A DNA stretch of 64,000 bases from Acidobacteriota bacterium (GCA_046725935.1 JBKOZO010000021.1:2752-66751); one strand, 5' to 3'. Numbered from the stretch's first letter, positions 1-64,000 are shown. The notes: a model not told the origin generated them from the letters alone. Made by a program: numbers and translations.

Positions 1-1489
1 CGCCGGGCGAAGGAGGGACCACAAGAACCAGACGCATTCGAATGTCGGAGGAACGGAGAGCCCTGCGTTGCTCCGGAGTGTATCCCTCGTATTGATAGGG
101 CAGAAATTGAAGGGGGTGGGACCTCGCAAGGAGGACAGGGCCCGCCGAGGTTGGCATGGGGGCCGGGGTCGGATAGATGTGTTCGGCGTAAAGCAGCAGA
201 GTCGGCGCATTCGTTCGGGCGGACCAAAGCCCAGCGAGGCGCCTGAACTCCGTCGGGAAGACCTGCGTGAGCGGAGCATGAAAATTCACGACTGCCTGCA
301 CGAGGACCGCCGCGAGCACTGCGGCGACGGCGAGGCGGGTTCTGCGCGTCCTTGCCCCGATTCTTTCGAGGGCCGCCGCGGTCAGAATGCATGCAAACGG
401 GACGAGTTGCCGAGACAGCCTCCCATAGACCACCATCCTTTCCATCCCTGCCGACATCAGGACCAGTCCGCCATAGAGAACGCCGATCCCGGCAACGCCG
501 ACGATGAATGCTTCGGCGCGCGGGCCCCGGATGACCCTCCACACGCCGTAAAGCAAGGAAATGGCCCAGAGGAGTGCGATCGAATGTTCGGCGTGCCAGA
601 AGTAGGCAAATGGCAAGCTCCACCCCTCGGAATAACGACCCTGTGACACCATGTGTGAGAAGGCGCTCCACTGCTTGAGGAGATGACCGTCCTCGGTGGC
701 ATCCGCGCCGAAAATCGCTAGGATCGGAACGGCAAGCGCGCCAGCGGCGACAATCGCCTTCGTCGCGCTCGAGCGCCACGTTCGCGGTTGGTGGAAGACA
801 TGGGCCAACAGAGCGAAACCGGCGAGGAGCCAGTAGCCGTTGTAGGTCAGGAATGCGGCGCAGGACAGGAAGCCGCACAGGATGGACGGGCGCAAGGAGG
901 GCGAATCCTGCAATCCGACATACAAGGAAGACAGCCCGAAGGCCATCGCCGCATCGTAAGGAAGCAGATGCCGGGAATAGTAGAGATTCGTGGTCGCGAC
1001 GGCGAGAAGGAATGCGCCGAGGCAGGAGGCTCGCTCGGTCTCCCCTATTCTGCGCATCAAACCGTAGACGAGCAGGACGCTCGTGACCGAGAAGAGCGCG
1101 AAGAACAGGGCTGGAATCCGCGCGTCCGGTCGCGTGACGAGCTCGAGAGTCGCCGGAAGCATCCCGAGAACACCGAAAAAGAGATGGTCGGCTTGTGTCA
1201 ACTCCAGACGAGCGGAGCTCCAGTTTCGGTTACGAATTGCGTCGATCGCGAGACGAGAGCGCTCGTAGCGGCTCTCGTCCGGCCAGAAGTTCTGCCCTCC
1301 GGACAGGACGAGCAAGATGCGGAGGAGCAGCGATATCGCCACAATGCCGAGCAGGAGCCTGGAAGCGGGCGACTCCTTTTTCCTGGCTGCGTGCGCGACC
1401 GAGCCGGAATCCACGGAACCCAGACTATCCAAGAACGGTCGCCGAGAGCCGGAGGGCTTACATTGCTCCTGGCTTCTCGCCGATGTCAT
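1..1489 (-). CDS. GT-C-type (ArnT/PMT-like) polytopic membrane glycosyltransferase; C-terminus runs off the left edge
   Basis: Absent from the ORF track because it has no stop inside the window. My manual minus-strand translation is open from 1489 down to base 1 (~495 codons): ...SRLLLGIVAISLLLRILLVLSGGQNFWPDESRYERS...ALFFALFSVTSVLLVYGL...GYWLLAGFALLAHVF...LLWAISLLYGVW... It has many hydrophobic spans and an acidic WPDESRY loop motif directly after TM1, as in GT-C enzymes. Start is ATG 1489 or GTG 1414. Listed + ORFs 68-646 and 788-1735 are its Arg-rich shadows. Confidence 0.55.
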   Translation of the reverse strand, partial: MTSARSQEQCKPSGSRRPFLDSLGSVDSGSVAHAARKKESPASRLLLGIVAISLLLRILLVLSGGQNFWPDESRYERSRLAIDAIRNRNWSSARLELTQADHLFFGVLGMLPATLELVTRPDARIPALFFALFSVTSVLLVYGLMRRIGETERASCLGAFLLAVATTNLYYSRHLLPYDAAMAFGLSSLYVGLQDSPSLRPSILCGFLSCAAFLTYNGYWLLAGFALLAHVFHQPRTWRSSATKAIVAAGALAVPILAIFGADATEDGHLLKQWSAFSHMVSQGRYSEGWSLPFAYFWHAEHSIALLWAISLLYGVWRVIRGPRAEAFIVGVAGIGVLYGGLVLMSAGMERMVVYGRLSRQLVPFACILTAAALERIGARTRRTRLAVAAVLAAVLVQAVVNFHAPLTQVFPTEFRRLAGLWSARTNAPTLLLYAEHIYPTPAPMPTSAGPVLLARSHPLQFLPYQYEGYTPEQRRALRSSDIRMRLVLVVPPSPG

Positions 1490-1790
1490 CGGCGGCCGGC
1501 GCGAAAGCATCGAACAGCCCCATTCGGGACGCGCGGAGCTTTCGAGCCGCGGACCTCTTGGCGGGCTGTGCGCTACGGTCGCACGCCGCTGCGAGGTTGT
1601 TCAAGGCGTCGCCGACAGTCAGTCGGGTATCCCTATCGCTCAGAAGCTGGAGGGCGCTCGGTTGTCGGCCTTCCATCACGTAATAATGCAGCTGGGGAAA
1701 CCCGCCGTACTCCGCCAGCGCGGCCGAGCGGCTGAAGACCAACGCCGATCGAACTGCGGCCACCGACCGCTCCTTCGACATTCGGCTCAT
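1458..1790 (-). CDS. hypothetical 110-aa protein, possibly a sigma-70 region-4-like HTH
   Basis: Last 110 codons of listed ORF 1458-1958. ATG 1790 overlaps the stop of the upstream zinc-ribbon gene (ATGA at 1787-1790). LHYYVMEGRQPSALQLLSDRDTRLTVGDALNNLAAA loosely resembles an ECF sigma region-4 helix-turn-helix; the similarity is weak. Confidence 0.5.
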   Translation of the reverse strand: MSRMSKERSVAAVRSALVFSRSAALAEYGGFPQLHYYVMEGRQPSALQLLSDRDTRLTVGDALNNLAAACDRSAQPAKRSAARKLRASRMGLFDAFAPAADDIGEKPGAM

Positions 1791-2353
1791 CGAACCCCGG
1801 CCAGCGGCGAGGAAACGGGGTCGGATCGAAAACGTCTCGCCCGCGATGGCTCCGTCCTGTCGGCGGCGACGGGAGCGACCTCCGGGTGAAGCGTCGAGAA
1901 TGAGGACAGGTAGTCCCGACTTGGTTGAATGGTCATCCTCTCGGCGCACTGCGAGCATCTGGCGGTCCCATCCAGAGCGACGACCGTACGGTTGTCACGA
2001 CCACACTGCGCGCATTTCCAGGTTTTCAGGGCGTGTTCCACGAAGCACTCACTTTCTGTTTCAGCGACCCCGAGTGACTTCGCCGCGGCGAGCTTCGACG
2101 CCACCGCCACGAGTTGGAGGCGGCGCACATCCGCGACCAGCGGGTCCTCGAAGCGGACCCGGGCTTTGACTTGTCCTCCGATCGACGAAGCCGCGTCCGC
2201 AGTCCAACGGCGGAGGACCCTCCCCATCTTCGGTCTCTCGGACTGGAGGCGCATGCGGTCTGAGCAGATTTCGCACTCGCGTGTCTCCCAAACGGGCGCG
2301 ATCCTGGTCGAGCCACACTTCTGGCAGTTCCACTTTCCGAGCACATACTTCAT
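1787..2353 (-). CDS. duplicated zinc-ribbon protein (188 aa), function unknown
   Basis: ORF track. Two copies of W-x-C-x-x-C-G...C-x-x-C-[SA]-[DE]-R-M: C10/C13/C27/C30 (WNCQKCG...CEICSDRM) and C114/C117/C133/C136 (WKCAQCG...CSQCAERM). By eye the third codon position is GC-rich (~75%), consistent with real coding. Confidence 0.6.
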   Translation of the reverse strand: MKYVLGKWNCQKCGSTRIAPVWETRECEICSDRMRLQSERPKMGRVLRRWTADAASSIGGQVKARVRFEDPLVADVRRLQLVAVASKLAAAKSLGVAETESECFVEHALKTWKCAQCGRDNRTVVALDGTARCSQCAERMTIQPSRDYLSSFSTLHPEVAPVAADRTEPSRARRFRSDPVSSPLAGVR

Positions 2354-2648
2354 GAGGCCGCTCGCTTTCGGCCGACATCCGCGGCGGGCTCTCGACTTGT
2401 CGGTGGGATCCGGAGTCGTCCGTCGGAGGGAATCGGAGCAACAACCGTATCACATCATGCCGGCGAAGAGCGGCCGCAGCTCTCGTGATAGGCTGGATTC
2501 GTTCGTACTTCGCTAGGCAGCCTGCCAGACCGGCGATCTGACAGCCCCAACGAAAAGCGAGACGGTTGAGCGACGGGACCTTCCCGCCGGGATCAGCCGC
2601 CCGAATTGTGGGTTTTGTGGCCGACATGGTCACGAAAGGACGGTCGAG

Positions 2649-3587
2649 ATGCGCAGGAACTGGATCACGAAGACTCTATTGGGGCTCGTCGCTCTCCTGC
2701 TGTTGACATCCGCCGCTTCGGGTCAGTCGGCGCCTGGAGACCGGGCTCACGCACAGACGGTCGGCACCGAGAAAGATCAGGTTCTCGCGCTTGTGTGGCG
2801 TTATCACAGAGACGGACCAAGTCTGAAAGCCGCCGTCGCTGAGATCATCGCTGCGGAAAAAGCGCTGGGCCACACGATTACGGACGAGCTCTGGACGGCG
2901 GACCGCTCTCCGACTATGGAGCGCGGCTCCAACGGCCAGCCGAGGGGCAACTGGTATGTGGTGCAGAGCTACTCGAAGGACGGCGTCAGCCAGGTCGCTC
3001 AGTGGATCGTCGATCCTCCGTCGGGTGGCGGCGCGGGTGTCTCCGAATTGTCCGCATATGCGCTCCGAATCCAGAATTCGCCGGATGCGGGTGCTGTCGA
3101 ACGAGCGGCCATGCAAATTGCCGAGCATGGAAGCGGCTGGCTGGCGAAATCCGTCGAAGCATCGCCTTCGGAGCTGAGAGACCTGCGCAACGCAGGATCC
3201 GCCAGAACTCAGGCAATCCAGGCTGTCCTGATGGAAGCGGCCATGAATCAGGTGATGCAGCGGTGGGGTGTGAAGCGTTACTTCGACGTCACGCTGCCTG
3301 CGAAGTTGAGCGGGAAATCCCCCAGGCGCTCTTCCTCGTCCGGGCTCGTGGAGGTGGCCTATCGAGTGCCCAACCGTTACTCGGCCTCCGGAGCCTCGTT
3401 CATGGCTCCTGCCACGCCGGTCGACGGCAAGCCCGGATACTGGCTCGTCACCGCCACTTGGACCGTCGATGGACGGCGATCGGAAGCGGCCTGGATCTCC
3501 AACCCGGAGAACGGAATCGTCGATCCGGCCAATGCCGAAGCGAAGCAGATCGACGCCGCCCTGAGGGCGACCGAGAACTCGAAGTAA
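2649..3587 (+). CDS. secreted hypothetical protein with an internal repeat
   Basis: ORF track. N-terminal signal peptide (KTLLGLVALLLLTSAASGQ). Two related segments: NWYVVQSYSKDGVSQVAQWIVDPPSG and GYWLVTATWTVDGRRSEAAWISNPENG. Confidence 0.7.
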   Translation: MRRNWITKTLLGLVALLLLTSAASGQSAPGDRAHAQTVGTEKDQVLALVWRYHRDGPSLKAAVAEIIAAEKALGHTITDELWTADRSPTMERGSNGQPRGNWYVVQSYSKDGVSQVAQWIVDPPSGGGAGVSELSAYALRIQNSPDAGAVERAAMQIAEHGSGWLAKSVEASPSELRDLRNAGSARTQAIQAVLMEAAMNQVMQRWGVKRYFDVTLPAKLSGKSPRRSSSSGLVEVAYRVPNRYSASGASFMAPATPVDGKPGYWLVTATWTVDGRRSEAAWISNPENGIVDPANAEAKQIDAALRATENSK

Positions 3588-3714
3588 AAGGGGTCGGGAG
3601 AGCAGAGGATCCAGGTTGAGACGCCTCGCTCGCTATCGTTGGAGAGTGTGAGAGGGAGTGAGTCGTGAACCGCGTAGGAATCGACCCTGCGAGAAGTTCA
3701 CAACCGGTCAGTCG

Positions 3715-5040
3715 GTGCGAACACACACGATAGGGGCCGGGCTGCTCCCGGTCGTGAGCACGTTCGGCGTCCTCTTCGGGTGCGTCCCCCTGCTCGTCGG
3801 GTGCTCGCGCACCTCGCCGGCGCCGACCGCGTCGTCAGGGACCAGCACGACCCCGCAACCCGGCTCCGCCGCGGGCTCGTCGGCGCTCAAGCCGATCAAC
3901 CAGGCTGCGCTGCAGACGATGGTGGACACGAAGGCCCGGGAACTCATGGTTCCCGGCGCCGTGGTTCTCCTGCACACACCCCAGGGCGAGGTCGCGATCA
4001 CCTACGGCACCACGCGGCTGGGCCGTACGACCCCGCCCCGCGCCGACACCCACTTCCGGATCGCCTCGAATACCAAGACGATGACGGCCGCGGTGATCGT
4101 GCAACTGGCCCAGGAAGGCAAGCTCAGTCTCGGCGATCCCGTCTCGAAGTACGTCCCGGGCGTGCCCAACGGCGACAAGATCACCATCGCCGAACTGCTG
4201 GAAATGCGGAGCGGCCTCTACAACTACACGGATGCCCCCGAAGTTTCGGAGAGCATCGACCGCGATCCCACCAGAGTTTGGACCCCGGACGAACTGCTGG
4301 CCATGGCGTTCGCGCGCCCGCCCAACTTCCCGCCGGGCACGGCCTTCGAGTACAGCAATACCAACTACGCGCTGCTCGGCCTCGTCGCCGAGCGGGTCGA
4401 CGGCAAGCCGCTGGCCCGGGCGATGCAGGACCGGTTGTTCGGACCGCTGAGCATGCAGGGTACGGCGCTGCCCGCACGCCCCGTGAACACGATCCCGGAA
4501 CCGTACTCGCATGGCTACCTGTACGGCAGCTCCTCGGTCGCCCTGGTCGGCGAGCCGCCGTACTCGCCCGCCGTTCAGGCCGCAGCCCGGGCCGGGACCC
4601 TCCAGCCAAACGACTACACGGATGTGAACCATTCGTTCGCCGAGGCGGCCGGAGGCGTCATCTCCACCGCCAGCGATCTCGCCACCTGGATCGAGGCACT
4701 GGTCGCGGGCCGCGTGTTCAATGCCGCGTATCAGCGCCGCTGGCTCGACAGCCTGCGGCCCGAGGACCCGAGCAAGCCTGACGGTCAGCGATACGGGTAC
4801 GGCATCAGCCGACTGCGCTGGGGACCGAACGCGATGCTCTTTCACGGCGGTGAGACGGCGGGTTACAACTCCTTCATCGGATACGACCTCACCAACCACG
4901 TGGCGCTCGTGATTTGGACCAATCTGCCCGTATCGCTCGACGAAAAGCCGACGGCCAATGCCCTCATGCTGAAAGTGCTCGATCAGATCTACGTGGTGTC
5001 GCCGTTGACGCCTCTCTCATCGCCGACCGCCTCGCCTTAG
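3715..5040 (+). CDS. serine hydrolase / beta-lactamase-family (DD-peptidase-like) lipoprotein
   Basis: S-x-x-K motif (IASNTKTM) and Y-x-N motif (YSNTNY). A GTG at 3715 gives MRTHTIGAGLLPVVSTFGVLFGCVPLLVGC with lipobox LVGC. The ORF track starts the frame at GTG 3658, which is the alternative start. Confidence 0.8.
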   Translation: MRTHTIGAGLLPVVSTFGVLFGCVPLLVGCSRTSPAPTASSGTSTTPQPGSAAGSSALKPINQAALQTMVDTKARELMVPGAVVLLHTPQGEVAITYGTTRLGRTTPPRADTHFRIASNTKTMTAAVIVQLAQEGKLSLGDPVSKYVPGVPNGDKITIAELLEMRSGLYNYTDAPEVSESIDRDPTRVWTPDELLAMAFARPPNFPPGTAFEYSNTNYALLGLVAERVDGKPLARAMQDRLFGPLSMQGTALPARPVNTIPEPYSHGYLYGSSSVALVGEPPYSPAVQAAARAGTLQPNDYTDVNHSFAEAAGGVISTASDLATWIEALVAGRVFNAAYQRRWLDSLRPEDPSKPDGQRYGYGISRLRWGPNAMLFHGGETAGYNSFIGYDLTNHVALVIWTNLPVSLDEKPTANALMLKVLDQIYVVSPLTPLSSPTASP

Positions 5041-5168
5041 TGGCTTCGCGGGAAGGCGTGGGAGAGGGAAGTCTGATGAGCCGTGCAGCACTCGAAACCG
5101 ACGGGAAGTTCACAACAGGAAACGAGTTGGATGCGGGTGTCCGAGTCTCGTGTCCGAGTGCTCGGTGA

Positions 5169-7556
5169 TTACTTGAATCCCACACGCCGCAGAAGACTCT
5201 GAAATCGCGGGTCCGACCGAAGGGAGTCAAACATGGGCTGCACCTTGAGGTCGGTGGCCCAGGGGTCACGTTCCTCGTTGGCTCTCTCGAGCCACAACAT
5301 TGCCTGGTCTTTCTCCCCCAGGCCGGCAAAGACGATGGACACCGCTGCAGGAGACAGGTAGTGCTCCTTCGAGGTCGCCTCCAGTCGCTCGACGACCTCG
5401 AGCGCCTCCGCCCGACGGCCGGCAACCGCATAGGCGTATCCCAGGGACCCGAGGACCACGCCGCCACCCGAGAGCTCGACGGCCATTCGAAGCTCGCCGA
5501 TGGCATCATCCTTCCTATTCATCTGCATCAGGGCGAGCCCCAGGAGCCAGTGCGCTCGGAGGAAGTTCGGATTCATGTCGAGCGTGCGCCGGAACCATGA
5601 AGCCGCTTCTTCGTCGCGCCGAGCCACGTGAAGGGCTTGACCCACGTTGATATTGGCCTCGAGCGAAAGCGGATCGATCTCCTGACCCCGTTTCGCTTCC
5701 TGGATTGCTTCGTCGAATCGGCCCATTCTTGCCAGGAAAACCGAATAGGACCGATACGCGCTCGAGTAATTCGGATTCCTCTCGATCGCCGTTTGGAACT
5801 GAGTCTCGGCTGTCGTCCAGTCTCGTTCGAAAACAAAGGTCTCCCAGGCCAGCGGAACATAGGGCTCTGCGAGCGCCGGATCGAGCTCCAAGGCCCGCGT
5901 CGCGGCTGCCTTCGACTTCGGAAAGGCCTCCTTTGGAGACAGCACGCTGATCGCCGAACTGCCAAGCCGGGTGTACGCATCCGCGATTCCCGCGTAGGCC
6001 AGGGCAAAGTCCGGCTGAATCTCGGCGGCCCGGTTGAAGTCCTGGAGGCTCTTCAGCGAATCGGCGGCGGTGCCTCCGAACAAGTGATAACGGCCTTTCA
6101 GGTACGCCTCGTACGCCTCCGGATTGACCGCCCTGTTGACCGCGAGCCGCAAGCGCTCCTGCGGCGTCAGCGTGACCCCGATTTCGGCGGCGATCGCCCC
6201 CGCCACTTCGCTCTGCAGCGCGAGAACGTCGCGCAGCTCCCGCTCGTAGCTCTTCGCCCAGAGATGCTGGTCCGTCGAGGCGCGCACCAGCTGCGCGGTG
6301 ATGCGCACCCGCGAACCGCTGCGCTGCACCGAGCCTTCGAGCACGGCATCGACGTTGAGCTCGCGCCCGATGTCCGGCACCCGCTTCTTCGTTCCCTTGT
6401 AGCTCATGACCGACGTCCGCGAGATCACGCGCAACGAACGGATCTGTGCGAGATCCGTGATCAGCTCCTCGGTCATCCCGTCGGCGAAGAACTCCTGCTC
6501 CGGGTCCTTCGAGAGGTTGTCGAGAGGCAGAACGGCGATCGACTCGATCTTGCCGCTTCCCCCCGACCGGCCGAACAGCCGGTCCCGCGATCCCCGGACG
6601 TTCACAGCGAGAAAGACCACGACCGCGGCCAGGATGATTGCCGCCGCCGCGAGGGGCCACTTCGCCCGTGGCCCGCCTGGCGCCGAATCGAGGGGAACCG
6701 CCGATCCCCGGATCGTCTCCCTCAGCGCGAACGCCAGGTCTCGCGCCGACTGGAACCTCTCGTCGGGACTCTTCTCGAGGCACCGCTCGATGACCCGAGC
6801 GAGCCCGGGCGGCGCCGCCCCCGGCGGCGGCGGGGTATCGCGAAGGATCGCCGCCATCGACTCCCCTACGGTGGGCGCCGCAAAGGCTCTTCGTCCCGCA
6901 ACCATCTCGTACAGCACGCATCCGAATGAGAAGATGTCGCTGCGCGCGTCGGCCGCGAGCCCCCGAACCTGTTCCGGCGACACGTACCCCGTGGTACCCA
7001 TCAGCGTCCCGGGCTCCGTCGAAGCCGGAGCCGATGTTGTCGTCGGCGCCGAGGTTTCCGCCGTCGTCGAAGCTGGCCCTTCCAGCCGCGCCAGGCCAAA
7101 GTCCAAGATCTTCACGCGCCCGTCGGACGTCAGGAAGATGTTCTCGGGCTTCAGGTCTCTATGGACGATTCCCTTGGCGTGCGCTGCGGCCAGCCCCTCC
7201 GCCACCGCGATCCCAATCTCGATCACCTTGGGAGGGGCCAGCGTCTCCCGCACCAACCGCTGCCGCAGGGTGTCGCCCTCCAGGAGCTCCATGACGGCAT
7301 ACACGATTCCGCCCGAGTGGCCGAAATCGTGCAGCGCGAGAACGTTCGGATGCGAAAGAGAAGCGATGACCTTCGCCTCCCGCTCGAACCGCGAGAGCGC
7401 CGGCGGTGAATCGGCTGTCGCCTCCGGCAGCACCTTGATCGCCACTTCCCGCTCGAGCCGCGTGTCTTTCGCCCGGTACACCTCCCCCATTCCGCCCGCG
7501 CCGATCGGCGCCAGGATCTCGTAGGGGCCGAGCCGGGTCCCGGCAGGGAGTGTCAT
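5169..7556 (-). CDS. Ser/Thr protein kinase with a TM helix and a periplasmic domain plus TPR repeats
   Basis: Hanks kinase motifs (GAGGMGEV, AIK, HRDLKPENI, DFG), TM segment WPLAAAAIILAAVVVFLAV, then SIAVLPLDNLS... and multiple TPR-like repeats. Confidence 0.9.
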   Translation of the reverse strand: MTLPAGTRLGPYEILAPIGAGGMGEVYRAKDTRLEREVAIKVLPEATADSPPALSRFEREAKVIASLSHPNVLALHDFGHSGGIVYAVMELLEGDTLRQRLVRETLAPPKVIEIGIAVAEGLAAAHAKGIVHRDLKPENIFLTSDGRVKILDFGLARLEGPASTTAETSAPTTTSAPASTEPGTLMGTTGYVSPEQVRGLAADARSDIFSFGCVLYEMVAGRRAFAAPTVGESMAAILRDTPPPPGAAPPGLARVIERCLEKSPDERFQSARDLAFALRETIRGSAVPLDSAPGGPRAKWPLAAAAIILAAVVVFLAVNVRGSRDRLFGRSGGSGKIESIAVLPLDNLSKDPEQEFFADGMTEELITDLAQIRSLRVISRTSVMSYKGTKKRVPDIGRELNVDAVLEGSVQRSGSRVRITAQLVRASTDQHLWAKSYERELRDVLALQSEVAGAIAAEIGVTLTPQERLRLAVNRAVNPEAYEAYLKGRYHLFGGTAADSLKSLQDFNRAAEIQPDFALAYAGIADAYTRLGSSAISVLSPKEAFPKSKAAATRALELDPALAEPYVPLAWETFVFERDWTTAETQFQTAIERNPNYSSAYRSYSVFLARMGRFDEAIQEAKRGQEIDPLSLEANINVGQALHVARRDEEAASWFRRTLDMNPNFLRAHWLLGLALMQMNRKDDAIGELRMAVELSGGGVVLGSLGYAYAVAGRRAEALEVVERLEATSKEHYLSPAAVSIVFAGLGEKDQAMLWLERANEERDPWATDLKVQPMFDSLRSDPRFQSLLRRVGFK

Positions 7557-7608
7557 TGCGGCCGCAAACGGAACTCTACAACCCGCGCGGGAATGCGATT
7601 CGGAAGAG

Positions 7609-7684
7609 TGGTGAGCCGTGTAGGACTCGAACCTACAACCTAGAGATTAAGAGTCTCTTGCTCTACCAATTGAGCTAACGGCCC
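7609..7684 (-). tRNA. tRNA-Lys (anticodon CTT)
   Basis: The reverse complement folds as a 76-nt cloverleaf: GGGCCGT TA GCTC AATTGGTA GAGC A AGAGA CTCTTAA TCTCT AGGTT GTAGG TTCGAGT CCTAC ACGGCTC A CCA. CCA is encoded. Confidence 0.9.
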
Positions 7685-7753
7685 ACTCGGGGCGCGGAGA
7701 ATAACCGATTGGAGCGCGGCCGGGCAAGCGCGTTGTCCTCTCGAGCCGAGGAC

Positions 7754-7786
7754 GGGATCCTTCGTCGCTGCGCTCCTCAAGATGAC
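7754..7786. repeat. solo copy of the GTCATCYYGAGGAGCGSAGCGACGA(GGATCCC) repeat family
   Basis: Reverse complement GTCATCTTGAGGAGCGCAGCGACGAAGGATCCC matches 15618-15643 at 23/26 positions. It lies between the thiS 3' end and tRNA-Lys. Confidence 0.6.
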
Positions 7787-7795
7787 GGCTTCCGG

Positions 7796-8008
7796 TTATC
7801 CGCCCCCCACCAGCTCCACGACCTCGAGCTCGTCGCCTGAGGCCAGGCGCGTCTCCGGATATCGGGCCTTCGGCACGATGTCACGGTTGCGCTCGACGGC
7901 GACGCGCGGGGTCGAGACCTGCAGGCTCCGGAGAAGATCCGCCACGGTCGCGCCTTCGGGAACCCGGCGCTCCTCGCCGTTGACGGTGATGGACAGCTCC
8001 GCGCTCAT
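7796..8008 (-). CDS. thiS: ThiS/MoaD-family beta-grasp sulfur-carrier protein (70 aa, C-terminal GG)
   Basis: [26 protein letters not shown]...[16 protein letters not shown] 8008 overlaps the upstream stop (ATGA at 8005-8008). The listed ORF 7796-8119 over-extends the N-terminus. Confidence 0.8.
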
Positions 8009-8787
8009 CGCCGCTTGATGGGGTACTGGATCTCGGCGCTCGCGTCGGGAGCCGTAACGCGGATGACCGCCGCGGCCATCCCGTTTCCGCCGGCCGGGAT
8101 CATGAAGGACATCGGGCACGAGCCGTCCGACGCGGTGCGGCCCTGGAACACGGTGGCCGCGCGGGCGGACGTGGAGAGGATCCGCACCTGGACGAGCGCC
8201 CCCTGGACGGGCCTCGCCGGCGAACCCGACGCGGCCTTCAGCTTCGTCTGCACCGAGCGGCCGGCGACGAAGTCGGGAGCCGGCAGGAGCGACAGCTCGA
8301 TCTCCTCCGGCATGTCGTCGGACGAGAGGTAGTCGAGGATCATCTGATCGAGGCTGCGGTCCGAGACGCCCGCGGCGGGCGTGGCGCGGGAAACCGCCGC
8401 GGCAGGCGCAGCCGCCGCCGCGGCCTTGTCCGCCTTGGAGATCTTGCCGGTCTTCTCCTTCTCGGGCCTCTCCGTCAGCGTCGCCGCCTCGAGCGACGTC
8501 GGCGACATGCCCTCCGGGATCTGCACCGAGCCGTTGGGACCGTCGAACCGGCCCCGCTGGATCGCCGCGATCATCGTCCGGTGCTGCTGCTCCATCAGGT
8601 CCTGGATCGCGTGGTCGTCGCGGCCGGCTTTGACGACCTCGGCGTACGAAGTGCGCTTGGTCGCCAGGATCTCCCCCCCGACGTACACGAGGGATTCGAC
8701 GTACGGATTGGCCTCGCCCTTGTCTTCGGTCTGGATGTGGAAGACACGGTTGCGATGCTTGACGTCGGTGTTGAAGCCCGTAATCAC
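8005..8787 (-). CDS. conserved hypothetical protein (260 aa)
   Basis: The convincing coding sequence starts at GTG 8787 ([38 protein letters not shown]...). The listed start at 9057 would overlap the divergent gene at 8999. The middle of the protein is Ala/Pro-rich. Confidence 0.6.
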
Positions 8788-8998
8788 GACAGCCGGGAAT
8801 TGTAGCGCGCCGTCGCGCGCCGCGCCTCGCGGCGGCCTCGCGCTCAGAGCAGCTCGAAGCGCGCCGTGAACTATCTGAGCATCGGAGGCGGTGGGCGAGC
8901 GCACGCCGCGCAGCCGCTCGGGTTCCCTTTCAAGCGGGCAGTGACTTCGGTCACGTATTCGAGATGGGTGTAGCCCGAATCCGTTTATTCTTGAGGCG

Positions 8999-11900
8999 AT
9001 GCGGCGCGCGCGTTCGGCCGGAGCCTGGCGCAGAGCGCTCCTGCTGGTGGTCTTCACCCTCTCGGGCGCGAGCGGGTTGATCTATGAAGTCCTGTGGACG
9101 CGGCGGCTGACCCACATCTTCGGGTCCACGACGCTGGCCATCTCGACCGTCCTCGCGGCGTTCATGGGGGGACTCGCCCTCGGCAGCGTCCTGCTGGGAG
9201 CCTGGGCCGATCGAAACCGGGATCGGGCGCTGCGCGGCTACGGTGTGCTCGAGATCGCGATCGCCGTCCTGGGGGTCGCGATTCCCTTTCTGCTGAAAGC
9301 CGTTCAGGCGGTCTACCTCGCCGTCGCGCCGGCGCTCGAGACCGTGCCGATGGCGTTTTTCCTGGTCCAGTTCGTTCTCGTCGGTGCCGTGCTTGCCCTG
9401 CCCTGCGCCCTGATGGGCGGGACGCTTCCGATGCTCGCGCGCTGGCTGGTCGGACGCGAGGAGGAGATCGGCGGACGCATTGGCGCGCTCTACGCCGCCA
9501 ACACGCTGGGAGCGTTCGCGGGCACGGCCGCCGCGACATACGGACTCCTGCCCCGCACCGGCGTGCGCCAAGGCGAGCTCGTGGCGGTGGGACTGAACCT
9601 GCTCGCCGGGCTGGTCGCGCTGGCGATGGCGGCGAAACCGAGTCGGGAGTCCCAAGTTCCAGGTCTCATGCCGGAGGAGCCTGCGACGGAGATCCGTCCG
9701 TGGCGCGATGCGCGGCCGATTCTCTGGGCGACGTGTCTGTCGGGATTTGCCTGCATGGTCGACGAGGTGGCGTGGGCCCGGCTGGTGAGCCTCGTGTTCG
9801 GAAGCTCGGTCTACGCGTTCGGGTTGATGCTCCTGTTGTTTCTCGGCGGCATGTCGATCGGCAGTGCGATCTTCGCGCGCCTGCGCTCGGCCGACCCGGC
9901 GCGGGTGCTGGGAGTGGCACTGGTCGCCAATACGGCGGCTTCCCTTCTCGGCATCGCCGCGGTGCCGCACCTCACCGCCGTCTTCATGCGGGGCTTCCCC
10001 GCCGTCCGGGACTCCTTCGCGCTCCAGCAGTGGCTTCAGATTCTGGAGACCGCGCCGGTGCTTCTGCCGTTGTCGGTGCTCTTCGGCATCGCGTTTCCGG
10101 CGGCCGTCGCGGCGGTCTCGGACGTTCCGGGCATGGGCCGCGGCGTGGGACGCGTCACCGCGTGGAACACGGTCGGGACGGTGGGAGGCGCGTTCCTCGG
10201 CGGCTTCGTGCTGATTCCGCGCATCGGGCTTCGCGCGACGCTGACGGTCGGCGCCGCCGCGGCGGCCGTGGGAGGCCTGCTCGTTTTGCGGCGCTCGGGA
10301 TCCGCCGCGTGGCTGCGAGCGGGACTCGTGGCCGCCGGGATCACGCTGCTCGCCGCACTCGTGCTGCCCGCATGGCCGAAGGCGGACCTGACGGCCGGTG
10401 CCGGCTTCTACGCCGCGCTGTACGGCACGACCCAGGGGCTGGAAGCGGCCGAGGGCCGCTCGGAGCTGCTCTTCTACAAGGACGGCATCGCGACGACGCT
10501 CTCGGTCGACAAGCAGGGCGAGCGCCGCTTCTACCGGTCCAACGGGAAGACCGACGCCTCGACGGACCCCGGCGACATGGCGAACCAGCTCCTGCTCGGC
10601 CACCTTCCGATGCTCCTGCACCCCGACCCGAAGGACGTCTTCGTACTGGGCCTCGGGACCGGCGTCTCGGCCGCTGCCGTGGCGCGCTATCCGGTGAAGT
10701 CCATCGACATCTTCGACATCGAGTCCGCATCGCGAGACGCGACCAAGCTCTTCACTCCCGAGAATCGCGACATCCTCTCGGATCCCCGCGTGCGCTTCGT
10801 GGTCGCCGACGGGCGCAACGCGCTCCTGGCGCGGAAGAAGACCTACGACGTGATCATCTCCGACCCGTCCGACGTGTGGGTCGCGGGCGTCGGCAACCTC
10901 TTCACGCGAGAGTTCTACGCGATCGCGCGCTCCCGCCTGAAGCCCGGCGGCGTGATGGTCCAGTGGTTCCACGGACACTCGCTCCCGCCCGAGCAGATGA
11001 AGCTGATCGTCGCGACGTTTCGGTCGGTCTTTCCGCACACGTCGTTCTGGCGGCCCAACCGCGGCGACGTCATCCTGCTCGGCACCGTCGAGCCGACGCC
11101 CTGGGACTTCGCGCGGCTCAAGCAGCGCGCGGCCACGGTCGCGGGCGTCAACGACGACCTGGTCCAGATCGGCTTCTGGCAGCCGCTGTCGATCTTCGCG
11201 GCCTTCGTCCTCGACGGCGACGATCTCTCGCGCATGCTCGCGGGAGTCGAGGGTTTTCACACCGACAACCGGCCGGTCGTCGAGTACCTCGCGCCGCGCG
11301 CGACCTACGACGACACCGCGACCGTGAACGACGTCGGCATCCAGGCCCTGCAGACCAAGCTGCTCCCGCCGATCTCCAACTTCGACGAGAAACGCGACTT
11401 CGACGCCAGAGCGAAGTACCTGCTGGGATTCGGAATGGCCTCGATCGGGCGAGTCGATCCGGCGATCCGTCTGATGGAGCAGAGCGTGGCGGATGAGATC
11501 TCGGACCCGAAGTTCCTCGTCGGGCTGGGAAATCAGTACCGCGCCAAGGGCTGGAACATCAAGGCGATGGCGGCGTACGCGCGGACGCTGGCCCGATCGC
11601 CCGAGGACGACGAAGCCGCGCGAAACCTCGCCGAGCTCCAGCGCGGCCAGGGTGACGACGCGGGCGCCGAGGCGACGCTGCGGGGGGCCCTGCAACGCGT
11701 CCCGGACAACGCTTCGCTGGCTCTGGCCGCCGGAAAGCTCCTCCTCGAGACGAGCCGCGGCGCCGCGGCCGAGCCCCTGCTCGCTCCGGCCCTGGCGAAG
11801 GAGCCTCAAAACGCAGAGCTCCACGTCGTAGCCGGGCGGGCCGTCGCCGCCGCCGGCCAGGTCGACCGGGCGAGGGAGATTCTGCGCAACGCCGCGACGC

Positions 11901-12148
11901 TCGGCCCGCAGGATGCGCAGATCCAGCGCGAAGTCGCCGCGGCGATGCTCGAGCTGGGAGACGCCGAGGGAGCCGCGGCCGCGTACGCGCGCGCCTGCGA
12001 GCTGGAGCCGGGAAGCGTCGAGGCGCACGCCGGACTGGCGCAGGCCTCTTTCCGGCGCGGAGACGTCGCCGCCGGGAGAGAAGCGAGGCGGCGCGCGCTG
12101 GAGCTCGACCCCTACAACTCGGCGATGCTCGCGCTGCCTGCGAACTAG
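8999..12148 (+). CDS. fused polytopic membrane / spermidine-synthase-like aminopropyltransferase / TPR protein
   Basis: About 12 N-terminal TM segments (SGLIYEVLWTRRL...), a class-I MTase/spermidine synthase core (VFVLGLGTGVSA...DVIISDPSD...GGVMVQW) and C-terminal TPR repeats. Confidence 0.85.
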   Translation: MRRARSAGAWRRALLLVVFTLSGASGLIYEVLWTRRLTHIFGSTTLAISTVLAAFMGGLALGSVLLGAWADRNRDRALRGYGVLEIAIAVLGVAIPFLLKAVQAVYLAVAPALETVPMAFFLVQFVLVGAVLALPCALMGGTLPMLARWLVGREEEIGGRIGALYAANTLGAFAGTAAATYGLLPRTGVRQGELVAVGLNLLAGLVALAMAAKPSRESQVPGLMPEEPATEIRPWRDARPILWATCLSGFACMVDEVAWARLVSLVFGSSVYAFGLMLLLFLGGMSIGSAIFARLRSADPARVLGVALVANTAASLLGIAAVPHLTAVFMRGFPAVRDSFALQQWLQILETAPVLLPLSVLFGIAFPAAVAAVSDVPGMGRGVGRVTAWNTVGTVGGAFLGGFVLIPRIGLRATLTVGAAAAAVGGLLVLRRSGSAAWLRAGLVAAGITLLAALVLPAWPKADLTAGAGFYAALYGTTQGLEAAEGRSELLFYKDGIATTLSVDKQGERRFYRSNGKTDASTDPGDMANQLLLGHLPMLLHPDPKDVFVLGLGTGVSAAAVARYPVKSIDIFDIESASRDATKLFTPENRDILSDPRVRFVVADGRNALLARKKTYDVIISDPSDVWVAGVGNLFTREFYAIARSRLKPGGVMVQWFHGHSLPPEQMKLIVATFRSVFPHTSFWRPNRGDVILLGTVEPTPWDFARLKQRAATVAGVNDDLVQIGFWQPLSIFAAFVLDGDDLSRMLAGVEGFHTDNRPVVEYLAPRATYDDTATVNDVGIQALQTKLLPPISNFDEKRDFDARAKYLLGFGMASIGRVDPAIRLMEQSVADEISDPKFLVGLGNQYRAKGWNIKAMAAYARTLARSPEDDEAARNLAELQRGQGDDAGAEATLRGALQRVPDNASLALAAGKLLLETSRGAAAEPLLAPALAKEPQNAELHVVAGRAVAAAGQVDRAREILRNAATLGPQDAQIQREVAAAMLELGDAEGAAAAYARACELEPGSVEAHAGLAQASFRRGDVAAGREARRRALELDPYNSAMLALPAN

Positions 12149-12741
12149 CTAGGGATTCCCGCCGGGGGGGCGAGAGGGCGAAGGCGACGGAACGGCCCCC
12201 GGCGGCCGTTTTCGAAATACCAGGAACGTGTCCCGCGCGCTGCCGTCCTCCTGAAGCGTGCGGGTCTGCCGCGTCCAGGTCTGTCCGCCGTCCCGGAGCC
12301 TCCAGATCATGCGCTGGCGTCCGGCGCTCGGGTTCTCCTCGGTGCCGACGATCGCTTCGATCCAGAGCTCGCCGTCCTTGCCCCAGGCCGCCTGCACCGT
12401 TCCCCTCTGACGTCCGCCCAGGACCTTCTCGTAGGAGCGGCCGTCCACTACGATCTCCTCGGCGAGCAGTCGCCGGCCCTTTCCGCCGATCGGTTCGATC
12501 CAGATGTGATTGCCGGTCTGCCGCACACGGAGGACGGCGTCCTCCATCGCCTGCGAGACGCCCTGGCTCGCCTGCGGGTCCAGGACCCACTCCCCCGAGA
12601 AATTTGGCGGGGACGCGGCCTTCTTCGGGGCCGGAGTTTTCGTGGCCTTCGGCTTCGGAGCCGCCGCGCGCGTCGGCGCCGGCGTCTGCGCGGCGGCGCA
12701 AGCCGCCACGAGGAGCGTGGCGGCGACTCCGGCGAGCTTTC

Positions 12742-12745
<4 letters not shown>
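12149..12745 (-). CDS. secreted hypothetical protein
   Basis: ORF track. Signal peptide [20 protein letters not shown] followed by a Pro/Lys/Ala-rich linker. The start overlaps the uvrA stop by 4 nt. Confidence 0.65.
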
Positions 12746-15588
<2,843 letters not shown>

Positions 15589-15617
15589 TTTGGGAGGCAG
15601 ATTCTATAGGAGGTACT

Positions 15618-15767
15618 GTCATCCCGAGGAGCGGAGCGACGAGACAGCCGTCCACCGAAGGCAAGCCCACGGCCGTAGGCAACGTCGCGCGAAGCGCGGC
15701 GTTCATCCCGTCCTCATACGTGGGTATGGCGCAACAGTCCGGGATCCCTCGCTGCGCTCGAGATGAC
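15618..15767. repeat. MITE/REP-like element with about 26-nt terminal inverted repeats
   Basis: 15618-15643 GTCATCCCGAGGAGCGGAGCGACGAG versus the reverse complement of 15741-15767 GTCATCTCGAGCGCAGCGAGGGATCCC. The 97-nt core contains a 10-bp hairpin at 15681-15703 (AACGTCGCGC GAA GCGCGGCGTT). It sits in the divergent uvrA/marC-family promoter region. Confidence 0.6.
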
Positions 15768-15799
15768 CGTCTCATGCCACGTACTAGTATTCCCGCACC

Positions 15800-16444
15800 G
15801 TGTTTTCCTCGGCAGACGCCAAGTTCGTCGTCCTCGCGTTCTCTTCGCTCTTCTCGGTCATCAACCCGATCGAGGCCGCGCCCATCTTCGTCGCGATGAC
15901 GGCGGGCGCGCCGCAGGAGCGGCGGAGGATGGCGTTCCGGGCCTGTCTCGCCGCGGCTTTGATCCTGGCGCTCTTCGCCCTGACGGGAGGCGCGATCTTC
16001 TCCTTCTTCGGCATCACGCTCCCGGCGTTCCAGATCGCCGGAGGCATTCTCTTCACGAGCATGGGCCTGGCCACGCTGCGCGATGACGACCGACACGATC
16101 GCGTCGAGCAGGCCGACGCTGGCCCGAAGCGGGATCCCTCGGTGGTGCCCCTGGGGATGCCGCTGATCGCGGGCCCCGGCGCGATTTCCACGGTCATGGT
16201 TCTCGTCGGACAGGCGCGTGACGGAGGTCACAGGGCGGCGCTCGCCGTGGCGATCGCGGCCAACATCGTGCTCACGCTCCTCATCCTGCTGGCCGCCCCG
16301 GCGATCGTGACGCGGATCGGCGAAACCGGGCAGCGAATCGTCTCGAAGATCATGGGGTTGATCACCGCCGTCATCGGCGTGCAGTTCGTCTTGAATGGAG
16401 TCGAGAGCGTCGCCTTGTCCATCCTGAAGACGGCCCGGACGTGA
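15800..16444 (+). CDS. MarC-family (UPF0056) integral membrane protein
   Basis: LAFSSLFSVINPIEAAPIFVAMT... and six hydrophobic spans, the typical MarC-family N-terminus. Confidence 0.85.
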   Translation: MFSSADAKFVVLAFSSLFSVINPIEAAPIFVAMTAGAPQERRRMAFRACLAAALILALFALTGGAIFSFFGITLPAFQIAGGILFTSMGLATLRDDDRHDRVEQADAGPKRDPSVVPLGMPLIAGPGAISTVMVLVGQARDGGHRAALAVAIAANIVLTLLILLAAPAIVTRIGETGQRIVSKIMGLITAVIGVQFVLNGVESVALSILKTART

Positions 16445-16524
16445 GGCCATGGGGTGCGCGCGACCTGTCCTTGCGAGCAGCTGAAGCGAGGCGAAGGACA
16501 GGAGACGTAAAGCCCTGACGTCCC

Positions 16525-16530
16525 TATAAT
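16525..16530 (+). promoter_or_regulatory. candidate -10 box TATAAT, 12 nt before the ATG of the c-di-GMP gene
   Basis: Perfect TATAAT at 16525-16530. Weak -35 (GAGACG) at 16502-16507 with 17-nt spacing. ATG is at 16543, implying a near-leaderless mRNA. Confidence 0.3.
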
Positions 16531-16542
16531 TACGGCAACGCG

Positions 16543-19404
16543 ATGAGTGTTCCCGTCCGGGCACTGCTGGTGGATGATTCTGCGTCCAGCGAAGCGCTGG
16601 TTCTCGCCGAACTGCGCAATGGAGGCTTCGACCCGACGCTCGAGCGGGTGACCACCCGGACAGGTCTGGAGGCCGCTCTCGGCGGCGCAGCGTGGGACGT
16701 CGTTCTCTCCGACCTCTTCGCCGCGGAGCTCGACGCATTCGAGGCGATCGCGCTGCTGAAGGAGCGGGACGTCGACATCCCGTTCCTCATCGTCTCCGAA
16801 ACCCTCGGGGAAGAGACCGCGGTGCGCGCGATGAAAGCCGGGGCCCAGAGTTGCATTCCGCGCGCGAGCCTCGCGCGGCTCTGCCCCATCCTCGAACGGG
16901 AACTGCGGGAGGCGCAGATCCGCCGGGAGCGGCGGCAGGCCCAGAAAGCGCTGACCGAGAGCGAGCTGCGCTTCCGCTCGCTGACCGAGTCGTCGCCCGA
17001 CGCGATTCTGACGGTCGACGGCGTCGGGACCCTCCTCTTCGCCAACGGCGCGGCCGGCGCGCTCTTCGGCTACCCCGTCGCCGCTCTGATCGGCCAGGCC
17101 GTCACGTCGCTCGTGCCCGACTATCGCCCGCGGCGGTCGCGGGAACCGGGAAGCTCGATCTCCCGGCACGGCGCGACGGGACGCCACGCCGACGGCCGGA
17201 CGCTGCCGCTCGAGCTGGCATTCGGCGAGCTCGTCCGCGACGGAAAACGCCTGACCACGGTGTTCGTCAGGCCCGCCGGCGAGGCGGCATCCGGCGAAGA
17301 CGCGCTCCGCGAATCCGCGGAGCGCTTCCGCCGCGCGGCTATGCTCTCGAGCGACCTGATCCACGAGTGCGACCGCCAGAGCAACCGGATCGAATGGTTC
17401 GGCGACGTCGACGGCATCCTCGGCTACGCCAGGGGAGAGTTCCCGCGGACCATCGAAGGCTGGCAGAAGGTCATCCATCCGGAGGACCAGGCGCGCGTGG
17501 CCGCAGCCCTGGCGGCCCACTTCGAAACGGGGTCTCCGTTCTTCGAGGAGTACCGGGTCATGCGGCGGGACGGCACGATCCTGCACTGGCACCACTCCGG
17601 AACGATGCTGCCCAGCGCTTCGGGCAAGCCGGCGCGCTGCGTGGGGACCATCCGCGACGTCAGCGGGCGCCGCCAGATCGAGGAGGCGCTGCGCGTTTCG
17701 GAGAAGCGCTACCGCACGCTCTTCGAGCGGAATCTCGCCGGTGTCTACCGCTCGACCCTCGACGGGCGGATCCTTGACTGCAACGAATCCTTCGCGCGCA
17801 TCTTCGGCTACTCCTCTCGCGAGGAGGTCCTCCGGCAGGCCGCGTGGGACTTCTACCAGAAGCCCGAGGACCGCGAGGCGGCCCTGGCCAAGCTGCTCGA
17901 GCGCCAGAGCCTGACGAACTACGAGCTCTGCCTCAAGCGCAAGGACGGAAGCCTGGTCTGGGTCCTCGAGAGCGAGAGCCTGCTCGAGGGCCCCGACGGG
18001 CGCCTGTCGGTGATCGAGGGAACGACCATCGACATCACCGAGCGCAAGCGCGCCGAGGAGCAGGTCAAGCACCTCGCCTTCCACGATCCGCTGACGAACC
18101 TGCCCAACCGCCTCCTCTTCAACGACCGCCTGACGCTGGCCGTAGCGCAGGCCCACCGCCACAACCAGAAGATGGCCGTGCTGTTCCTGGACCTCGACCG
18201 CTTCAAGGTCATCAACGACTCGCTCGGCCACTCCGTCGGCGACGAGCTGCTGCGCCAGGTCGCCGAGCGGATCCAGGAGCACGTGCGCGAGGGCGACACG
18301 GTGGCTCGCCTCGGGGGCGACGAGTTCACGCTGCTGGTGCCGGGAATCAACGTCGAGGAGGACGCCGCCAAGATCGCGAGAAAGATCTGCGACGCGATTC
18401 ACGCCCCGTTCTGGATCGACGGCCGGGAGCTCTTCGTGACGACGAGCCTGGGCGTGTCCGTCTATCCCTCCGACGGCCACGATGCCGAGACTCTGGTGCG
18501 CAACGCCGACTCCGCGATGTACCGGGCCAAGGAGCAGGGCCGCGACAACTACCAGCTCTACACGCCGGCGATGAACGCCAAGGCGATCGAGCGGCTGTCG
18601 CTGGAGAGCCGGCTGCGGCAGGCCGTCGCCAACGACGAGCTGGAGCTGCACTTCCAGCCGTTCATCGACCTGAAGACGGCCGAGGTCCTGGGCGCCGAAG
18701 CGCTGCTGCGCTGGCGGCACCCCGAGCTCGGCCTGATCCCTCCGGGCGAGTTCATCCCGATCGCCGAGCTCTCGGGCCTGATCGTGCCGATCGGCGAGTG
18801 GGTGCTGCGCACGGCGTGCGCCGAAGCGCGCAAGTGGCATCAACAGGGATTCCAGGGGCTCACGGTCTCGGTCAACCTCTCCAGCCGCCAGTTCCAGCAG
18901 ACCGACCTCGTCAGTCAGGTCACGCAGGCACTGGCCGAGACGGGCCTCGAGGCAGACAAGCTGGACCTCGAGATCACCGAGTCCAACGCGATGCAGAACG
19001 CCGAGCATTCGATCAACACGCTGTGGGGCCTCAAGAAGCAGGGCGTGCGCATCTCGATGGACGACTTCGGCACGGGATATTCGTCTCTGAACTACCTCAA
19101 GCGCTTTCCGATCGACCGCATCAAGCTCGACCAGTCGTTCGTCCGCGACCTTCCCGGAGACAAGGACGACGCCGCGATCGCGATGGCGGTCATCGCGATG
19201 GGGCGCAGCCTGGAGCTCGTCGTCATTGCCGAGGGCGTCGAGACCGAAGAGCAGCTGGCGTTCCTGAAGGGACACGAGTGCGACCAGCTGCAGGGCTTTC
19301 TCCTCTCGCGCCCGCTTCCCGGCGAGGCGTTCGAGACCTTCCTGAAGGAGAGCCGGGCGCCGCAGGCCCGGGAGGAGCGCTCGCGCTTCGCGCGAACTCA
19401 CTAA
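16543..19404 (+). CDS. response-regulator receiver / 3x PAS / GGDEF / EAL c-di-GMP turnover protein
   Basis: REC domain with DD, LSD and K intact. Repeated PAS modules. RLGGDEFTLLV (GGDEF) and GAEALLRW...DDFGTGYSSL (EAL). Confidence 0.93.
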   Translation: MSVPVRALLVDDSASSEALVLAELRNGGFDPTLERVTTRTGLEAALGGAAWDVVLSDLFAAELDAFEAIALLKERDVDIPFLIVSETLGEETAVRAMKAGAQSCIPRASLARLCPILERELREAQIRRERRQAQKALTESELRFRSLTESSPDAILTVDGVGTLLFANGAAGALFGYPVAALIGQAVTSLVPDYRPRRSREPGSSISRHGATGRHADGRTLPLELAFGELVRDGKRLTTVFVRPAGEAASGEDALRESAERFRRAAMLSSDLIHECDRQSNRIEWFGDVDGILGYARGEFPRTIEGWQKVIHPEDQARVAAALAAHFETGSPFFEEYRVMRRDGTILHWHHSGTMLPSASGKPARCVGTIRDVSGRRQIEEALRVSEKRYRTLFERNLAGVYRSTLDGRILDCNESFARIFGYSSREEVLRQAAWDFYQKPEDREAALAKLLERQSLTNYELCLKRKDGSLVWVLESESLLEGPDGRLSVIEGTTIDITERKRAEEQVKHLAFHDPLTNLPNRLLFNDRLTLAVAQAHRHNQKMAVLFLDLDRFKVINDSLGHSVGDELLRQVAERIQEHVREGDTVARLGGDEFTLLVPGINVEEDAAKIARKICDAIHAPFWIDGRELFVTTSLGVSVYPSDGHDAETLVRNADSAMYRAKEQGRDNYQLYTPAMNAKAIERLSLESRLRQAVANDELELHFQPFIDLKTAEVLGAEALLRWRHPELGLIPPGEFIPIAELSGLIVPIGEWVLRTACAEARKWHQQGFQGLTVSVNLSSRQFQQTDLVSQVTQALAETGLEADKLDLEITESNAMQNAEHSINTLWGLKKQGVRISMDDFGTGYSSLNYLKRFPIDRIKLDQSFVRDLPGDKDDAAIAMAVIAMGRSLELVVIAEGVETEEQLAFLKGHECDQLQGFLLSRPLPGEAFETFLKESRAPQAREERSRFARTH

Positions 19405-19445
19405 GCCGTCCGGACTTCGGGTCGACTTCAGGTAGGATTCACTTC

Positions 19446-20363
19446 ATGGAAGCTTTTGCGGTCAATTCCACGGAGCCCGTGCGCCTGAAATCCATCTTCT
19501 CGCCGGCCACGCCCGACGAACGCGAGCGGAACTTCGAGTCCTACTGGGCCTTCACGCACGGCCGCGACGGGGACATCCTCGAAGCCGACAAGGACCTGAC
19601 CGTCAAGCGCGACATCCTGGCGCGTTTCCACGCCAATCCGGTGCGGTCGAAGAAGCCTCTCCCCGACCCCGAGCGCTTCTACCGCAACTACGTCAAGCTC
19701 GTGGACGATCCGCGGACGTTCGACCGAAAGACGCTGCTGTTGACCTTCCTCTACAAGTTCGCCCGCCACGAGTGGGCCGGCATCTCCTGCGCCTGGGACG
19801 CCACGCCGTCGATCACCCTCGCGAAACGGACCACCCAGCGCATCAGCCGCTACCACCTCTGCGAAGAGTTCAGCCACGTCCGCCTCTTCCACGAGATGTT
19901 CCGCACCTTCCATCTCGACCGGGTCGAGTGGGTGCCGCCGGGAAACGGGATGCGCCGCATGTACGCCGTCTTCTCGCGCTTCCCCGGCGTGCTCATGAAC
20001 CCGCCGGCGTTCGTCAGCGAGCTGATGGGCCTGACTCTCTATCTCCACATCGACGCCGTTCTCGACGACGTCTTCGGCGACGAGCCCGAGGCCCGGGACC
20101 GCGTCCGGGCGTTGCTGCGCGAGATCATGACCGACGAGATGGCCCACGTCGGCCAGAGGCGCAACTACATCGGCTCCGTGGGCATCCACGTCGCGCGGGC
20201 CATGGTCGGACCGATGTTCCGGGCCTTCTACAAGGACCTGCCGGAGGCCAAGTACCTCTTCGACATCGAGCGCATGGTGGTCGAGGCGCGCGCGTTCCGC
20301 TACGCCACGATGCCGCCCGACGTCATTGCGAAGAGCTGGGTGCCTTCGTACTGTCAGGGTTGA
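19446..20363 (+). CDS. ferritin-like di-iron carboxylate protein (AurF-like oxygenase fold?)
   Basis: Only the last 305 codons of listed ORF 17844-20363 look real (start ATG 19446, MEAFAVNSTEP...). Two E-x-x-H motifs are present: CEEFSHVRLFHEM and MTDEMAHVGQ. Confidence 0.65.
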   Translation: MEAFAVNSTEPVRLKSIFSPATPDERERNFESYWAFTHGRDGDILEADKDLTVKRDILARFHANPVRSKKPLPDPERFYRNYVKLVDDPRTFDRKTLLLTFLYKFARHEWAGISCAWDATPSITLAKRTTQRISRYHLCEEFSHVRLFHEMFRTFHLDRVEWVPPGNGMRRMYAVFSRFPGVLMNPPAFVSELMGLTLYLHIDAVLDDVFGDEPEARDRVRALLREIMTDEMAHVGQRRNYIGSVGIHVARAMVGPMFRAFYKDLPEAKYLFDIERMVVEARAFRYATMPPDVIAKSWVPSYCQG

Positions 20364-20802
20364 GCGCGCGCGTCATCCGGATTCCGTCGCGCCCCAGGCC
20401 GTAGTAGTCGGGCAGAGGGCGAACCTTCCGAAACCCCATCCGCTCGTAGAACCGGATCGCGTTCGCGTTCTTTACGTCGACCTCGAGCCGCACGTCCCTG
20501 GCTCCGGCCGCCGCCATTCGCGCCCAGACCTCCGCGAGGAGCCGCTGACCCAGCCCGCGCCGGCGCTCCCCTCCGGCAATGTCGATCGTGATCAGGTGGC
20601 CGCGGCGTCCCGCGACGTCGCCGATGGCGAGGGCGACCATCTCTTCCCCCTTCTCCGCGACGAGACCGATCGCTCCTTCGCGAGACAGGAACGCGCGGAT
20701 CTGCCCCCGCGTGTACGCGATTCCGGGCTCGAAACACGATTGATCCAGCTGGTGCATGGCTTCGAGGTCTCGCTGGAGGTCGACTTCCCGAATGGTGATC
20801 AC
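20323..20802 (-). CDS. GNAT-family N-acetyltransferase (RimI-like)
   Basis: GTG 20802 gives MITIREVDLQRDLEAMHQLDQ... The acetyl-CoA motif RRRGLGQRLL and ...NANAIRFYERMGF are present. Confidence 0.8.
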   Translation of the reverse strand: MITIREVDLQRDLEAMHQLDQSCFEPGIAYTRGQIRAFLSREGAIGLVAEKGEEMVALAIGDVAGRRGHLITIDIAGGERRRGLGQRLLAEVWARMAAAGARDVRLEVDVKNANAIRFYERMGFRKVRPLPDYYGLGRDGIRMTRALNPDSTKAPSSSQ

Positions 20803-20824
20803 GCTCTTGAGGCCCAGGAACCAT

Positions 20825-21304
20825 TTACCGGCGCCGCATCTCCCGCTCGGCTTCCCGTTTCTGGTCGCGCTCCCGGATGGCATCGCGCTTGTCGTGCAGC
20901 TTCTTGCCCTTGACGAGCGCGATCTCCGCCTTCGCCCGGGGACCCTTGAAGTACAGGGACAGCGGCACGCACGCCACGCCTCGGGTCGCCACCGCCCCGG
21001 CCCATCGATCCAGCTCTCGACGGTGCGCGAGAACCTTCCGGTCCCGCTCCGGGAGATGGTTCGTCCACGAGCCGGAGGCGTAGGGAGAGATGTGGACCCC
21101 GACGAGATAGGCCTCCCCTCCCCGGAACTGGACGTAGGAGTCCTTCAACTGCGCCCTGCCGTCCCGGAGGGACTTCACCTCGGTCCCCGTCAGCACGAGC
21201 CCGACCTCCATGCGGTCGTCGATGAAGTAGTCGTGGAATGCCTTCCGATTGGTCGCCACGGTCCGGATCGAGTCGGCCGACGGCTTCACGCTGTGCGGCT
21301 TCAT
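20825..21304 (-). CDS. smpB: SsrA-binding protein
   Basis: ATNRKAFHDYFIDDRMEVGLVLTGTEVKSLR...LSLYFKG..AKAEIALVKGKKLHDKR. Confidence 0.95.
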   Translation of the reverse strand: MKPHSVKPSADSIRTVATNRKAFHDYFIDDRMEVGLVLTGTEVKSLRDGRAQLKDSYVQFRGGEAYLVGVHISPYASGSWTNHLPERDRKVLAHRRELDRWAGAVATRGVACVPLSLYFKGPRAKAEIALVKGKKLHDKRDAIRERDQKREAEREMRRR

Positions 21305-21472
21305 GGCTGGGCCGCGAGTCTAACCCGAGGATTCCGGCGGGCCTCGTGTGGCTGTCCAGCCACAGTGCTGTGCAACTTTCACCACTCCCATCTTCCTGGC
21401 CAGATTTCGGTCGTTTGTGCTAAGCTTCTCAACCGCAAGGGGATAGCAAAAGCTTCACACACCCCTTGAAAT

Positions 21473-21487
21473 TGGCACTGTTACTGC
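21473..21487 (+). promoter_or_regulatory. candidate sigma-54 (-24/-12) promoter
   Basis: TGGCACtgttaCTGC. The GG and GC dinucleotides are spaced as in TGGCAC-N5-TTGC. It lies about 27 nt upstream of the lpxC ATG. Confidence 0.3.
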
Positions 21488-21513
21488 GAGGGATCCGTTC
21501 GCGTAGACGAGGC

Positions 21514-22401
21514 ATGAGACAGCAGGCAACTCTCCGAACTACGGTTTCCATCGAGGGCGTCGGACTTCATTCAGGCCATCCCGTCCGCGCCCACTTCCGC
21601 CCCGCTCCTCCCGACCACGGGCTCGTTTTCGTACGGCTCGAGCACTCCGCCACACCGATTCCGGCCCGGCTGGAGTCCGCGGCGACGTTCGATTACGCCA
21701 CGACACTCAAGCGCGAAGACGTCTCGATCGGGACAGTCGAGCACGTTCTGGCCGCGGCGGCCGGCGTCGGACTGGACAACTGTCTGATCGAGATCGAGGG
21801 TCCCGAAGTCCCGATCCTCGACGGCTCGAGCCTGCCCTTCGTGCGCCTGTTCCACGCCGCCGGGTTCGAGCGGCAGGACTCCCGGGCCCGGCCACTGGCC
21901 CTCGACCGACCCGTGGAGGTGACACGTGAGGATCGCCGGGTCCTCTACGTACCCGACGGTCCCGGCCTGACCATCACGTACGAGATCGACTTCCCGCACC
22001 CGATCGTCGGCCGCCAGGAGATGACGTTCACGCTCCGGCCCGAAGAATTCGCGTCGCGCATCGCGCCGGCCCGGACCTTCGGATTCGCGCGGGACGTCGC
22101 CGAGCTGCGGTCGCGCGGTCTCGCCCGGGGCGGCAGCCTGCAGAACGCGGTCGTTCTCGACGACACCGGAATCGTCTCGGGACCGCTGCGGTTCCGCGAC
22201 GAGTTCGTGCGGCACAAGGTCCTGGACCTGATCGGCGACCTGGCGTTGCTGGGTCAGCCTCTCCACGGACGGATCCACGCCCGGAAGGCCGGCCACGCGC
22301 TCCACATCGAGTTCGCGCGCGCGCTCCACGCGGCCGTCGCCAGCCCCTCCGCCGGCGTCGCGGAGACGGAGTCGGTGGACGAGCAGGCCTCGGGCATCTA
22401 A
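21514..22401 (+). CDS. lpxC: UDP-3-O-acyl-N-acetylglucosamine deacetylase
   Basis: MRQQATLRTTVSIEGVGLHSGHPVRAHFRPAP...EHVLAA...HKVLDLIGDLAL. The listed ORF begins 48 nt upstream at an alternative start. Confidence 0.95.
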   Translation: MRQQATLRTTVSIEGVGLHSGHPVRAHFRPAPPDHGLVFVRLEHSATPIPARLESAATFDYATTLKREDVSIGTVEHVLAAAAGVGLDNCLIEIEGPEVPILDGSSLPFVRLFHAAGFERQDSRARPLALDRPVEVTREDRRVLYVPDGPGLTITYEIDFPHPIVGRQEMTFTLRPEEFASRIAPARTFGFARDVAELRSRGLARGGSLQNAVVLDDTGIVSGPLRFRDEFVRHKVLDLIGDLALLGQPLHGRIHARKAGHALHIEFARALHAAVASPSAGVAETESVDEQASGI

Positions 22402-22613
22402 TCTTAACCGTCGATTCCTTCCTGCGCTCCGCGGCGCCGCCGCGGTCGGCACGCGCCGGCAAGTCCCTGAAATGGCTTGCCGGCCGGCGCTGAGTCCGTA
22501 GGCCCAGTCGCTTCGGCCCGACTCGGCACCGGTCGGTGCGGGCCATAGAGGCCAATCGCCGCGTGCCGAGCGCGGCCGGCGGGCCGGCGTTGACTCGATA
22601 CAATCCCCGCCGG

Positions 22614-23189
22614 ATGCGTGTCCGGATGGGAGTTGCCGTCCTCGTGCTCGTGGGCCTCGCGGACGGCGCGCCGACGGCCGCCGCGAAGGACCTCCCCGTT
22701 CCGCGAATCAGCGTGCTCCGGATCGAGCCCCGCGGCCCCGACGTCATCATCAAGCGTTTCCACCTCGAGGGGGCCCTGAACCCGGAGCTCGCGCGCAAGA
22801 TCGAAGCGGGCCTCGAGACGACCATCCGCTACGACATCCGGCTCTACCGCCAGTACCGCTGGTGGTTCGACTCGTTCCAGGAGGCGCGGATCTACCAGGT
22901 GACCGTGACTTTCGATCCGGTCACGCGCGAGTACGTCGTCGACGAGACGATGGACGCCAAGCCTCTGCGGCACTCGACCACGCGGGACTTCGAGGAAGTT
23001 TCGCGCACGCTGGCGGATGGCGAGAACCTAGTCGTGTTCCGCGTCGCCGAGGGCAAGCCGCGCCGCAACCTCTACGTCTCGATGCGTGCCACGTTCGACT
23101 CGCGCTACCTCTTCGCGTTCATTCCCGTCGACACGCGCACGGGCTGGAAGAAGTCGCGCAAGTTCGACATGCCGCCGGCGAGCCCATGA
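22614..23189 (+). CDS. DUF4390-like periplasmic protein
   Basis: Signal peptide MRVRMGVAVLVLVGLADGAP, then LEGALNPELARKIEAGLETTIRYDIRLYR...YLFAFIP. The stop overlaps the ntrY-like start (ATGA at 23186-23189). Confidence 0.7.
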   Translation: MRVRMGVAVLVLVGLADGAPTAAAKDLPVPRISVLRIEPRGPDVIIKRFHLEGALNPELARKIEAGLETTIRYDIRLYRQYRWWFDSFQEARIYQVTVTFDPVTREYVVDETMDAKPLRHSTTRDFEEVSRTLADGENLVVFRVAEGKPRRNLYVSMRATFDSRYLFAFIPVDTRTGWKKSRKFDMPPASP

Positions 23190-25318
23190 GCGCCCGGGAC
23201 GAGTCACAGAAGCGCCGCCGGGACAACCGCCTGGTCGTCGGGCTCGCGCTGCTCGTCCTGATCGTCTGGTCCGCCGTTCGCGTGCTGGAGGAGCGGGCAT
23301 CCGAAGAGACGTCCTCGGTCACGCGCGGCCTCCTTCTCTTCGTGCTCTCCTACATCAACGTCACGCTGATCGCGGCGGTCCGCTTCGTCCTCTGCCGCTC
23401 TGTGGTCAAGCTCTGGCTCGAGCGCCGCCGTGGCGGGCGGGGCTCGCAGTTCTAGACCAAGCTGCTGGTGACGTACATCGGCTTGACGGCGATCCCCATC
23501 GGCCTGCTCTTTTTCACGGCCACCGGGCTCATCGAGCGATCGATCGATCGCTGGTTCTCGTCGCCGGTCCGGGACGTGGTCGACCGCGCGCGCGCCGTCG
23601 AAGACACGGCCGAGAAGCGCATCGGCGACGAGGCCCTCGAGGACGCCCGCGCCCTCGCGGGAGTGCCCGGGGTCCCGTCGGACGACGCGCTGGAGCGGTT
23701 CCGGCGCGATCACCGGCTGGACTCGGCCGAGCTCTACCGCGGCGCAACCCGTGTGGCGGGGGCCGGAGGCGTTCCGCCGCTGCCGAAGGAGACGCTCGAT
23801 GCCGCGCGGCAGCGCGGCGACGCGCTGAAGGTCGAGCGCCTGCCTGACGGAGCGCACCGGATTCGCGCGGCGGTCTTCGCCGGCGGCCAGATCTATTCGG
23901 CGGGCCTCCACGTCCCGGCCTCGGAGGCGCGCGCCATGGAGGCGATCGCGACGGCCTGGAGCGAATACCAGAAGCTGGAGCTGCGAAAGCCCTCGATCGT
24001 CGCGGCCAACGTCTCGAGCTTCCTGCTGATCACGCTCGCGATCCTCTTCGCTTCGATCTGGACCGGGCTGGCCCTGGCGCGGCGCATCACCGTGCCGATC
24101 GCCGCGCTCGCCGAGTCCACGCGCCGCATCCGATCGGGAGACCTCTCGGCCCGCGTGGACGTCCGGGCCAACGACGAGCTGGGTGTGCTGGTCGATTCGT
24201 TCAACAGCATGGCGGCCGGCCTGGAAGACGGCCGGGGGGCACTCCTGTCGTCGAACCGGGAGTTGCTCGCCTCCAACCTCCGTCTCGACGTCGAGCGGCG
24301 CCTTCTGGCGACCGTCCTGGAGTCGGTCACTACCGGCGTGCTCGCGGTGGACGCCGAGGGCCATTTCACGGTGTGCAATCCGGCGGCCCGCGCCCTGCTG
24401 ACGCTTCCGCCCGACCCGCCGACGCTCGAGACGCTCCGTGCCCGGCCGGACCTGACGTCCCTGGCCGGAATGATCGAGGACGCGCGAAAGGGCCGGCTCG
24501 CCGGACACGCCCTGGCCGCCTCCGCGCTCGTCCTCGCGGGGCCGGAGGGAGAACGCCGCCTCGAGGTCGCACTCCGGCCGCTGGCGGCTCCCCCCGGCGA
24601 AGCCGGAGGCTTCGTGCTGGCCATCGAGGACACGACGCACGTCGCGCGCGAGCAGAAGCTGGCGGCGTGGAGCGAGGTGGCCCGGCGCGTCGCGCACGAG
24701 ATCAAGAATCCCCTGACCCCCATCCGCCTTTCGGCCGAGCGGATGGCTCGCCGCCTGAAGACAGGCGACCCCGATCTGCCGCGGACCATCGAGCGCGGCA
24801 CGCGGGTGATCGTCCAGGAGGTGGACTTCCTCAAATCGCTCGTGGACGAGTTCTCGAGCTTCGCCCGTCTGCCCGAGATGCGCCCCGAGCCGACGGATCT
24901 GGTGGCCCTGGCTCGGGCGGCGGTCCGTCTCTTCGAGGGAGCGCGGGAAGGCGTCTCGATCCGGGTCGAGTCGCGCCTCCCCGCAGGCGCGATCCGTGTG
25001 GATCCCGACCAGATCAAGCGCGCCCTGACCAACCTGATCGACAACGCGCTCGCGGCGTGCGGAGACAGCGGGGAGATCGTCGTCCGCCTGGCTGCGCGCG
25101 ACGGCGGCGTGACGCTGGAGGTCGCCGACACCGGCCACGGCGTGCCGGCGCGGGACCGCGAGCGGCTCTTCCTGCCGGACTTCACGACCAAGGGCCGCGG
25201 CACGGGACTGGGCCTGGCGATCGTGTCGCGCATCGTCGCCGACCACAACGGCTCGATCCGCGTCGAGGACAACCGGCCGCGCGGCGCGCGGTTCATCATC
25301 GAGCTTCCCGCCGCGTGA
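23186..25318 (+). pseudogene. ntrY: NtrY-like sensor histidine kinase interrupted by an in-frame TAG (23453-23455)
   Basis: Listed ORFs 22862-23455 and 23468-25318 share one frame. Read-through gives ...LWLERRRGGRGSQF*TKLLVTYIGLTAIPIGLLFF..., followed by HAMP, PAS, the H-box VAHEIKNPLTPIRLSAERM and a HATPase domain (DTGHGV...GTGLGL). Confidence 0.8.
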
Positions 25319-26673
25319 AGAAGCGCCGCGTCCTCGTCGTCGACGACGAAAAGGCGATCCAGGAGACGCTGTCGGAGATCCTCGCCGACGAAGGCTACGA
25401 GGTCGCGGCGGCGGCGTCGGGGGAAGAGGGCCTGCGGCGGCTTCGCGATGAAGCGTTCGACCTCGTGCTCCTCGACGTCTGGCTGAAGGACCGCGACGGA
25501 CTCTCCGTGCTCGAGGCCGCCGCCGACCGGCTGCGCGAGGTGCCGGTCGTGATGATTTCGGGCCACGGCAACGTCGAGACCGCGGTCCGCGCCGTGCGGC
25601 TCGGCGCCTACGACTTCCTCGAGAAGCCGCTGTCGCTCGAGCGCGTGATCCTGACCGCACAGAAGGCGATCGAGCGCCGCGATCTGCTGGCCGAGGTCGT
25701 GCGCTTTCGCGGTCAGAGCGAGGCGGAAGCCGTGCTTCTCGGCGAGTCGCTCCCGATGCGGCGCCTCCGCGACGAGATCGCCCGGGTCGCCGCCGTGGAC
25801 GCGCGCGTGCTGATCACGGGCGAAAACGGCACCGGCAAGGAGCTCGTCGCGCGGGCGATCCACCGGGCGTCCACGCGCGCCGACGCACGCCTCGTCGAGG
25901 TCAACTGCGCCGCGATCCCGGAGGAGCTGATCGAATCCGAGCTCTTCGGCCACGTCCGCGGCGCGTTCACCGGCGCCACCGACGACCGCCGCGGAAAGTT
26001 CGAGGAGGCCGACGGCGGGACGCTCTTCCTCGACGAGGTCGGCGACATGTCCGCCCGGACCCAGGCCAAGGTGCTCCGCGCGCTCCAGGAGCGGACGTTC
26101 ACCCGGGTCGGAGGCGCCCGCCCGATCTCCTCCGACGCGCGGGTCCTATCGGCCACCAACAAGGACCTCGCCGAGGAGATCCGCCGCGGTAACTTCCGGG
26201 AGGACTTGTACTTCCGCCTGGCCGTCGTGCCGGTCGCCGTGCCTCCCCTGCGCGACCGGGGCGACGACATCGCCCTGCTCGCCTCGGCGTTCCTGCGCGA
26301 CGGGTCGGCGCGCTTCGGCCACCGGCCGAAGACGCTGTCGCCGGCGGCCGTGGAAGCCCTCGCGGAATACCGCTGGCCCGGCAACGTGCGGGAGCTGAAG
26401 AACGTGATCGAGCGCGTGGTGATCCTCTGCCCCGCCGATGAGGTCCGGCGCGAGGACCTGCCCGCCGAGATCCGGGACGCCGAGCTGTCGGCGCCGCTTC
26501 CGGCCAACGCGCCGCTGCGCGACGCCCGCGACGACTTCGAGCGGCGCTACATCCTGGCCGCGATCCGCCGCCATCGCGGCAACGTCAGCCGCGCCGCCGA
26601 GACGCTGCAGGTGGAGCGTTCGAATCTGTACCGGAAGCTGAAGGGGTACGGGATCGAGGTCGAGCGCGAGTAG
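25315..26673 (+). CDS. ntrX: sigma-54-dependent response regulator (NtrX/NtrC family)
   Basis: The GTG 25315 start overlaps the kinase stop (GTGA). REC domain (VLVVDDE...LLDVWL), AAA+ domain (GENGTGKE, intact GAFTGA) and a C-terminal Fis-type HTH. Confidence 0.9.
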   Translation: MKKRRVLVVDDEKAIQETLSEILADEGYEVAAAASGEEGLRRLRDEAFDLVLLDVWLKDRDGLSVLEAAADRLREVPVVMISGHGNVETAVRAVRLGAYDFLEKPLSLERVILTAQKAIERRDLLAEVVRFRGQSEAEAVLLGESLPMRRLRDEIARVAAVDARVLITGENGTGKELVARAIHRASTRADARLVEVNCAAIPEELIESELFGHVRGAFTGATDDRRGKFEEADGGTLFLDEVGDMSARTQAKVLRALQERTFTRVGGARPISSDARVLSATNKDLAEEIRRGNFREDLYFRLAVVPVAVPPLRDRGDDIALLASAFLRDGSARFGHRPKTLSPAAVEALAEYRWPGNVRELKNVIERVVILCPADEVRREDLPAEIRDAELSAPLPANAPLRDARDDFERRYILAAIRRHRGNVSRAAETLQVERSNLYRKLKGYGIEVERE

Positions 26674-26676
26674 GGC

Positions 26677-27576
26677 TCACTCCTCGAGCAGCTTCGTCTC
26701 GAGAACCTGATCGGGCGTGAACTTCTCGAGCCTCAGGTAGTGCTCGGCCGCGGCGAAGAGCGCGTCGGCCGGAGTCAGACCCACGATCTCCGAGCCCACG
26801 ATCGCCACGCCGTGGCGCTCGGCCTCGGACCGCACGCACTCGAAGACGCGATGGAGCGGTGTCTTCTTGAAGTTGGTCATGTTGATGGAGACCTGGACCT
26901 GTCCGCGCTCGGCCAGCTCCACGCCCATCGCCTTGACGTACCGGAAGCCTCCGGACATGTAGCGGATCGCCTTCGCGATGCGGTCCGCGACTGCCAGGTC
27001 GCGCGTGTCCAGGTTGATGTTGTACGCGATCAGGAACGGACGCGCGCCCACCGCCACAGCTCCGGCCGACGGATGCGGCTCGCGAGGACCGAAGTCGGGC
27101 GCCCAGCGCGGGTCCTTCATCTTCTCGGCGAAACCTTCGAACTGCCCCCTGCGCACGTCGGCCAGATTGCGCCGGTGCTCGGCCGTGGCCGCCTCCTCGT
27201 AGAGGTACACCGGAACCCCGAAGCGCTCGGCGATCTCGGCGCCCGCTTCGCGCGCCAGCTTCACGCAGTCCTCGGTCGAGCTTCCGCGCAGCGGAATGAA
27301 CGGCACGACGTCGACGGCTCCCATGCGAGGGTGCTCTCCCTGGTGCCGGCGGAGGTCGATCCGGGGCAGGACCGCCTCGAAGAGCGCCCGCACCCCCTGG
27401 CGGACCGCCGCGGCATCACCGACGAAGGTCAGGACGCTTCGGTTATGCGATGTGTCCGAGGACACGTCGAGAAGCCGGACGCCGGGCACATCCCGCACCG
27501 CGGAGGCGACGGCATCGATGACCGCGCGGTCGCGGCCCTCGGAGATGTTCGGGACACACTCGATCAGCGCGGGCAA
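26677..27576 (-). CDS. glutamate formimidoyltransferase
   Basis: MPALIECVPNISEGRD...; the 299-aa length and N-terminal motif are typical of the FtcD N-terminal domain family. Confidence 0.88.
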   Translation of the reverse strand: MPALIECVPNISEGRDRAVIDAVASAVRDVPGVRLLDVSSDTSHNRSVLTFVGDAAAVRQGVRALFEAVLPRIDLRRHQGEHPRMGAVDVVPFIPLRGSSTEDCVKLAREAGAEIAERFGVPVYLYEEAATAEHRRNLADVRRGQFEGFAEKMKDPRWAPDFGPREPHPSAGAVAVGARPFLIAYNINLDTRDLAVADRIAKAIRYMSGGFRYVKAMGVELAERGQVQVSINMTNFKKTPLHRVFECVRSEAERHGVAIVGSEIVGLTPADALFAAAEHYLRLEKFTPDQVLETKLLEE

Positions 27577-27664
27577 GTCGGAAGTTCCTGACCGGGCAGT
27601 CTATAATCTCCTCCATAGTGAGAACCAAAATCGTACCTTCCCCCGTGGCCACGGGGAGCGCCGC

Positions 27665-29935
27665 ATGAGCGCGGAACCGGTCTCCTATCCCGGCAACCCC
27701 TCGCTGCCGCGCGAGGTCCGGGACAAGATCCTCTCGACGTTCCGCCACACCCTGAACCTCTACAAGGAGGGGAAGGCCGACGACTGCGTCATCGGCTGCG
27801 ACTTCATCCTGAAGATGGATCCGCGCTTCGCGCCGGCCCGGCAGCTCATGGAGAAGACCAAGAACCCGGCCGCTGGAGTCGACGTCGGGGCTCTGGAAGC
27901 GATCGTCGCGGCCACGCCCACCCGGCAGGAGCGCGTGGCGTCGGTCGACACCGACCGGTTGCTGGTCCGCGCGGCCGAGAGCCTGAACGCCCGCGACTTC
28001 GACGCCGCCATCGCGACGGCCGAGCAGGTCTTGAAGGTGCTGCCCGGAAATCAGGACGCCGGTGCGATCCTGGAACAGGCGCGGCAGCGCAAGAACGCGC
28101 AGCCCCAGTTCGAAGCGACGCGGCAGCGCGCCATCGCAGCCCTCGACGGGGGCCGAACGGCCGAGGCTCGCGCGGCGCTGGACAAGATGCGAGTCCTCGA
28201 CCCCGAGCATCCGGCGGTCGCGCTGCTCGAGCGGCGCATCGCGACAGCCGCGGCTCCCGCCGCCGAGGAGGTGGGCGAGTCGACCAACCCCGGCCTGAAT
28301 CTGGCCGAGATTCCGGACATGGCTCCGCCGGACGCCGAGCCCGTCGCGCCCAGCTCCGACGGCCTCGATCACCTGAGCCTCGATTCCCTCTCGCTCGACG
28401 AGCCCAGCCCCGCATACGTGCCGCCCCCGCGAAGCACGGGCGACTCGGTGACCGGCCCTCTTTCCCTCGGAAGCGACGCCCCGGCGGACATCTTCGGATC
28501 CGCGTCCGAGCCCGGGAGTCCCCCGAATCTCTGGAGCGAGGGCCCCTCGGAGGAAAGCCCCGGGAGCGGCTTCGGCCTCTCGACGTTCGAGGAGCCGGCG
28601 GCAGCCTCCGCGCCGGAGCCCAACTTTTCGGCGGCGGCTCCGGAGCCCTCGCCGCAGCAGGAAGTGGAATCGCTGCTGGCCAAGGGCGACGAGGCGGCGC
28701 GCCTCGGAAACCGGCAGCAGGCCATCGAGATCTGGTCGCGGATCTTCCTGATCGACATCAACAACTCCGAAGCGGTCGGCCGCATCGAGGCGGCGCGCAA
28801 GGAGATGGCCGAGGGAAACCGGCGTGTCGCCGAAGGCCTCCGGCGCGGACGCGAGAAATTCGAGGCGGGCGACTTCACCGCCGCCCGCGAGGCTTTCCTC
28901 GAGGTCCTCGCCCTCGACGAGAGCGACGCCACCGCGCGCTCCTACCTCGACCGCATCGAGCAGGAGCTGGCCCGCCCCTCGGCGGGGCTGGACCTGGCGC
29001 GAAAGACACCGGCGAGCGACATCCTTTCCGAAGAGATGGCCGAAGCGGCCGAGCCCTCGATCGCCGAAGAACCTGCCGCCGCGCCGAAAGCGGCGGCCGC
29101 CGCGAGGGCTCCCCGCCGTCCGATGGACCGGCGATTCCTTCTGGCCCTCGGAGGCGCGCTGGTCCTGGCGCTGGCCGTCGGCGGCTACTTCATGCTGCGC
29201 TCGGGAGGATCCAAGGCCGCCCCGGCTCGGGCCGGCGACGGGCCGTCGCTCGAGCACGCGACCGCTCTCTTTCGCGAAGGAAAGATGGCCGAGACGGTCG
29301 CCGAGCTGCGACAGATCGCGCCCGGACATCCCGACTATGCCCGCGCTCAGAAGCTTCTCGCTTCCCTCACTCGCAAGGCCGGAGAGCAGGCGGCCGCGGC
29401 CGGGGGCAGCGAAGGCGCGGCGGCGGAGACTGCGGCGTCGGCGCCGGCCTCGACCGGGCCTCCCCCCGAAGCCGTCCGCCAGCGGGAAGAGGCGGAGAAA
29501 GCGCTCAACGAGAAGCGCTACATCGACGCGCTGAAGAGCTTCAACCTGGCCGCGCCGGCGTATTCGCAGGACCCGAGCTTCACATCGCTCATGGCGTCGG
29601 CGTCGGAGAAGGTCAGCGAGCTCACACCCGCGGTCAAGCTCTACAACGAAGGCGAGTACGAGACCGCGATTCCGATCCTGTGGCGGATCTTCCAGGCGGA
29701 CCGGGCCAACCAGGACGCCCGGTCCTATCTGCTCCGTTCCTACTACAACCAGGGCATCGCCCAGCTCCAGAACGGTCTCTACGCCAAGGCGGCCGAGAGC
29801 TTCGGCGAAGTCATCGCGGTCGACCCGAACGACACGGCGTCGGCGCGCCACAAGAAGTTCGCGGAGCGCTACGGCAAAGGCGATCTGGATCTGATGGGCC
29901 GCATCTACGTCCGGCACATCCAGCAGCGGCCGTAG
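27665..29935 (+). CDS. TPR-repeat protein with a low-complexity acidic/Pro region and one TM segment
   Basis: The real start is ATG 27665 (MSAEPVSYPGNPSLPREVRDKILSTF...). TPR-like repeats at both ends. TM segment FLLALGGALVLALAVGGYFML. Confidence 0.75.
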   Translation: MSAEPVSYPGNPSLPREVRDKILSTFRHTLNLYKEGKADDCVIGCDFILKMDPRFAPARQLMEKTKNPAAGVDVGALEAIVAATPTRQERVASVDTDRLLVRAAESLNARDFDAAIATAEQVLKVLPGNQDAGAILEQARQRKNAQPQFEATRQRAIAALDGGRTAEARAALDKMRVLDPEHPAVALLERRIATAAAPAAEEVGESTNPGLNLAEIPDMAPPDAEPVAPSSDGLDHLSLDSLSLDEPSPAYVPPPRSTGDSVTGPLSLGSDAPADIFGSASEPGSPPNLWSEGPSEESPGSGFGLSTFEEPAAASAPEPNFSAAAPEPSPQQEVESLLAKGDEAARLGNRQQAIEIWSRIFLIDINNSEAVGRIEAARKEMAEGNRRVAEGLRRGREKFEAGDFTAAREAFLEVLALDESDATARSYLDRIEQELARPSAGLDLARKTPASDILSEEMAEAAEPSIAEEPAAAPKAAAAARAPRRPMDRRFLLALGGALVLALAVGGYFMLRSGGSKAAPARAGDGPSLEHATALFREGKMAETVAELRQIAPGHPDYARAQKLLASLTRKAGEQAAAAGGSEGAAAETAASAPASTGPPPEAVRQREEAEKALNEKRYIDALKSFNLAAPAYSQDPSFTSLMASASEKVSELTPAVKLYNEGEYETAIPILWRIFQADRANQDARSYLLRSYYNQGIAQLQNGLYAKAAESFGEVIAVDPNDTASARHKKFAERYGKGDLDLMGRIYVRHIQQRP

Positions 29936-29951
29936 CAGGAGAGCCGGGGCC

Positions 29952-30461
29952 GTGAGGGAGACCGGAAGCCCGCTCGACGATTTCCCGATCCACGGCGACG
30001 CCGCCGGCGTGGAGCTCGCGGCGGTTCCCGAGGTCGAGGCGCCCTCGCCCGTCTCCGGCCGCGCGGCTCCGCTGTCGGCCCGCGTGACGGCGTCGGCCGC
30101 CGACGCCGCGTGCGTGCTGCTCCTGACAGCGATCGCGATCCTCGGCGCGCGCTTCGTCACCGGCGAGAGCCCGAGCCCTGCCGGGCTGATCTGGACCGCC
30201 GCCTTCGCGGTCTTCCTGTCCTTCTTCGCAACGGTGCCGGCCCTCGTTCTCTTCGGAAAGACGGTGGGAATGGCGGTGGCCGACCTTTCGGCGCGTCCGG
30301 AATCGGGTGCCGGCCTCTCCGCCCCGGCGGCGACCCGACGGTGGCTCGGGACGCTGCTGACGGCGGCGACGGCGGGACTCGCGCTCCTGTGGACCCGATC
30401 CGACGCCGCGGCGCCCACGCCGGCGGACCGGCTTTCCGGCCACGCGCTGAACGTTGAGTAG
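29952..30461 (+). CDS. RDD-family membrane protein
   Basis: ORF track. Hydrophobic spans, ...LFGKTVGMAVADL... and the C-terminal ADRLSGHAL motif are typical of RDD proteins. Confidence 0.65.
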   Translation: MRETGSPLDDFPIHGDAAGVELAAVPEVEAPSPVSGRAAPLSARVTASAADAACVLLLTAIAILGARFVTGESPSPAGLIWTAAFAVFLSFFATVPALVLFGKTVGMAVADLSARPESGAGLSAPAATRRWLGTLLTAATAGLALLWTRSDAAAPTPADRLSGHALNVE

Positions 30462-32154
30462 CGGACGGCGGAAACCCGGGCCGGCTCGGCGCGCAGCCCG
30501 GCCGACCTCGCGTCCGCTGACCGTCGCCGTCGCCCAGGTCGACACCACGGTCGGCGACTTCGAGGGCAACGCCGACCGCATCCTGCACCACGGGCGCCGC
30601 GCCGAGGCGGCCGGCGCGGACATCGTGCTCTTCCCCGAGCTCGCCGTCTGCGGATACCCGCCGCGGGACTTCGTCGAGCGGGCGGCGTTCGTCGCCGACA
30701 CGGAGCGGGCCGCGCAGCGCGTCGCGCGGCGCACCGGCGACGCGGTCTGGATCTTCGGCTCTCTGTTGCACAACGCGTCGGCGCGCGGCCGCCGCGTCCA
30801 CAACGTCGCGGTCGCCGCCCGCCGCGGGCGAGTGATCGGCGTCTATCGCAAGCGGCTGCTCCCGACGTACGACGTCTTCGACGAGGGCCGCTACGTCGAG
30901 CCGGGGAACGCTCCCCTGACGCTGTCGGTCAAGGGGCGACGCGTCGCCGTCACGATCTGCGAGGACATCTGGAACGACAAGACGTTCTGGAAGCACCCTC
31001 TCTATCCGAGCGACCCGCTGGCGGAGCTGAAGGCCCAGTCGCCGGACCTCCACGTCAACATCTCCGCGTCTCCGTACACCCTCGGAAAGCACCGGCTGCG
31101 GCGCCGCATGATGGAGCGGATCGCGCGCTCGACGCGTGTGCCTCTGGTGTTCTGCAACCTCGTCGGCGGCAACGACGGGCTCGTCTTCGACGGATCCTCC
31201 ATGGCGTTCGACGCGCGCGGCCGCCTCGTCGGCGCCGGCAAGCGTTTCGAGGAGGACTTCTGGACGATTTCCCTGCCGGGAGGACACGGCCCCATCCCGT
31301 CCGTGGAATCCGCGGTCCCGGGGTTGCGCCGCGCGCTGGTGCTGGCCCTCTCCGACTACGCCTCGAAGTGCGGTTTCCGCACGGCGGTGCTGGGCCTATC
31401 GGGCGGCATCGATTCGGCGGTCACGGCAGTGCTCGCCGTGGAAGCGCTCGGCGCCGACCGCGTCTACGGCGTGGCGATGCCCGGTCCGTACTCCTCTCCG
31501 GGAAGCCTCACCGACGCGGAGGAGCTGGCCCGCCGGCTCAAGATCCGTTACGAAGTCATCCCGATCGGCGACGTCTTCGAGGCCTACCGCAGGACCTTAG
31601 CGCCGGCGATCGGGGAAGGCGCCTCGTCCGTGACCGAGGAAAACCTGCAGGCCCGCATCCGCGGCGTGATCCTCATGGCGCTGTCGAACCGTTACGGCCA
31701 CCTCGTCCTGTCTACGGGAAACAAGTCCGAGATCGCCGTCGGATACTGCACGCTCTACGGCGACATGGCCGGAGGCTACGCGCTGATCTCCGACGTTCCC
31801 AAGACGATGGTCTACGCGCTCGCGGAGGAGCTCAACCGCGACGGCGTCCGCATCCCGGAAGCGACCATCGAGAAGGCGCCCTCGGCGGAGCTGCGGCCGA
31901 ACCAGAAGGACAGCGATTCGCTGCCTCCGTACGACGTCCTGGATCCTATGGTCGAGGCCCTCGTGGACCGGGCACTGCCGGTCGCCGCCGCCGCGCGCGA
32001 CGTCGGAGTGCCTCTGGCGATGGCGCGCGAGATCGCCCGGCGGATCGACGGAAACGAGTACAAGCGGCGCCAGATGGCGCCGGGTCCCAAGGTGACGGCC
32101 CGCGCCTTCGGCGAAGGCCGCCGGTATCCGATCGCCCAGAAGTACCGTGTCTGA
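30454..32154 (+). CDS. nadE: glutamine-dependent NAD+ synthetase
   Basis: N-terminal CN-hydrolase domain (VAVAQVD...LFPELAVCGYPP...TICEDIW) and C-terminal NAD synthetase domain (LGLSGGIDSAV). The exact start is uncertain (TTG 30454). Confidence 0.92.
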   Translation: MSSGRRKPGPARRAARPTSRPLTVAVAQVDTTVGDFEGNADRILHHGRRAEAAGADIVLFPELAVCGYPPRDFVERAAFVADTERAAQRVARRTGDAVWIFGSLLHNASARGRRVHNVAVAARRGRVIGVYRKRLLPTYDVFDEGRYVEPGNAPLTLSVKGRRVAVTICEDIWNDKTFWKHPLYPSDPLAELKAQSPDLHVNISASPYTLGKHRLRRRMMERIARSTRVPLVFCNLVGGNDGLVFDGSSMAFDARGRLVGAGKRFEEDFWTISLPGGHGPIPSVESAVPGLRRALVLALSDYASKCGFRTAVLGLSGGIDSAVTAVLAVEALGADRVYGVAMPGPYSSPGSLTDAEELARRLKIRYEVIPIGDVFEAYRRTLAPAIGEGASSVTEENLQARIRGVILMALSNRYGHLVLSTGNKSEIAVGYCTLYGDMAGGYALISDVPKTMVYALAEELNRDGVRIPEATIEKAPSAELRPNQKDSDSLPPYDVLDPMVEALVDRALPVAAAARDVGVPLAMAREIARRIDGNEYKRRQMAPGPKVTARAFGEGRRYPIAQKYRV

Positions 32155-32821
32155 GACCTACGCCTGGAAGGAGATCCCGGGGTCTTCCCACGATCTCCTG
32201 CGTCGCCGGATCCGCGCCCTGCCGGAGGGTCTGCGACTTCTGGATCTCGGCGCGGCGGGCGGGCACCTGGGGCGCGCGGTGCGCGACCGCTGCGCGTTTT
32301 TGGCGGGTGTCGAGCCCGACGACCGGCTTCCCGCGTCGTGCCGGGAAGGCTACGACGACTGGCGCGCGTGCGACGCGCTCTCGGCCGGACGCTGGGACGC
32401 GCCGTTCGACGCGGTCGTCTGCGCCGACGTGCTCGAGCACCTGCCGCGCCCCGAGGATCTGCTCGCCCGCATTCGAGAGTGGCTGCGTCCGGGAGGGATT
32501 CTCTTCGCGTCGATCCCCAACGTCGCCAACATCTCGGTGCGCGCGGCGCTGCTGGCCGGACGCTTCCCTTACGCCGAGCGCGGAATCCTGGACCGCACGC
32601 ATCTGAAGTTCTACACGCGCCGCTCGGCCCGCGCGCTCCTGGAGGACGCCGGGTTCCCCGTCCAAAGAGTCACGGCGACGGCGATGCCGTACGAGCTCGC
32701 CATCGGCGCCTTCGGAAGGCCGCCGTTGCGGACGCCGGTGCGGGCATTCGCATCCGGTTCGGCACGGATCTGGCCGACGCTCTTCGGCTACCAGTTCGTC
32801 TTCGAGGCCCAGCGCTCGTGA
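32147..32821 (+). CDS. class I SAM-dependent methyltransferase
   Basis: LRLLDLGAAGGHLG (motif I) and DAVVCADVLEHL. The start overlaps the nadE stop. Confidence 0.8.
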   Translation: MSETYAWKEIPGSSHDLLRRRIRALPEGLRLLDLGAAGGHLGRAVRDRCAFLAGVEPDDRLPASCREGYDDWRACDALSAGRWDAPFDAVVCADVLEHLPRPEDLLARIREWLRPGGILFASIPNVANISVRAALLAGRFPYAERGILDRTHLKFYTRRSARALLEDAGFPVQRVTATAMPYELAIGAFGRPPLRTPVRAFASGSARIWPTLFGYQFVFEAQRS

Positions 32822-33558
32822 AGGCGAGCCTCGTGATCCCCGCCTACAACGAGGCGAGGCGGATCGAAGCGTGCGTGCGGGACGTCGCCGAGTGGTCACG
32901 GGCGCGTCCGGGAGGAATCGACTGGGAGGTCCTCCTGGTGGACGACGGCTCGACCGACGACACGGCCTCGCTCGCCCGCCGCTTTGCCGCGGAGGAAGGT
33001 CTCGACCTGAAGGTCCTGGGCTACGAACGCAACCGCGGCAAGGGAGCCGCGATCCGCGTCGGCGTCCTCGCGTCGAAGGGAGATCCGGTCCTCGTGTCGG
33101 ACACGGACCTCTCCACACCGCTCTCGGAGTGGTCCAAGCTCGCCGAGCGCCTTCCGGATCACCCGGTCGCCATCGGCTCCCGGGCGCTGGAGCAGGAGCT
33201 CGTCCGCAAGCGGCAGGCCTTCTACCGGGTGTGGCTGGGCCGGGCGGGCAACGCCGTGATCCAGCTCTTCGCCGTGCCCGGCATCGAGGACACCCAGTGC
33301 GGCTTCAAGCTCTTCCGCGGCGACGCGGCCCGCGCCCTCTTTTCCGAGGCGCAGGTCGACCGCTTCGCTTGGGACGTCGAGATCCTCTATCTCGCGCGGC
33401 GGCGCGGCCTCGCGATCGCCGAGGTCCCCGTCATCTGGATCAACTCCCCCGAGTCGAAGGTGCGGTTCGTGCGCGATGCGATCCAGACGCTCTGGGACGT
33501 GCTGCGCATCCGGTGGCTGCACCGCAAACGTCAGGCGCGGGCCGCTCCTCCGGCGTAG
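32818..33558 (+). CDS. GT2 polyprenyl-phosphate glycosyltransferase (dolichyl-phosphate glucosyl/mannosyltransferase-like)
   Basis: The GTG 32818 start overlaps the methyltransferase stop (GTGA). ASLVIPAYNEARRI...LLVDDGSTDDT...NRGKGAA...SDTDLSTP. Confidence 0.88.
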   Translation: MKASLVIPAYNEARRIEACVRDVAEWSRARPGGIDWEVLLVDDGSTDDTASLARRFAAEEGLDLKVLGYERNRGKGAAIRVGVLASKGDPVLVSDTDLSTPLSEWSKLAERLPDHPVAIGSRALEQELVRKRQAFYRVWLGRAGNAVIQLFAVPGIEDTQCGFKLFRGDAARALFSEAQVDRFAWDVEILYLARRRGLAIAEVPVIWINSPESKVRFVRDAIQTLWDVLRIRWLHRKRQARAAPPA

Positions 33559-34817
33559 CGCACGGCGACAGCGGCCGCGAGGAGCGGCGCGAGAGCGGCG
33601 GTCGTGCGCAGCAACGTCGTGTCGATCAACCAGGCGGGGCCTCGGACGGCGAACGCGGGAATGACGAGGTAGGCGGCGACGCCGGCGGCGCCGAGCAGAA
33701 GGAGCCGGTTCCCAGAGGTCACGGAGCGGCCCGCGGCGATCAGCACCGCGACGAGCACGAGGCCGAGCCAGGTCTTCGGGCCGAGCAGCCGTCCGGCCTC
33801 CGCGAGCGAGTCCCACACGCGGGTCGTCGAAAAAAGCCCGGCTTCGAAGTCCGCCAGCGGAATGCGGCTGCGCCACGGCCAGTGCAGCGCCCGCACGAGA
33901 ATCGCCGGCGCGAGTGCCGCGAGCGCGATCCTCCAGCGACTTCCCTTCCCGAGAACGAGGGCGATCGACGCGCCGGCGATCGCGAAGAACAAGCCCTCGT
34001 TCTTCGTCGCCGCGATCATCAAAGCCGCGACGACCAGACGGCGAAGCGCCCCCGCGTCCGTCCGGTCGAGCGCGTCGGCCAGCGAGGCGCCGAACAGGAG
34101 CACCCCGAAGGCCAGCGGGACCTCCGCCATGCCCGTCAGGAACCCGGAGTAGAGGGGCTCGAACCACGCGACGAGGACCGCGGCCAGACCCGCAATCTCC
34201 AGCGAGACGCCCCGACGCCGCAGCCATCCGACCAGGACGACGAGCGTGCCGACTTGAAACAGCGGAAACAGCAGCGCCATCGCGTGGTCGTCCCAGTGGC
34301 CGAAGAGGAAGGAGACCGCCGCGTAGAGGAGGGGCACGCCCAGCGGATATTCGGGATGGGCGTACTCGAGCGAGGTCAGCCAATCCGGATAAGCCCTCGC
34401 CCCGTAAATCGTCTTTCCCTTCAGCCCCCAGATCGCGATGAAGTCGTTGGCCCACATCGGCTCCGTCAGGGCGCGCAGCGCGTAGAGCGCGACGCCGAGC
34501 GCAGCGGCCAGAACCAGGATCGCGGGGAGTTTACCGGGCGACGTGCCCCTGTAATCCGGGGCCAGCCGGAACCGCCGGAGGAGCGCGAGCAGCACCGCGG
34601 CCATGGCGATCAGAACGAGCAGCGGCGCGACGTGGAGGGTCAGCGCCGGAGGCACGGACGCGGTGAGGAGCGCGCAGCCCAGGGCGTAGGACCAGCCCAG
34701 GCGTTCGAGACGAAAGCGCTCTCCGGCAGGAAGCAACGCCGTGGAGACCGCGAATCCGAGCAGCCAAGCGCCGAAAAGAACCGCTCCGACGCCGAGGAGC
34801 GAGAGAACGAGCGTCAC
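33531..34817 (-). CDS. polytopic membrane protein (possible GT-C-like glycosyltransferase)
   Basis: ORF track. 428 aa with more than 10 hydrophobic spans. Convergent with the GT2 gene, overlapping it by 28 nt. No catalytic motif recognised with confidence. Confidence 0.65.
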   Translation of the reverse strand: MTLVLSLLGVGAVLFGAWLLGFAVSTALLPAGERFRLERLGWSYALGCALLTASVPPALTLHVAPLLVLIAMAAVLLALLRRFRLAPDYRGTSPGKLPAILVLAAALGVALYALRALTEPMWANDFIAIWGLKGKTIYGARAYPDWLTSLEYAHPEYPLGVPLLYAAVSFLFGHWDDHAMALLFPLFQVGTLVVLVGWLRRRGVSLEIAGLAAVLVAWFEPLYSGFLTGMAEVPLAFGVLLFGASLADALDRTDAGALRRLVVAALMIAATKNEGLFFAIAGASIALVLGKGSRWRIALAALAPAILVRALHWPWRSRIPLADFEAGLFSTTRVWDSLAEAGRLLGPKTWLGLVLVAVLIAAGRSVTSGNRLLLLGAAGVAAYLVIPAFAVRGPAWLIDTTLLRTTAALAPLLAAAVAVRYAGGAARA

Positions 34818-35269
34818 GGTTTCTCAACCCGGATCGGCGAGGCTGGCCAGGGCTCGAGGAGAACACCCTCGGGAAGCCGCGCGAGGACGCCGCCGGCCCC
34901 CTCCGCCGGAAACTCACCGTACGCGGCGACGACGCTCCGGCCCGACCCTGCATGCCGGTCGAGTTCGCCGACTGCTCGCGGCGCGAGCCAGTAGCTAGCC
35001 AGATACAGATGCGCTGGATCGCCCGGAGTATTGTCGAGGGCGACGCCCGCCGTCTCGGGCGGAAGGCTTCGGCGCACGTTCTCCAGAAACGAGAAATAGC
35101 GCCGATCGAACGCCGTGCCCGAGCCTCCCAGGCGCCGTATCGCGAGCTCCTTCGGCGCGAACGCTGCCAGCGACCGCACCCGCCGCGGCAGCTCCGCCCA
35201 GCTCTGATCGAGGAGAATCAGCGCCAGCAGCACTCCGGCGGCGGCGCCCGCGATTCTCCGGCGCGTCAC
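34814..35269 (-). CDS. membrane-anchored hypothetical protein (151 aa)
   Basis: The GTG 35269 start overlaps the glyA stop (GTGA). The stop overlaps the next start (ATGA at 34814-34817). TM segment [14 protein letters not shown]. The rest of listed ORF 34814-35914 is a shadow of glyA. Confidence 0.6.
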
Positions 35270-36534
35270 ACCAGCGGGTAGGCGGCGCAGAGTTCCGACA
35301 CCGTGCGTCGGATCTCGGCCTGGACCGCGGCGTCGTCCTTGGCTTCGAGCGCGCGGGCGATCGCCCCGCCGATGATCTCCATCTCGGCGGTTCCCATGCC
35401 GCGCGTCGTGACGGCGGGCGTGCCGAGGCGGATGCCGGAGGCGACCATCGGAGAGCGCGTGTCGAACGGGATCGTGTTCTTGTTGACGGTCAGGCCGACT
35501 TTCTCGAGCGTCTTCTCCGCGTCCTTGCCCGAGATCCCCTTCGCGCCCACGTCCACCAGGATCAGATGGTTGTCGGTCCCGCGGCCGACCAGCCGGAAGC
35601 CGCGGCCCGAGAGAGCCGCCGCGAGCGCTTTCGCATTCTCGACGACGCGGCGCTGGTAGGCCACGAACTCCGGAGTCCCCGCCTCGGCGAAGGCCACGGC
35701 CTTGGCCGCGATCACGTGCTCGAGCGGGCCTCCCTGGATGCCGGGGAAAACGTTGCGGTCGAGGTCCTTCGCGTGCGCCGTGCGGCAGAGGACGAGCCCT
35801 CCCCTCGGCCCGCGCAGGGTCTTGTGCGTCGTCGTCGTCACGAACGGAGCGTGCGGAACCGGCGACGGATGAAGCCCGGCGATGACCAGCCCCGCGACGT
35901 GCGCGATGTCGCACATCAACGCGGCGCCGACCTCGTCGGCGACCCTGCCGAACTGTTCGAAGTCGATGACGCGAGCGTAGGCCGAGGCGCCGGCGATGAT
36001 CATCTTCGGCCGGTGCTCGCGCGCCAGCGCGGCCAGCGCCTCGTAGTCGATACGCTCGTCTTCGCGGCGCACGCCGTAGGCGACGACCTTGTACTCCCGC
36101 CCCGAGAACGAGAGCGGATGCCCGTGCGTCAGGTGGCCGCCGTGAGTTAAGTCCATGCCCAGGATCGTGTCTCCCGGCTGGAGCGCCGTCAGGTAGACCG
36201 CCATGTTCGCCTGCGAGCCCGAGTGCGGCTGGACGTTGGCGTGCTCCGCCGCGAAGAGCGCCTTCGCCCGGTCGATCGCGAGCTGCTCGACCTTGTCGAT
36301 GAACTCGCAGCCGCCGTAGTAGCGCTTCCCGGGATAGCCCTCGGCATACTTGTTGGTCAGGACCGAGCCCTGCGCTTCGCGCACGGCGCGCGAGACCCAG
36401 TTCTCCGACGCGATCAGCTCGATGCCCTCGTTCTGCCGGCGCGCCTCGGCGGCGATCCAGCGGGCCGTCTCCGGATCCACGACCTCGAGGTCGCGATCCA
36501 TCAGGGAAGCGGGGCGGCCGGCCGCGGTCTCCAT
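35266..36534 (-). CDS. glyA: serine hydroxymethyltransferase
   Basis: ...[13 protein letters not shown]...[15 protein letters not shown]...[13 protein letters not shown]... Confidence 0.97.
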
Positions 36535-36544
36535 GGGGTCCTCT

Positions 36545-37816
36545 CTATTCGACGACGAGCTGTCGGTATTCGGAATTGCAGTAACTGTCTGTCATGCCGG
36601 CGATGTGGTCGGCGATGGCGCGGTAGAAGCCGGGCCGCGTGCGGTAGCGCTCTTCGACCTCCCGGTCGACCTGCGTGAGGGCAACCTCCCGGAGAAACGG
36701 CACCGAAAGCTCCTGCTCCAGGACACGCAGCACGTCGTCGGGCAGGAGCCTCGGATTCTCGGCGTAGGCCCGGAAGAGGCCGGAGAGCACGCGCCGGGCG
36801 TGGCCGTCGTGCCGCGACACCGGGAAGGAGTGAATGATGTGCCGGTACACGAACTCGCGCAGCTCCGCGTAGAGACGCCGGCCCGCGTCGGTGAAGCCCA
36901 CGAGGTCTCCGGGCAGGCGGTCGCGCCGCGCGTAGAAGTCGTCGGCCGTCTCGATCCGGACGCTTTCGAGCCAGCGCTCGATCCGGGCCCGCGAACCCTC
37001 TACGAGGTCCGCGGAGAGGATTCCGATCATGCCGCGGATCAGGGCGGCGCGCCGCGACGCCGCGTCGCTGCCCCAGCCGCGCGCGGCGCGGACCTGCTTG
37101 GAGATCGCGAGCTCCTCGATGGCCCGCTCTTCGGTCAGCGGCAGGCCGTCCTCGAGATCGTGCGTCTGCTGCGCGATCTCGTCGGTCCAGTTGACGACCT
37201 GCGCTTCGAGACTTCCTCCCGACTCGAACCGCAGGCCCTCCGGGAAATCCAGCGGGAACGGAAAGTCGCGCGGCCAGGCGGTGTGCTTCAGGACGCCTTC
37301 GCGCACGTCGTGGGTCATGTTCAGGCCGGGTTCCTCGTAGCGCTTCTCGAGGCGGTCGAGGACGCGGACGGACTGGAAGTTGTGCTTGAAGCCCCCCGCC
37401 TCCGGGTGGCTCTCGCGGAGCAGCCGATCCAGGACGTATTCGCCCGAGTGGCCGAACGGCGTGTGTCCGAGGTCGTGTCCCAGGGCCACGGCCTCGGTCA
37501 GGTCCTCGTTCAGGCCCAGCGCGCGGGCGACGCTGCGCGCGATCTGCGACACCTCGATCGTGTGCGTCAGGCGCGTGCGGAAGTGGTCCCCCTCGTAGGG
37601 GATGAAGACCTGCGTCTTGTGCTTGAGCCTGCGAAAGGCCCGCGAGTGGATGATGCGGTCGCGGTCGCGAGCGTAGTCGGTCCGCGCGTCGCCGGGGCTG
37701 GACGACACCGGGCCTCGGGGACGCTGCGCGCGGGCGCTCTTGGAGGCGAAGACGGCGAGACGCTCCTCCTCGAGCCGCTCGAAGTGCTCCCGCGAATACG
37801 CGACGGCGGTGGTCAT
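36545..37816 (-). CDS. dgt: dGTP triphosphohydrolase-like HD-domain protein
   Basis: The ATG 37816 start overlaps the folC stop (ATGA). [21 protein letters not shown]...[17 protein letters not shown]...[11 protein letters not shown]. Confidence 0.9.
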
Positions 37817-39129
37817 GGTCTTTCGTCGAAGCGGCCGGAAAGGAGCGCCGCGCGCGCCTCGCCGACCAGATACAGAGAGCCCGCGATGATTATAGTTTCC
37901 GCGGTCGGCCTCACGAGGAGCTCTTCCATCGCCGCTTCCAGGCTCCTTGCGGGAGCGGCGTCGGGCCGGGCGTCGGAGAAGCGGCGGGCGAGGTCCTCCG
38001 GCGACGCCGCGCGGTCCGAGGCCGCCGGAACGAGGCGGATGCGCGTGACGGCGGGGCCGAGCGCCGCGGCCATCGCCTCGACGTCCTTGTCGGCCATCGC
38101 TCCGAAGACGAGGTCGGGCGCGACCCGCACCTCCGAAAGAAAGCGGCGCAGGGCGAGCGCGCCGTCGGCGTTGTGACAGCCGTCGAGGAGGACCGTCGCG
38201 CCGCGCACGCGGAAGCGCTCGAGACGCCCCGGCCAGCGCACCGACGCGACGCCGCGCGCGATCGTCTCGGCGGAGAGATCGGGCTCGAGCAATTCGGCGG
38301 CCCGGACCGCCGTCGCGGCGTTGCGGGCCTGGTGCGCGCCCAGGAGCGGCGTCTCGAGGGCGTACTCGCGGACCGGTGTGGCCAGTCGGAAGCGCGTGGC
38401 CTCGAGCGTGGCCTCGACTCCGGTCAGGCACGTCTCCTTCTCCATCTCGTGCAGCCGCGTGCCGACGTTCCTCGCCGCATTCCGGAAGGCCTCCCGCACG
38501 GGCTCGAGCGGGCTTTCGACGAGCGCCGGCTTGCCCGCGCGGAAGATGCCGGCCTTCTCCGCCGCGATCGCGGCGACGGTTCCGCCGAGCTCCTCGATGT
38601 GGTCGAGGGATATCGACGTCACGACCGAGACGGAGGCCGGCGCGACGTTGGTGGCGTCGAACCTCCCCCCCAATCCGACCTCCAGGACGGCCAGGTCGAG
38701 GTTCCGGCGCGCGAAGACCGAAAACGCTGCGGCCGTCATCGCCTCGAAATACGTCACGGGCACTTCGGGCGCGCGGTCCGCCGCGGTGAAGACCTCGCCG
38801 AGGACGTCGTCGAGCTCTTCCGGAGCGATGTCGACGGGGCCTAGCCGGATTCGCTCCGTCACGTCGATCAAGTGCGGGGAGGTGTAGAGACCCGTTGTCA
38901 GGCCCGCCTCCGCGGCGATCGAGGCGAGCGTGGCCGCCGCCGAGCCCTTGCCGTTGGTCCCGGCCACCAGCACCGATTCCACCTTGCGCTCCGGCCGGCC
39001 CAGCCGCTCGCAGACGGCGTCGATTGCAGCCAGCCCCAGCTTCATGCCGCGGATGCCGAGGGACTCCAGGCGGGCGAGATTCGGGAGGCGGGAGGCGGAA
39101 GGCGGGAGGCGGGAGGAAGGGAACGACAA
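37813..39129 (-). CDS. folC: bifunctional folylpolyglutamate synthase / dihydrofolate synthase
   Basis: ...GLAAIDAVCERLGRPERKVESVLVAGTNGKGSAAA... The listed start is TTG 39129. Codons 5-15 are encoded by the heptamer repeat. Confidence 0.9.
   Translation of the reverse strand: MSFPSSRLPPSASRLPNLARLESLGIRGMKLGLAAIDAVCERLGRPERKVESVLVAGTNGKGSAAATLASIAAEAGLTTGLYTSPHLIDVTERIRLGPVDIAPEELDDVLGEVFTAADRAPEVPVTYFEAMTAAAFSVFARRNLDLAVLEVGLGGRFDATNVAPASVSVVTSISLDHIEELGGTVAAIAAEKAGIFRAGKPALVESPLEPVREAFRNAARNVGTRLHEMEKETCLTGVEATLEATRFRLATPVREYALETPLLGAHQARNAATAVRAAELLEPDLSAETIARGVASVRWPGRLERFRVRGATVLLDGCHNADGALALRRFLSEVRVAPDLVFGAMADKDVEAMAAALGPAVTRIRLVPAASDRAASPEDLARRFSDARPDAAPARSLEAAMEELLVRPTAETIIIAGSLYLVGEARAALLSGRFDERP
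39083..39117. repeat. five tandem heptamers (GGGAGGC-like), G-rich on the + strand
   Basis: GGGAGGC GGGAGGC GGAAGGC GGGAGGC GGGAGGA read directly from the sequence. They lie inside the first codons of folC (minus strand). Confidence 0.8.
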
Positions 39130-39135
39130 CGTCTC

Positions 39136-39164
39136 GCCTACCCCCCTGCCGCCTACCGCCTACC
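39136..39164. repeat. inverted partner array (GCCTACC x3) at the accD 3' end and accD-folC spacer
   Basis: GCCTACC at 39136-39142, 39151-39157 and 39158-39164. The reverse complement GGTAGGC differs from GGGAGGC at one position. Confidence 0.7.
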
Positions 39165-40008
39165 GACCCTCGTAGAGCAGTCGCAGGCAGCGGCCGAGCG
39201 TCGCCTTCATCTCCGAGCGTTCGACGATCATGTCGAGCATCCCGTGCTCGAGCAGAAACTCGGAGCGCTGGAACCCCTCGGGCAGCGTCTGCCGGATCGT
39301 CTGCTCGATGACGCGCGGGCCCGCAAAGCCGATCAGGGCGTTGGGCTCGGCGATGTTCAGGTCTCCGAGCATCGCGTACGACGCCGTGACGCCGCCGGTC
39401 GTGGGATCCGTCATGACCGAGATGTAGGGAATCTTGCCCTCGGAGAGCCGTCCGAGCGCCGCCGCGATCTTGGCCATCTGCATCAGCGAAAGGATGCCTT
39501 CCTGCATCCGCGCGCCGCCGGACGTCGACACCAGGATGAGCGGACGCCGGTCGGTCAGGGCCCGCTCGGCGGCGCGGGCGATCTTCTCGCCGACGACGGA
39601 TCCCATGGATCCGGCCATGAAGAAGAATTCCATGGCGCCGATCAGGACCGGGATCTCTTCGAGCGAGCCCGAGGTGATCACGATCGCGTCGGAAGGGCCG
39701 ACCGAGGCCTCGGCATCCCGAAGCCGGTCGCGATATTTCTTGCTGTCACGAAACTTCAGGGGATCCGAGGAGCGAAGGCCCGTGTCCATCTCGACGTACT
39801 TCTCGTCGTCGAAGAGCATCCGCAGACGTTCCGGCGCGGAGAGGCGGAAGTGGTAGCCGCACTTCGGACAGATCTTGAAGTTCCGCGCGAGCTCCTTGTT
39901 GTAGAGGATCTGCCGGCAGTTGTCGCACTTGACCCAGAGCCCCTCGGGCACCTTGCTCGTGCGTCCCTCGCGGACTTCCTTGGGCGCCCGATCTTTTTTG
40001 AACCACAT
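39160..40008 (-). CDS. accD: acetyl-CoA carboxylase carboxyltransferase beta subunit
   Basis: N-terminal zinc ribbon (VKCDNCRQILY...CPKCGYHFR) followed by the carboxyltransferase fold. Confidence 0.95.
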   Translation of the reverse strand: MWFKKDRAPKEVREGRTSKVPEGLWVKCDNCRQILYNKELARNFKICPKCGYHFRLSAPERLRMLFDDEKYVEMDTGLRSSDPLKFRDSKKYRDRLRDAEASVGPSDAIVITSGSLEEIPVLIGAMEFFFMAGSMGSVVGEKIARAAERALTDRRPLILVSTSGGARMQEGILSLMQMAKIAAALGRLSEGKIPYISVMTDPTTGGVTASYAMLGDLNIAEPNALIGFAGPRVIEQTIRQTLPEGFQRSEFLLEHGMLDMIVERSEMKATLGRCLRLLYEGR

Positions 40009-40074
40009 GTGTCGAAGGACGCGATCCTAGCAGGAAGCCGGCGGCCGGGTGTCAAACAACTCGGCCCAGAAGAC

Positions 40075-40872
40075 TTATGGCCCCGCGGGCGGTCCGGGGA
40101 GGATCCGGCTGACGACCTCGAAGCGTCCGGCTCGCTCGGAGAACGGCGTCCCGAACGCGCGTTCGAGGTTTCCGGCGGTGAGGACCTCCCGCCGGCTCCC
40201 CTGCGCGATCGCGCGCCCTTCCTTCAGGAGAAGCACGCGCGAGGCGAGGTCCGAGGCGAGCAGGATCTCGTGCGTCACGAGCACGACCGTCGTCCGCCGC
40301 TCCCGGTGGACGCGCCAGAGGGTCTCGAGAAACTCCAGCCGGTGCCGCGGGTCCAGGTCCCCGGTCGGCTCGTCGAGCAGCCAGATCTCGGCCTCCTGCG
40401 CGAGGGCCCGCGCGAGGAACACGCGCCGCCGCTCGCCTCCCGACAGCGCCGCCGCGTCGCGGTCGGCCAGCGCGAGGACGTCGCAGGCCTTCATCGCCCC
40501 GCGCGCGATCTCGAGATCCGCGGCGGTTTCCGCCACGAAGCCCCGACCATGCGGGGCGCGACCCTGGAGCACGAGATCGATGCATCGGATCGGGAACACG
40601 AGGTCCACGCTCTGCGCCACGTACGCGATGCGGCGCGCGGTCTCCCGGCGCGGCAGCGACGCCAGAGGCCGCCCGTCGAAGAAAAGCTCTCCGCCCGACG
40701 GCGGCAGCACGCGCGCCAGCACTTTCAGGAAGCTCGACTTGCCCGACCCGTTCTCTCCGAGCACCGCAAGGATCTCGCCTTCTTCGATCGACGCGTCCAG
40801 GCCCGAGAGCGCCCGGTTGGCGCCGTAGTCCGCGGTCAGTCCGCGAGCCTCGATGCGCGCGACGCCCGTCAC
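40075..40872 (-). CDS. ABC transporter ATP-binding protein (FecE/BtuD type)
   Basis: The GTG 40872 start overlaps the permease stop (GTGA). Walker A GENGSGKSS, signature LSGGERRR, Walker B WLLDEP. Confidence 0.9.
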   Translation of the reverse strand: MTGVARIEARGLTADYGANRALSGLDASIEEGEILAVLGENGSGKSSFLKVLARVLPPSGGELFFDGRPLASLPRRETARRIAYVAQSVDLVFPIRCIDLVLQGRAPHGRGFVAETAADLEIARGAMKACDVLALADRDAAALSGGERRRVFLARALAQEAEIWLLDEPTGDLDPRHRLEFLETLWRVHRERRTTVVLVTHEILLASDLASRVLLLKEGRAIAQGSRREVLTAGNLERAFGTPFSERAGRFEVVSRILPGPPAGP

Positions 40873-41855
40873 GGTGTCCTCAACAACAACCAGGCGAAGA
40901 GCGGCGCGCCCAGGCCCGCCGTGATCGCACCGATCGGCAGCTCCGCCGGCGAGAGCGCGGCTCTCGAAACGGCGTCGGCCGCGACGAGGAGGGCCGCCCC
41001 GGCGAGCGCCGAGAGGGGGAGCAGGGCCCGCTGGTCGTTGCCCGCCACGATGCGCACCGCGTGCGGCACCAGCAGGCCCACGAAGCCGATCACGCCGGCG
41101 AAGGCGACCGCGGCCCCGGTCAAGAGCGACGCCGCCAGGAACACGATTCCCTTGGTGCGCTCGACGTCGACGCCGAGGGCCGCCGCGTTCTCCTCGCCGA
41201 CGGCGAAGAGGTTCAGCCGCGCGGCCATCGCGACCAGGACCGCGCCGCCGAAGAGGACGTACGGCAGCAGAGTCGCGACCTTGCCGGGAGTGGCGTTGGC
41301 CAGGCTTCCCATCATCCAGAAGAGCATCGTTCGCGCGGCTTCGCCCGACGCGATCGAGAACGCGGCGAGCAGCAGCGCCGAGAAGAAGGCGTTGGCGATC
41401 AACCCGGCGAGCAGGAGGCGCTGGAGGTCCAGACGGCGCCCGCGGCGCGCCAGCGCGGCCACGCCGAGCGACGCCGCCACGGCGCCCGCGAACGCGGCCG
41501 CCGGAGACAGGAGCGGCGACACCGACAGCAGGGCCGCTCCGGCCGCGCCGGCCGCCGCGCCTCCCGAGGTGCCCAGGAGAAACGGATCCGCGAGCGGATT
41601 CTTCAGCAGCGCCTGGAGAGCCGCTCCCGCCAGCGCCAGGCACGCGCCCACCAGCGCCGCGAGCGCGACGCGCGGGGCCCGCAGAGCCGCGATCGTGCGC
41701 GCCATCTGCCCCGCCTCGCCGCGGCCCGAAACGAGATCCGACAGGGACAGCGACACTCCCCCGACCGAAAAGGCGATCGCCGCGACGGCGGCGAGAAGCG
41801 CCGCTCCCACCAGGAACGCTGCGATGCGCGCGGAGCGTGTACGCGGGCCCTTCAT
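40869..41855 (-). CDS. FecCD/BtuC-family ABC permease
   Basis: The ATG 41855 start overlaps the binding-protein stop (ATGA). ...LQALLKNPLADPFLLGTSGGAA... and ...GVIGFVGLLVPH... Confidence 0.9.
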   Translation of the reverse strand: MKGPRTRSARIAAFLVGAALLAAVAAIAFSVGGVSLSLSDLVSGRGEAGQMARTIAALRAPRVALAALVGACLALAGAALQALLKNPLADPFLLGTSGGAAAGAAGAALLSVSPLLSPAAAFAGAVAASLGVAALARRGRRLDLQRLLLAGLIANAFFSALLLAAFSIASGEAARTMLFWMMGSLANATPGKVATLLPYVLFGGAVLVAMAARLNLFAVGEENAAALGVDVERTKGIVFLAASLLTGAAVAFAGVIGFVGLLVPHAVRIVAGNDQRALLPLSALAGAALLVAADAVSRAALSPAELPIGAITAGLGAPLFAWLLLRTP

Positions 41856-42760
41856 CGAATGGCCGCGGAAAGACGCTCGAGCATGTCGAAGACGCGAGGC
41901 CCCGGCCGTGTCAACGCCGACTCGTCGAGCCGGACGACCTTCGCCTTCGCGATGGGTCCGAGCGACAGCGGTCCGGATGCGAACGCCCGCGCGTACGCCT
42001 CCTTCGTCTGCTCCGACTCCGGCACGACGAGCACATCGATCGGAGCCGTCGCCAGGTATTCGGCGGACAGGACCGGCCAGCCGCCACGGTCCCCAACGAG
42101 GTTGCGTGCCCCCGCCTCCGTCAGCAGATCGTCGAGGAAGGTCCCGCGCCCGGCTGCCTGCGGCGGATCCGGCCACACGAGGAGCAAAGCGCGCGGGCGC
42201 TCCCCGGCCGCGGCCCGGCTCCGGACCGCCTCGCGCTTTCGGGACAGCTGCGCGACCAGCGCGTCTGCTTCGGCGCGCCGTCCGAGACGGTCTCCCACCT
42301 CGCGGATGGCTTGGAGCACCGCGTCGAGCGAGCCGGAGGGCACGACCGCAACGGGCAGACCGGCCGCCTCGAGCGCGCGCACGGAGCCCTGCGCGTTGCC
42401 CTCGGCGACGGCGAGCACCAGGTCGGGCTTGAGCACGGCCACCTTTTCCGCGTCCACCTCGAGGCCTCCCACGCGCGGAATCTTCCTCGCGTCCTCCGGG
42501 AAATCGGAGTACTCCGACACGCCGACCAGCCGATCGCCCGCGCCGAGCGCGAAGACGATCTCCGTCAGGTTCGGAGCGAGAGCCACCACGCGCGCCGGAG
42601 TGCGGACCGCAGCGGCCGTGGCGCGCGGGCGTTCGCGGCAACCCGCGCAAACGCTCGCGGCCGCGAGAAGTCCGACGAGCGCTCGGAAGGCGCGGGTCCG
42701 CCGCCCGACGAGGTCCCTAACCCTGGGACTCGGCCTCTTCCAGCTCGTTGCGCACGCCAA
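41852..42760 (-). CDS. BtuF/FhuD-type periplasmic substrate-binding protein (B12/haem/siderophore class)
   Basis: ARVVALAPNLTEIVFALGAGDRLVGVSEYSDFP...KPDLVLA...; signal-like N-terminus. The start is uncertain; ATG 42760 overlaps the upstream gene by 44 nt. Confidence 0.8.
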   Translation of the reverse strand: MACATSWKRPSPRVRDLVGRRTRAFRALVGLLAAASVCAGCRERPRATAAAVRTPARVVALAPNLTEIVFALGAGDRLVGVSEYSDFPEDARKIPRVGGLEVDAEKVAVLKPDLVLAVAEGNAQGSVRALEAAGLPVAVVPSGSLDAVLQAIREVGDRLGRRAEADALVAQLSRKREAVRSRAAAGERPRALLLVWPDPPQAAGRGTFLDDLLTEAGARNLVGDRGGWPVLSAEYLATAPIDVLVVPESEQTKEAYARAFASGPLSLGPIAKAKVVRLDESALTRPGPRVFDMLERLSAAIR

Positions 42761-42941
42761 GGCGCTGACACGCGGCGTCGTACATCTGCCGCGCGGCCTT
42801 CTGCGCGTTCTGCAGCTCGGCCAGGCGGTCCTTGACCTTGGCGAGCTCCTCCTGGATCTCGCCTTCGAGATCCTGGATCTCGCGCTTGGTCACCGTCAGC
42901 GTGTTCTCGTAGAACTTCTTCTGATCTGCCGAAAGGGCCAT
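42717..42941 (-). CDS. 74-aa coiled-coil protein, function unknown
   Basis: ATG 42941 is preceded by AGGAGG at 9-nt spacing. The heptad-like sequence is KREIQDLEGEIQEELAKVKDRLAELQNAQKAARQ. The gene sits 24 nt downstream of the kinase-TonB_C gene. Confidence 0.6.
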   Translation of the reverse strand: MALSADQKKFYENTLTVTKREIQDLEGEIQEELAKVKDRLAELQNAQKAARQMYDAACQRLGVRNELEEAESQG

Positions 42942-42965
42942 TCCCACTGACCTCCTAATGCGTTC

Positions 42966-45722
42966 TCAGGGCCTGACTTCGATTATGACGGGACGCCACA
43001 TCTTCACGGGAATCCCGTTCTTTGTCGCGGGCCGGAACTTCGACACCTTCACCGCCGACACGACCGCGTTGTTGACGGCGCTCTGACCTTCCAGACCCTG
43101 CTGGAGCCGCGAATCGGTGACCTGGCCGGTCTCATCGACGAGCACCAGCACGACGACCTTTCCTCCGACGTGCTGCTGCCTGGCGATCGGAGGATAGACC
43201 ACGCGCGGCGGCGCGAGCAGGGCCGGTTCCACGACGCCCGCGCCCGGTCCCACGAGGTCGCCCCGCTGCACCTCCGCTTCCTTCAGGCCCAGAGTGGGCG
43301 GTTCGGTCGGAGCCGCCGTGGGCTCCGGCCGCGCCGTCGGGACCGGCGTGGGCAAGGCGGTCGGAGGCGCGAGCGTGGGCTCCGGTTCCGCCGCTGCGGC
43401 TTCGGCGGTCTTCTTGGAGGCGGCCGCCGCGGCGGCGGCCTTCTCCATTTCCTTGCGCTTGGCGGCGAGCTGTCGCTGCACCTCGGCCTCGACCGCCTTC
43501 GGATCGAGCGCCGGCGCGGTCGGGGTCAGCATCACCGCCGGAACGGCGGTCGGCACGGCCGCGGCCGCAGGAGACGGCGTCACCGCCACGTGCGCGGGAG
43601 GCGGAGGAGCCTGGCGCTGCGTCAGCTTCCAGACCGCGAAGCCGACGAGGGCCGCGGCCGCCACGGCGATCGCTGCGTAAAGCGGCGCGCGGCTCTTGCG
43701 CTCGGCTTCGGCGCTTCGATCGAGGGAGCCGAACACCTCGCCGCCGCGCGGCGCGGGGCCGGCCGGTGTCGTCGGCGGCGGCGGGACCGCCGGAGGCTCC
43801 GGCCGGGGCGCCGCATCCGGACGGCGCGCGATCGGCGCGCCTTTGGACTTGCGCTTGCGGGCCGGCTCGGCTTCCGACTCCAGGGAGGCTGCCTGCGCGG
43901 CGGCTTCGCGGGCCTTGGCCTCGGAGACCGCCGCCTCCTCGGCCTGGAGCCGATGGAGGTAGATCGCGACGTCCGCGCTCCCCGGCGCCGGCGTGTAGGA
44001 GTAGAGGACCGAGTCCAGGTCCCGCAGCATGTCCGACGCGTTGGTGTATCTCTCGTCGGGATCCTTCGCGAGCGCCTTCATCACGACGGCGTCGAGACTC
44101 TGGGAGACTTCGGGATTCGTGCGCGAGGGCGGAGCGACGTCGGCGTTGCGGACCTTCTCGAGGATATTGATGTCGGTGTCGCCGCGGAAGAGCCTTTCCC
44201 CCGTCAGCAGCTCGTGCAGCACCACGCCGAGGGAGAAGAGGTCGCTGCGGCGGTCGATCGGCTTTCCCCAGGCCTGCTCCGGGGACATGTACTGCATCTT
44301 CCCCTTCAGCGCGCCCGACTGGGTCTTCGACGCCTTCGACGCGGCCTTGGCGATGCCGAAGTCGCAGAGCTTGATGTCGCCCTCGTAGGAGATGAGGATG
44401 TTCTGCGGCGACACGTCGCGGTGGACGATGTTCAGCTCGCGCCCGTCGGCGTCGCGGCGGCGGTGCGCGTAGTCGAGCGCCGAGGCGACCTTGGAGGCGA
44501 TGTACACCGCGAGCGGGACCGGCAGCGGCACGCCCAGCTCCCGCGCCGACAGCTCGATCGCGCGCAGGTCCCGGCCGTCGACGTACTCCATGGCGATGAA
44601 GTAGCCGCCGGCCTTGATCTTCCCGAGGTCGTAAATGTGGATGATGTTGGGGTGATTCAGCTGTGCCGCGAGCTTGGCCTCGTCGGCGAACATCGTGATG
44701 AAGTCTTCGTCGTCGGCCAGGTGCGGCAGGATCTTCTTGATCGCGACGATCTTCTGGAAGCCCTCGACGCCCGTGCGTTTGGCCTTGGAAAGCTCGGCCA
44801 TGCCACCGCTGGCGATCTTTTCCAGGATCTCGTACTGGCCGAAGTGATCGGGCCCGGTGGACGGCACCGCGGCCGCCGGCTCCTCGCGCCGGCGGGGCGG
44901 AGCGGCCGGAGCCGCCGGAGCTGCCGGTGTGGAGACGGGCGGCGGCGTCGCTCCCGGTGCCGCGGGCTTGGCCTTCGGCAGCACGATGCCCGACAGCGTG
45001 TCGGACAGGATCTTGTCTACGTCGGTGTCCGAGGAAAGCTTCGGACGCGGCGGCGCGGCCGGACCTCCGGCAGCGCGCGCGCCCTTGGCGTCGAGATTGA
45101 GACCCGAGAGCGTGTCGCGCAGCCGCTTTTCGACGTCGCTTTCCGCTGCCGCGGGCTTGGTGGACGCGGGCGGAGGCGTCCGGTCGGAGGCCGTGGGCGC
45201 CGGCGGCGCCGCGGGCGCGCGCGGCGCGGCCGGGCGAGCCGCTTCGCCGGTCAGATCCGACAGAACGTCCGAGAAGATGTCGGAGGAGGTCAGAGGGGTC
45301 GCGCGCGGAAGCTGCGCGGTGTCGATGCGCATCGTCTTGGCGCCGATGTCGGAGGAGCCGACGGCCTCGCGAATCGACGCGATGAAATCCTCGTCGGAGA
45401 AGGGACGCGCGAGGATGTCGAACGCTCCGACCTTCTGGGCGTCGGCCTTGCGGTTGGTACCGCGGTACCCACTCATCATCAGGACGATCGGCGGGGCCGT
45501 GGCGCCCCCCTTCTTCCGGATCTCGCGGATGACCTCGGCGCTCGGAAGACGCGGGAGCATCCCCGAGAGGAGGACCAGATCGAACCGATTGGAACCAAAG
45601 GCCTGGAGACCCGCCTCGCCGTCGTGGGTCTCCGTTAGCGCATGCCCGAGGGGCTGGAGCAGAGCGCGGATCCGCTCGATGTAGCGGGGCTCGTATTCGA
45701 TCAAAAGAACTTTTTTGGGCAT
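42966..45722 (-). CDS. pseudo-receiver / Hanks Ser-Thr kinase / single TM / Pro-rich spacer / TonB C-terminal domain fusion (918 aa)
   Basis: REC-like aa 1-125 with Ser at the acceptor position ([10 protein letters not shown]). Kinase motifs [30 protein letters not shown] segment [20 protein letters not shown] (aa 680-700). C-terminus [31 protein letters not shown]...[14 protein letters not shown]. Confidence 0.85.
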
Positions 45723-45797
45723 GAACTGAACCTATTGTCGCCGGAAACCGAAGGAAATCAAGGAGAAGCGGTGATCCGCCGTACGCTTTCGGCCCCA

Positions 45798-45803
45798 TAT
45801 AAT
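45798..45803 (+). promoter_or_regulatory. candidate -10 box (TATAAT) for yebC
   Basis: TATAAT lies 21 nt upstream of the ATG. AGGAG at 45815-45819 is spaced 5 nt from ATG 45825. The -35 is weak. Confidence 0.35.
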
Positions 45804-45824
45804 CCGGCCTCGTTAGGAGCGCGT

Positions 45825-46565
45825 ATGTCCGGTCACAGCAAATGGAGCACGATCAAGCACAAGAAGGGCGCGGCCGACGCCAAGCGCGGTCGGATCTTCA
45901 CCAAGCTCATCCGCGAGATGACGATGGCCGCCAAACAGGGAGGCGGTGCGCCCGAGTCCAATCCCCGCCTCCGCAAGGCGATCGACGACGCCAAGGCCGT
46001 CAACATGCCCGCCGACAACATCAAGCGGGCGATCCAGCGGGGAACCGGCGAGCTGCCCGGCGTCTCCTACGAGGAGGTGACCTTCGAAGGCTACGGCCCC
46101 GGCGGCACCGCCGTCCTCATCGAGGCGCTGACGGACAACAAGAACCGGACGCTGCCCGAGATCCGGACGATCTTCTCCAAGCACGGCGGCAACCTCGGGG
46201 AGTCCGGGTCGGTGCGCTTCCTGTTCCAGAAGATGGGCTACATCGCCATCGAGAAGGAAAAGGCCGGGGAGGACGCCGTGATGGAAGCGGCGATCGAAGC
46301 CGGCGCCGACGACGTCGAGACGACCGACCAGTACCACGAGGTCAAGACGTCGCCCGACAGCTTCCCCGCCGTCAAGTCGCATCTGGAAGCGAAGGGGCTG
46401 CCGCTCGCCGTCGCGGAGATCTCGATGATCCCGTCCACCGAGGTCGCCCTCGACGCCCGCAAAGCGGATCAGATGGTCAAGCTGATGGAGGCGCTCGAGG
46501 ATCACGACGACGTCCAGAATGTCTGGGCGAACTTCGACTTCGAGGAGACGAGCACGTCCGCGTAG
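45825..46565 (+). CDS. yebC: YebC/PmpR-family transcriptional regulator
   Basis: [32 protein letters not shown]... Confidence 0.93.
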
Positions 46566-46575
46566 ACTCCGGCCG

Positions 46576-47052
46576 ATGAAGGTCCTCGGCCTCGATCCCG
46601 GCACGACGGCCACGGGCTTCGGAATCGTCTCCTTCGAAAGCGGCCGCCTCGCCCTCGAACAGTGCGGCGTCTGGCGGCCTCCGTCGCGGCTCGGCTTTCC
46701 CGGGAGGCTCGACTTTCTCCTCACCGCGGCCGTGGAGCTCTTGAACGACTGCCACCCGGCCGCGGTCTCCGTCGAAACGGTCTTCGCGGCACGGAACATC
46801 GCCTCGGCGCTCAAGCTGTCGCACGCCCGGGGCGTGCTTCTCGCGGCGGCTTCGCGCTGCGCGGTGCCCGTGTTCGAGTACGAGCCGCGCCTGGTCAAGA
46901 AGGCGCTCGTGGGCTACGGCCAGGCCGAGAAGGAGCAGGTCCGCGCGATGGTCCTCTCGCTGCTGGCGCGGCACCGAGCCCGCGTGCCCCTCGACGCCGC
47001 CGACGCGCTCGCTCTGGCGATCTGTCACGTCCACGCCTCGGGGGCGCGCTAG
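46576..47052 (+). CDS. ruvC: Holliday junction resolvase RuvC
   Basis: MKVLGLDPGTTATGFGIV...VETVFAARNIASALKLSHARG...ADALALAICH. Confidence 0.93.
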   Translation: MKVLGLDPGTTATGFGIVSFESGRLALEQCGVWRPPSRLGFPGRLDFLLTAAVELLNDCHPAAVSVETVFAARNIASALKLSHARGVLLAAASRCAVPVFEYEPRLVKKALVGYGQAEKEQVRAMVLSLLARHRARVPLDAADALALAICHVHASGAR

Positions 47053-47061
47053 CGCGCCGCG

Positions 47062-47125
47062 GTCCCAGGTTTCAGGTTCCAGATTTCAGGAGTCCACTTG
47101 GAACTTGGAACCTGGAACCCGGAAC
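47062..47125. repeat. inverted arrays of four tandem heptamers each (GTTYCAG x4 / YYGGAAC x4)
   Basis: GTCCCAG GTTTCAG GTTCCAG ATTTCAG (47062-47089), an 8-nt spacer, then TTGGAAC TTGGAAC CTGGAAC CCGGAAC (47098-47125). The arms are about 22/28 complementary. Confidence 0.8.
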
Positions 47126-47157
47126 CCCGTCAGCCGGGTGCTAGCATCATCGCGAAT

Positions 47158-48078
47158 ATGTCTTTCCAGGGCTCGATCCAGGAGCTCCCTGTCCCCGACA
47201 TCATCCAGCTCGTTTCGGTCTCGGGGAAGACCGGGATGTTCATGCTGATGCGGGGGGCCGAGAGGGGCTACATCTACCTCCGCAACGGGAAAATCGTCCA
47301 CGCCGAGGTGGGGAGCATCCGGGGCGAGGAAGCCGTCTACGCGCTGGCGATCTGGTCCTCCGGCGACTTCCAGTTCACGCCGGGCAAGGAGACCGAGGCC
47401 ACCACCATCGACAAGACCAACACCTCCCTGCTCATGGAGGCCGCCCGCCGGCTCGACGAGTGGAAGGTCCTCTCCCGCAAGATCCCGGGAGTCGACTACA
47501 TACCGATGCTGAAGCCGCGGGAGATGGGCGAAGCCGTGACCTTGTCGCCTCTCGAGTGGAACCTCGTCATCCGGATCGACGGCCGAAAGACGGTGGAGGA
47601 ACTGGCGCGCGCCACGAGCTCCAACTCCTTCGACACCGCAAAGGTCCTCTACGGTCTCGTGACGGCGGACCTGATCGACATGCGATCGCGAGACGCCGCA
47701 GCCGCGCGCAGCGAAGCGGCGAAGGGCTCGGCCGCCGAGGCGGGTCCGGCTCCGGCGCCGTCCGCACCCGCGTTCCGGCCGGCTCCGCCGCCCTCCGGCG
47801 GGACCAGCCCGGGCGTCCTCGGCGACGAGAAGAAGATCCTCATGATCCTCTGCACGCGCGTCAAACAGGAGGCCGAGACCGCCATCGGAGAATCCAACCT
47901 GCCGGGCATCGACCGGCCCTACAAGCAGGCCCTGGCCGAGATCGACCGCGGGAGAGGCGTCGAAGCGGTGCGCGATCTGATCCGCCACACCGAAAAAGCG
48001 ATCTCCTCGATTCGCGGTCCCGCGATCATGAAGGCCTTCCAGGAAAAAATGTCGCTGGTGATGCAGCCAAAGGTCTAA
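47158..48078 (+). CDS. DUF4388 (PATAN-like) domain protein
   Basis: MSFQGSIQELPVPDIIQLVSVSGKTGMFMLMRG...IYLRNGKIVHA...GEEAVYALAIW. The listed ORF start at 47098 lies inside the heptamer repeat. Confidence 0.8.
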   Translation: MSFQGSIQELPVPDIIQLVSVSGKTGMFMLMRGAERGYIYLRNGKIVHAEVGSIRGEEAVYALAIWSSGDFQFTPGKETEATTIDKTNTSLLMEAARRLDEWKVLSRKIPGVDYIPMLKPREMGEAVTLSPLEWNLVIRIDGRKTVEELARATSSNSFDTAKVLYGLVTADLIDMRSRDAAAARSEAAKGSAAEAGPAPAPSAPAFRPAPPPSGGTSPGVLGDEKKILMILCTRVKQEAETAIGESNLPGIDRPYKQALAEIDRGRGVEAVRDLIRHTEKAISSIRGPAIMKAFQEKMSLVMQPKV

Positions 48079-48279
48079 TCACCCGCCGAAGCGCTGGCGG
48101 ATTGTGTCCTTCCTCACTTTTCGGCGGCGACCGAACGCGCTTGGCGCGGCCCGCAAACACTGCACCTGTTCGAACGGACGGTTTCCTGACCGAGCAGAAG
48201 ATGTTTGGCGATTCGCCACTTTTGCCTTATCATTTTCGGAAGTTACGTTCCCCCGGCGGGCTCGAAAGGAGACATTTTC

Positions 48280-49677
48280 ATGATGGCGAAGCGGACCCGG
48301 ACCGCGCTCCTCGGGATGCTGATCTGCCTGACCGCCGTTGCGGCAATCGCGCAGCCTGTCCCGCCGCCGGTCGTGGCCCCCAACTCTCGGGGCGACATCG
48401 GACTCTTCACGATGTCGACGGCGGACAATCCCCGCGCCGGACAGTTCACGCTCGGGTTCTACGGCTGGTACGCGCCGAGAATCGCCGGGGAGATCTTCCC
48501 CGCGGAACCCGAAGAGGTGCGCTACTTCGCCAACTACGGCGGCGCAGCCTCCCTGGGCCTCGGCCTGACGGACTGGTGGTCGATCTTCGTCGCCGGCGGA
48601 GGCCAGGTGACCAAGAGCGGCGGCGGCTGGGCCGGCGGCGTCATCAACGGCGTGCCGATCGCAGGACCGTTCCAGGTCAGCGAGGGTACGAAAGTCCGGG
48701 TCGGAACCAAGTTCAACTACCACTCCGAGGCCGACTACGACTTCCGCATCGCCGGCTGGCTGTCGGCGAACATCCCGGTCGGCAACGCCACCGTCAACAA
48801 CGAAACCACGGGTGAGCCGATCCAGTCCCTGAACTCGCGGCGCACCGACTGGGAGTGGGGCGCGGCCGTCACCAAGTCGATCTTCACCGGCTTGGTCTCC
48901 TACCAGCTCTCCGGCGAGCAGGACAACGACGTGCGCGTGCCCAACCTCCTGAGGTTCGGATTCGGCGTCGAGGTGCCGGTCGCCCCGATCATCCACGTCA
49001 TCGGCGAGATCAACTACAACGTGCTCGACGGCGGCGACGTCCCCGAGCCCGACTACGCCACGCTGATCGGCGGCGCCCGCATCTGGTTCGGCCACACGGG
49101 ATGGGCCCTGACAGCCGGCTTCTCGACGAACATGACGATGCTGTTCTCCAACGGCATCAATCCGAACCCCTTCGGCGGCCTCCTGGGCATCACCTACGCC
49201 GCCTGGCCTCCGGCTCCCCCGCCGCCGGTCGTCGTTCCGGCGCCCGAACCGGTCGTCGAGCAGCGCGTGGTCGAGACGGCGCCCGCCCCGGCGCCCGCGC
49301 CGCCTCCCCCGCCGCGCCCGGCGCCGAGGACGACCTCCGACGAGATCTTCTTCGACGGCAAGAGCGCCCGGCTGACCAACATCGCCAAGGCCGTCCTGGA
49401 CGGCGTGGCCTTGCGCATGCGCAACGACTTGAACGCCACAGCCGTGGTCACCGGCTTCACCGACAACACCGGCAGCGAGAAGGCCAACCTCGAGCTCGGC
49501 CAGAAGCGGGCCGACGCCGCCAAGGAGTATCTGGTGACGCGCCATGGCATCGACCCCGGCCGCATCTCGACCCAGTCCAAGGGCGCTGCGGACCCCGGCT
49601 ACGACAACGCCACGGCCGAGGGACGGACGAAGAACCGCCGCGCGCAGATCGTCGTCACGCTAATATCGGGGGCGTGA
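48280..49677 (+). CDS. outer-membrane protein with a C-terminal OmpA/MotB peptidoglycan-binding domain
   Basis: AAGGAG lies 8 nt before ATG 48280. Signal peptide LLGMLICLTAVAAIAQ. C-terminus ...VVTGFTDNTGSEKANLELGQKRADAAKEYL...TKNRRAQIVV. Confidence 0.85.
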   Translation: MMAKRTRTALLGMLICLTAVAAIAQPVPPPVVAPNSRGDIGLFTMSTADNPRAGQFTLGFYGWYAPRIAGEIFPAEPEEVRYFANYGGAASLGLGLTDWWSIFVAGGGQVTKSGGGWAGGVINGVPIAGPFQVSEGTKVRVGTKFNYHSEADYDFRIAGWLSANIPVGNATVNNETTGEPIQSLNSRRTDWEWGAAVTKSIFTGLVSYQLSGEQDNDVRVPNLLRFGFGVEVPVAPIIHVIGEINYNVLDGGDVPEPDYATLIGGARIWFGHTGWALTAGFSTNMTMLFSNGINPNPFGGLLGITYAAWPPAPPPPVVVPAPEPVVEQRVVETAPAPAPAPPPPPRPAPRTTSDEIFFDGKSARLTNIAKAVLDGVALRMRNDLNATAVVTGFTDNTGSEKANLELGQKRADAAKEYLVTRHGIDPGRISTQSKGAADPGYDNATAEGRTKNRRAQIVVTLISGA

Positions 49678-49706
49678 CCCCTCCCGCCTTCGAGCGCACT
49701 CTTTCA

Positions 49707-49731
49707 CCCCCTCCCCCGGAGGGGGTTTTTT
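49707..49731 (+). terminator. rho-independent terminator-like hairpin plus T6
   Basis: CCCCCTCC ccc GGAGGGGG TTTTTT lies 30 nt after the ompA-like stop. The 3' arm GGAGG lies 10 nt before ATG 49733. Confidence 0.7.
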
Positions 49732-49732
49732 G

Positions 49733-50875
49733 ATGGTGCGACCGGACGGCCTGCCGGACGAATCGCCCCGCCGGGTCGTCGGCCTGACGGTCGTGTCACT
49801 GGCCGCGGTGGTCGGCCTGCTCTACTACGGCCGGCCGGTCTTAGTCCCGCTGGTCTTCGCGCTCTTCCTGGCCTTCGCGCTGCGACCGTTCGTGTCCCTG
49901 CTCGAGCGGGCCGGCGTGCCCCGGGTCGCGGCGATCCTGCTGATCCTCTTCGTGATCATCGGCGGCGTCGTTCTGCTGATCATCAACGTCACGGCCCAGA
50001 TCAACCAGTTCTTCGCCGAGTTGCCGCGCTACCAGACGCGCATTCGCGACCTGCTGGCCGGATTCATGGGATTCGTCAACAAGGTCCGGGAGAGGATGGG
50101 CTCGATCCTGCCCGAGGACACGGCCCGCGGGGTGCGCGAGGTCAAGCTGACCGAGTCGCAGCTGGAGACGACGAGGGCCTTCGTCGAGGGGCTCGGGGCG
50201 ACAGTCGGGATCCTGCTCTACGCGGCGGCGGTCCCGTTCCTGACGTTCTTCATGCTGAAGGACCGCGAGAAGTTCGGGCGGATCCTCGCCGGCATGCTGA
50301 CGCGCAACCAGCGGCTCGGCGACTCCGACGTGACCGGCGCGATCTCGCGGACGATGACGTCTTACGCCCTCGGCCTGTCCTTCGTCATGCTGATCATGGC
50401 GGGAGCCACGACGCTGGCGCTCATGGTTCTTCGCGTCGACTACTACTACGTCCTGGGCCCGATCGCCGGAATCGCGATCCTGCTGCCCTACGTCGGCGTG
50501 ATCCTCTCGACAGTGCCGGCGGTCGCAGTGGCCTATTTTCAGTTTGGCGGCGAGAAGGCACTCCTGGTCTTTCTGGTCTACAGCCTCCTGCAGTTCCTGG
50601 AAGGCAACGTCCTGACGCCGTATATCGTCGGTGGCAAGGTCCGTCTCTTTCCCCTGACCGTCATGATCGCCTTCGTCTTCTGGAGCACGATCTGGGGCAT
50701 TTCCGGCGCGGTGCTGGCGGTGCCGCTGACGTCGGCGCTCAAGGTGGTCTGCGAGCACGTGCGCGGCTGGGAAGGTTTGGCCCGCCTGCTCGGCGAGCCG
50801 GACCTGCCGCACTTCAAGAAGAAGCCCCGGGACAAGGACAAGGCCGCCGAGCCCGTCGAGCCCGCCAGCGCGTAG
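49733..50875 (+). CDS. AI-2E (PerM/UPF0118) family transporter
   Basis: Eight hydrophobic spans. ...LVPLVFALFLAFALRPFV... and ...FLEGNVLTPYIVGGKVRL.PLTVM. Confidence 0.88.
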   Translation: MVRPDGLPDESPRRVVGLTVVSLAAVVGLLYYGRPVLVPLVFALFLAFALRPFVSLLERAGVPRVAAILLILFVIIGGVVLLIINVTAQINQFFAELPRYQTRIRDLLAGFMGFVNKVRERMGSILPEDTARGVREVKLTESQLETTRAFVEGLGATVGILLYAAAVPFLTFFMLKDREKFGRILAGMLTRNQRLGDSDVTGAISRTMTSYALGLSFVMLIMAGATTLALMVLRVDYYYVLGPIAGIAILLPYVGVILSTVPAVAVAYFQFGGEKALLVFLVYSLLQFLEGNVLTPYIVGGKVRLFPLTVMIAFVFWSTIWGISGAVLAVPLTSALKVVCEHVRGWEGLARLLGEPDLPHFKKKPRDKDKAAEPVEPASA

Positions 50876-50890
50876 CACGTCGCCTTCGCT

Positions 50891-50947
50891 TCCCCCTCAC
50901 CCCCACCCTCTCCCCCCACCGAGGGGAGAGGGCAAGGGAGAGGGGGG
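50891..50947. terminator. long imperfect C-rich/G-rich hairpin between convergent genes (candidate bidirectional terminator)
   Basis: The 27-nt arms at 50891-50917 and 50921-50947 pair at about 21/27 positions (core CCCTCTCCCC/GGGGAGAGGG). There is no flanking T-run. Confidence 0.4.
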
Positions 50948-50964
50948 CTCTGACTCAGTGGCTC

Positions 50965-53313
50965 TTAGTTCTTCCCGGAAGGGGGCGACTCTCCGGTGAG
51001 CTGCGCCAGGATGGCGCGCGCCGAGGGGTTCTCGGGTTCGGCGTTGACGAGCTTACGGGCGTAATCGATCGCCGCCTGCCGCTTTCCCACCTTCAGAGAA
51101 AAAGACGAGAGGGCTTCCAGGATCTCGGGGTTCCCGGTGTGCCGGGTGTGGGCGGCGGTGAGCACGTCGATCGCCTTCGACGTCTGCCCGATGGAATCCA
51201 GAGCCACTCCATAGACGTAGGCGTAGCGGGCGTTTCCCGGAGCGAGTTTCGCGGCGATGGCGAACTCCTCGACGGCCTCCGGGGCCTTCCGGCGCCGCAC
51301 GAGCGACAGGCCCAGGGCGTGGTGCAGTCCGGGATCCCGCAGCGCGATTCGCAGGCCTTCCCGCAGCGTCGACTCGGCCTCGCCCTCCCGGCCCTGCCCG
51401 CGGTAGAGGTCCGCGAGGTTCGCCCAGGCCGCGGCGATCGCGGGAGTGATCGCCAGCGCGGCCCGATACTCGGCCTCGGCCTTCCCGGCGTCTCCGCGCA
51501 ACGCGTAAATCGATCCGAGCTGCAGGTGGGCCTCCGCCCGATCCGCGTCGACGTTCTGCGACTCCACGAACTCGGCCAGGGCCGCATCGAAGTCGGCTCT
51601 CTCCGTGGCGCTCATCCCCTCTCCGGGTACCGATGCGAGGGCGCGCACCGCCTCCAGCCGGACCGTCCGGATCGGGTCCCGGAGAAGAGGAGCGACGACG
51701 CGCAGCCGCTCGCTCGGGTCGAGTCCCTGGGCCGCGCCCAGCGCGCCCTGCCGCACGAGAGGGTCCGGATCCGCCAGCGCCGTCTCGAGCGCGGTCCGCG
51801 CGACGGCGACACGCGCATCGAGCATGGACGCGGCGGTGCCCCGCCGGATGGCGGGCCGCGAGGAGTCGGAGACGAAGGCGGCGAGCGCGCCCTGCGCGCC
51901 TTCGAGCTCCTCGCGGCCAGCGTGCGCGATCTCGCCGTAGTCCGGCGTCCGCCGCAGTTTGTCGCCCCACCACTTCGAGGCCGCGTCGGCCGCCCAGCGG
52001 GCGGACTTGTCGCGGTGGCATTCGTTGCAGGCGTTGGGCGTGCCGAGCGAGACCGACAGGTCCGGCCGCGGCACACGGATGCTGTGGTCCCGCCGGGCGT
52101 GCACGACCATGTAGTTGCGCGTCGGCATGTGGCAGGCGACGCAGCTCGACCCCTTCGAATCGACGCGATGGAAGTGGTGCTTCGGCGTCTCGAACTTCTC
52201 CGTCAGATGGCACGAGGCGCAGACACGGTCCACGCCGCCCTTGACCTTCAAGTCGTGCGGGTCGTGGCAGTCGGTGCACGACACTCCCGCCGCGTGCATC
52301 TTGCTCTGGAGAAACGACCCGTACTCGTAGACCTCGTCCTGGATCTGTCCGTCGGCGTAGTACAGGGGCGTCTCCAACAGGCCGGGCCGATGCGTCTGCA
52401 TGAGCGGCTGCCCGTACACGTAGTCCGCCGCCACCACCGAACGGCGCGAGTGGCACCGCGCGCAGGTCTCGATCTCGGCGCGCGAGGTCCGCGGCACGCG
52501 GCGCTTCGCGATGCCCGTCTTCATGTCCATTTCCCAGACCGCTTTCGCCGGGTCCCTCAGGAGGACCGCCAGGCCCTTCTCCGCGTCCGTCTTCGAGGCC
52601 TTCCCCGCCTTTACCGCCTCGGCCCAGGCCACGTGCGCGGAGCCCGGGCCGTGGCAGGCCTCGCACGACACGTCGAGCTCGGACCAGGTCGTGGCATAGG
52701 TCTTCGCCGCGGCGGAATAGCCCTTCTTCACGTTCGTCGAGTGGCACTCGGCGCACATGAAGTTCCAGTTCTGGTACGGGCCGGTCCAGTGCAGAGGGTC
52801 GGTGTGGGGAACGGGCTCTTTCGGATAGAGATGGAACCAGCGCTGCCCTCCCTCGTTGGCGGCGCGCGTGTCCCAGACGACGTTCAGCGCCTGGTACCGG
52901 CCTCCGGGAAATGCGATCAGGTACTGCTGGAGCGGATACACCCCGAATGTGTACGCGACCGGGTACTCCTGGAGCTTGCCGTCGGGCCCGTCGGTCCGGA
53001 CGAAGTACTTCCCGTCCCGCTTGAAGAACGTGGACGTGACGCCGAAGTGCGTGAACGACGCGTTCTCGAAGTTGCCGAGGACGGTCGCGTCGGTCGCCTC
53101 CTGCATGGCGAGGTCGTGATGCGAGCCCTTCCAGCGGGCCTCCTCCGTGGCGTGACAGGTGGCGCAGGCCTGACGGCCGACGAACGTCGCGTTCGCCGCG
53201 CGCGGAAGCCTGGTCTTCGGGCCGGGGCTCGACGTCGACGCCTCCGGCCGCCCGCGGCAGGCCAGATCACCGAGAGCGAAAACGGTCGCGAGCGCGATCG
53301 GAATCCAGCGCAT
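50965..53313 (-). CDS. octahaem c-type cytochrome fused to C-terminal TPR repeats
   Basis: Eight CxxCH motifs: CATCH, CAECH, CEACH, CARCH, CTDCH, CASCH, CVACH, CNECH. N-terminal signal sequence. About 300 aa of TPR repeats at the C-terminus. Confidence 0.85.
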   Translation of the reverse strand: MRWIPIALATVFALGDLACRGRPEASTSSPGPKTRLPRAANATFVGRQACATCHATEEARWKGSHHDLAMQEATDATVLGNFENASFTHFGVTSTFFKRDGKYFVRTDGPDGKLQEYPVAYTFGVYPLQQYLIAFPGGRYQALNVVWDTRAANEGGQRWFHLYPKEPVPHTDPLHWTGPYQNWNFMCAECHSTNVKKGYSAAAKTYATTWSELDVSCEACHGPGSAHVAWAEAVKAGKASKTDAEKGLAVLLRDPAKAVWEMDMKTGIAKRRVPRTSRAEIETCARCHSRRSVVAADYVYGQPLMQTHRPGLLETPLYYADGQIQDEVYEYGSFLQSKMHAAGVSCTDCHDPHDLKVKGGVDRVCASCHLTEKFETPKHHFHRVDSKGSSCVACHMPTRNYMVVHARRDHSIRVPRPDLSVSLGTPNACNECHRDKSARWAADAASKWWGDKLRRTPDYGEIAHAGREELEGAQGALAAFVSDSSRPAIRRGTAASMLDARVAVARTALETALADPDPLVRQGALGAAQGLDPSERLRVVAPLLRDPIRTVRLEAVRALASVPGEGMSATERADFDAALAEFVESQNVDADRAEAHLQLGSIYALRGDAGKAEAEYRAALAITPAIAAAWANLADLYRGQGREGEAESTLREGLRIALRDPGLHHALGLSLVRRRKAPEAVEEFAIAAKLAPGNARYAYVYGVALDSIGQTSKAIDVLTAAHTRHTGNPEILEALSSFSLKVGKRQAAIDYARKLVNAEPENPSARAILAQLTGESPPSGKN

Positions 53314-53377
53314 GCTTCTCTAGAAATGGATCCGAGTTGCAACTCTCATCGCTGGCCGCCAAAGCGGCGAGTCCGAG

Positions 53378-53956
53378 TCATTCAACTCGTTGGGGCGGGT
53401 TCTGCCGGAACAAGATGCTGAGAACCTTGCCCTCGCCGATCGCGCGATCCAGCTCCCAGAGGGCGAAAAACGGAATGAGCGCGACGAACAGGATCAGCGA
53501 CCGCCCAAGGATCTCGTAAACTCCTCGGTTCCAGACTGCATCGAAGCTCGCCGCCAGGGTCTTGCCATGGATGAGCCCGTCCACGAGATGCTCGAGAACG
53601 GAGAAGATCGCAACGAGGACCCCGTAGACGAGGGCGCTACGCAGAGCGACCCAGATCCGGGCCCTGCCGGACGCCCTCTTCCCCAAGCCCATTGCCTTGC
53701 CCAGCAGGATGACCTTTGCGACGACGAGGGCCTCCACGATGGCAAAGCCGTAATGAAAGGAGGTCACACCGAACTCGCGAGAGACGAGCCTCCGATAGGT
53801 GAGGAACGAGAAGAAGACGGCGGCCAGATAAGCCGAGATCCCCAGGAGCAGGCGAAGCTCTTCCGCCGCCTTCTCCTTGAGTTGCGTCTTCCGGTCATGG
53901 TCCATGTCCGTACCCCCGAGGCCATTCGGCCGGAATCCGGCGCGCTCGAAGGGCAC
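53378..53956 (-). CDS. hypothetical membrane protein (4 TM)
   Basis: ORF track. Hydrophobic spans LLLGISAYLAAVFFSFL, IVEALVVAKVILLG, VYGVLVAIFSVL and ILFVALIPFFAL. An alternative start is at MDHDRK. Confidence 0.6.
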   Translation of the reverse strand: MPFERAGFRPNGLGGTDMDHDRKTQLKEKAAEELRLLLGISAYLAAVFFSFLTYRRLVSREFGVTSFHYGFAIVEALVVAKVILLGKAMGLGKRASGRARIWVALRSALVYGVLVAIFSVLEHLVDGLIHGKTLAASFDAVWNRGVYEILGRSLILFVALIPFFALWELDRAIGEGKVLSILFRQNPPQRVE

Positions 53957-53981
53957 GTCGCGCCGGTGCCCGTCGATTCGA

Positions 53982-55148
53982 TCAGAGCTGGAACTGTAGT
54001 CGAAGCTGGTAGAAGTTGGTGTGTCCGACGAGCCCGGCTTTGTCCAGGCGGCCGTAGCCGTAGTTGAACTCCAGACGCCACTGCGCGGTCGGATACCAGG
54101 ACAACGCGCCGCTCCATCGGTCGAAAACGCCGCCGTCCACGGCCCCGCTCGTCAGATCGATTTTCGAATACCGGGCACCGACCTCCCACGCTCCGCATCC
54201 GCCGTGCTTGAACGAGAAAGGGGCCGACGGGCGAATCATCCCGAACGTTCCGGTTTCGTGGTCGTAGGGACGAGTCTCACCCGTCAACGCGTAGGTGGCC
54301 ATGATGTAGAAGCCCGAGAAATCGGGACTGCCCGTCTGCGGTGACGACACGTACGTCGCGGTGTATTCGGCGGAGAGCGTGAAGGCGTCCTGAACCGCCG
54401 CCAGCTCTCCGGCGATCGACGTCGCGTGATTGGCGGGGAAGGTCCCCGTGTCCACGAAATCCGGGGCCTCGTAAACCTCCGGAACGCTCTTCAGCTTGAA
54501 GCTCCCGTTCGGTGCCTCACGGTAGACCGCCGAGACGCCCAGATGCAGGAGCTCCCTACCGCCGTCCTGATCCATCGCCAGTCCCGTGACCCGTCCGGCG
54601 AAGATCTGGCCGCTCTCGCTGAAGCTCAGATCGTCGTCGAGCCAGTTGTTGAACCATCCCCCGCACCAGGTCATCCTGCCTCCCAGGATCGCGTTCGAGA
54701 ACCGCACGCCGACGACGTGCGACTCGAAGAAGGTCGAAGCCGTCGACATCACGGAGAGCTCCATGAACGGCACGTCGCGGGCGTTCTCCATCATCTCGAG
54801 CCCGATTCCCTCCTTTTGCTTTCCGATCGTGACGTTCGCCAGATCGCCGATCGGGATGGACAGCAGCACGTCGGTGAATGCCCACGTGCGCGACTCGGTC
54901 TGGTCGAGACCCCGGTAGTTGCCGGCGAGCTCGAAGCGCCAGGGACGGTGGAACTTGAATTCCCCCCTCACCGCGAGATCGTCGAGGCGGAAGAGCTGTT
55001 CGGCGGAGAGGTCGCCGACCTGCTGCTTGTTCGCCGCGTCCTGCGCGTAGAACGCGCCGTCCTCCATCGCGGCGAAGCCCAGGCGCGCCGTGACCCAGAA
55101 GGTACCGAGCTCATACCAGGGACGCGTCAGGATCTCCTGGGCTGCCAT
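53982..55148 (-). CDS. phosphate-selective porin O/P family outer-membrane channel
   Basis: Beta-strand-rich sequence ending ...NFYQLRLQFQL. The listed ATG start lacks a signal peptide; an in-frame signal peptide is encoded upstream (see finding). Confidence 0.72.
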   Translation of the reverse strand: MAAQEILTRPWYELGTFWVTARLGFAAMEDGAFYAQDAANKQQVGDLSAEQLFRLDDLAVRGEFKFHRPWRFELAGNYRGLDQTESRTWAFTDVLLSIPIGDLANVTIGKQKEGIGLEMMENARDVPFMELSVMSTASTFFESHVVGVRFSNAILGGRMTWCGGWFNNWLDDDLSFSESGQIFAGRVTGLAMDQDGGRELLHLGVSAVYREAPNGSFKLKSVPEVYEAPDFVDTGTFPANHATSIAGELAAVQDAFTLSAEYTATYVSSPQTGSPDFSGFYIMATYALTGETRPYDHETGTFGMIRPSAPFSFKHGGCGAWEVGARYSKIDLTSGAVDGGVFDRWSGALSWYPTAQWRLEFNYGYGRLDKAGLVGHTNFYQLRLQFQL

Positions 55149-55192
55149 CGGCAGCGCCAGTGCGCAGCCGAGAATCGAAAACGAGAACCTCT

Positions 55193-56020
55193 TCAGAACG
55201 TCGCGACCACGTACGCCCGCGGACCGTAGAAGTCCTGCTGGAAATCGACGAGCGTGTTCGGCAGATCATCCCTCTTGATCCGGAAGCGCGTGTAGTTGAA
55301 CCCGCCTCCCACCCCGAAATTCCGGGCGAAGTACCAGTCCACGTGCACATCCGCCTGGAAGATCGATCCGACGTACGGGTGAACCGGCGCGAAAATCCCG
55401 TTGAAGATGATGCCCGCAGAAACACGATCCCCGAGTCGAGCATCGAACACGATCCCGAGCAGCGGGACCGGGACTGAAATTTTCCCCTCCTTCGTGACCG
55501 TCTCGCCTGTGATGGGTCCCCCCGGGCCGACGACGCCCGCGTCCGCGCTCAGCTCGGCCTGCAGGATGGGGTACGCCACACCCAGCGTCAGGCCGAGCTG
55601 CGTGGACGGGTTGTGGAGAAAGTTGATCCGTATGTCTCCGTACGGCAACTGGGTCTTCTGCCTGGCCTCCACCGTCGCCCCCGCGGTGTACGTCGTGTCT
55701 CCAAAGATGATGTCCCGCGAAATCGTGGCCGAGCGTGACCGCGTGAACCCGATGTACCCGGCGTCGAACGACAGGAAACCGAGATTGAAGGAAGCTCGTC
55801 CGTAGAACCCTCCCTGGGACGGAAGGTTGAATGTGTCCTCGAAGTCGATGCCGCTTCCGATCGGACCTCCCGCAGTCACGTTCTGCTGCAACGTGACGTC
55901 GGTCTGAAACCACGCGTACATTCCGCCGGCGACCAGCCGGAAGGTGTCGGGCACGTCGCCCGGAAACTGCGCCTGCGCCCGGGAGGCGGCGAGTAGCAAG
56001 CAGGCGGCGGCCGACGCCAT
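55193..56020 (-). CDS. outer-membrane beta-barrel protein
   Basis: ATG 56020 gives MASAAACLLLAASRAQAQ. Alternating beta-strand pattern with a C-terminal ...YVVATF (terminal Phe). Confidence 0.7.
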   Translation of the reverse strand: MASAAACLLLAASRAQAQFPGDVPDTFRLVAGGMYAWFQTDVTLQQNVTAGGPIGSGIDFEDTFNLPSQGGFYGRASFNLGFLSFDAGYIGFTRSRSATISRDIIFGDTTYTAGATVEARQKTQLPYGDIRINFLHNPSTQLGLTLGVAYPILQAELSADAGVVGPGGPITGETVTKEGKISVPVPLLGIVFDARLGDRVSAGIIFNGIFAPVHPYVGSIFQADVHVDWYFARNFGVGGGFNYTRFRIKRDDLPNTLVDFQQDFYGPRAYVVATF

Positions 56021-56091
56021 GTGCCAGACCCGCCTCCGAATACCGACCCCACTCGAAAGCCCACACCAACCTCGCATGACAACTCCTTAGC

Positions 56092-57105
56092 TCACTCGAA
56101 CGAGAATATCCGTTTCCAGTCACCTTTCATGCTGATGACGGTCCAGCCCTTCTTCTTCGCTTCGTCGAAGAGAGCCTGGGTGAAGGTGCCGACCTTGGTA
56201 TCCGGGAGCCCGGCCGCGGGGCCGTAGGCGTACTCGCGTTTCGCGTCGTCGTGGAGCACGAGCATCATGAGGCGCGCTCCATCCCCCGCTCCCGTGTATT
56301 CGAGCATCTGCTGATCGCCGGTCGAGTTTCCGAACGCCGCATGCGGGCGCCGCCCGATCATGAAGTAGATCCCCTCGGCCTTGCCGGCGTCGTTGTCGTT
56401 CAGCAGGAGCTTTGGCTCCTTGGTCAGGAAAGGCCGGCCGCTCTTGTCGTAGCCGTATTTCGTGGCTCCGGCCGTGCCGACGACCTGCTCCGGCGGAATG
56501 CCGTAGACCTTTTCGGCGTACATCCGCACGAAGTCCTGGCCGCCCCCGGTCACGATGTACGTCTTGTAGCCGTTCGCCCGGAAGTACTTGAGAACTTCCT
56601 GCATGGGCTGATAGGTGAGGTCGGTGTAGGGACGCTTCCAGCGTGAGTCCTTCGCGGCGGCGAGCCACTTCTTCGCCTCGGCCTGGAAATCCTCGGCGCT
56701 CATTCCGGAGAGCGCCGCCGCCGCAATCTTCAGCAGGTCCTCGGCCGGAAGCTTCGCGATGGCCTCCCGGTCGCCCGACATCACGGTCTTGAAGGGCTCG
56801 ACGTTGGCGAGCTCGGGCTTCGCCTTGACGATCGCGGGAACGCGGTCCAGGCAATAGACGAGCTGCGAGTAGACGGGGTGCTCGACCCAGAGCGTGCCGT
56901 CCTGGTCGAACGTGGCGATGCGCTCCTCGGGCGGAACGAACTTGGGATTCCCCTCCGTCGTCGTGGACTGGACGAAGTCGATGATGGCCTTCTTCGCGGT
57001 GCCGTCGTTCCAGGACGGGAGAGGATCTGTCTGCCCGATCGCACCCGCCGCGATCGCAAGAAAGAGGGCGGCGGCGGGAAATGTGGTGCGCCAATTTTGT
57101 TTCAT
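56092..57105 (-). CDS. secreted HAD-superfamily phosphatase
   Basis: Signal peptide FPAAALFLAIAAGAIGQ. HAD motif I FDQDGTLW. Also ...IVTGGGQDF... and ...FGNSTGDQQM. Confidence 0.8.
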   Translation of the reverse strand: MKQNWRTTFPAAALFLAIAAGAIGQTDPLPSWNDGTAKKAIIDFVQSTTTEGNPKFVPPEERIATFDQDGTLWVEHPVYSQLVYCLDRVPAIVKAKPELANVEPFKTVMSGDREAIAKLPAEDLLKIAAAALSGMSAEDFQAEAKKWLAAAKDSRWKRPYTDLTYQPMQEVLKYFRANGYKTYIVTGGGQDFVRMYAEKVYGIPPEQVVGTAGATKYGYDKSGRPFLTKEPKLLLNDNDAGKAEGIYFMIGRRPHAAFGNSTGDQQMLEYTGAGDGARLMMLVLHDDAKREYAYGPAAGLPDTKVGTFTQALFDEAKKKGWTVISMKGDWKRIFSFE

Positions 57106-57165
57106 GGCGTGTCCTCCGCAAATGCGGGCGACCCCGAAGAGCCGCCCATTCCAAGACTTGGACGT

Positions 57166-58758
57166 TCAGTTGCTCGGCGGTCGGAGAGTCTCCAGTTCGT
57201 GGAGTCGCTTCATGGCTTGCATCGCCTGGAGCGACGTGTAGTCGATGTTGGCGGCGTTGAGGCTGCTTCCCTGCTGGAACGGATAGTCCGGCAGGCTCAG
57301 CAGGAACGCCTTCAGTTTCTCTTGCACCGGCACGAACAGCCAGATGTTGTCGGCGTACCAGCGCAGGTACAGGCCCGACTCTCGGGCCGCCTTCTCGAAG
57401 GGATCCGCGCGCAGGTTGTCGATCTCGGGCCAGGCCGGGACGTCGCGGACGGCCGTCGCAATGTTGCCCTGAAGGACGGCGAAGTGGACCTTCCAGTCGT
57501 TCCAACGGATTGCGTTCAGCTCTCCGCCCTGGCCGAAATAGAAGATCTCCTGGCGCGGGCCCTTCTTGACCTCACCCTTGAGGAACGGCAGAAAGTTGTA
57601 GCCGTCGAGATGGACCTTCCAGGTCTTCCCGTTGGCGGCGTACCCCTTCTTCAGCTTTTCGACTATGTCCGGCTCACCCGCGGCGGCAAGCAGCGTCGGC
57701 ATCCAGTCTTCCTGCGAGAAGATGTCGTTGACGATCGTCCCGGGCTTGATCACGCCGGGCCAGCGCACCAGCATCGGAACCCGAAAGCCGCCCTCCCAGG
57801 TCGTGCCCTTCTCGCCGTGGAATTGCGTCATGCCGCCATCCGGCCAGGTGCCGACTTCGGCGCCGTTGTCCGTGCCGTAGATGACGATCGTGTTGTTCGC
57901 GATGCCGAGATCGTCGAGTTGCTTCAGGACCTGGCCGACCATGTCGTCATGCTCGACCAGGCCGTCGGGATAGAGGCCGATCCCCGTGCGGCCCTGCGCG
58001 GACGGTTTCAAATGCGTCCAGACGTGCATGCGGGTCGTGTTGAACCAGACGAAGAAGGGCTTGCCCCCCTTGGCCGCGTTTGCGACGAACTTCTGCTCCG
58101 CGTCGTAGATCTCCATGTCCATGGTCGGCATGCGCGCCTGCGTCAACGCTCCCGTATCCTCGATCTTCTGGCCGCCCTTGCCATCGGACCAAGTGTGCAG
58201 GACGCCCCTCGGGCCGAACTTCTTCTTGAAATCCGGATCCTTGGGGTAGTAGTAGGTTTCGGGCTCTTCCTCGGCATTGAGGTGGTAGAGGTTGCCCAGG
58301 AACTCGTCGAAGCCGTGCACCGTCGGAAGGTGCTTGTCCTGGTCGCCGAGATGGTTCTTGCCGAACTGGCCCGTCGCGTAGCCTTGCGGCTTGAGCAGAT
58401 CGGCGATCGTCGGCGCCCAGTCCGGAATGCCGTGCGGCGACCCCGGCATTCCGATCGTCAAGAGTCCCGTCCGGAAGGGATGCTCGCCGAGAATGAACGA
58501 CGCGCGCCCGGCGGTGCAGCTCTGTTGGGCATAAGAGTCGGTGAAGAGAGCGCCCTCCTTCGCTATGCGGTCGATGTTCGGCGTGCGGTAACCCATCGTC
58601 CCGAGGTTGTAGGCGCTCAGGTTGTAGGCGCCGACGTCGTCGCCCCAGATGACGAGGATGTTGGGCTTCTTCGCAGGTGTCTGCGCCAGCGCCGGGGTCG
58701 ACGCCGCCAGCATGGCGAGAGAGGCAACGAGTCCAGCGGAGGTTCGATGCACGTTCAT
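57166..58758 (-). CDS. arylsulfatase (Cys-type, formylglycine-dependent)
   Basis: Signal peptide, NILVIWGDDVG, and the sulfatase signature SCTAGRASF, which fits C-x-[PA]-x-R. Confidence 0.92.
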   Translation of the reverse strand: MNVHRTSAGLVASLAMLAASTPALAQTPAKKPNILVIWGDDVGAYNLSAYNLGTMGYRTPNIDRIAKEGALFTDSYAQQSCTAGRASFILGEHPFRTGLLTIGMPGSPHGIPDWAPTIADLLKPQGYATGQFGKNHLGDQDKHLPTVHGFDEFLGNLYHLNAEEEPETYYYPKDPDFKKKFGPRGVLHTWSDGKGGQKIEDTGALTQARMPTMDMEIYDAEQKFVANAAKGGKPFFVWFNTTRMHVWTHLKPSAQGRTGIGLYPDGLVEHDDMVGQVLKQLDDLGIANNTIVIYGTDNGAEVGTWPDGGMTQFHGEKGTTWEGGFRVPMLVRWPGVIKPGTIVNDIFSQEDWMPTLLAAAGEPDIVEKLKKGYAANGKTWKVHLDGYNFLPFLKGEVKKGPRQEIFYFGQGGELNAIRWNDWKVHFAVLQGNIATAVRDVPAWPEIDNLRADPFEKAARESGLYLRWYADNIWLFVPVQEKLKAFLLSLPDYPFQQGSSLNAANIDYTSLQAMQAMKRLHELETLRPPSN

Positions 58759-58782
58759 GGCTCCCTCAACTTGCGAATACGT

Positions 58783-58808
58783 GCGGGCGGTCCTTTCGGA
58801 CCGCCCGC
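58783..58808 (-). terminator. 11-bp GC-rich intercistronic hairpin between the two sulfatase genes
   Basis: GCGGGCGGTCC tttc GGACCGCCCGC is a perfect stem. There is no U-run, so it may act as a stabiliser or attenuator rather than a full terminator. Confidence 0.45.
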
Positions 58809-58836
58809 GAATGCTTCGATGCGTTGGTCTCCCCGA

Positions 58837-60564
58837 CTACTGGCTCTGATGCGGCGCCTTCTTGAGCTGATCCATGACCTGCGACAGGTTGTAGCTCGCC
58901 GGATCCTGCATCGGCGGGTACTTCTGGTAGGTCTCGAGCTCCTTGAGCCAGAGCACCTGACCGATCGGTAGCATGTTCCAGTCGTAGATGTAGGCGGTCA
59001 CGGGTCCGGCCAGAACGCCGCCCATTCCCGTGAGGGTCTTGTACTGCTGACCGAGGGACGTTTCGAACGGATCGCGCTTGATGTTGACCACTTGGGCCCA
59101 GTGGTATGGCAGAGCACCGGCGATGAAACCGGCCGGATCGTCGGAAACCATCGTGAAATAGATCTTCCAGTTCTTGTACCGGACCGCTGACGGCTGAGCG
59201 CCGGAGTAGTAGAAGAAAACGTCGGTCGCCGGCTTTGCCGATTTGCCAGTCAGGTAGTCGATCTGGTCGTGGCCGTCGAGCGTCGTCTTGACGATTCCTG
59301 GGTAGGTCCCCGATTCGATCTTCTTCTTGAGCTCGTCGCCCTTAGGCCCGCCGGCGATGTCGACGAACGTGGGCAGCCAGTCGAGGGACGCGAAGATGTC
59401 GTTGAAGACGGTTCCAGGCTTGATGACTCCCTTCCAGCGGATGACGCACGGAGCGCGCATGCCGCCTTCCCAGGTGCTGAGCTTCCCGCCCTTGAACGGC
59501 GTGGTTCCCCCATCGGGATAGGTGATGGTCTCGGCGCCGTTGTCGGTCGTGAAGACGACGATCGTGTTGTCGAGCTGGCCCATGTCCTCGAGCTTCTTCA
59601 AGACCACGCCGATGTTGTCGTCCATCTGCTTCATGCCGGCTTCGTTGACGCCCCAATCCTTGCCGCCGGGCTCGCCGACCATGGCCATGTACTTGTCCGA
59701 CAGCACGGTCGTGATGTGCATGCGCGCCGGGTTGTACCAGACGAAGAACGGCTTGTTGGTCTTCTTGGGGTCGTTGCGGTCGAGGAAGTCGACGACCTTG
59801 GCCGAGATCTCCTCATCCACGGTCTTGGAACGCTCGAGCGTCAACGGGCCCTGATCCTGGCAAGTCTGATTCTTCGACGTACCGTCGGAGGACTTGCACC
59901 AGAGAACCGGGCGGGGTGGCGTCAGGCAGACGGACGTCGCCGGATCGACCGCTCCGGGAACCTCGGGGAGGCCGGGAATCGGCGTGTTCTTGCAGGGCGG
60001 CGCGACGGTCTGCTGGGTCGGCGTCTTGTTGATGTCCGGAAAGCTCACGCCCTGCATCGCGTCCAGGTGATACAGGTAGCCCCAAAACTCGTGGAATCCG
60101 TGCGCCGTCGGCAGCGCGTCGGTGTGGTCGCCCAGATGGTTCTTGCCGAACTCACCGGTGTTGTAGCCGAGGTCGCGCAGGAACCATGCGAGCGCCGGAG
60201 TTCCGGGCCGCAGATAGGACGGGCTGCCCGGCAGCTGCGGCGGGATCATTCCGGTTCTCAGAGGATGCATCCCTGTGAAGAAGGCGTTGCGCCCCGCGGT
60301 GCAGCTCTGCTCCGCGTAGTACGTCATGAAGATGCCGCCCTCGTTGCCGATGCGGTCGATGTTGGGGGTTTCCCCGACCATCAGGCCGCGGTGGTAGATG
60401 CTCGGCTGGTAGATCCCGATGTCGTCGCCCATGATGAACAGGATGTTGGGCTTGCCCGAGGCCGAAGCCGGCTTCGCTTGCTGCGAGGTTTGAGCCAAGG
60501 CCGCCATGCTCATCGCCAGGCCGAGCAGGACGGCGACAAAAATCCGTGGATTGACCCTTGGCAT
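58837..60564 (-). CDS. arylsulfatase (Cys-type, formylglycine-dependent)
   Basis: AGGAGG lies 5 nt before the ATG. Signal peptide, NILFIMGDDIG and SCTAGRNAF. Confidence 0.92.
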   Translation of the reverse strand: MPRVNPRIFVAVLLGLAMSMAALAQTSQQAKPASASGKPNILFIMGDDIGIYQPSIYHRGLMVGETPNIDRIGNEGGIFMTYYAEQSCTAGRNAFFTGMHPLRTGMIPPQLPGSPSYLRPGTPALAWFLRDLGYNTGEFGKNHLGDHTDALPTAHGFHEFWGYLYHLDAMQGVSFPDINKTPTQQTVAPPCKNTPIPGLPEVPGAVDPATSVCLTPPRPVLWCKSSDGTSKNQTCQDQGPLTLERSKTVDEEISAKVVDFLDRNDPKKTNKPFFVWYNPARMHITTVLSDKYMAMVGEPGGKDWGVNEAGMKQMDDNIGVVLKKLEDMGQLDNTIVVFTTDNGAETITYPDGGTTPFKGGKLSTWEGGMRAPCVIRWKGVIKPGTVFNDIFASLDWLPTFVDIAGGPKGDELKKKIESGTYPGIVKTTLDGHDQIDYLTGKSAKPATDVFFYYSGAQPSAVRYKNWKIYFTMVSDDPAGFIAGALPYHWAQVVNIKRDPFETSLGQQYKTLTGMGGVLAGPVTAYIYDWNMLPIGQVLWLKELETYQKYPPMQDPASYNLSQVMDQLKKAPHQSQ

Positions 60565-60588
60565 ACGTTCCTCCTAAGTCTGTAAGGC

Positions 60589-61035
60589 TTACTTCTCCAG
60601 CTTGACCTTGAGCCCCTCGGCCGCCACCTTGAGGCTGGCGCCCTTGGTGACGCTCGTCAGCACGATCTGAACTTTCTTGTCGTTGATGAGGGCCATCGCG
60701 CCCTTGCCCTCCTGGACGGCGATGTCCGCGCCGGCGGCGGCGTAGACACCGTTGATATCGTCCAGGTTCTTGAGGTCGTAGACGTTGCCGGTCGCTTCGG
60801 CTTTCGTCACCCCGACTTCGCCCACCGACAGCCCTTCGACCTTGAACTTGTAGGTCTTGCCCTTGTAGTTGAGCGTCCCGTGGCCCCAGCTCCACCCGAT
60901 CCCGACGGCGACGGAGCCTTCGGAGAGCTTGACTGTGCCGTCGGGAGTCTTCTTGTCGGCTCCCTGCAGTACGGCGCCGGCCACCAGGAACACTCCAAGC
61001 AGGACTGCAATCCATCGACTCTGGTTCCGTGGCAT
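60589..61035 (-). CDS. small secreted hypothetical protein (148 aa)
   Basis: AAGGAGG lies 8 nt before ATG 61035. Signal/TM segment WIAVLLGVFLVAGAVL. The sequence is Gly-rich and beta-like: VAVGIGWSWGHGTLNYKGKTYKFKVEGLSVG. Confidence 0.65.
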   Translation of the reverse strand: MPRNQSRWIAVLLGVFLVAGAVLQGADKKTPDGTVKLSEGSVAVGIGWSWGHGTLNYKGKTYKFKVEGLSVGEVGVTKAEATGNVYDLKNLDDINGVYAAAGADIAVQEGKGAMALINDKKVQIVLTSVTKGASLKVAAEGLKVKLEK

Positions 61036-61089
61036 CCCGAGTTCCTCCTTCTTGGTGCGCATACCCCTCCTCTTTCGTCGAAGCTCCCT

Positions 61090-61482
61090 CTAATTCGCCT
61101 CTCGATGCCCTTCTTCGGTGAGCGCCGTATCGACGGCGCTCACCAGCTGGCGTCCTTCGAATGGCTTGACCAGAAATGCGACGGCGTTCAGCTCTCGGGC
61201 TTCTTTTCGAGCCGAAGCCGTGTCGTGCGCCGTGATGAAGATGACCGGGTAGATCCGCCCCATCGTCACGAGGCGGCGCTGGAGATCGAGCCCGGAGATT
61301 CCGGGCAGATGAATGTCGAGGACGACGCAGCGAAGGCTCTTGCACGGCGCCGTCGCGAGGAACTCTTCGGCCGAGCCGTAGCCTCGAGCGTCGTAGCCGG
61401 CGATCCGGAGAACTCTCTGTAAGGCTTCGCGCATCCCGGTGTCGTCCTCCACGACTGCGATCGCGCCTTTTTGACCCAACAT
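61090..61482 (-). CDS. stand-alone response-regulator receiver (CheY-like, 130 aa)
   Basis: ATG 61482 gives MLGQKGAIAVVEDDTGMREAL...CVVLDIHLPGISG...PVIFITAH...AFLVKPF. The rest of listed ORF 61090-62391 is a shadow. Confidence 0.85.
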   Translation of the reverse strand: MLGQKGAIAVVEDDTGMREALQRVLRIAGYDARGYGSAEEFLATAPCKSLRCVVLDIHLPGISGLDLQRRLVTMGRIYPVIFITAHDTASARKEARELNAVAFLVKPFEGRQLVSAVDTALTEEGHREAN

Positions 61483-61586
61483 TTCCTGGATGCACGATCC
61501 GCCGGCCGGACGACTCGGAAAAGCCGGATGTTGGGGAGGAGGGGTATTGTCCTTTGGGGCAACGCGGATGCCCCGGGCCCGGGGAG

Positions 61587-62216
61587 TTAGCTTCTCGAGC
61601 GCGAGCGCGACCGGAGCCAGCCGTCGGCGTGGACGAGACCCGCGACGGAGTCGGCCTGCATCTTCTCCATGATCCGGGCGCGATGCGCCTTGACCGTGCG
61701 CTCGGAGGTCCCCAGCAGAGCCGCGATCTGCTTGTTGAGACGGCCGGCCACGACGAGCTCGAAGACCTCTTTTTCTCTCGGAGTGAGATTCGCGAATCGC
61801 TCCGCCACTTCCTTCCGACGGCCCGTGGACTCGGCCTCCGCCTCTTGCCGGGCCAGGGCTTGCCGGATCGCCGGGATGAGCTCGCTGCGCCGGACCGGCT
61901 TGGTCAGAAAGTCGGCCGCCCCCTGGCGCATCGCGCGCACGCTTTGCGGGATGTCGCCGTGTCCCGTCAGGAAGATCACGGGAAGGCTGTCGCCGCGCCT
62001 GGCCAAGGCCTCGTGGAGCTCGAGTCCGCTCGGCCCCGGCATCCGGACGTCGAGGAGGACGCAGCCGGATCCATCCGGGGAAGGCTCGAGAAGGAAGTCT
62101 CCTGCGGAGCCGTAGACCCGAACCTCGTATCCCGCGGCGCGCAGCAGCCTCGAGATAGCCGTGCGAAAGGAGGGATCGTCGTCGACGACGTGGACGACGG
62201 AAGCGTTCTCGGTCAC
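61587..62216 (-). CDS. FixJ/LuxR-family response regulator
   Basis: VHVVDDDPSFR...VLLDVRMPGPSG...FLTKP, and a LuxR HTH (LTPREKEVFELVVAGRLNKQIAALLGTSERTVKAHR). The start overlaps the kinase stop (ATGA). Confidence 0.9.
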   Translation of the reverse strand: MTENASVVHVVDDDPSFRTAISRLLRAAGYEVRVYGSAGDFLLEPSPDGSGCVLLDVRMPGPSGLELHEALARRGDSLPVIFLTGHGDIPQSVRAMRQGAADFLTKPVRRSELIPAIRQALARQEAEAESTGRRKEVAERFANLTPREKEVFELVVAGRLNKQIAALLGTSERTVKAHRARIMEKMQADSVAGLVHADGWLRSRSRSRS

Positions 62217-64000
62217 GTGGCCGGTTCCGGCACCGGCGCTGAGTCCTCGCGGATCCTCGTCCGGGGCTGCGGAGAGGCCGGCAGGGCAAACCGGAACGTC
62301 GCCCCTCCGTAGAGGTTGTTCTCGGCGACGATCGTCCCGCCGTGCGCCTCGACGATCGAACGGCAGATCGAAAGCCCCAGCCCCACTCCATGCTTCTTCG
62401 TGGTGAAAAACGACTGGAAGAGCCGATTTCGATCGCCTTCCTCGATCCCGTGGCCCGTGTCGGTCACACGCACTTCGACCACGCCCCCCGCGGCTCTCGT
62501 CGAAATGACCAGGCGCCGCCGGATCACCGTCGTCACAGACATGGCATCGATACCGTTCATCGCCAGGTTGATCAGGACCTGCTGGAGCGACACCGCGTCC
62601 GCCTGGACGGCCGGCAGATCGGAGGCCAGATCTTTCTGGATCGCCACGGCGTGCCGCCGCGCTTCGTGCTCGAGGAGCTGCGCCACGGACTCGACGATCG
62701 GGTTCAGATCGACGGCTTTCGTCTCGATCTCGCGCTTGCCAGCGAGCTCGCGGACTCGCCGTACGACCTCGCTCGCTCGCAGATCGTCTCGACGGATGTC
62801 GGAAAGGATCCGACGGATCTCCTCGAGGTTCCCATTTTCGGACTCGAGCAGCATCTCGGCGGCCTCGGCATTCGCCAGGATCGCCCCGAGAGGCTGGTTG
62901 ATCTCGTGCGATATGGAGGCCGTCAGCTCGCCCACCGCCGTCAGGCGGCCGGCGTGGGCCAGCTCCCGCCGCCGCTGCCGGTTCTCGTCCTCGGCGCGGC
63001 GTCTCTGCCGGCGCTCGATGAGGAGAGCGGCGAGCAGAACGGTTTCCGCCACGAGAGCGAGACCGACGGCGACGACCCTCTTCCAGTACTGACGCCAGAA
63101 GGACGGTTCCCGGTATCGAATCTCGTAGTCGGACGGCACGCGGTGCGCCGGGATGCCGAAGCGCTTCAGCTGCCGTGCGTCGACGGCGAGCAGTCGCGGT
63201 GACCCCGGCATGATGGGGATCGAGGAGGGCGTCTCGCCTCTGAGGATGCGAGCCCCGAGCTGGGCCGCCGCGCGCCCGGTGAACCCGTAGTCGAACATCG
63301 CGCCGCCGAGCGTCCCCGTGCCGAGGAACGTCGCGTGCACGCCGTAGACCGGGACCGAGGAGGCCGCCGCCAGAGCCTTCGCCGCATCCCGAGGAACGAT
63401 CGCCCGGCCCTGGGAATCGCGATACATCATCGTGTAGAGAAGGATCGTGTCCCTCGGGAGTTTTCCGAACTCCCGCGGAAAGTCCCCCATGGGAACGCCG
63501 GATTTGGCCGCGACTGGAAGGGGCGGCTGCATCGCCTCGAGGCTCCTGACCGCCTCCTGAATCGTCGTCACGTCCCGGTCTCCCGACCCGCCGACGACGA
63601 GAATGCGCCGCGCATCCGGCTGCAGGACGCGGGCCAGGTTCACCGTCCCCGTGAAGTCCTCCACGTCTACGATTCCGGTGGACCAGTCGGGCCGGATTCG
63701 GCTCTGGAAGTACTTCGGGTCGACGTTGGTGAACACGACGGGCGAATCGGGCCAGAGCTGGCCCCGGTACCGGATGAGAAAGTCGAGGGCCAGGTCGGTC
63801 AGCGCGAAGACCAGCGCGGGCTGGCGCTCTCCATACTTCCGGAGCAGGAAGGACGCGAGCTCGTCCTCGAACTTCTCGGTGTGGAAGCGATACGCGTCCA
63901 TGCCCTCGGAATAGAACTCGAGAGGCCCGAGATTCGTGTCTGACAGGACCTGCCGGATCGCGCCGTCGATGACCTGGCCCGCCGGCAGCATGACCTCGGC
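62213..64000 (-). CDS. sensor histidine kinase with a periplasmic ABC-substrate-binding-like domain; N-terminus beyond the right edge
   Basis: The frame remains open upstream of the listed M at 63991. TM segment VVAVGLALVAETVLLAALLI. H-box SISHEINQPLGAI. HATPase motifs (NLAMNGIDAM, DTGHGI, GVGLGL). Confidence 0.85.
   Translation of the reverse strand, partial: AEVMLPAGQVIDGAIRQVLSDTNLGPLEFYSEGMDAYRFHTEKFEDELASFLLRKYGERQPALVFALTDLALDFLIRYRGQLWPDSPVVFTNVDPKYFQSRIRPDWSTGIVDVEDFTGTVNLARVLQPDARRILVVGGSGDRDVTTIQEAVRSLEAMQPPLPVAAKSGVPMGDFPREFGKLPRDTILLYTMMYRDSQGRAIVPRDAAKALAAASSVPVYGVHATFLGTGTLGGAMFDYGFTGRAAAQLGARILRGETPSSIPIMPGSPRLLAVDARQLKRFGIPAHRVPSDYEIRYREPSFWRQYWKRVVAVGLALVAETVLLAALLIERRQRRRAEDENRQRRRELAHAGRLTAVGELTASISHEINQPLGAILANAEAAEMLLESENGNLEEIRRILSDIRRDDLRASEVVRRVRELAGKREIETKAVDLNPIVESVAQLLEHEARRHAVAIQKDLASDLPAVQADAVSLQQVLINLAMNGIDAMSVTTVIRRRLVISTRAAGGVVEVRVTDTGHGIEEGDRNRLFQSFFTTKKHGVGLGLSICRSIVEAHGGTIVAENNLYGGATFRFALPASPQPRTRIREDSAPVPEPAT

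Follow-up and report, generated by a model that had tools for sequence, protein, structure and literature searches.

What is a TonB-type C-terminal domain (CTD) doing at the end of a Ser/Thr kinase that heads an importer operon? The question is raised by a 918-aa protein, with an ATG start codon, encoded in a 64,000-nt stretch of DNA from an Acidobacteriota bacterium (GCA_046725935.1 JBKOZO010000021.1:2752-66751; this whole stretch is called the window). A preliminary description had divided the product into five parts, and this anatomy was recovered with Pfam and TIGRFAM profiles, hydropathy and a structure model (Table 1). The three profiles expected on the protein all matched above their curated cut-offs: Response_reg at residues 5-117 (45.4 bits, cut-off 30.2), Pkinase at 297-564 (141.7 bits, 3.8e-41) and TonB_C (PF03544) at 840-910 (42.6 bits, cut-off 24.6). 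TIGR01352 (tonB_Cterm) matched as well (41.5 bits, cut-off 27.1). The residues named earlier were all located (S53, Y843-P844 and the kinase motifs given below), but the Lys-to-Arg residue had been numbered one too low (R105 for R106). Read from its sequence, the protein is a predicted cytoplasmic Ser/Thr kinase joined to a periplasmic TonB-type domain on one membrane protein.

Table 1. Coordinates of the kinase gene, its predicted domains and the neighbouring genes in the window.
Feature	Residues	Position	Strand	Basis
918-aa protein (predicted pseudo-receiver, Hanks kinase, TM helix, spacer, TonB_C)		42966..45722	-	ORF, translation, Pfam and NCBIfam, orthologues
Receiver-like domain	1-125	45348..45722	-	Response_reg match, family alignments
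Ala/Pro-rich linker with three short motif copies		44985..45293	-	Alignment, translation
Hanks-type Ser/Thr kinase domain	294-570	44013..44843	-	Pkinase match, invariant columns
Single TM helix, Ala/Gly-rich	679-698	43629..43688	-	Hydropathy scan, flank charges
Periplasmic Ala/Pro-rich spacer	699-834	43221..43628	-	Composition, alignment
TonB-type CTD	835-918	42969..43220	-	TonB_C/tonB_Cterm matches, AF2, Foldseek
74-aa coiled-coil protein		42717..42941	-	DNA, homologue census, structure model
BtuF/ShuT-like periplasmic binding protein		41852..42760	-	Peripla_BP_2 7e-30; start codon uncertain
FecCD/BtuC-type permease		40869..41855	-	FecCD 1e-81; ATGA junction
ABC ATPase, haem/corrinoid/siderophore type		40075..40872	-	ABC_tran 1e-27; NCBIfam haem and corrinoid ATPase models
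accD and folC (context)		37813..40008	-	Translations, synteny
yebC, ruvC, DUF4388/PatA_N and 490-aa OmpA-family gene (divergent context)		45642..49677	+	Pfam, synteny

The catalytic core of the Hanks kinase is complete at the sequence level (VAIK Lys, alpha-C Glu, HRD, DFG, SPE/APE), as had been claimed. Its catalytic motifs are all invariant across 25 orthologues (K329, E348, H434-R435-D436, N441, D454-F455-G456 and S480-P481-E482), in a domain that is 59-90% identical across the family. The Gly-rich loop, A-S-G-G-M-A, is partly degenerate. The N-terminal domain is predicted to be a pseudo-receiver. Its phospho-acceptor position holds S53 here and S, A, G or N in relatives, never Asp in any clade; the Mg-binding acidic pair has degraded to E9/Y10; and R106-P107 replaces K-P, with Arg in the window's clade and Lys in sister clades. 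This agrees with the CheY-like fold devoid of canonical phospho-receiver residues described earlier. A canonical phospho-receiver was rejected on the missing acceptor Asp and the E-Y pair, even though the Pfam fold match lies above the cut-off. The linker motif occurs at aa 144-157 (14 residues), 196-208 and 234-246 (13 residues each), and the triple motif is kept in all three family clades.

The TM helix has six K+R residues on its N-terminal side and two on its C-terminal side. Together with the single membrane crossing and the lack of an N-terminal signal peptide in the 918-aa protein, these positive-inside flanks place the kinase in the cytoplasm and the CTD in the periplasm. The helix contains no Ser or His, and in a hydropathy scan of 19 family members its sequence varies. 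A TonB-like topology, with one TM helix lacking a His or SHLS-type motif, was therefore correctly proposed. The 136-aa spacer (26% Ala, 18% Pro) holds one conserved charged helical stretch at about aa 740-760 and is long enough to cross the periplasm. Like TonB, the protein has a single N-in signal-anchor helix, a Pro-rich periplasmic spacer after it and a predicted TonB-fold CTD with the YP motif. Unlike TonB, it has an unconserved TM helix without the conserved Ser/His (SHLS-type) motor-binding motif, no exbBD nearby, and a signalling portion of about 680 aa in the cytoplasm where TonB has a short stub.

Both profile and model comparisons indicate that aa 835-918 form a TonB-fold domain, as anticipated. 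The signature residues YP (843-844) and KMWR (907-910) are present, and a conserved 11-residue segment lies directly N-terminal to the domain. Against solved structures, the CTD profile matched TonB CTDs only. The AF2 model has a pLDDT of 94 and its top 16 PDB matches in Foldseek are TonB CTDs, including ones bound to FoxA, TbpA, BtuB and FhuA; TolA scores far below them. Other proteins reuse TonB_C for interactions in the periplasm that do not serve energy transduction. M56/BlaR1-like peptidase fusions carry it, and the NCBIfam profile search also matched NF038079 (MxcH-type receptors). A further non-TonB protein with TonB_C is Anabaena SjdR (PMC8597729). None of these three couples the domain to a Hanks kinase or a pseudo-receiver.

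The unconserved TM helix without a Ser/His motor-binding motif makes a sensor role likelier than an energiser role. The preliminary description had offered the latter, a TonB-like energiser gated by the kinase, as its alternative. Spelled out, the protein would be a working TonB paralogue that uses ExbB-ExbD encoded elsewhere to pull TonB-dependent receptors, while the cytoplasmic kinase and pseudo-receiver toggle it on and off. The TM-spacer-CTD order with its retained YP motif, the operon shared with genes for the inner-membrane part of a TonB-dependent route, and the ExbB-ExbD-ExbD set that is a divergent neighbour in sister lineages are what such an energiser would predict. However, the Ton motors adjoining relatives' kinases carry their own canonical TonB. 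In a sister genome this is a 238-aa protein next to ExbB-ExbD-ExbD; it has the TM His and is plainly the protein with which that motor pairs, while identity between its CTD and the kinase CTD from that genome reaches only 35%. Neither Pfam on the 35 ORFs of the window nor tblastn of the 64 kb with acidobacterial ExbB, ExbD, TonB and TonB-dependent receptor queries found an ExbB, ExbD or TonB-dependent receptor, in agreement with the earlier account, and exbB and exbD are likewise missing from the 80 closest loci. We also know of no TonB with a 680-aa cytoplasmic module, which counts further against a kinase-gated energiser. Given the TM helix above all, this alternative is disfavoured and appears improbable.

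The reading preferred here, with confidence slightly short of even, is that the protein may be a receptor Ser/Thr kinase that spans the membrane once and carries a TonB-like arm, reporting contact of this arm with an outer-membrane partner and acting as a sensor, not an energy transducer. It builds on directly supported features (anatomy, topology, fold, conservation, obligate kinase-coiled-coil pairing and clade-limited importer linkage), and we infer all of its binding and signalling steps from comparative evidence. The CTD would dock by beta-strand addition onto an outer-membrane partner, most probably the TonB box that TonB-dependent transporters expose once loaded with ligand. Docking would alter self-association of the arm and so change trans-activation of the cytoplasmic kinase, with the pseudo-receiver and the three linker motifs as putative regulatory or docking elements. 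There is a parallel in soluble TonB, whose balance between monomer and dimer is displaced when it binds BtuB (PMC9853854). Surface signalling through sensing of TonB-box exposure, the hypothesis of the preliminary description, is plausible. The proposed logic is shared with FecA-FecR-FecI, in which an inner-membrane protein with one membrane pass carries the ligand state of an outer-membrane transporter across the periplasm and hands it to a regulator in the cytoplasm. Here, however, the kinase would read the TonB box itself and respond by phosphorylation. The window ORFs include no ECF sigma factor, no anti-sigma factor of the FecR type and no transporter bearing an N-terminal signalling domain, and the likeness would be one of functional analogy only.

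Known receptor kinases offer a closer architectural comparison. PknB, PrkC and StkP also consist of a cytoplasmic Hanks kinase, a juxtamembrane linker, one TM helix and an extracytoplasmic ligand-binding domain, and the activation loop of the window kinase (T467/S469 within a TQS motif) is PknB-like (TQS/TQT). Their sensor is made of PASTA repeats, whereas in this diderm it would be TonB_C on a periplasm-spanning spacer; the window protein further adds the N-terminal pseudo-receiver and the linker motifs. GpsB is a small coiled-coil protein, and the window kinase may have a partner of the same kind. This division protein stimulates the receptor Hanks kinase PrkC via the cytoplasmic domain of the kinase (PMC5786024).

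The candidate cytoplasmic partner is the 74-aa coiled-coil protein, whose ATG (42941) has an AGGAGG 9 nt upstream and whose gene lies directly downstream of the kinase gene. It is unrelated in sequence to GpsB; Pfam matched none of its 3591 homologues, and its structure model is a single 57-residue helix. The protein is 55-98% identical in all loci and is the best-conserved gene product of the kinase-coiled coil-importer block. Its gene directly follows the kinase in all 64 genome loci with enough sequence and in all sister loci, and a metagenome census conducted through the small gene found the kinase upstream in 45/45 loci. The gene is thus no bystander, as might have been assumed, and is the obligate and only universal partner of the kinase. 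That role belongs to it and not to the importer, since loci without the importer keep the kinase-coiled coil pair. In the preferred sensor reading it would be the immediate cytoplasmic partner of the kinase, as adaptor, activator and/or substrate. Thr14 and Thr18 are invariant; as they are modelled at or beside core heptad positions, their role may lie in the coiled-coil structure and not in phosphorylation.

The importer genes follow in a tight same-strand operon, as had been proposed. ATGA (41852-41855) and GTGA (40869-40872) form 4-nt start/stop overlaps between binding protein and permease and between permease and ATPase, respectively. A TTG at 42760 as the binding-protein start would give a 44-nt overlap with the coiled-coil gene, though this start is uncertain. 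The set encoded together here, a cluster-A binding protein, a FecCD permease and an ABC ATPase, is that of a type II (BtuCD/HmuUV-like) ABC importer. Among solved structures, the binding protein is closest to ShuT (haem, 1.6e-25), followed by an iron-binding protein and, next, BtuF. The NCBIfam BtuC, BtuF and haem ATPase models match the importer, all below their equivalog cut-offs, and no cobalamin riboswitch was found within the 64-kb window. Vibrio tonB-exbBD-hutBCD-type operons also place tonB before a binding protein/permease/ATPase set, where the kinase gene lies here. In the preferred reading, a haem/corrinoid-type importer probably inserted into the kinase operon in the window's lineage, where the kinase signal is probably coupled to the uptake of the importer's ligand by a TonB-dependent route.

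Linkage to uptake genes, which the preliminary description expected to be conserved, holds in part. Among the 80 closest genome loci, 64 have enough sequence; the binding protein follows the kinase-coiled coil pair in 64/64 and the permease and ATPase are present in 62/64. Two deep clades, the window's own and a deeper one, retain the block, which persists at only 38-49% kinase identity with different other flanks; one importer-bearing clade has it in a different genomic context, beside rho and a TonB-dependent receptor. A very unlikely possibility, restricted to the window's clade, is that the arm docks onto the co-encoded BtuF/ShuT-like protein and the kinase reads its loading, in parallel to other sensor kinases that use periplasmic binding proteins. 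An interaction in solution has been reported for TonB and BtuF purified from E. coli (James et al. 2009, as cited in PMC9853854), and of the importer genes the one for the binding protein comes first after the coiled-coil gene. Two MAGs also retain this gene beside the kinase, with neither btuC nor btuD found within 6 kb, although both MAGs come from the same study and may reflect only one event. Against such co-sensing, many lineages have no adjacent binding protein, and CTD residues in the alignment do not differ systematically with the presence or absence of btuF or btuFCD.

The part of the expectation that failed concerns more distant relatives. Seven orthologous loci have the order kinase-coiled coil-accD without an importer, and a coiled-coil-centred census of 67 metagenome loci showed btuF as the following gene in 42 and accD in 25. 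In these orthologues accD and folC directly follow the coiled-coil gene; the kinase domain is about 60-73% identical, and the pseudo-receiver and linker motifs are shared with the window protein. Nutrient uptake may therefore not be the core business of the family, and TonB_C sensing for this uptake route would be at most a clade-specific elaboration. Such loci weigh against the preferred reading, as do CTD sequence features that do not follow the presence of btuFCD and the absence of a TonB-dependent receptor and exbBD from the window.

The TonB/TolA-like arm could instead contact a general envelope component, with OmpA-family or Pal-like proteins, Tol-like systems and peptidoglycan as examples, and with the kinase and its coiled-coil partner regulating envelope growth or lipid synthesis and btuFCD as a co-transcribed passenger. 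The divergent yebC/ruvC/PatA_N/OmpA-family set is syntenic with the kinase in most lineages. The family-wide order is yebC-ruvC-(ExbB-ExbD-ExbD-TonB)-PatA_N-TPR-OmpA-FtsEX on one side and accD-folC on the other, with no btuFCD; these sister-lineage neighbours look more like envelope or division housekeeping genes, and the window retains the DUF4388/PatA_N and OmpA-family genes. The PrkC-GpsB pair is a precedent for small coiled-coil partners of receptor Hanks kinases in division control (PMC5786024). However, the CTD model fits TonB CTDs far better than TolA CTDs, Pfam found no TolB or Pal in the neighbouring cluster, and the kinase-coiled coil-btuFCD block, which has overlapping gene junctions, stayed intact after moving to a new context. 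A housekeeping sensor of this kind is considered unlikely, though it is to be taken seriously.

Chance cannot account for the architecture, given that more than 120 protein clusters carry all four of its Pfam matches and that relatives are encoded in 391 stretches of species-representative genomes. The protein belongs to one orthologous family in Acidobacteriota (Thermoanaerobaculia and MAGs labelled Holophagales). The literature search found no description of this kinase-TonB_C family and no characterised example, as previously supposed, yet the architecture is abundant in databases, where the proteins carry the automatic name "TonB family protein". An unsupported neighbour-joining tree places one orthologue that lacks the importer between the two clades that have it.

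The product of the reverse-strand ORF at 42966-45722, which lies in a high-GC window (63-73% G+C), is identical to the NCBI protein P0001 from a MAG. The closest relatives are found in MAGs of Thermoanaerobaculia and other Acidobacteriota. The Response_reg, Pkinase and TonB_C architecture proposed in the preliminary description was recovered by profile search, with all three domains above curated cut-offs. The individual residues named there are all present, with one slip in numbering: the receiver Lys is replaced by R106, not by R105. The sole hydrophobic helix (aa 679-698) has a more basic flank on its N-side than on its C-side, and no N-terminal signal peptide was found. The first ~680 aa are therefore predicted to be cytoplasmic, and from the same helix and flanks the Ala/Pro-rich spacer and the TonB_C domain are predicted to be periplasmic, in keeping with the TonB-like topology suggested earlier.

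Features of the kinase protein and of the genes downstream of it
Feature	Position	Strand	Basis or remark
Response_reg	aa 5-117 of the 918-aa protein		Pfam, above curated cut-off
Pkinase	aa 297-564 of the 918-aa protein		Pfam, above curated cut-off
TonB_C	aa 840-910 of the 918-aa protein		Pfam, above curated cut-off; TIGR01352 (tonB_Cterm) concurs
Three short-motif copies	44985-45293 (aa 144-246)	-	disordered Ala/Pro-rich linker, pseudo-receiver to kinase
AGGAGG	9 nt before the ATG of the 74-aa gene		read from DNA
Binding-protein ORF	candidate TTG start, 44-nt overlap with the 74-aa gene		read from DNA
ATGA overlap	binding protein/permease junction		read from DNA
GTGA overlap	permease/ATPase junction		read from DNA
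66-nt spacer	ATPase to accD-folC		read from DNA

In an alignment of 25 orthologues (56-100% identity) all catalytic residues of the kinase are invariant, and a pseudokinase reading was rejected on this ground. By these residues the protein belongs with the Hanks-type kinases, and its activation loop carries a PknB-like TQS motif. The acceptor position of the receiver-like domain is never Asp (S/A/G in the clade of the window, S/N in more distant clades) and the acidic pair is degraded. A canonical phospho-receiver was thus rejected, as the preliminary description had anticipated, and judged by its residues the domain is a conserved pseudo-receiver. The linker motifs, the second and third of which read ...RLRDTLSGL and ...ILSDTLSGI, are kept in all three copies in every clade and may serve in docking or as targets of phosphorylation. 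Although hydrophobic, the TM helix is unconserved in sequence and has no Ser/His pattern, so that the TM motif of the TonB family is lacking. As far as sequence goes, the protein can be filed as a putative receptor Hanks kinase with a TonB-type sensor arm.

The TonB fold of the C-terminus was recovered by three approaches that agree. In the PDB sequence set, a profile of 20 C-terminal domain (CTD) sequences matched solved TonB CTDs and nothing else (best 1.8e-6). The AlphaFold2 model of aa 815-918 has a mean pLDDT of 94 and the helix/strand order of TonB. In a Foldseek search of the PDB with this model the 16 best matches were all TonB or FusB CTDs, including complexes with FoxA, TbpA, BtuB and FhuA, and TolA domains ranked after them with E-values of 0.3 or worse. 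In TonB-receptor complexes the TonB CTD binds a strand of the outer-membrane partner. The modelled fold and the periplasm-spanning spacer say, by analogy, that the arm is probably built for outer-membrane reach and for TonB-like binding of a partner strand. Nearly everything returned by a word-index search with the CTD alone was a short fragment from the same family, and the distant orthologues were found only by exhaustive CTD search. Among the closest CTD relatives outside the kinase family are many proteins with 2-6 tandem TonB_C domains (P0199, P0202, P0207 and others), one of them 1149 aa long with six.

Downstream of the kinase, the strong SD and the three overlaps reported for the 74-aa coiled-coil gene and the importer genes were confirmed in the DNA, the 44-nt one only if the TTG start is used. 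With the TTG at 42760 as start (42620-42760, reverse strand) the leader of the binding protein would read ...GRRTRAFRALVGLLAAASVCAGC, which resembles a twin-Arg signal in one stretch and is rich in Cys at its end. Alignments of the binding protein to ShuT and BtuF gave no decision between haem and B12. No Rfam element, including the cobalamin riboswitch, was detected near the operon, the sole hit being a tRNA at 7612-7684. The promoter/terminator scan of 37500-46200 returned nothing above shuffle expectation and therefore does not define the operon boundaries. Neither exbB, exbD nor a TonB-dependent receptor gene was found within the 64 kb by Pfam (35 ORFs) or by tblastn with acidobacterial queries, which upholds their reported absence.

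All of the evidence here is comparative and comes from MAGs. More than 120 clusters from the protein search carry all four Pfam hits, and scanning a single genome for each species gave 391 stretches encoding relatives. Among the 80 best of these, the coiled-coil gene and btuF follow the kinase in 64/64 loci with enough sequence, and btuC and btuD follow in the same order in 62. Samples of 80 loci such as this one are skewed to sequences close to the query. In the deep importer-bearing clade (L060-L080) the kinases are only 38-49% identical, yet the order kinase-coiled coil-btuFCD is kept. The surroundings differ: accD and folC are not found downstream, and upstream there is always rho, then a TonB-dependent receptor gene on the opposite strand (~1040-1140 aa, CarboxypepD_reg-Plug-barrel). 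These upstream neighbours were discounted as functional evidence, because rho has a housekeeping role and identity among the receptors is only 25-75%. The intact block in a new context argues for genuine operon-level coupling in the importer-bearing lineages. In two MAGs btuF is kept after the kinase and coiled-coil genes (L065, 13112-13969; L066, 3379-4206), with no btuC or btuD detected within 6 kb downstream. This retention of btuF without btuCD would fit one of the weaker alternatives, in which the arm senses the co-encoded binding protein; E. coli TonB binds BtuF in vitro, according to a work cited in a passage of PMC9853854.

The nearest full-length relatives beyond the 80 loci, found by the exhaustive CTD search, are Pkinase+TonB_C proteins of 700-1340 aa. 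They are, by sequence comparison, orthologues of the window kinase: P0258, for example, is 63% identical in the kinase domain, 44% in the CTD and 34% in the pseudo-receiver, and has the three linker motifs. In these sister loci one strand reads OmpA-family...TPR...PatA_N...(TonB-ExbD-ExbD-ExbB)...ruvC...yebC, and the divergent strand carries the kinase, a 74-78-aa gene, accD and folC; one such locus comes from a complete Holophagales-labelled genome. No btuFCD is found in them, and a canonical Tol-Pal neighbourhood was rejected as TolB and Pal are absent by Pfam. This neighbourhood backs the main alternative, in which the mechanics are the same but the arm would bind some general component of the envelope and the importer would be a passenger. 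In six loci (L081-L084, L086 and L087; ~5.7-8.3 kb in locus coordinates) the ExbB-ExbD-ExbD-TonB set occupies the interval from ruvC to PatA_N; the window and the Holophagales-labelled genome lack it at this place. The adjacent TonB has 238-246 aa and a His in its TM helix, and the CTD of the 238-aa protein is only 35% identical to the kinase CTD. A variable TM helix without motif, together with a sister motor that has its own TonB, argues against motor coupling of the kinase and leaves the idea of a true TonB gated by a kinase among the weaker ones.

In a neighbour-joining tree built on the kinase domain, P0224, an orthologue that lacks the importer and still scores as Response_reg, groups between the two clades with btuFCD; by this position, in a tree that carries no support values, btuFCD underwent either one gain and one loss or two gains. 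In a metagenome census that started from the coiled-coil gene, the kinase is directly upstream in 45/45 loci with enough sequence, and the coiled-coil gene is followed by btuF at 42 loci and by accD at 25, with no locus that has anything else there. Together with the sister loci, this makes the kinase and the coiled-coil protein the universal unit. The importer is inserted ahead of accD, directly after the coiled-coil gene, and is confined to part of the family. The proposed kinase-importer linkage thus stands in two clades and fails in the sister loci and in 25 census loci, and btuFCD as the core partner of the family was rejected.

In the sister loci the small gene encodes the same coiled-coil protein (62-70% identity). 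Its homologues number 3591, are about 75-80 aa long and all lack a Pfam match; those with a taxon label belong to Thermoanaerobaculia, Holophagales or unclassified Acidobacteriota. It is the most conserved gene product of the block. In the predicted model (pLDDT 90) it forms a single helix of 57 residues and has an acidic tail. Core and surface positions are both conserved, as would suit a helix that contacts partners through two or more of its faces.

Single-pass Hanks kinases are regulated via self-association, so such a kinase could read a monomer-dimer shift. Soluble TonB is reported to exist in a monomer-dimer equilibrium that shifts to monomers upon BtuB binding (PMC9853854). PrkC is stimulated via its cytoplasmic domain by the division protein GpsB (PMC5786024), a precedent for the small coiled-coil partner. 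Along with the TonB-like arm and the evidence against motor coupling, these precedents favour a receptor kinase that would report engagement of its arm. The most probable ligand would be the TonB boxes of loaded transporters, and the importer would be a lineage-specific addition to the circuit. A fuller and rather improbable version would be a phosphorylation-based form of surface signalling, in which a motor-uncoupled TonB look-alike samples TonB boxes, the Hanks kinase and its dedicated coiled-coil partner inform the cytoplasm of the amount of substrate present at the outer membrane, and Thermoanaerobaculia have wired the system directly to a haem/corrinoid importer.

To our knowledge, nearly all TonB C-terminal domains described so far act as the pulling end of an energy transducer, and receptor Hanks kinases are known almost only in monoderms with PASTA or similar sensors. 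The kinase family belongs to the core of at least two acidobacterial lineages and occurs in hundreds of species-level genomes. In it the TonB arm is the outward-facing part of a kinase, which, if true, would give diderms a new way to read outer-membrane events. No description of the kinase-TonB_C protein, the pseudo-receiver fusion or the small partner was found in the literature searched, including kinase-classification, TonB-evolution and kinome papers. The earlier impression that no characterised example is known therefore stands for that literature, but the architecture itself is abundant in databases, where automatic annotation calls it 'TonB family protein', a label that hides probable non-energy-transducers. 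The kinase and its 74-aa partner, with the importer in some lineages, form a clean, testable three-part system.

After yebC-ruvC the window encodes a DUF4388/PatA_N protein of 326 aa and an OmpA-family protein of 490 aa (47098-49677, forward strand), and nearly all lineages keep these genes in synteny with the kinase. PATAN domains are usually found alongside receiver domains, and by analogy a link between the PatA_N protein and the pseudo-receiver is conceivable. A second Hanks kinase, fused to TPR repeats, is present at 5169-7646 (reverse strand); its stop-to-stop ORF enters the tRNA gene on the same strand, so the true start must be sited further downstream. In a 1067-aa ORF at 8945-12148 (forward strand) an MFS-like membrane region is joined to a spermidine-synthase-type domain, with TPR repeats at the C-terminus. 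In the 784-aa protein at 50965-53319 (reverse strand) several multihaem cytochrome c motifs precede HEAT and TPR repeats. At 53982-60573 (reverse strand) genes for a phosphate-selective-type porin (Porin_O_P), a HAD hydrolase and two sulfatases are clustered.
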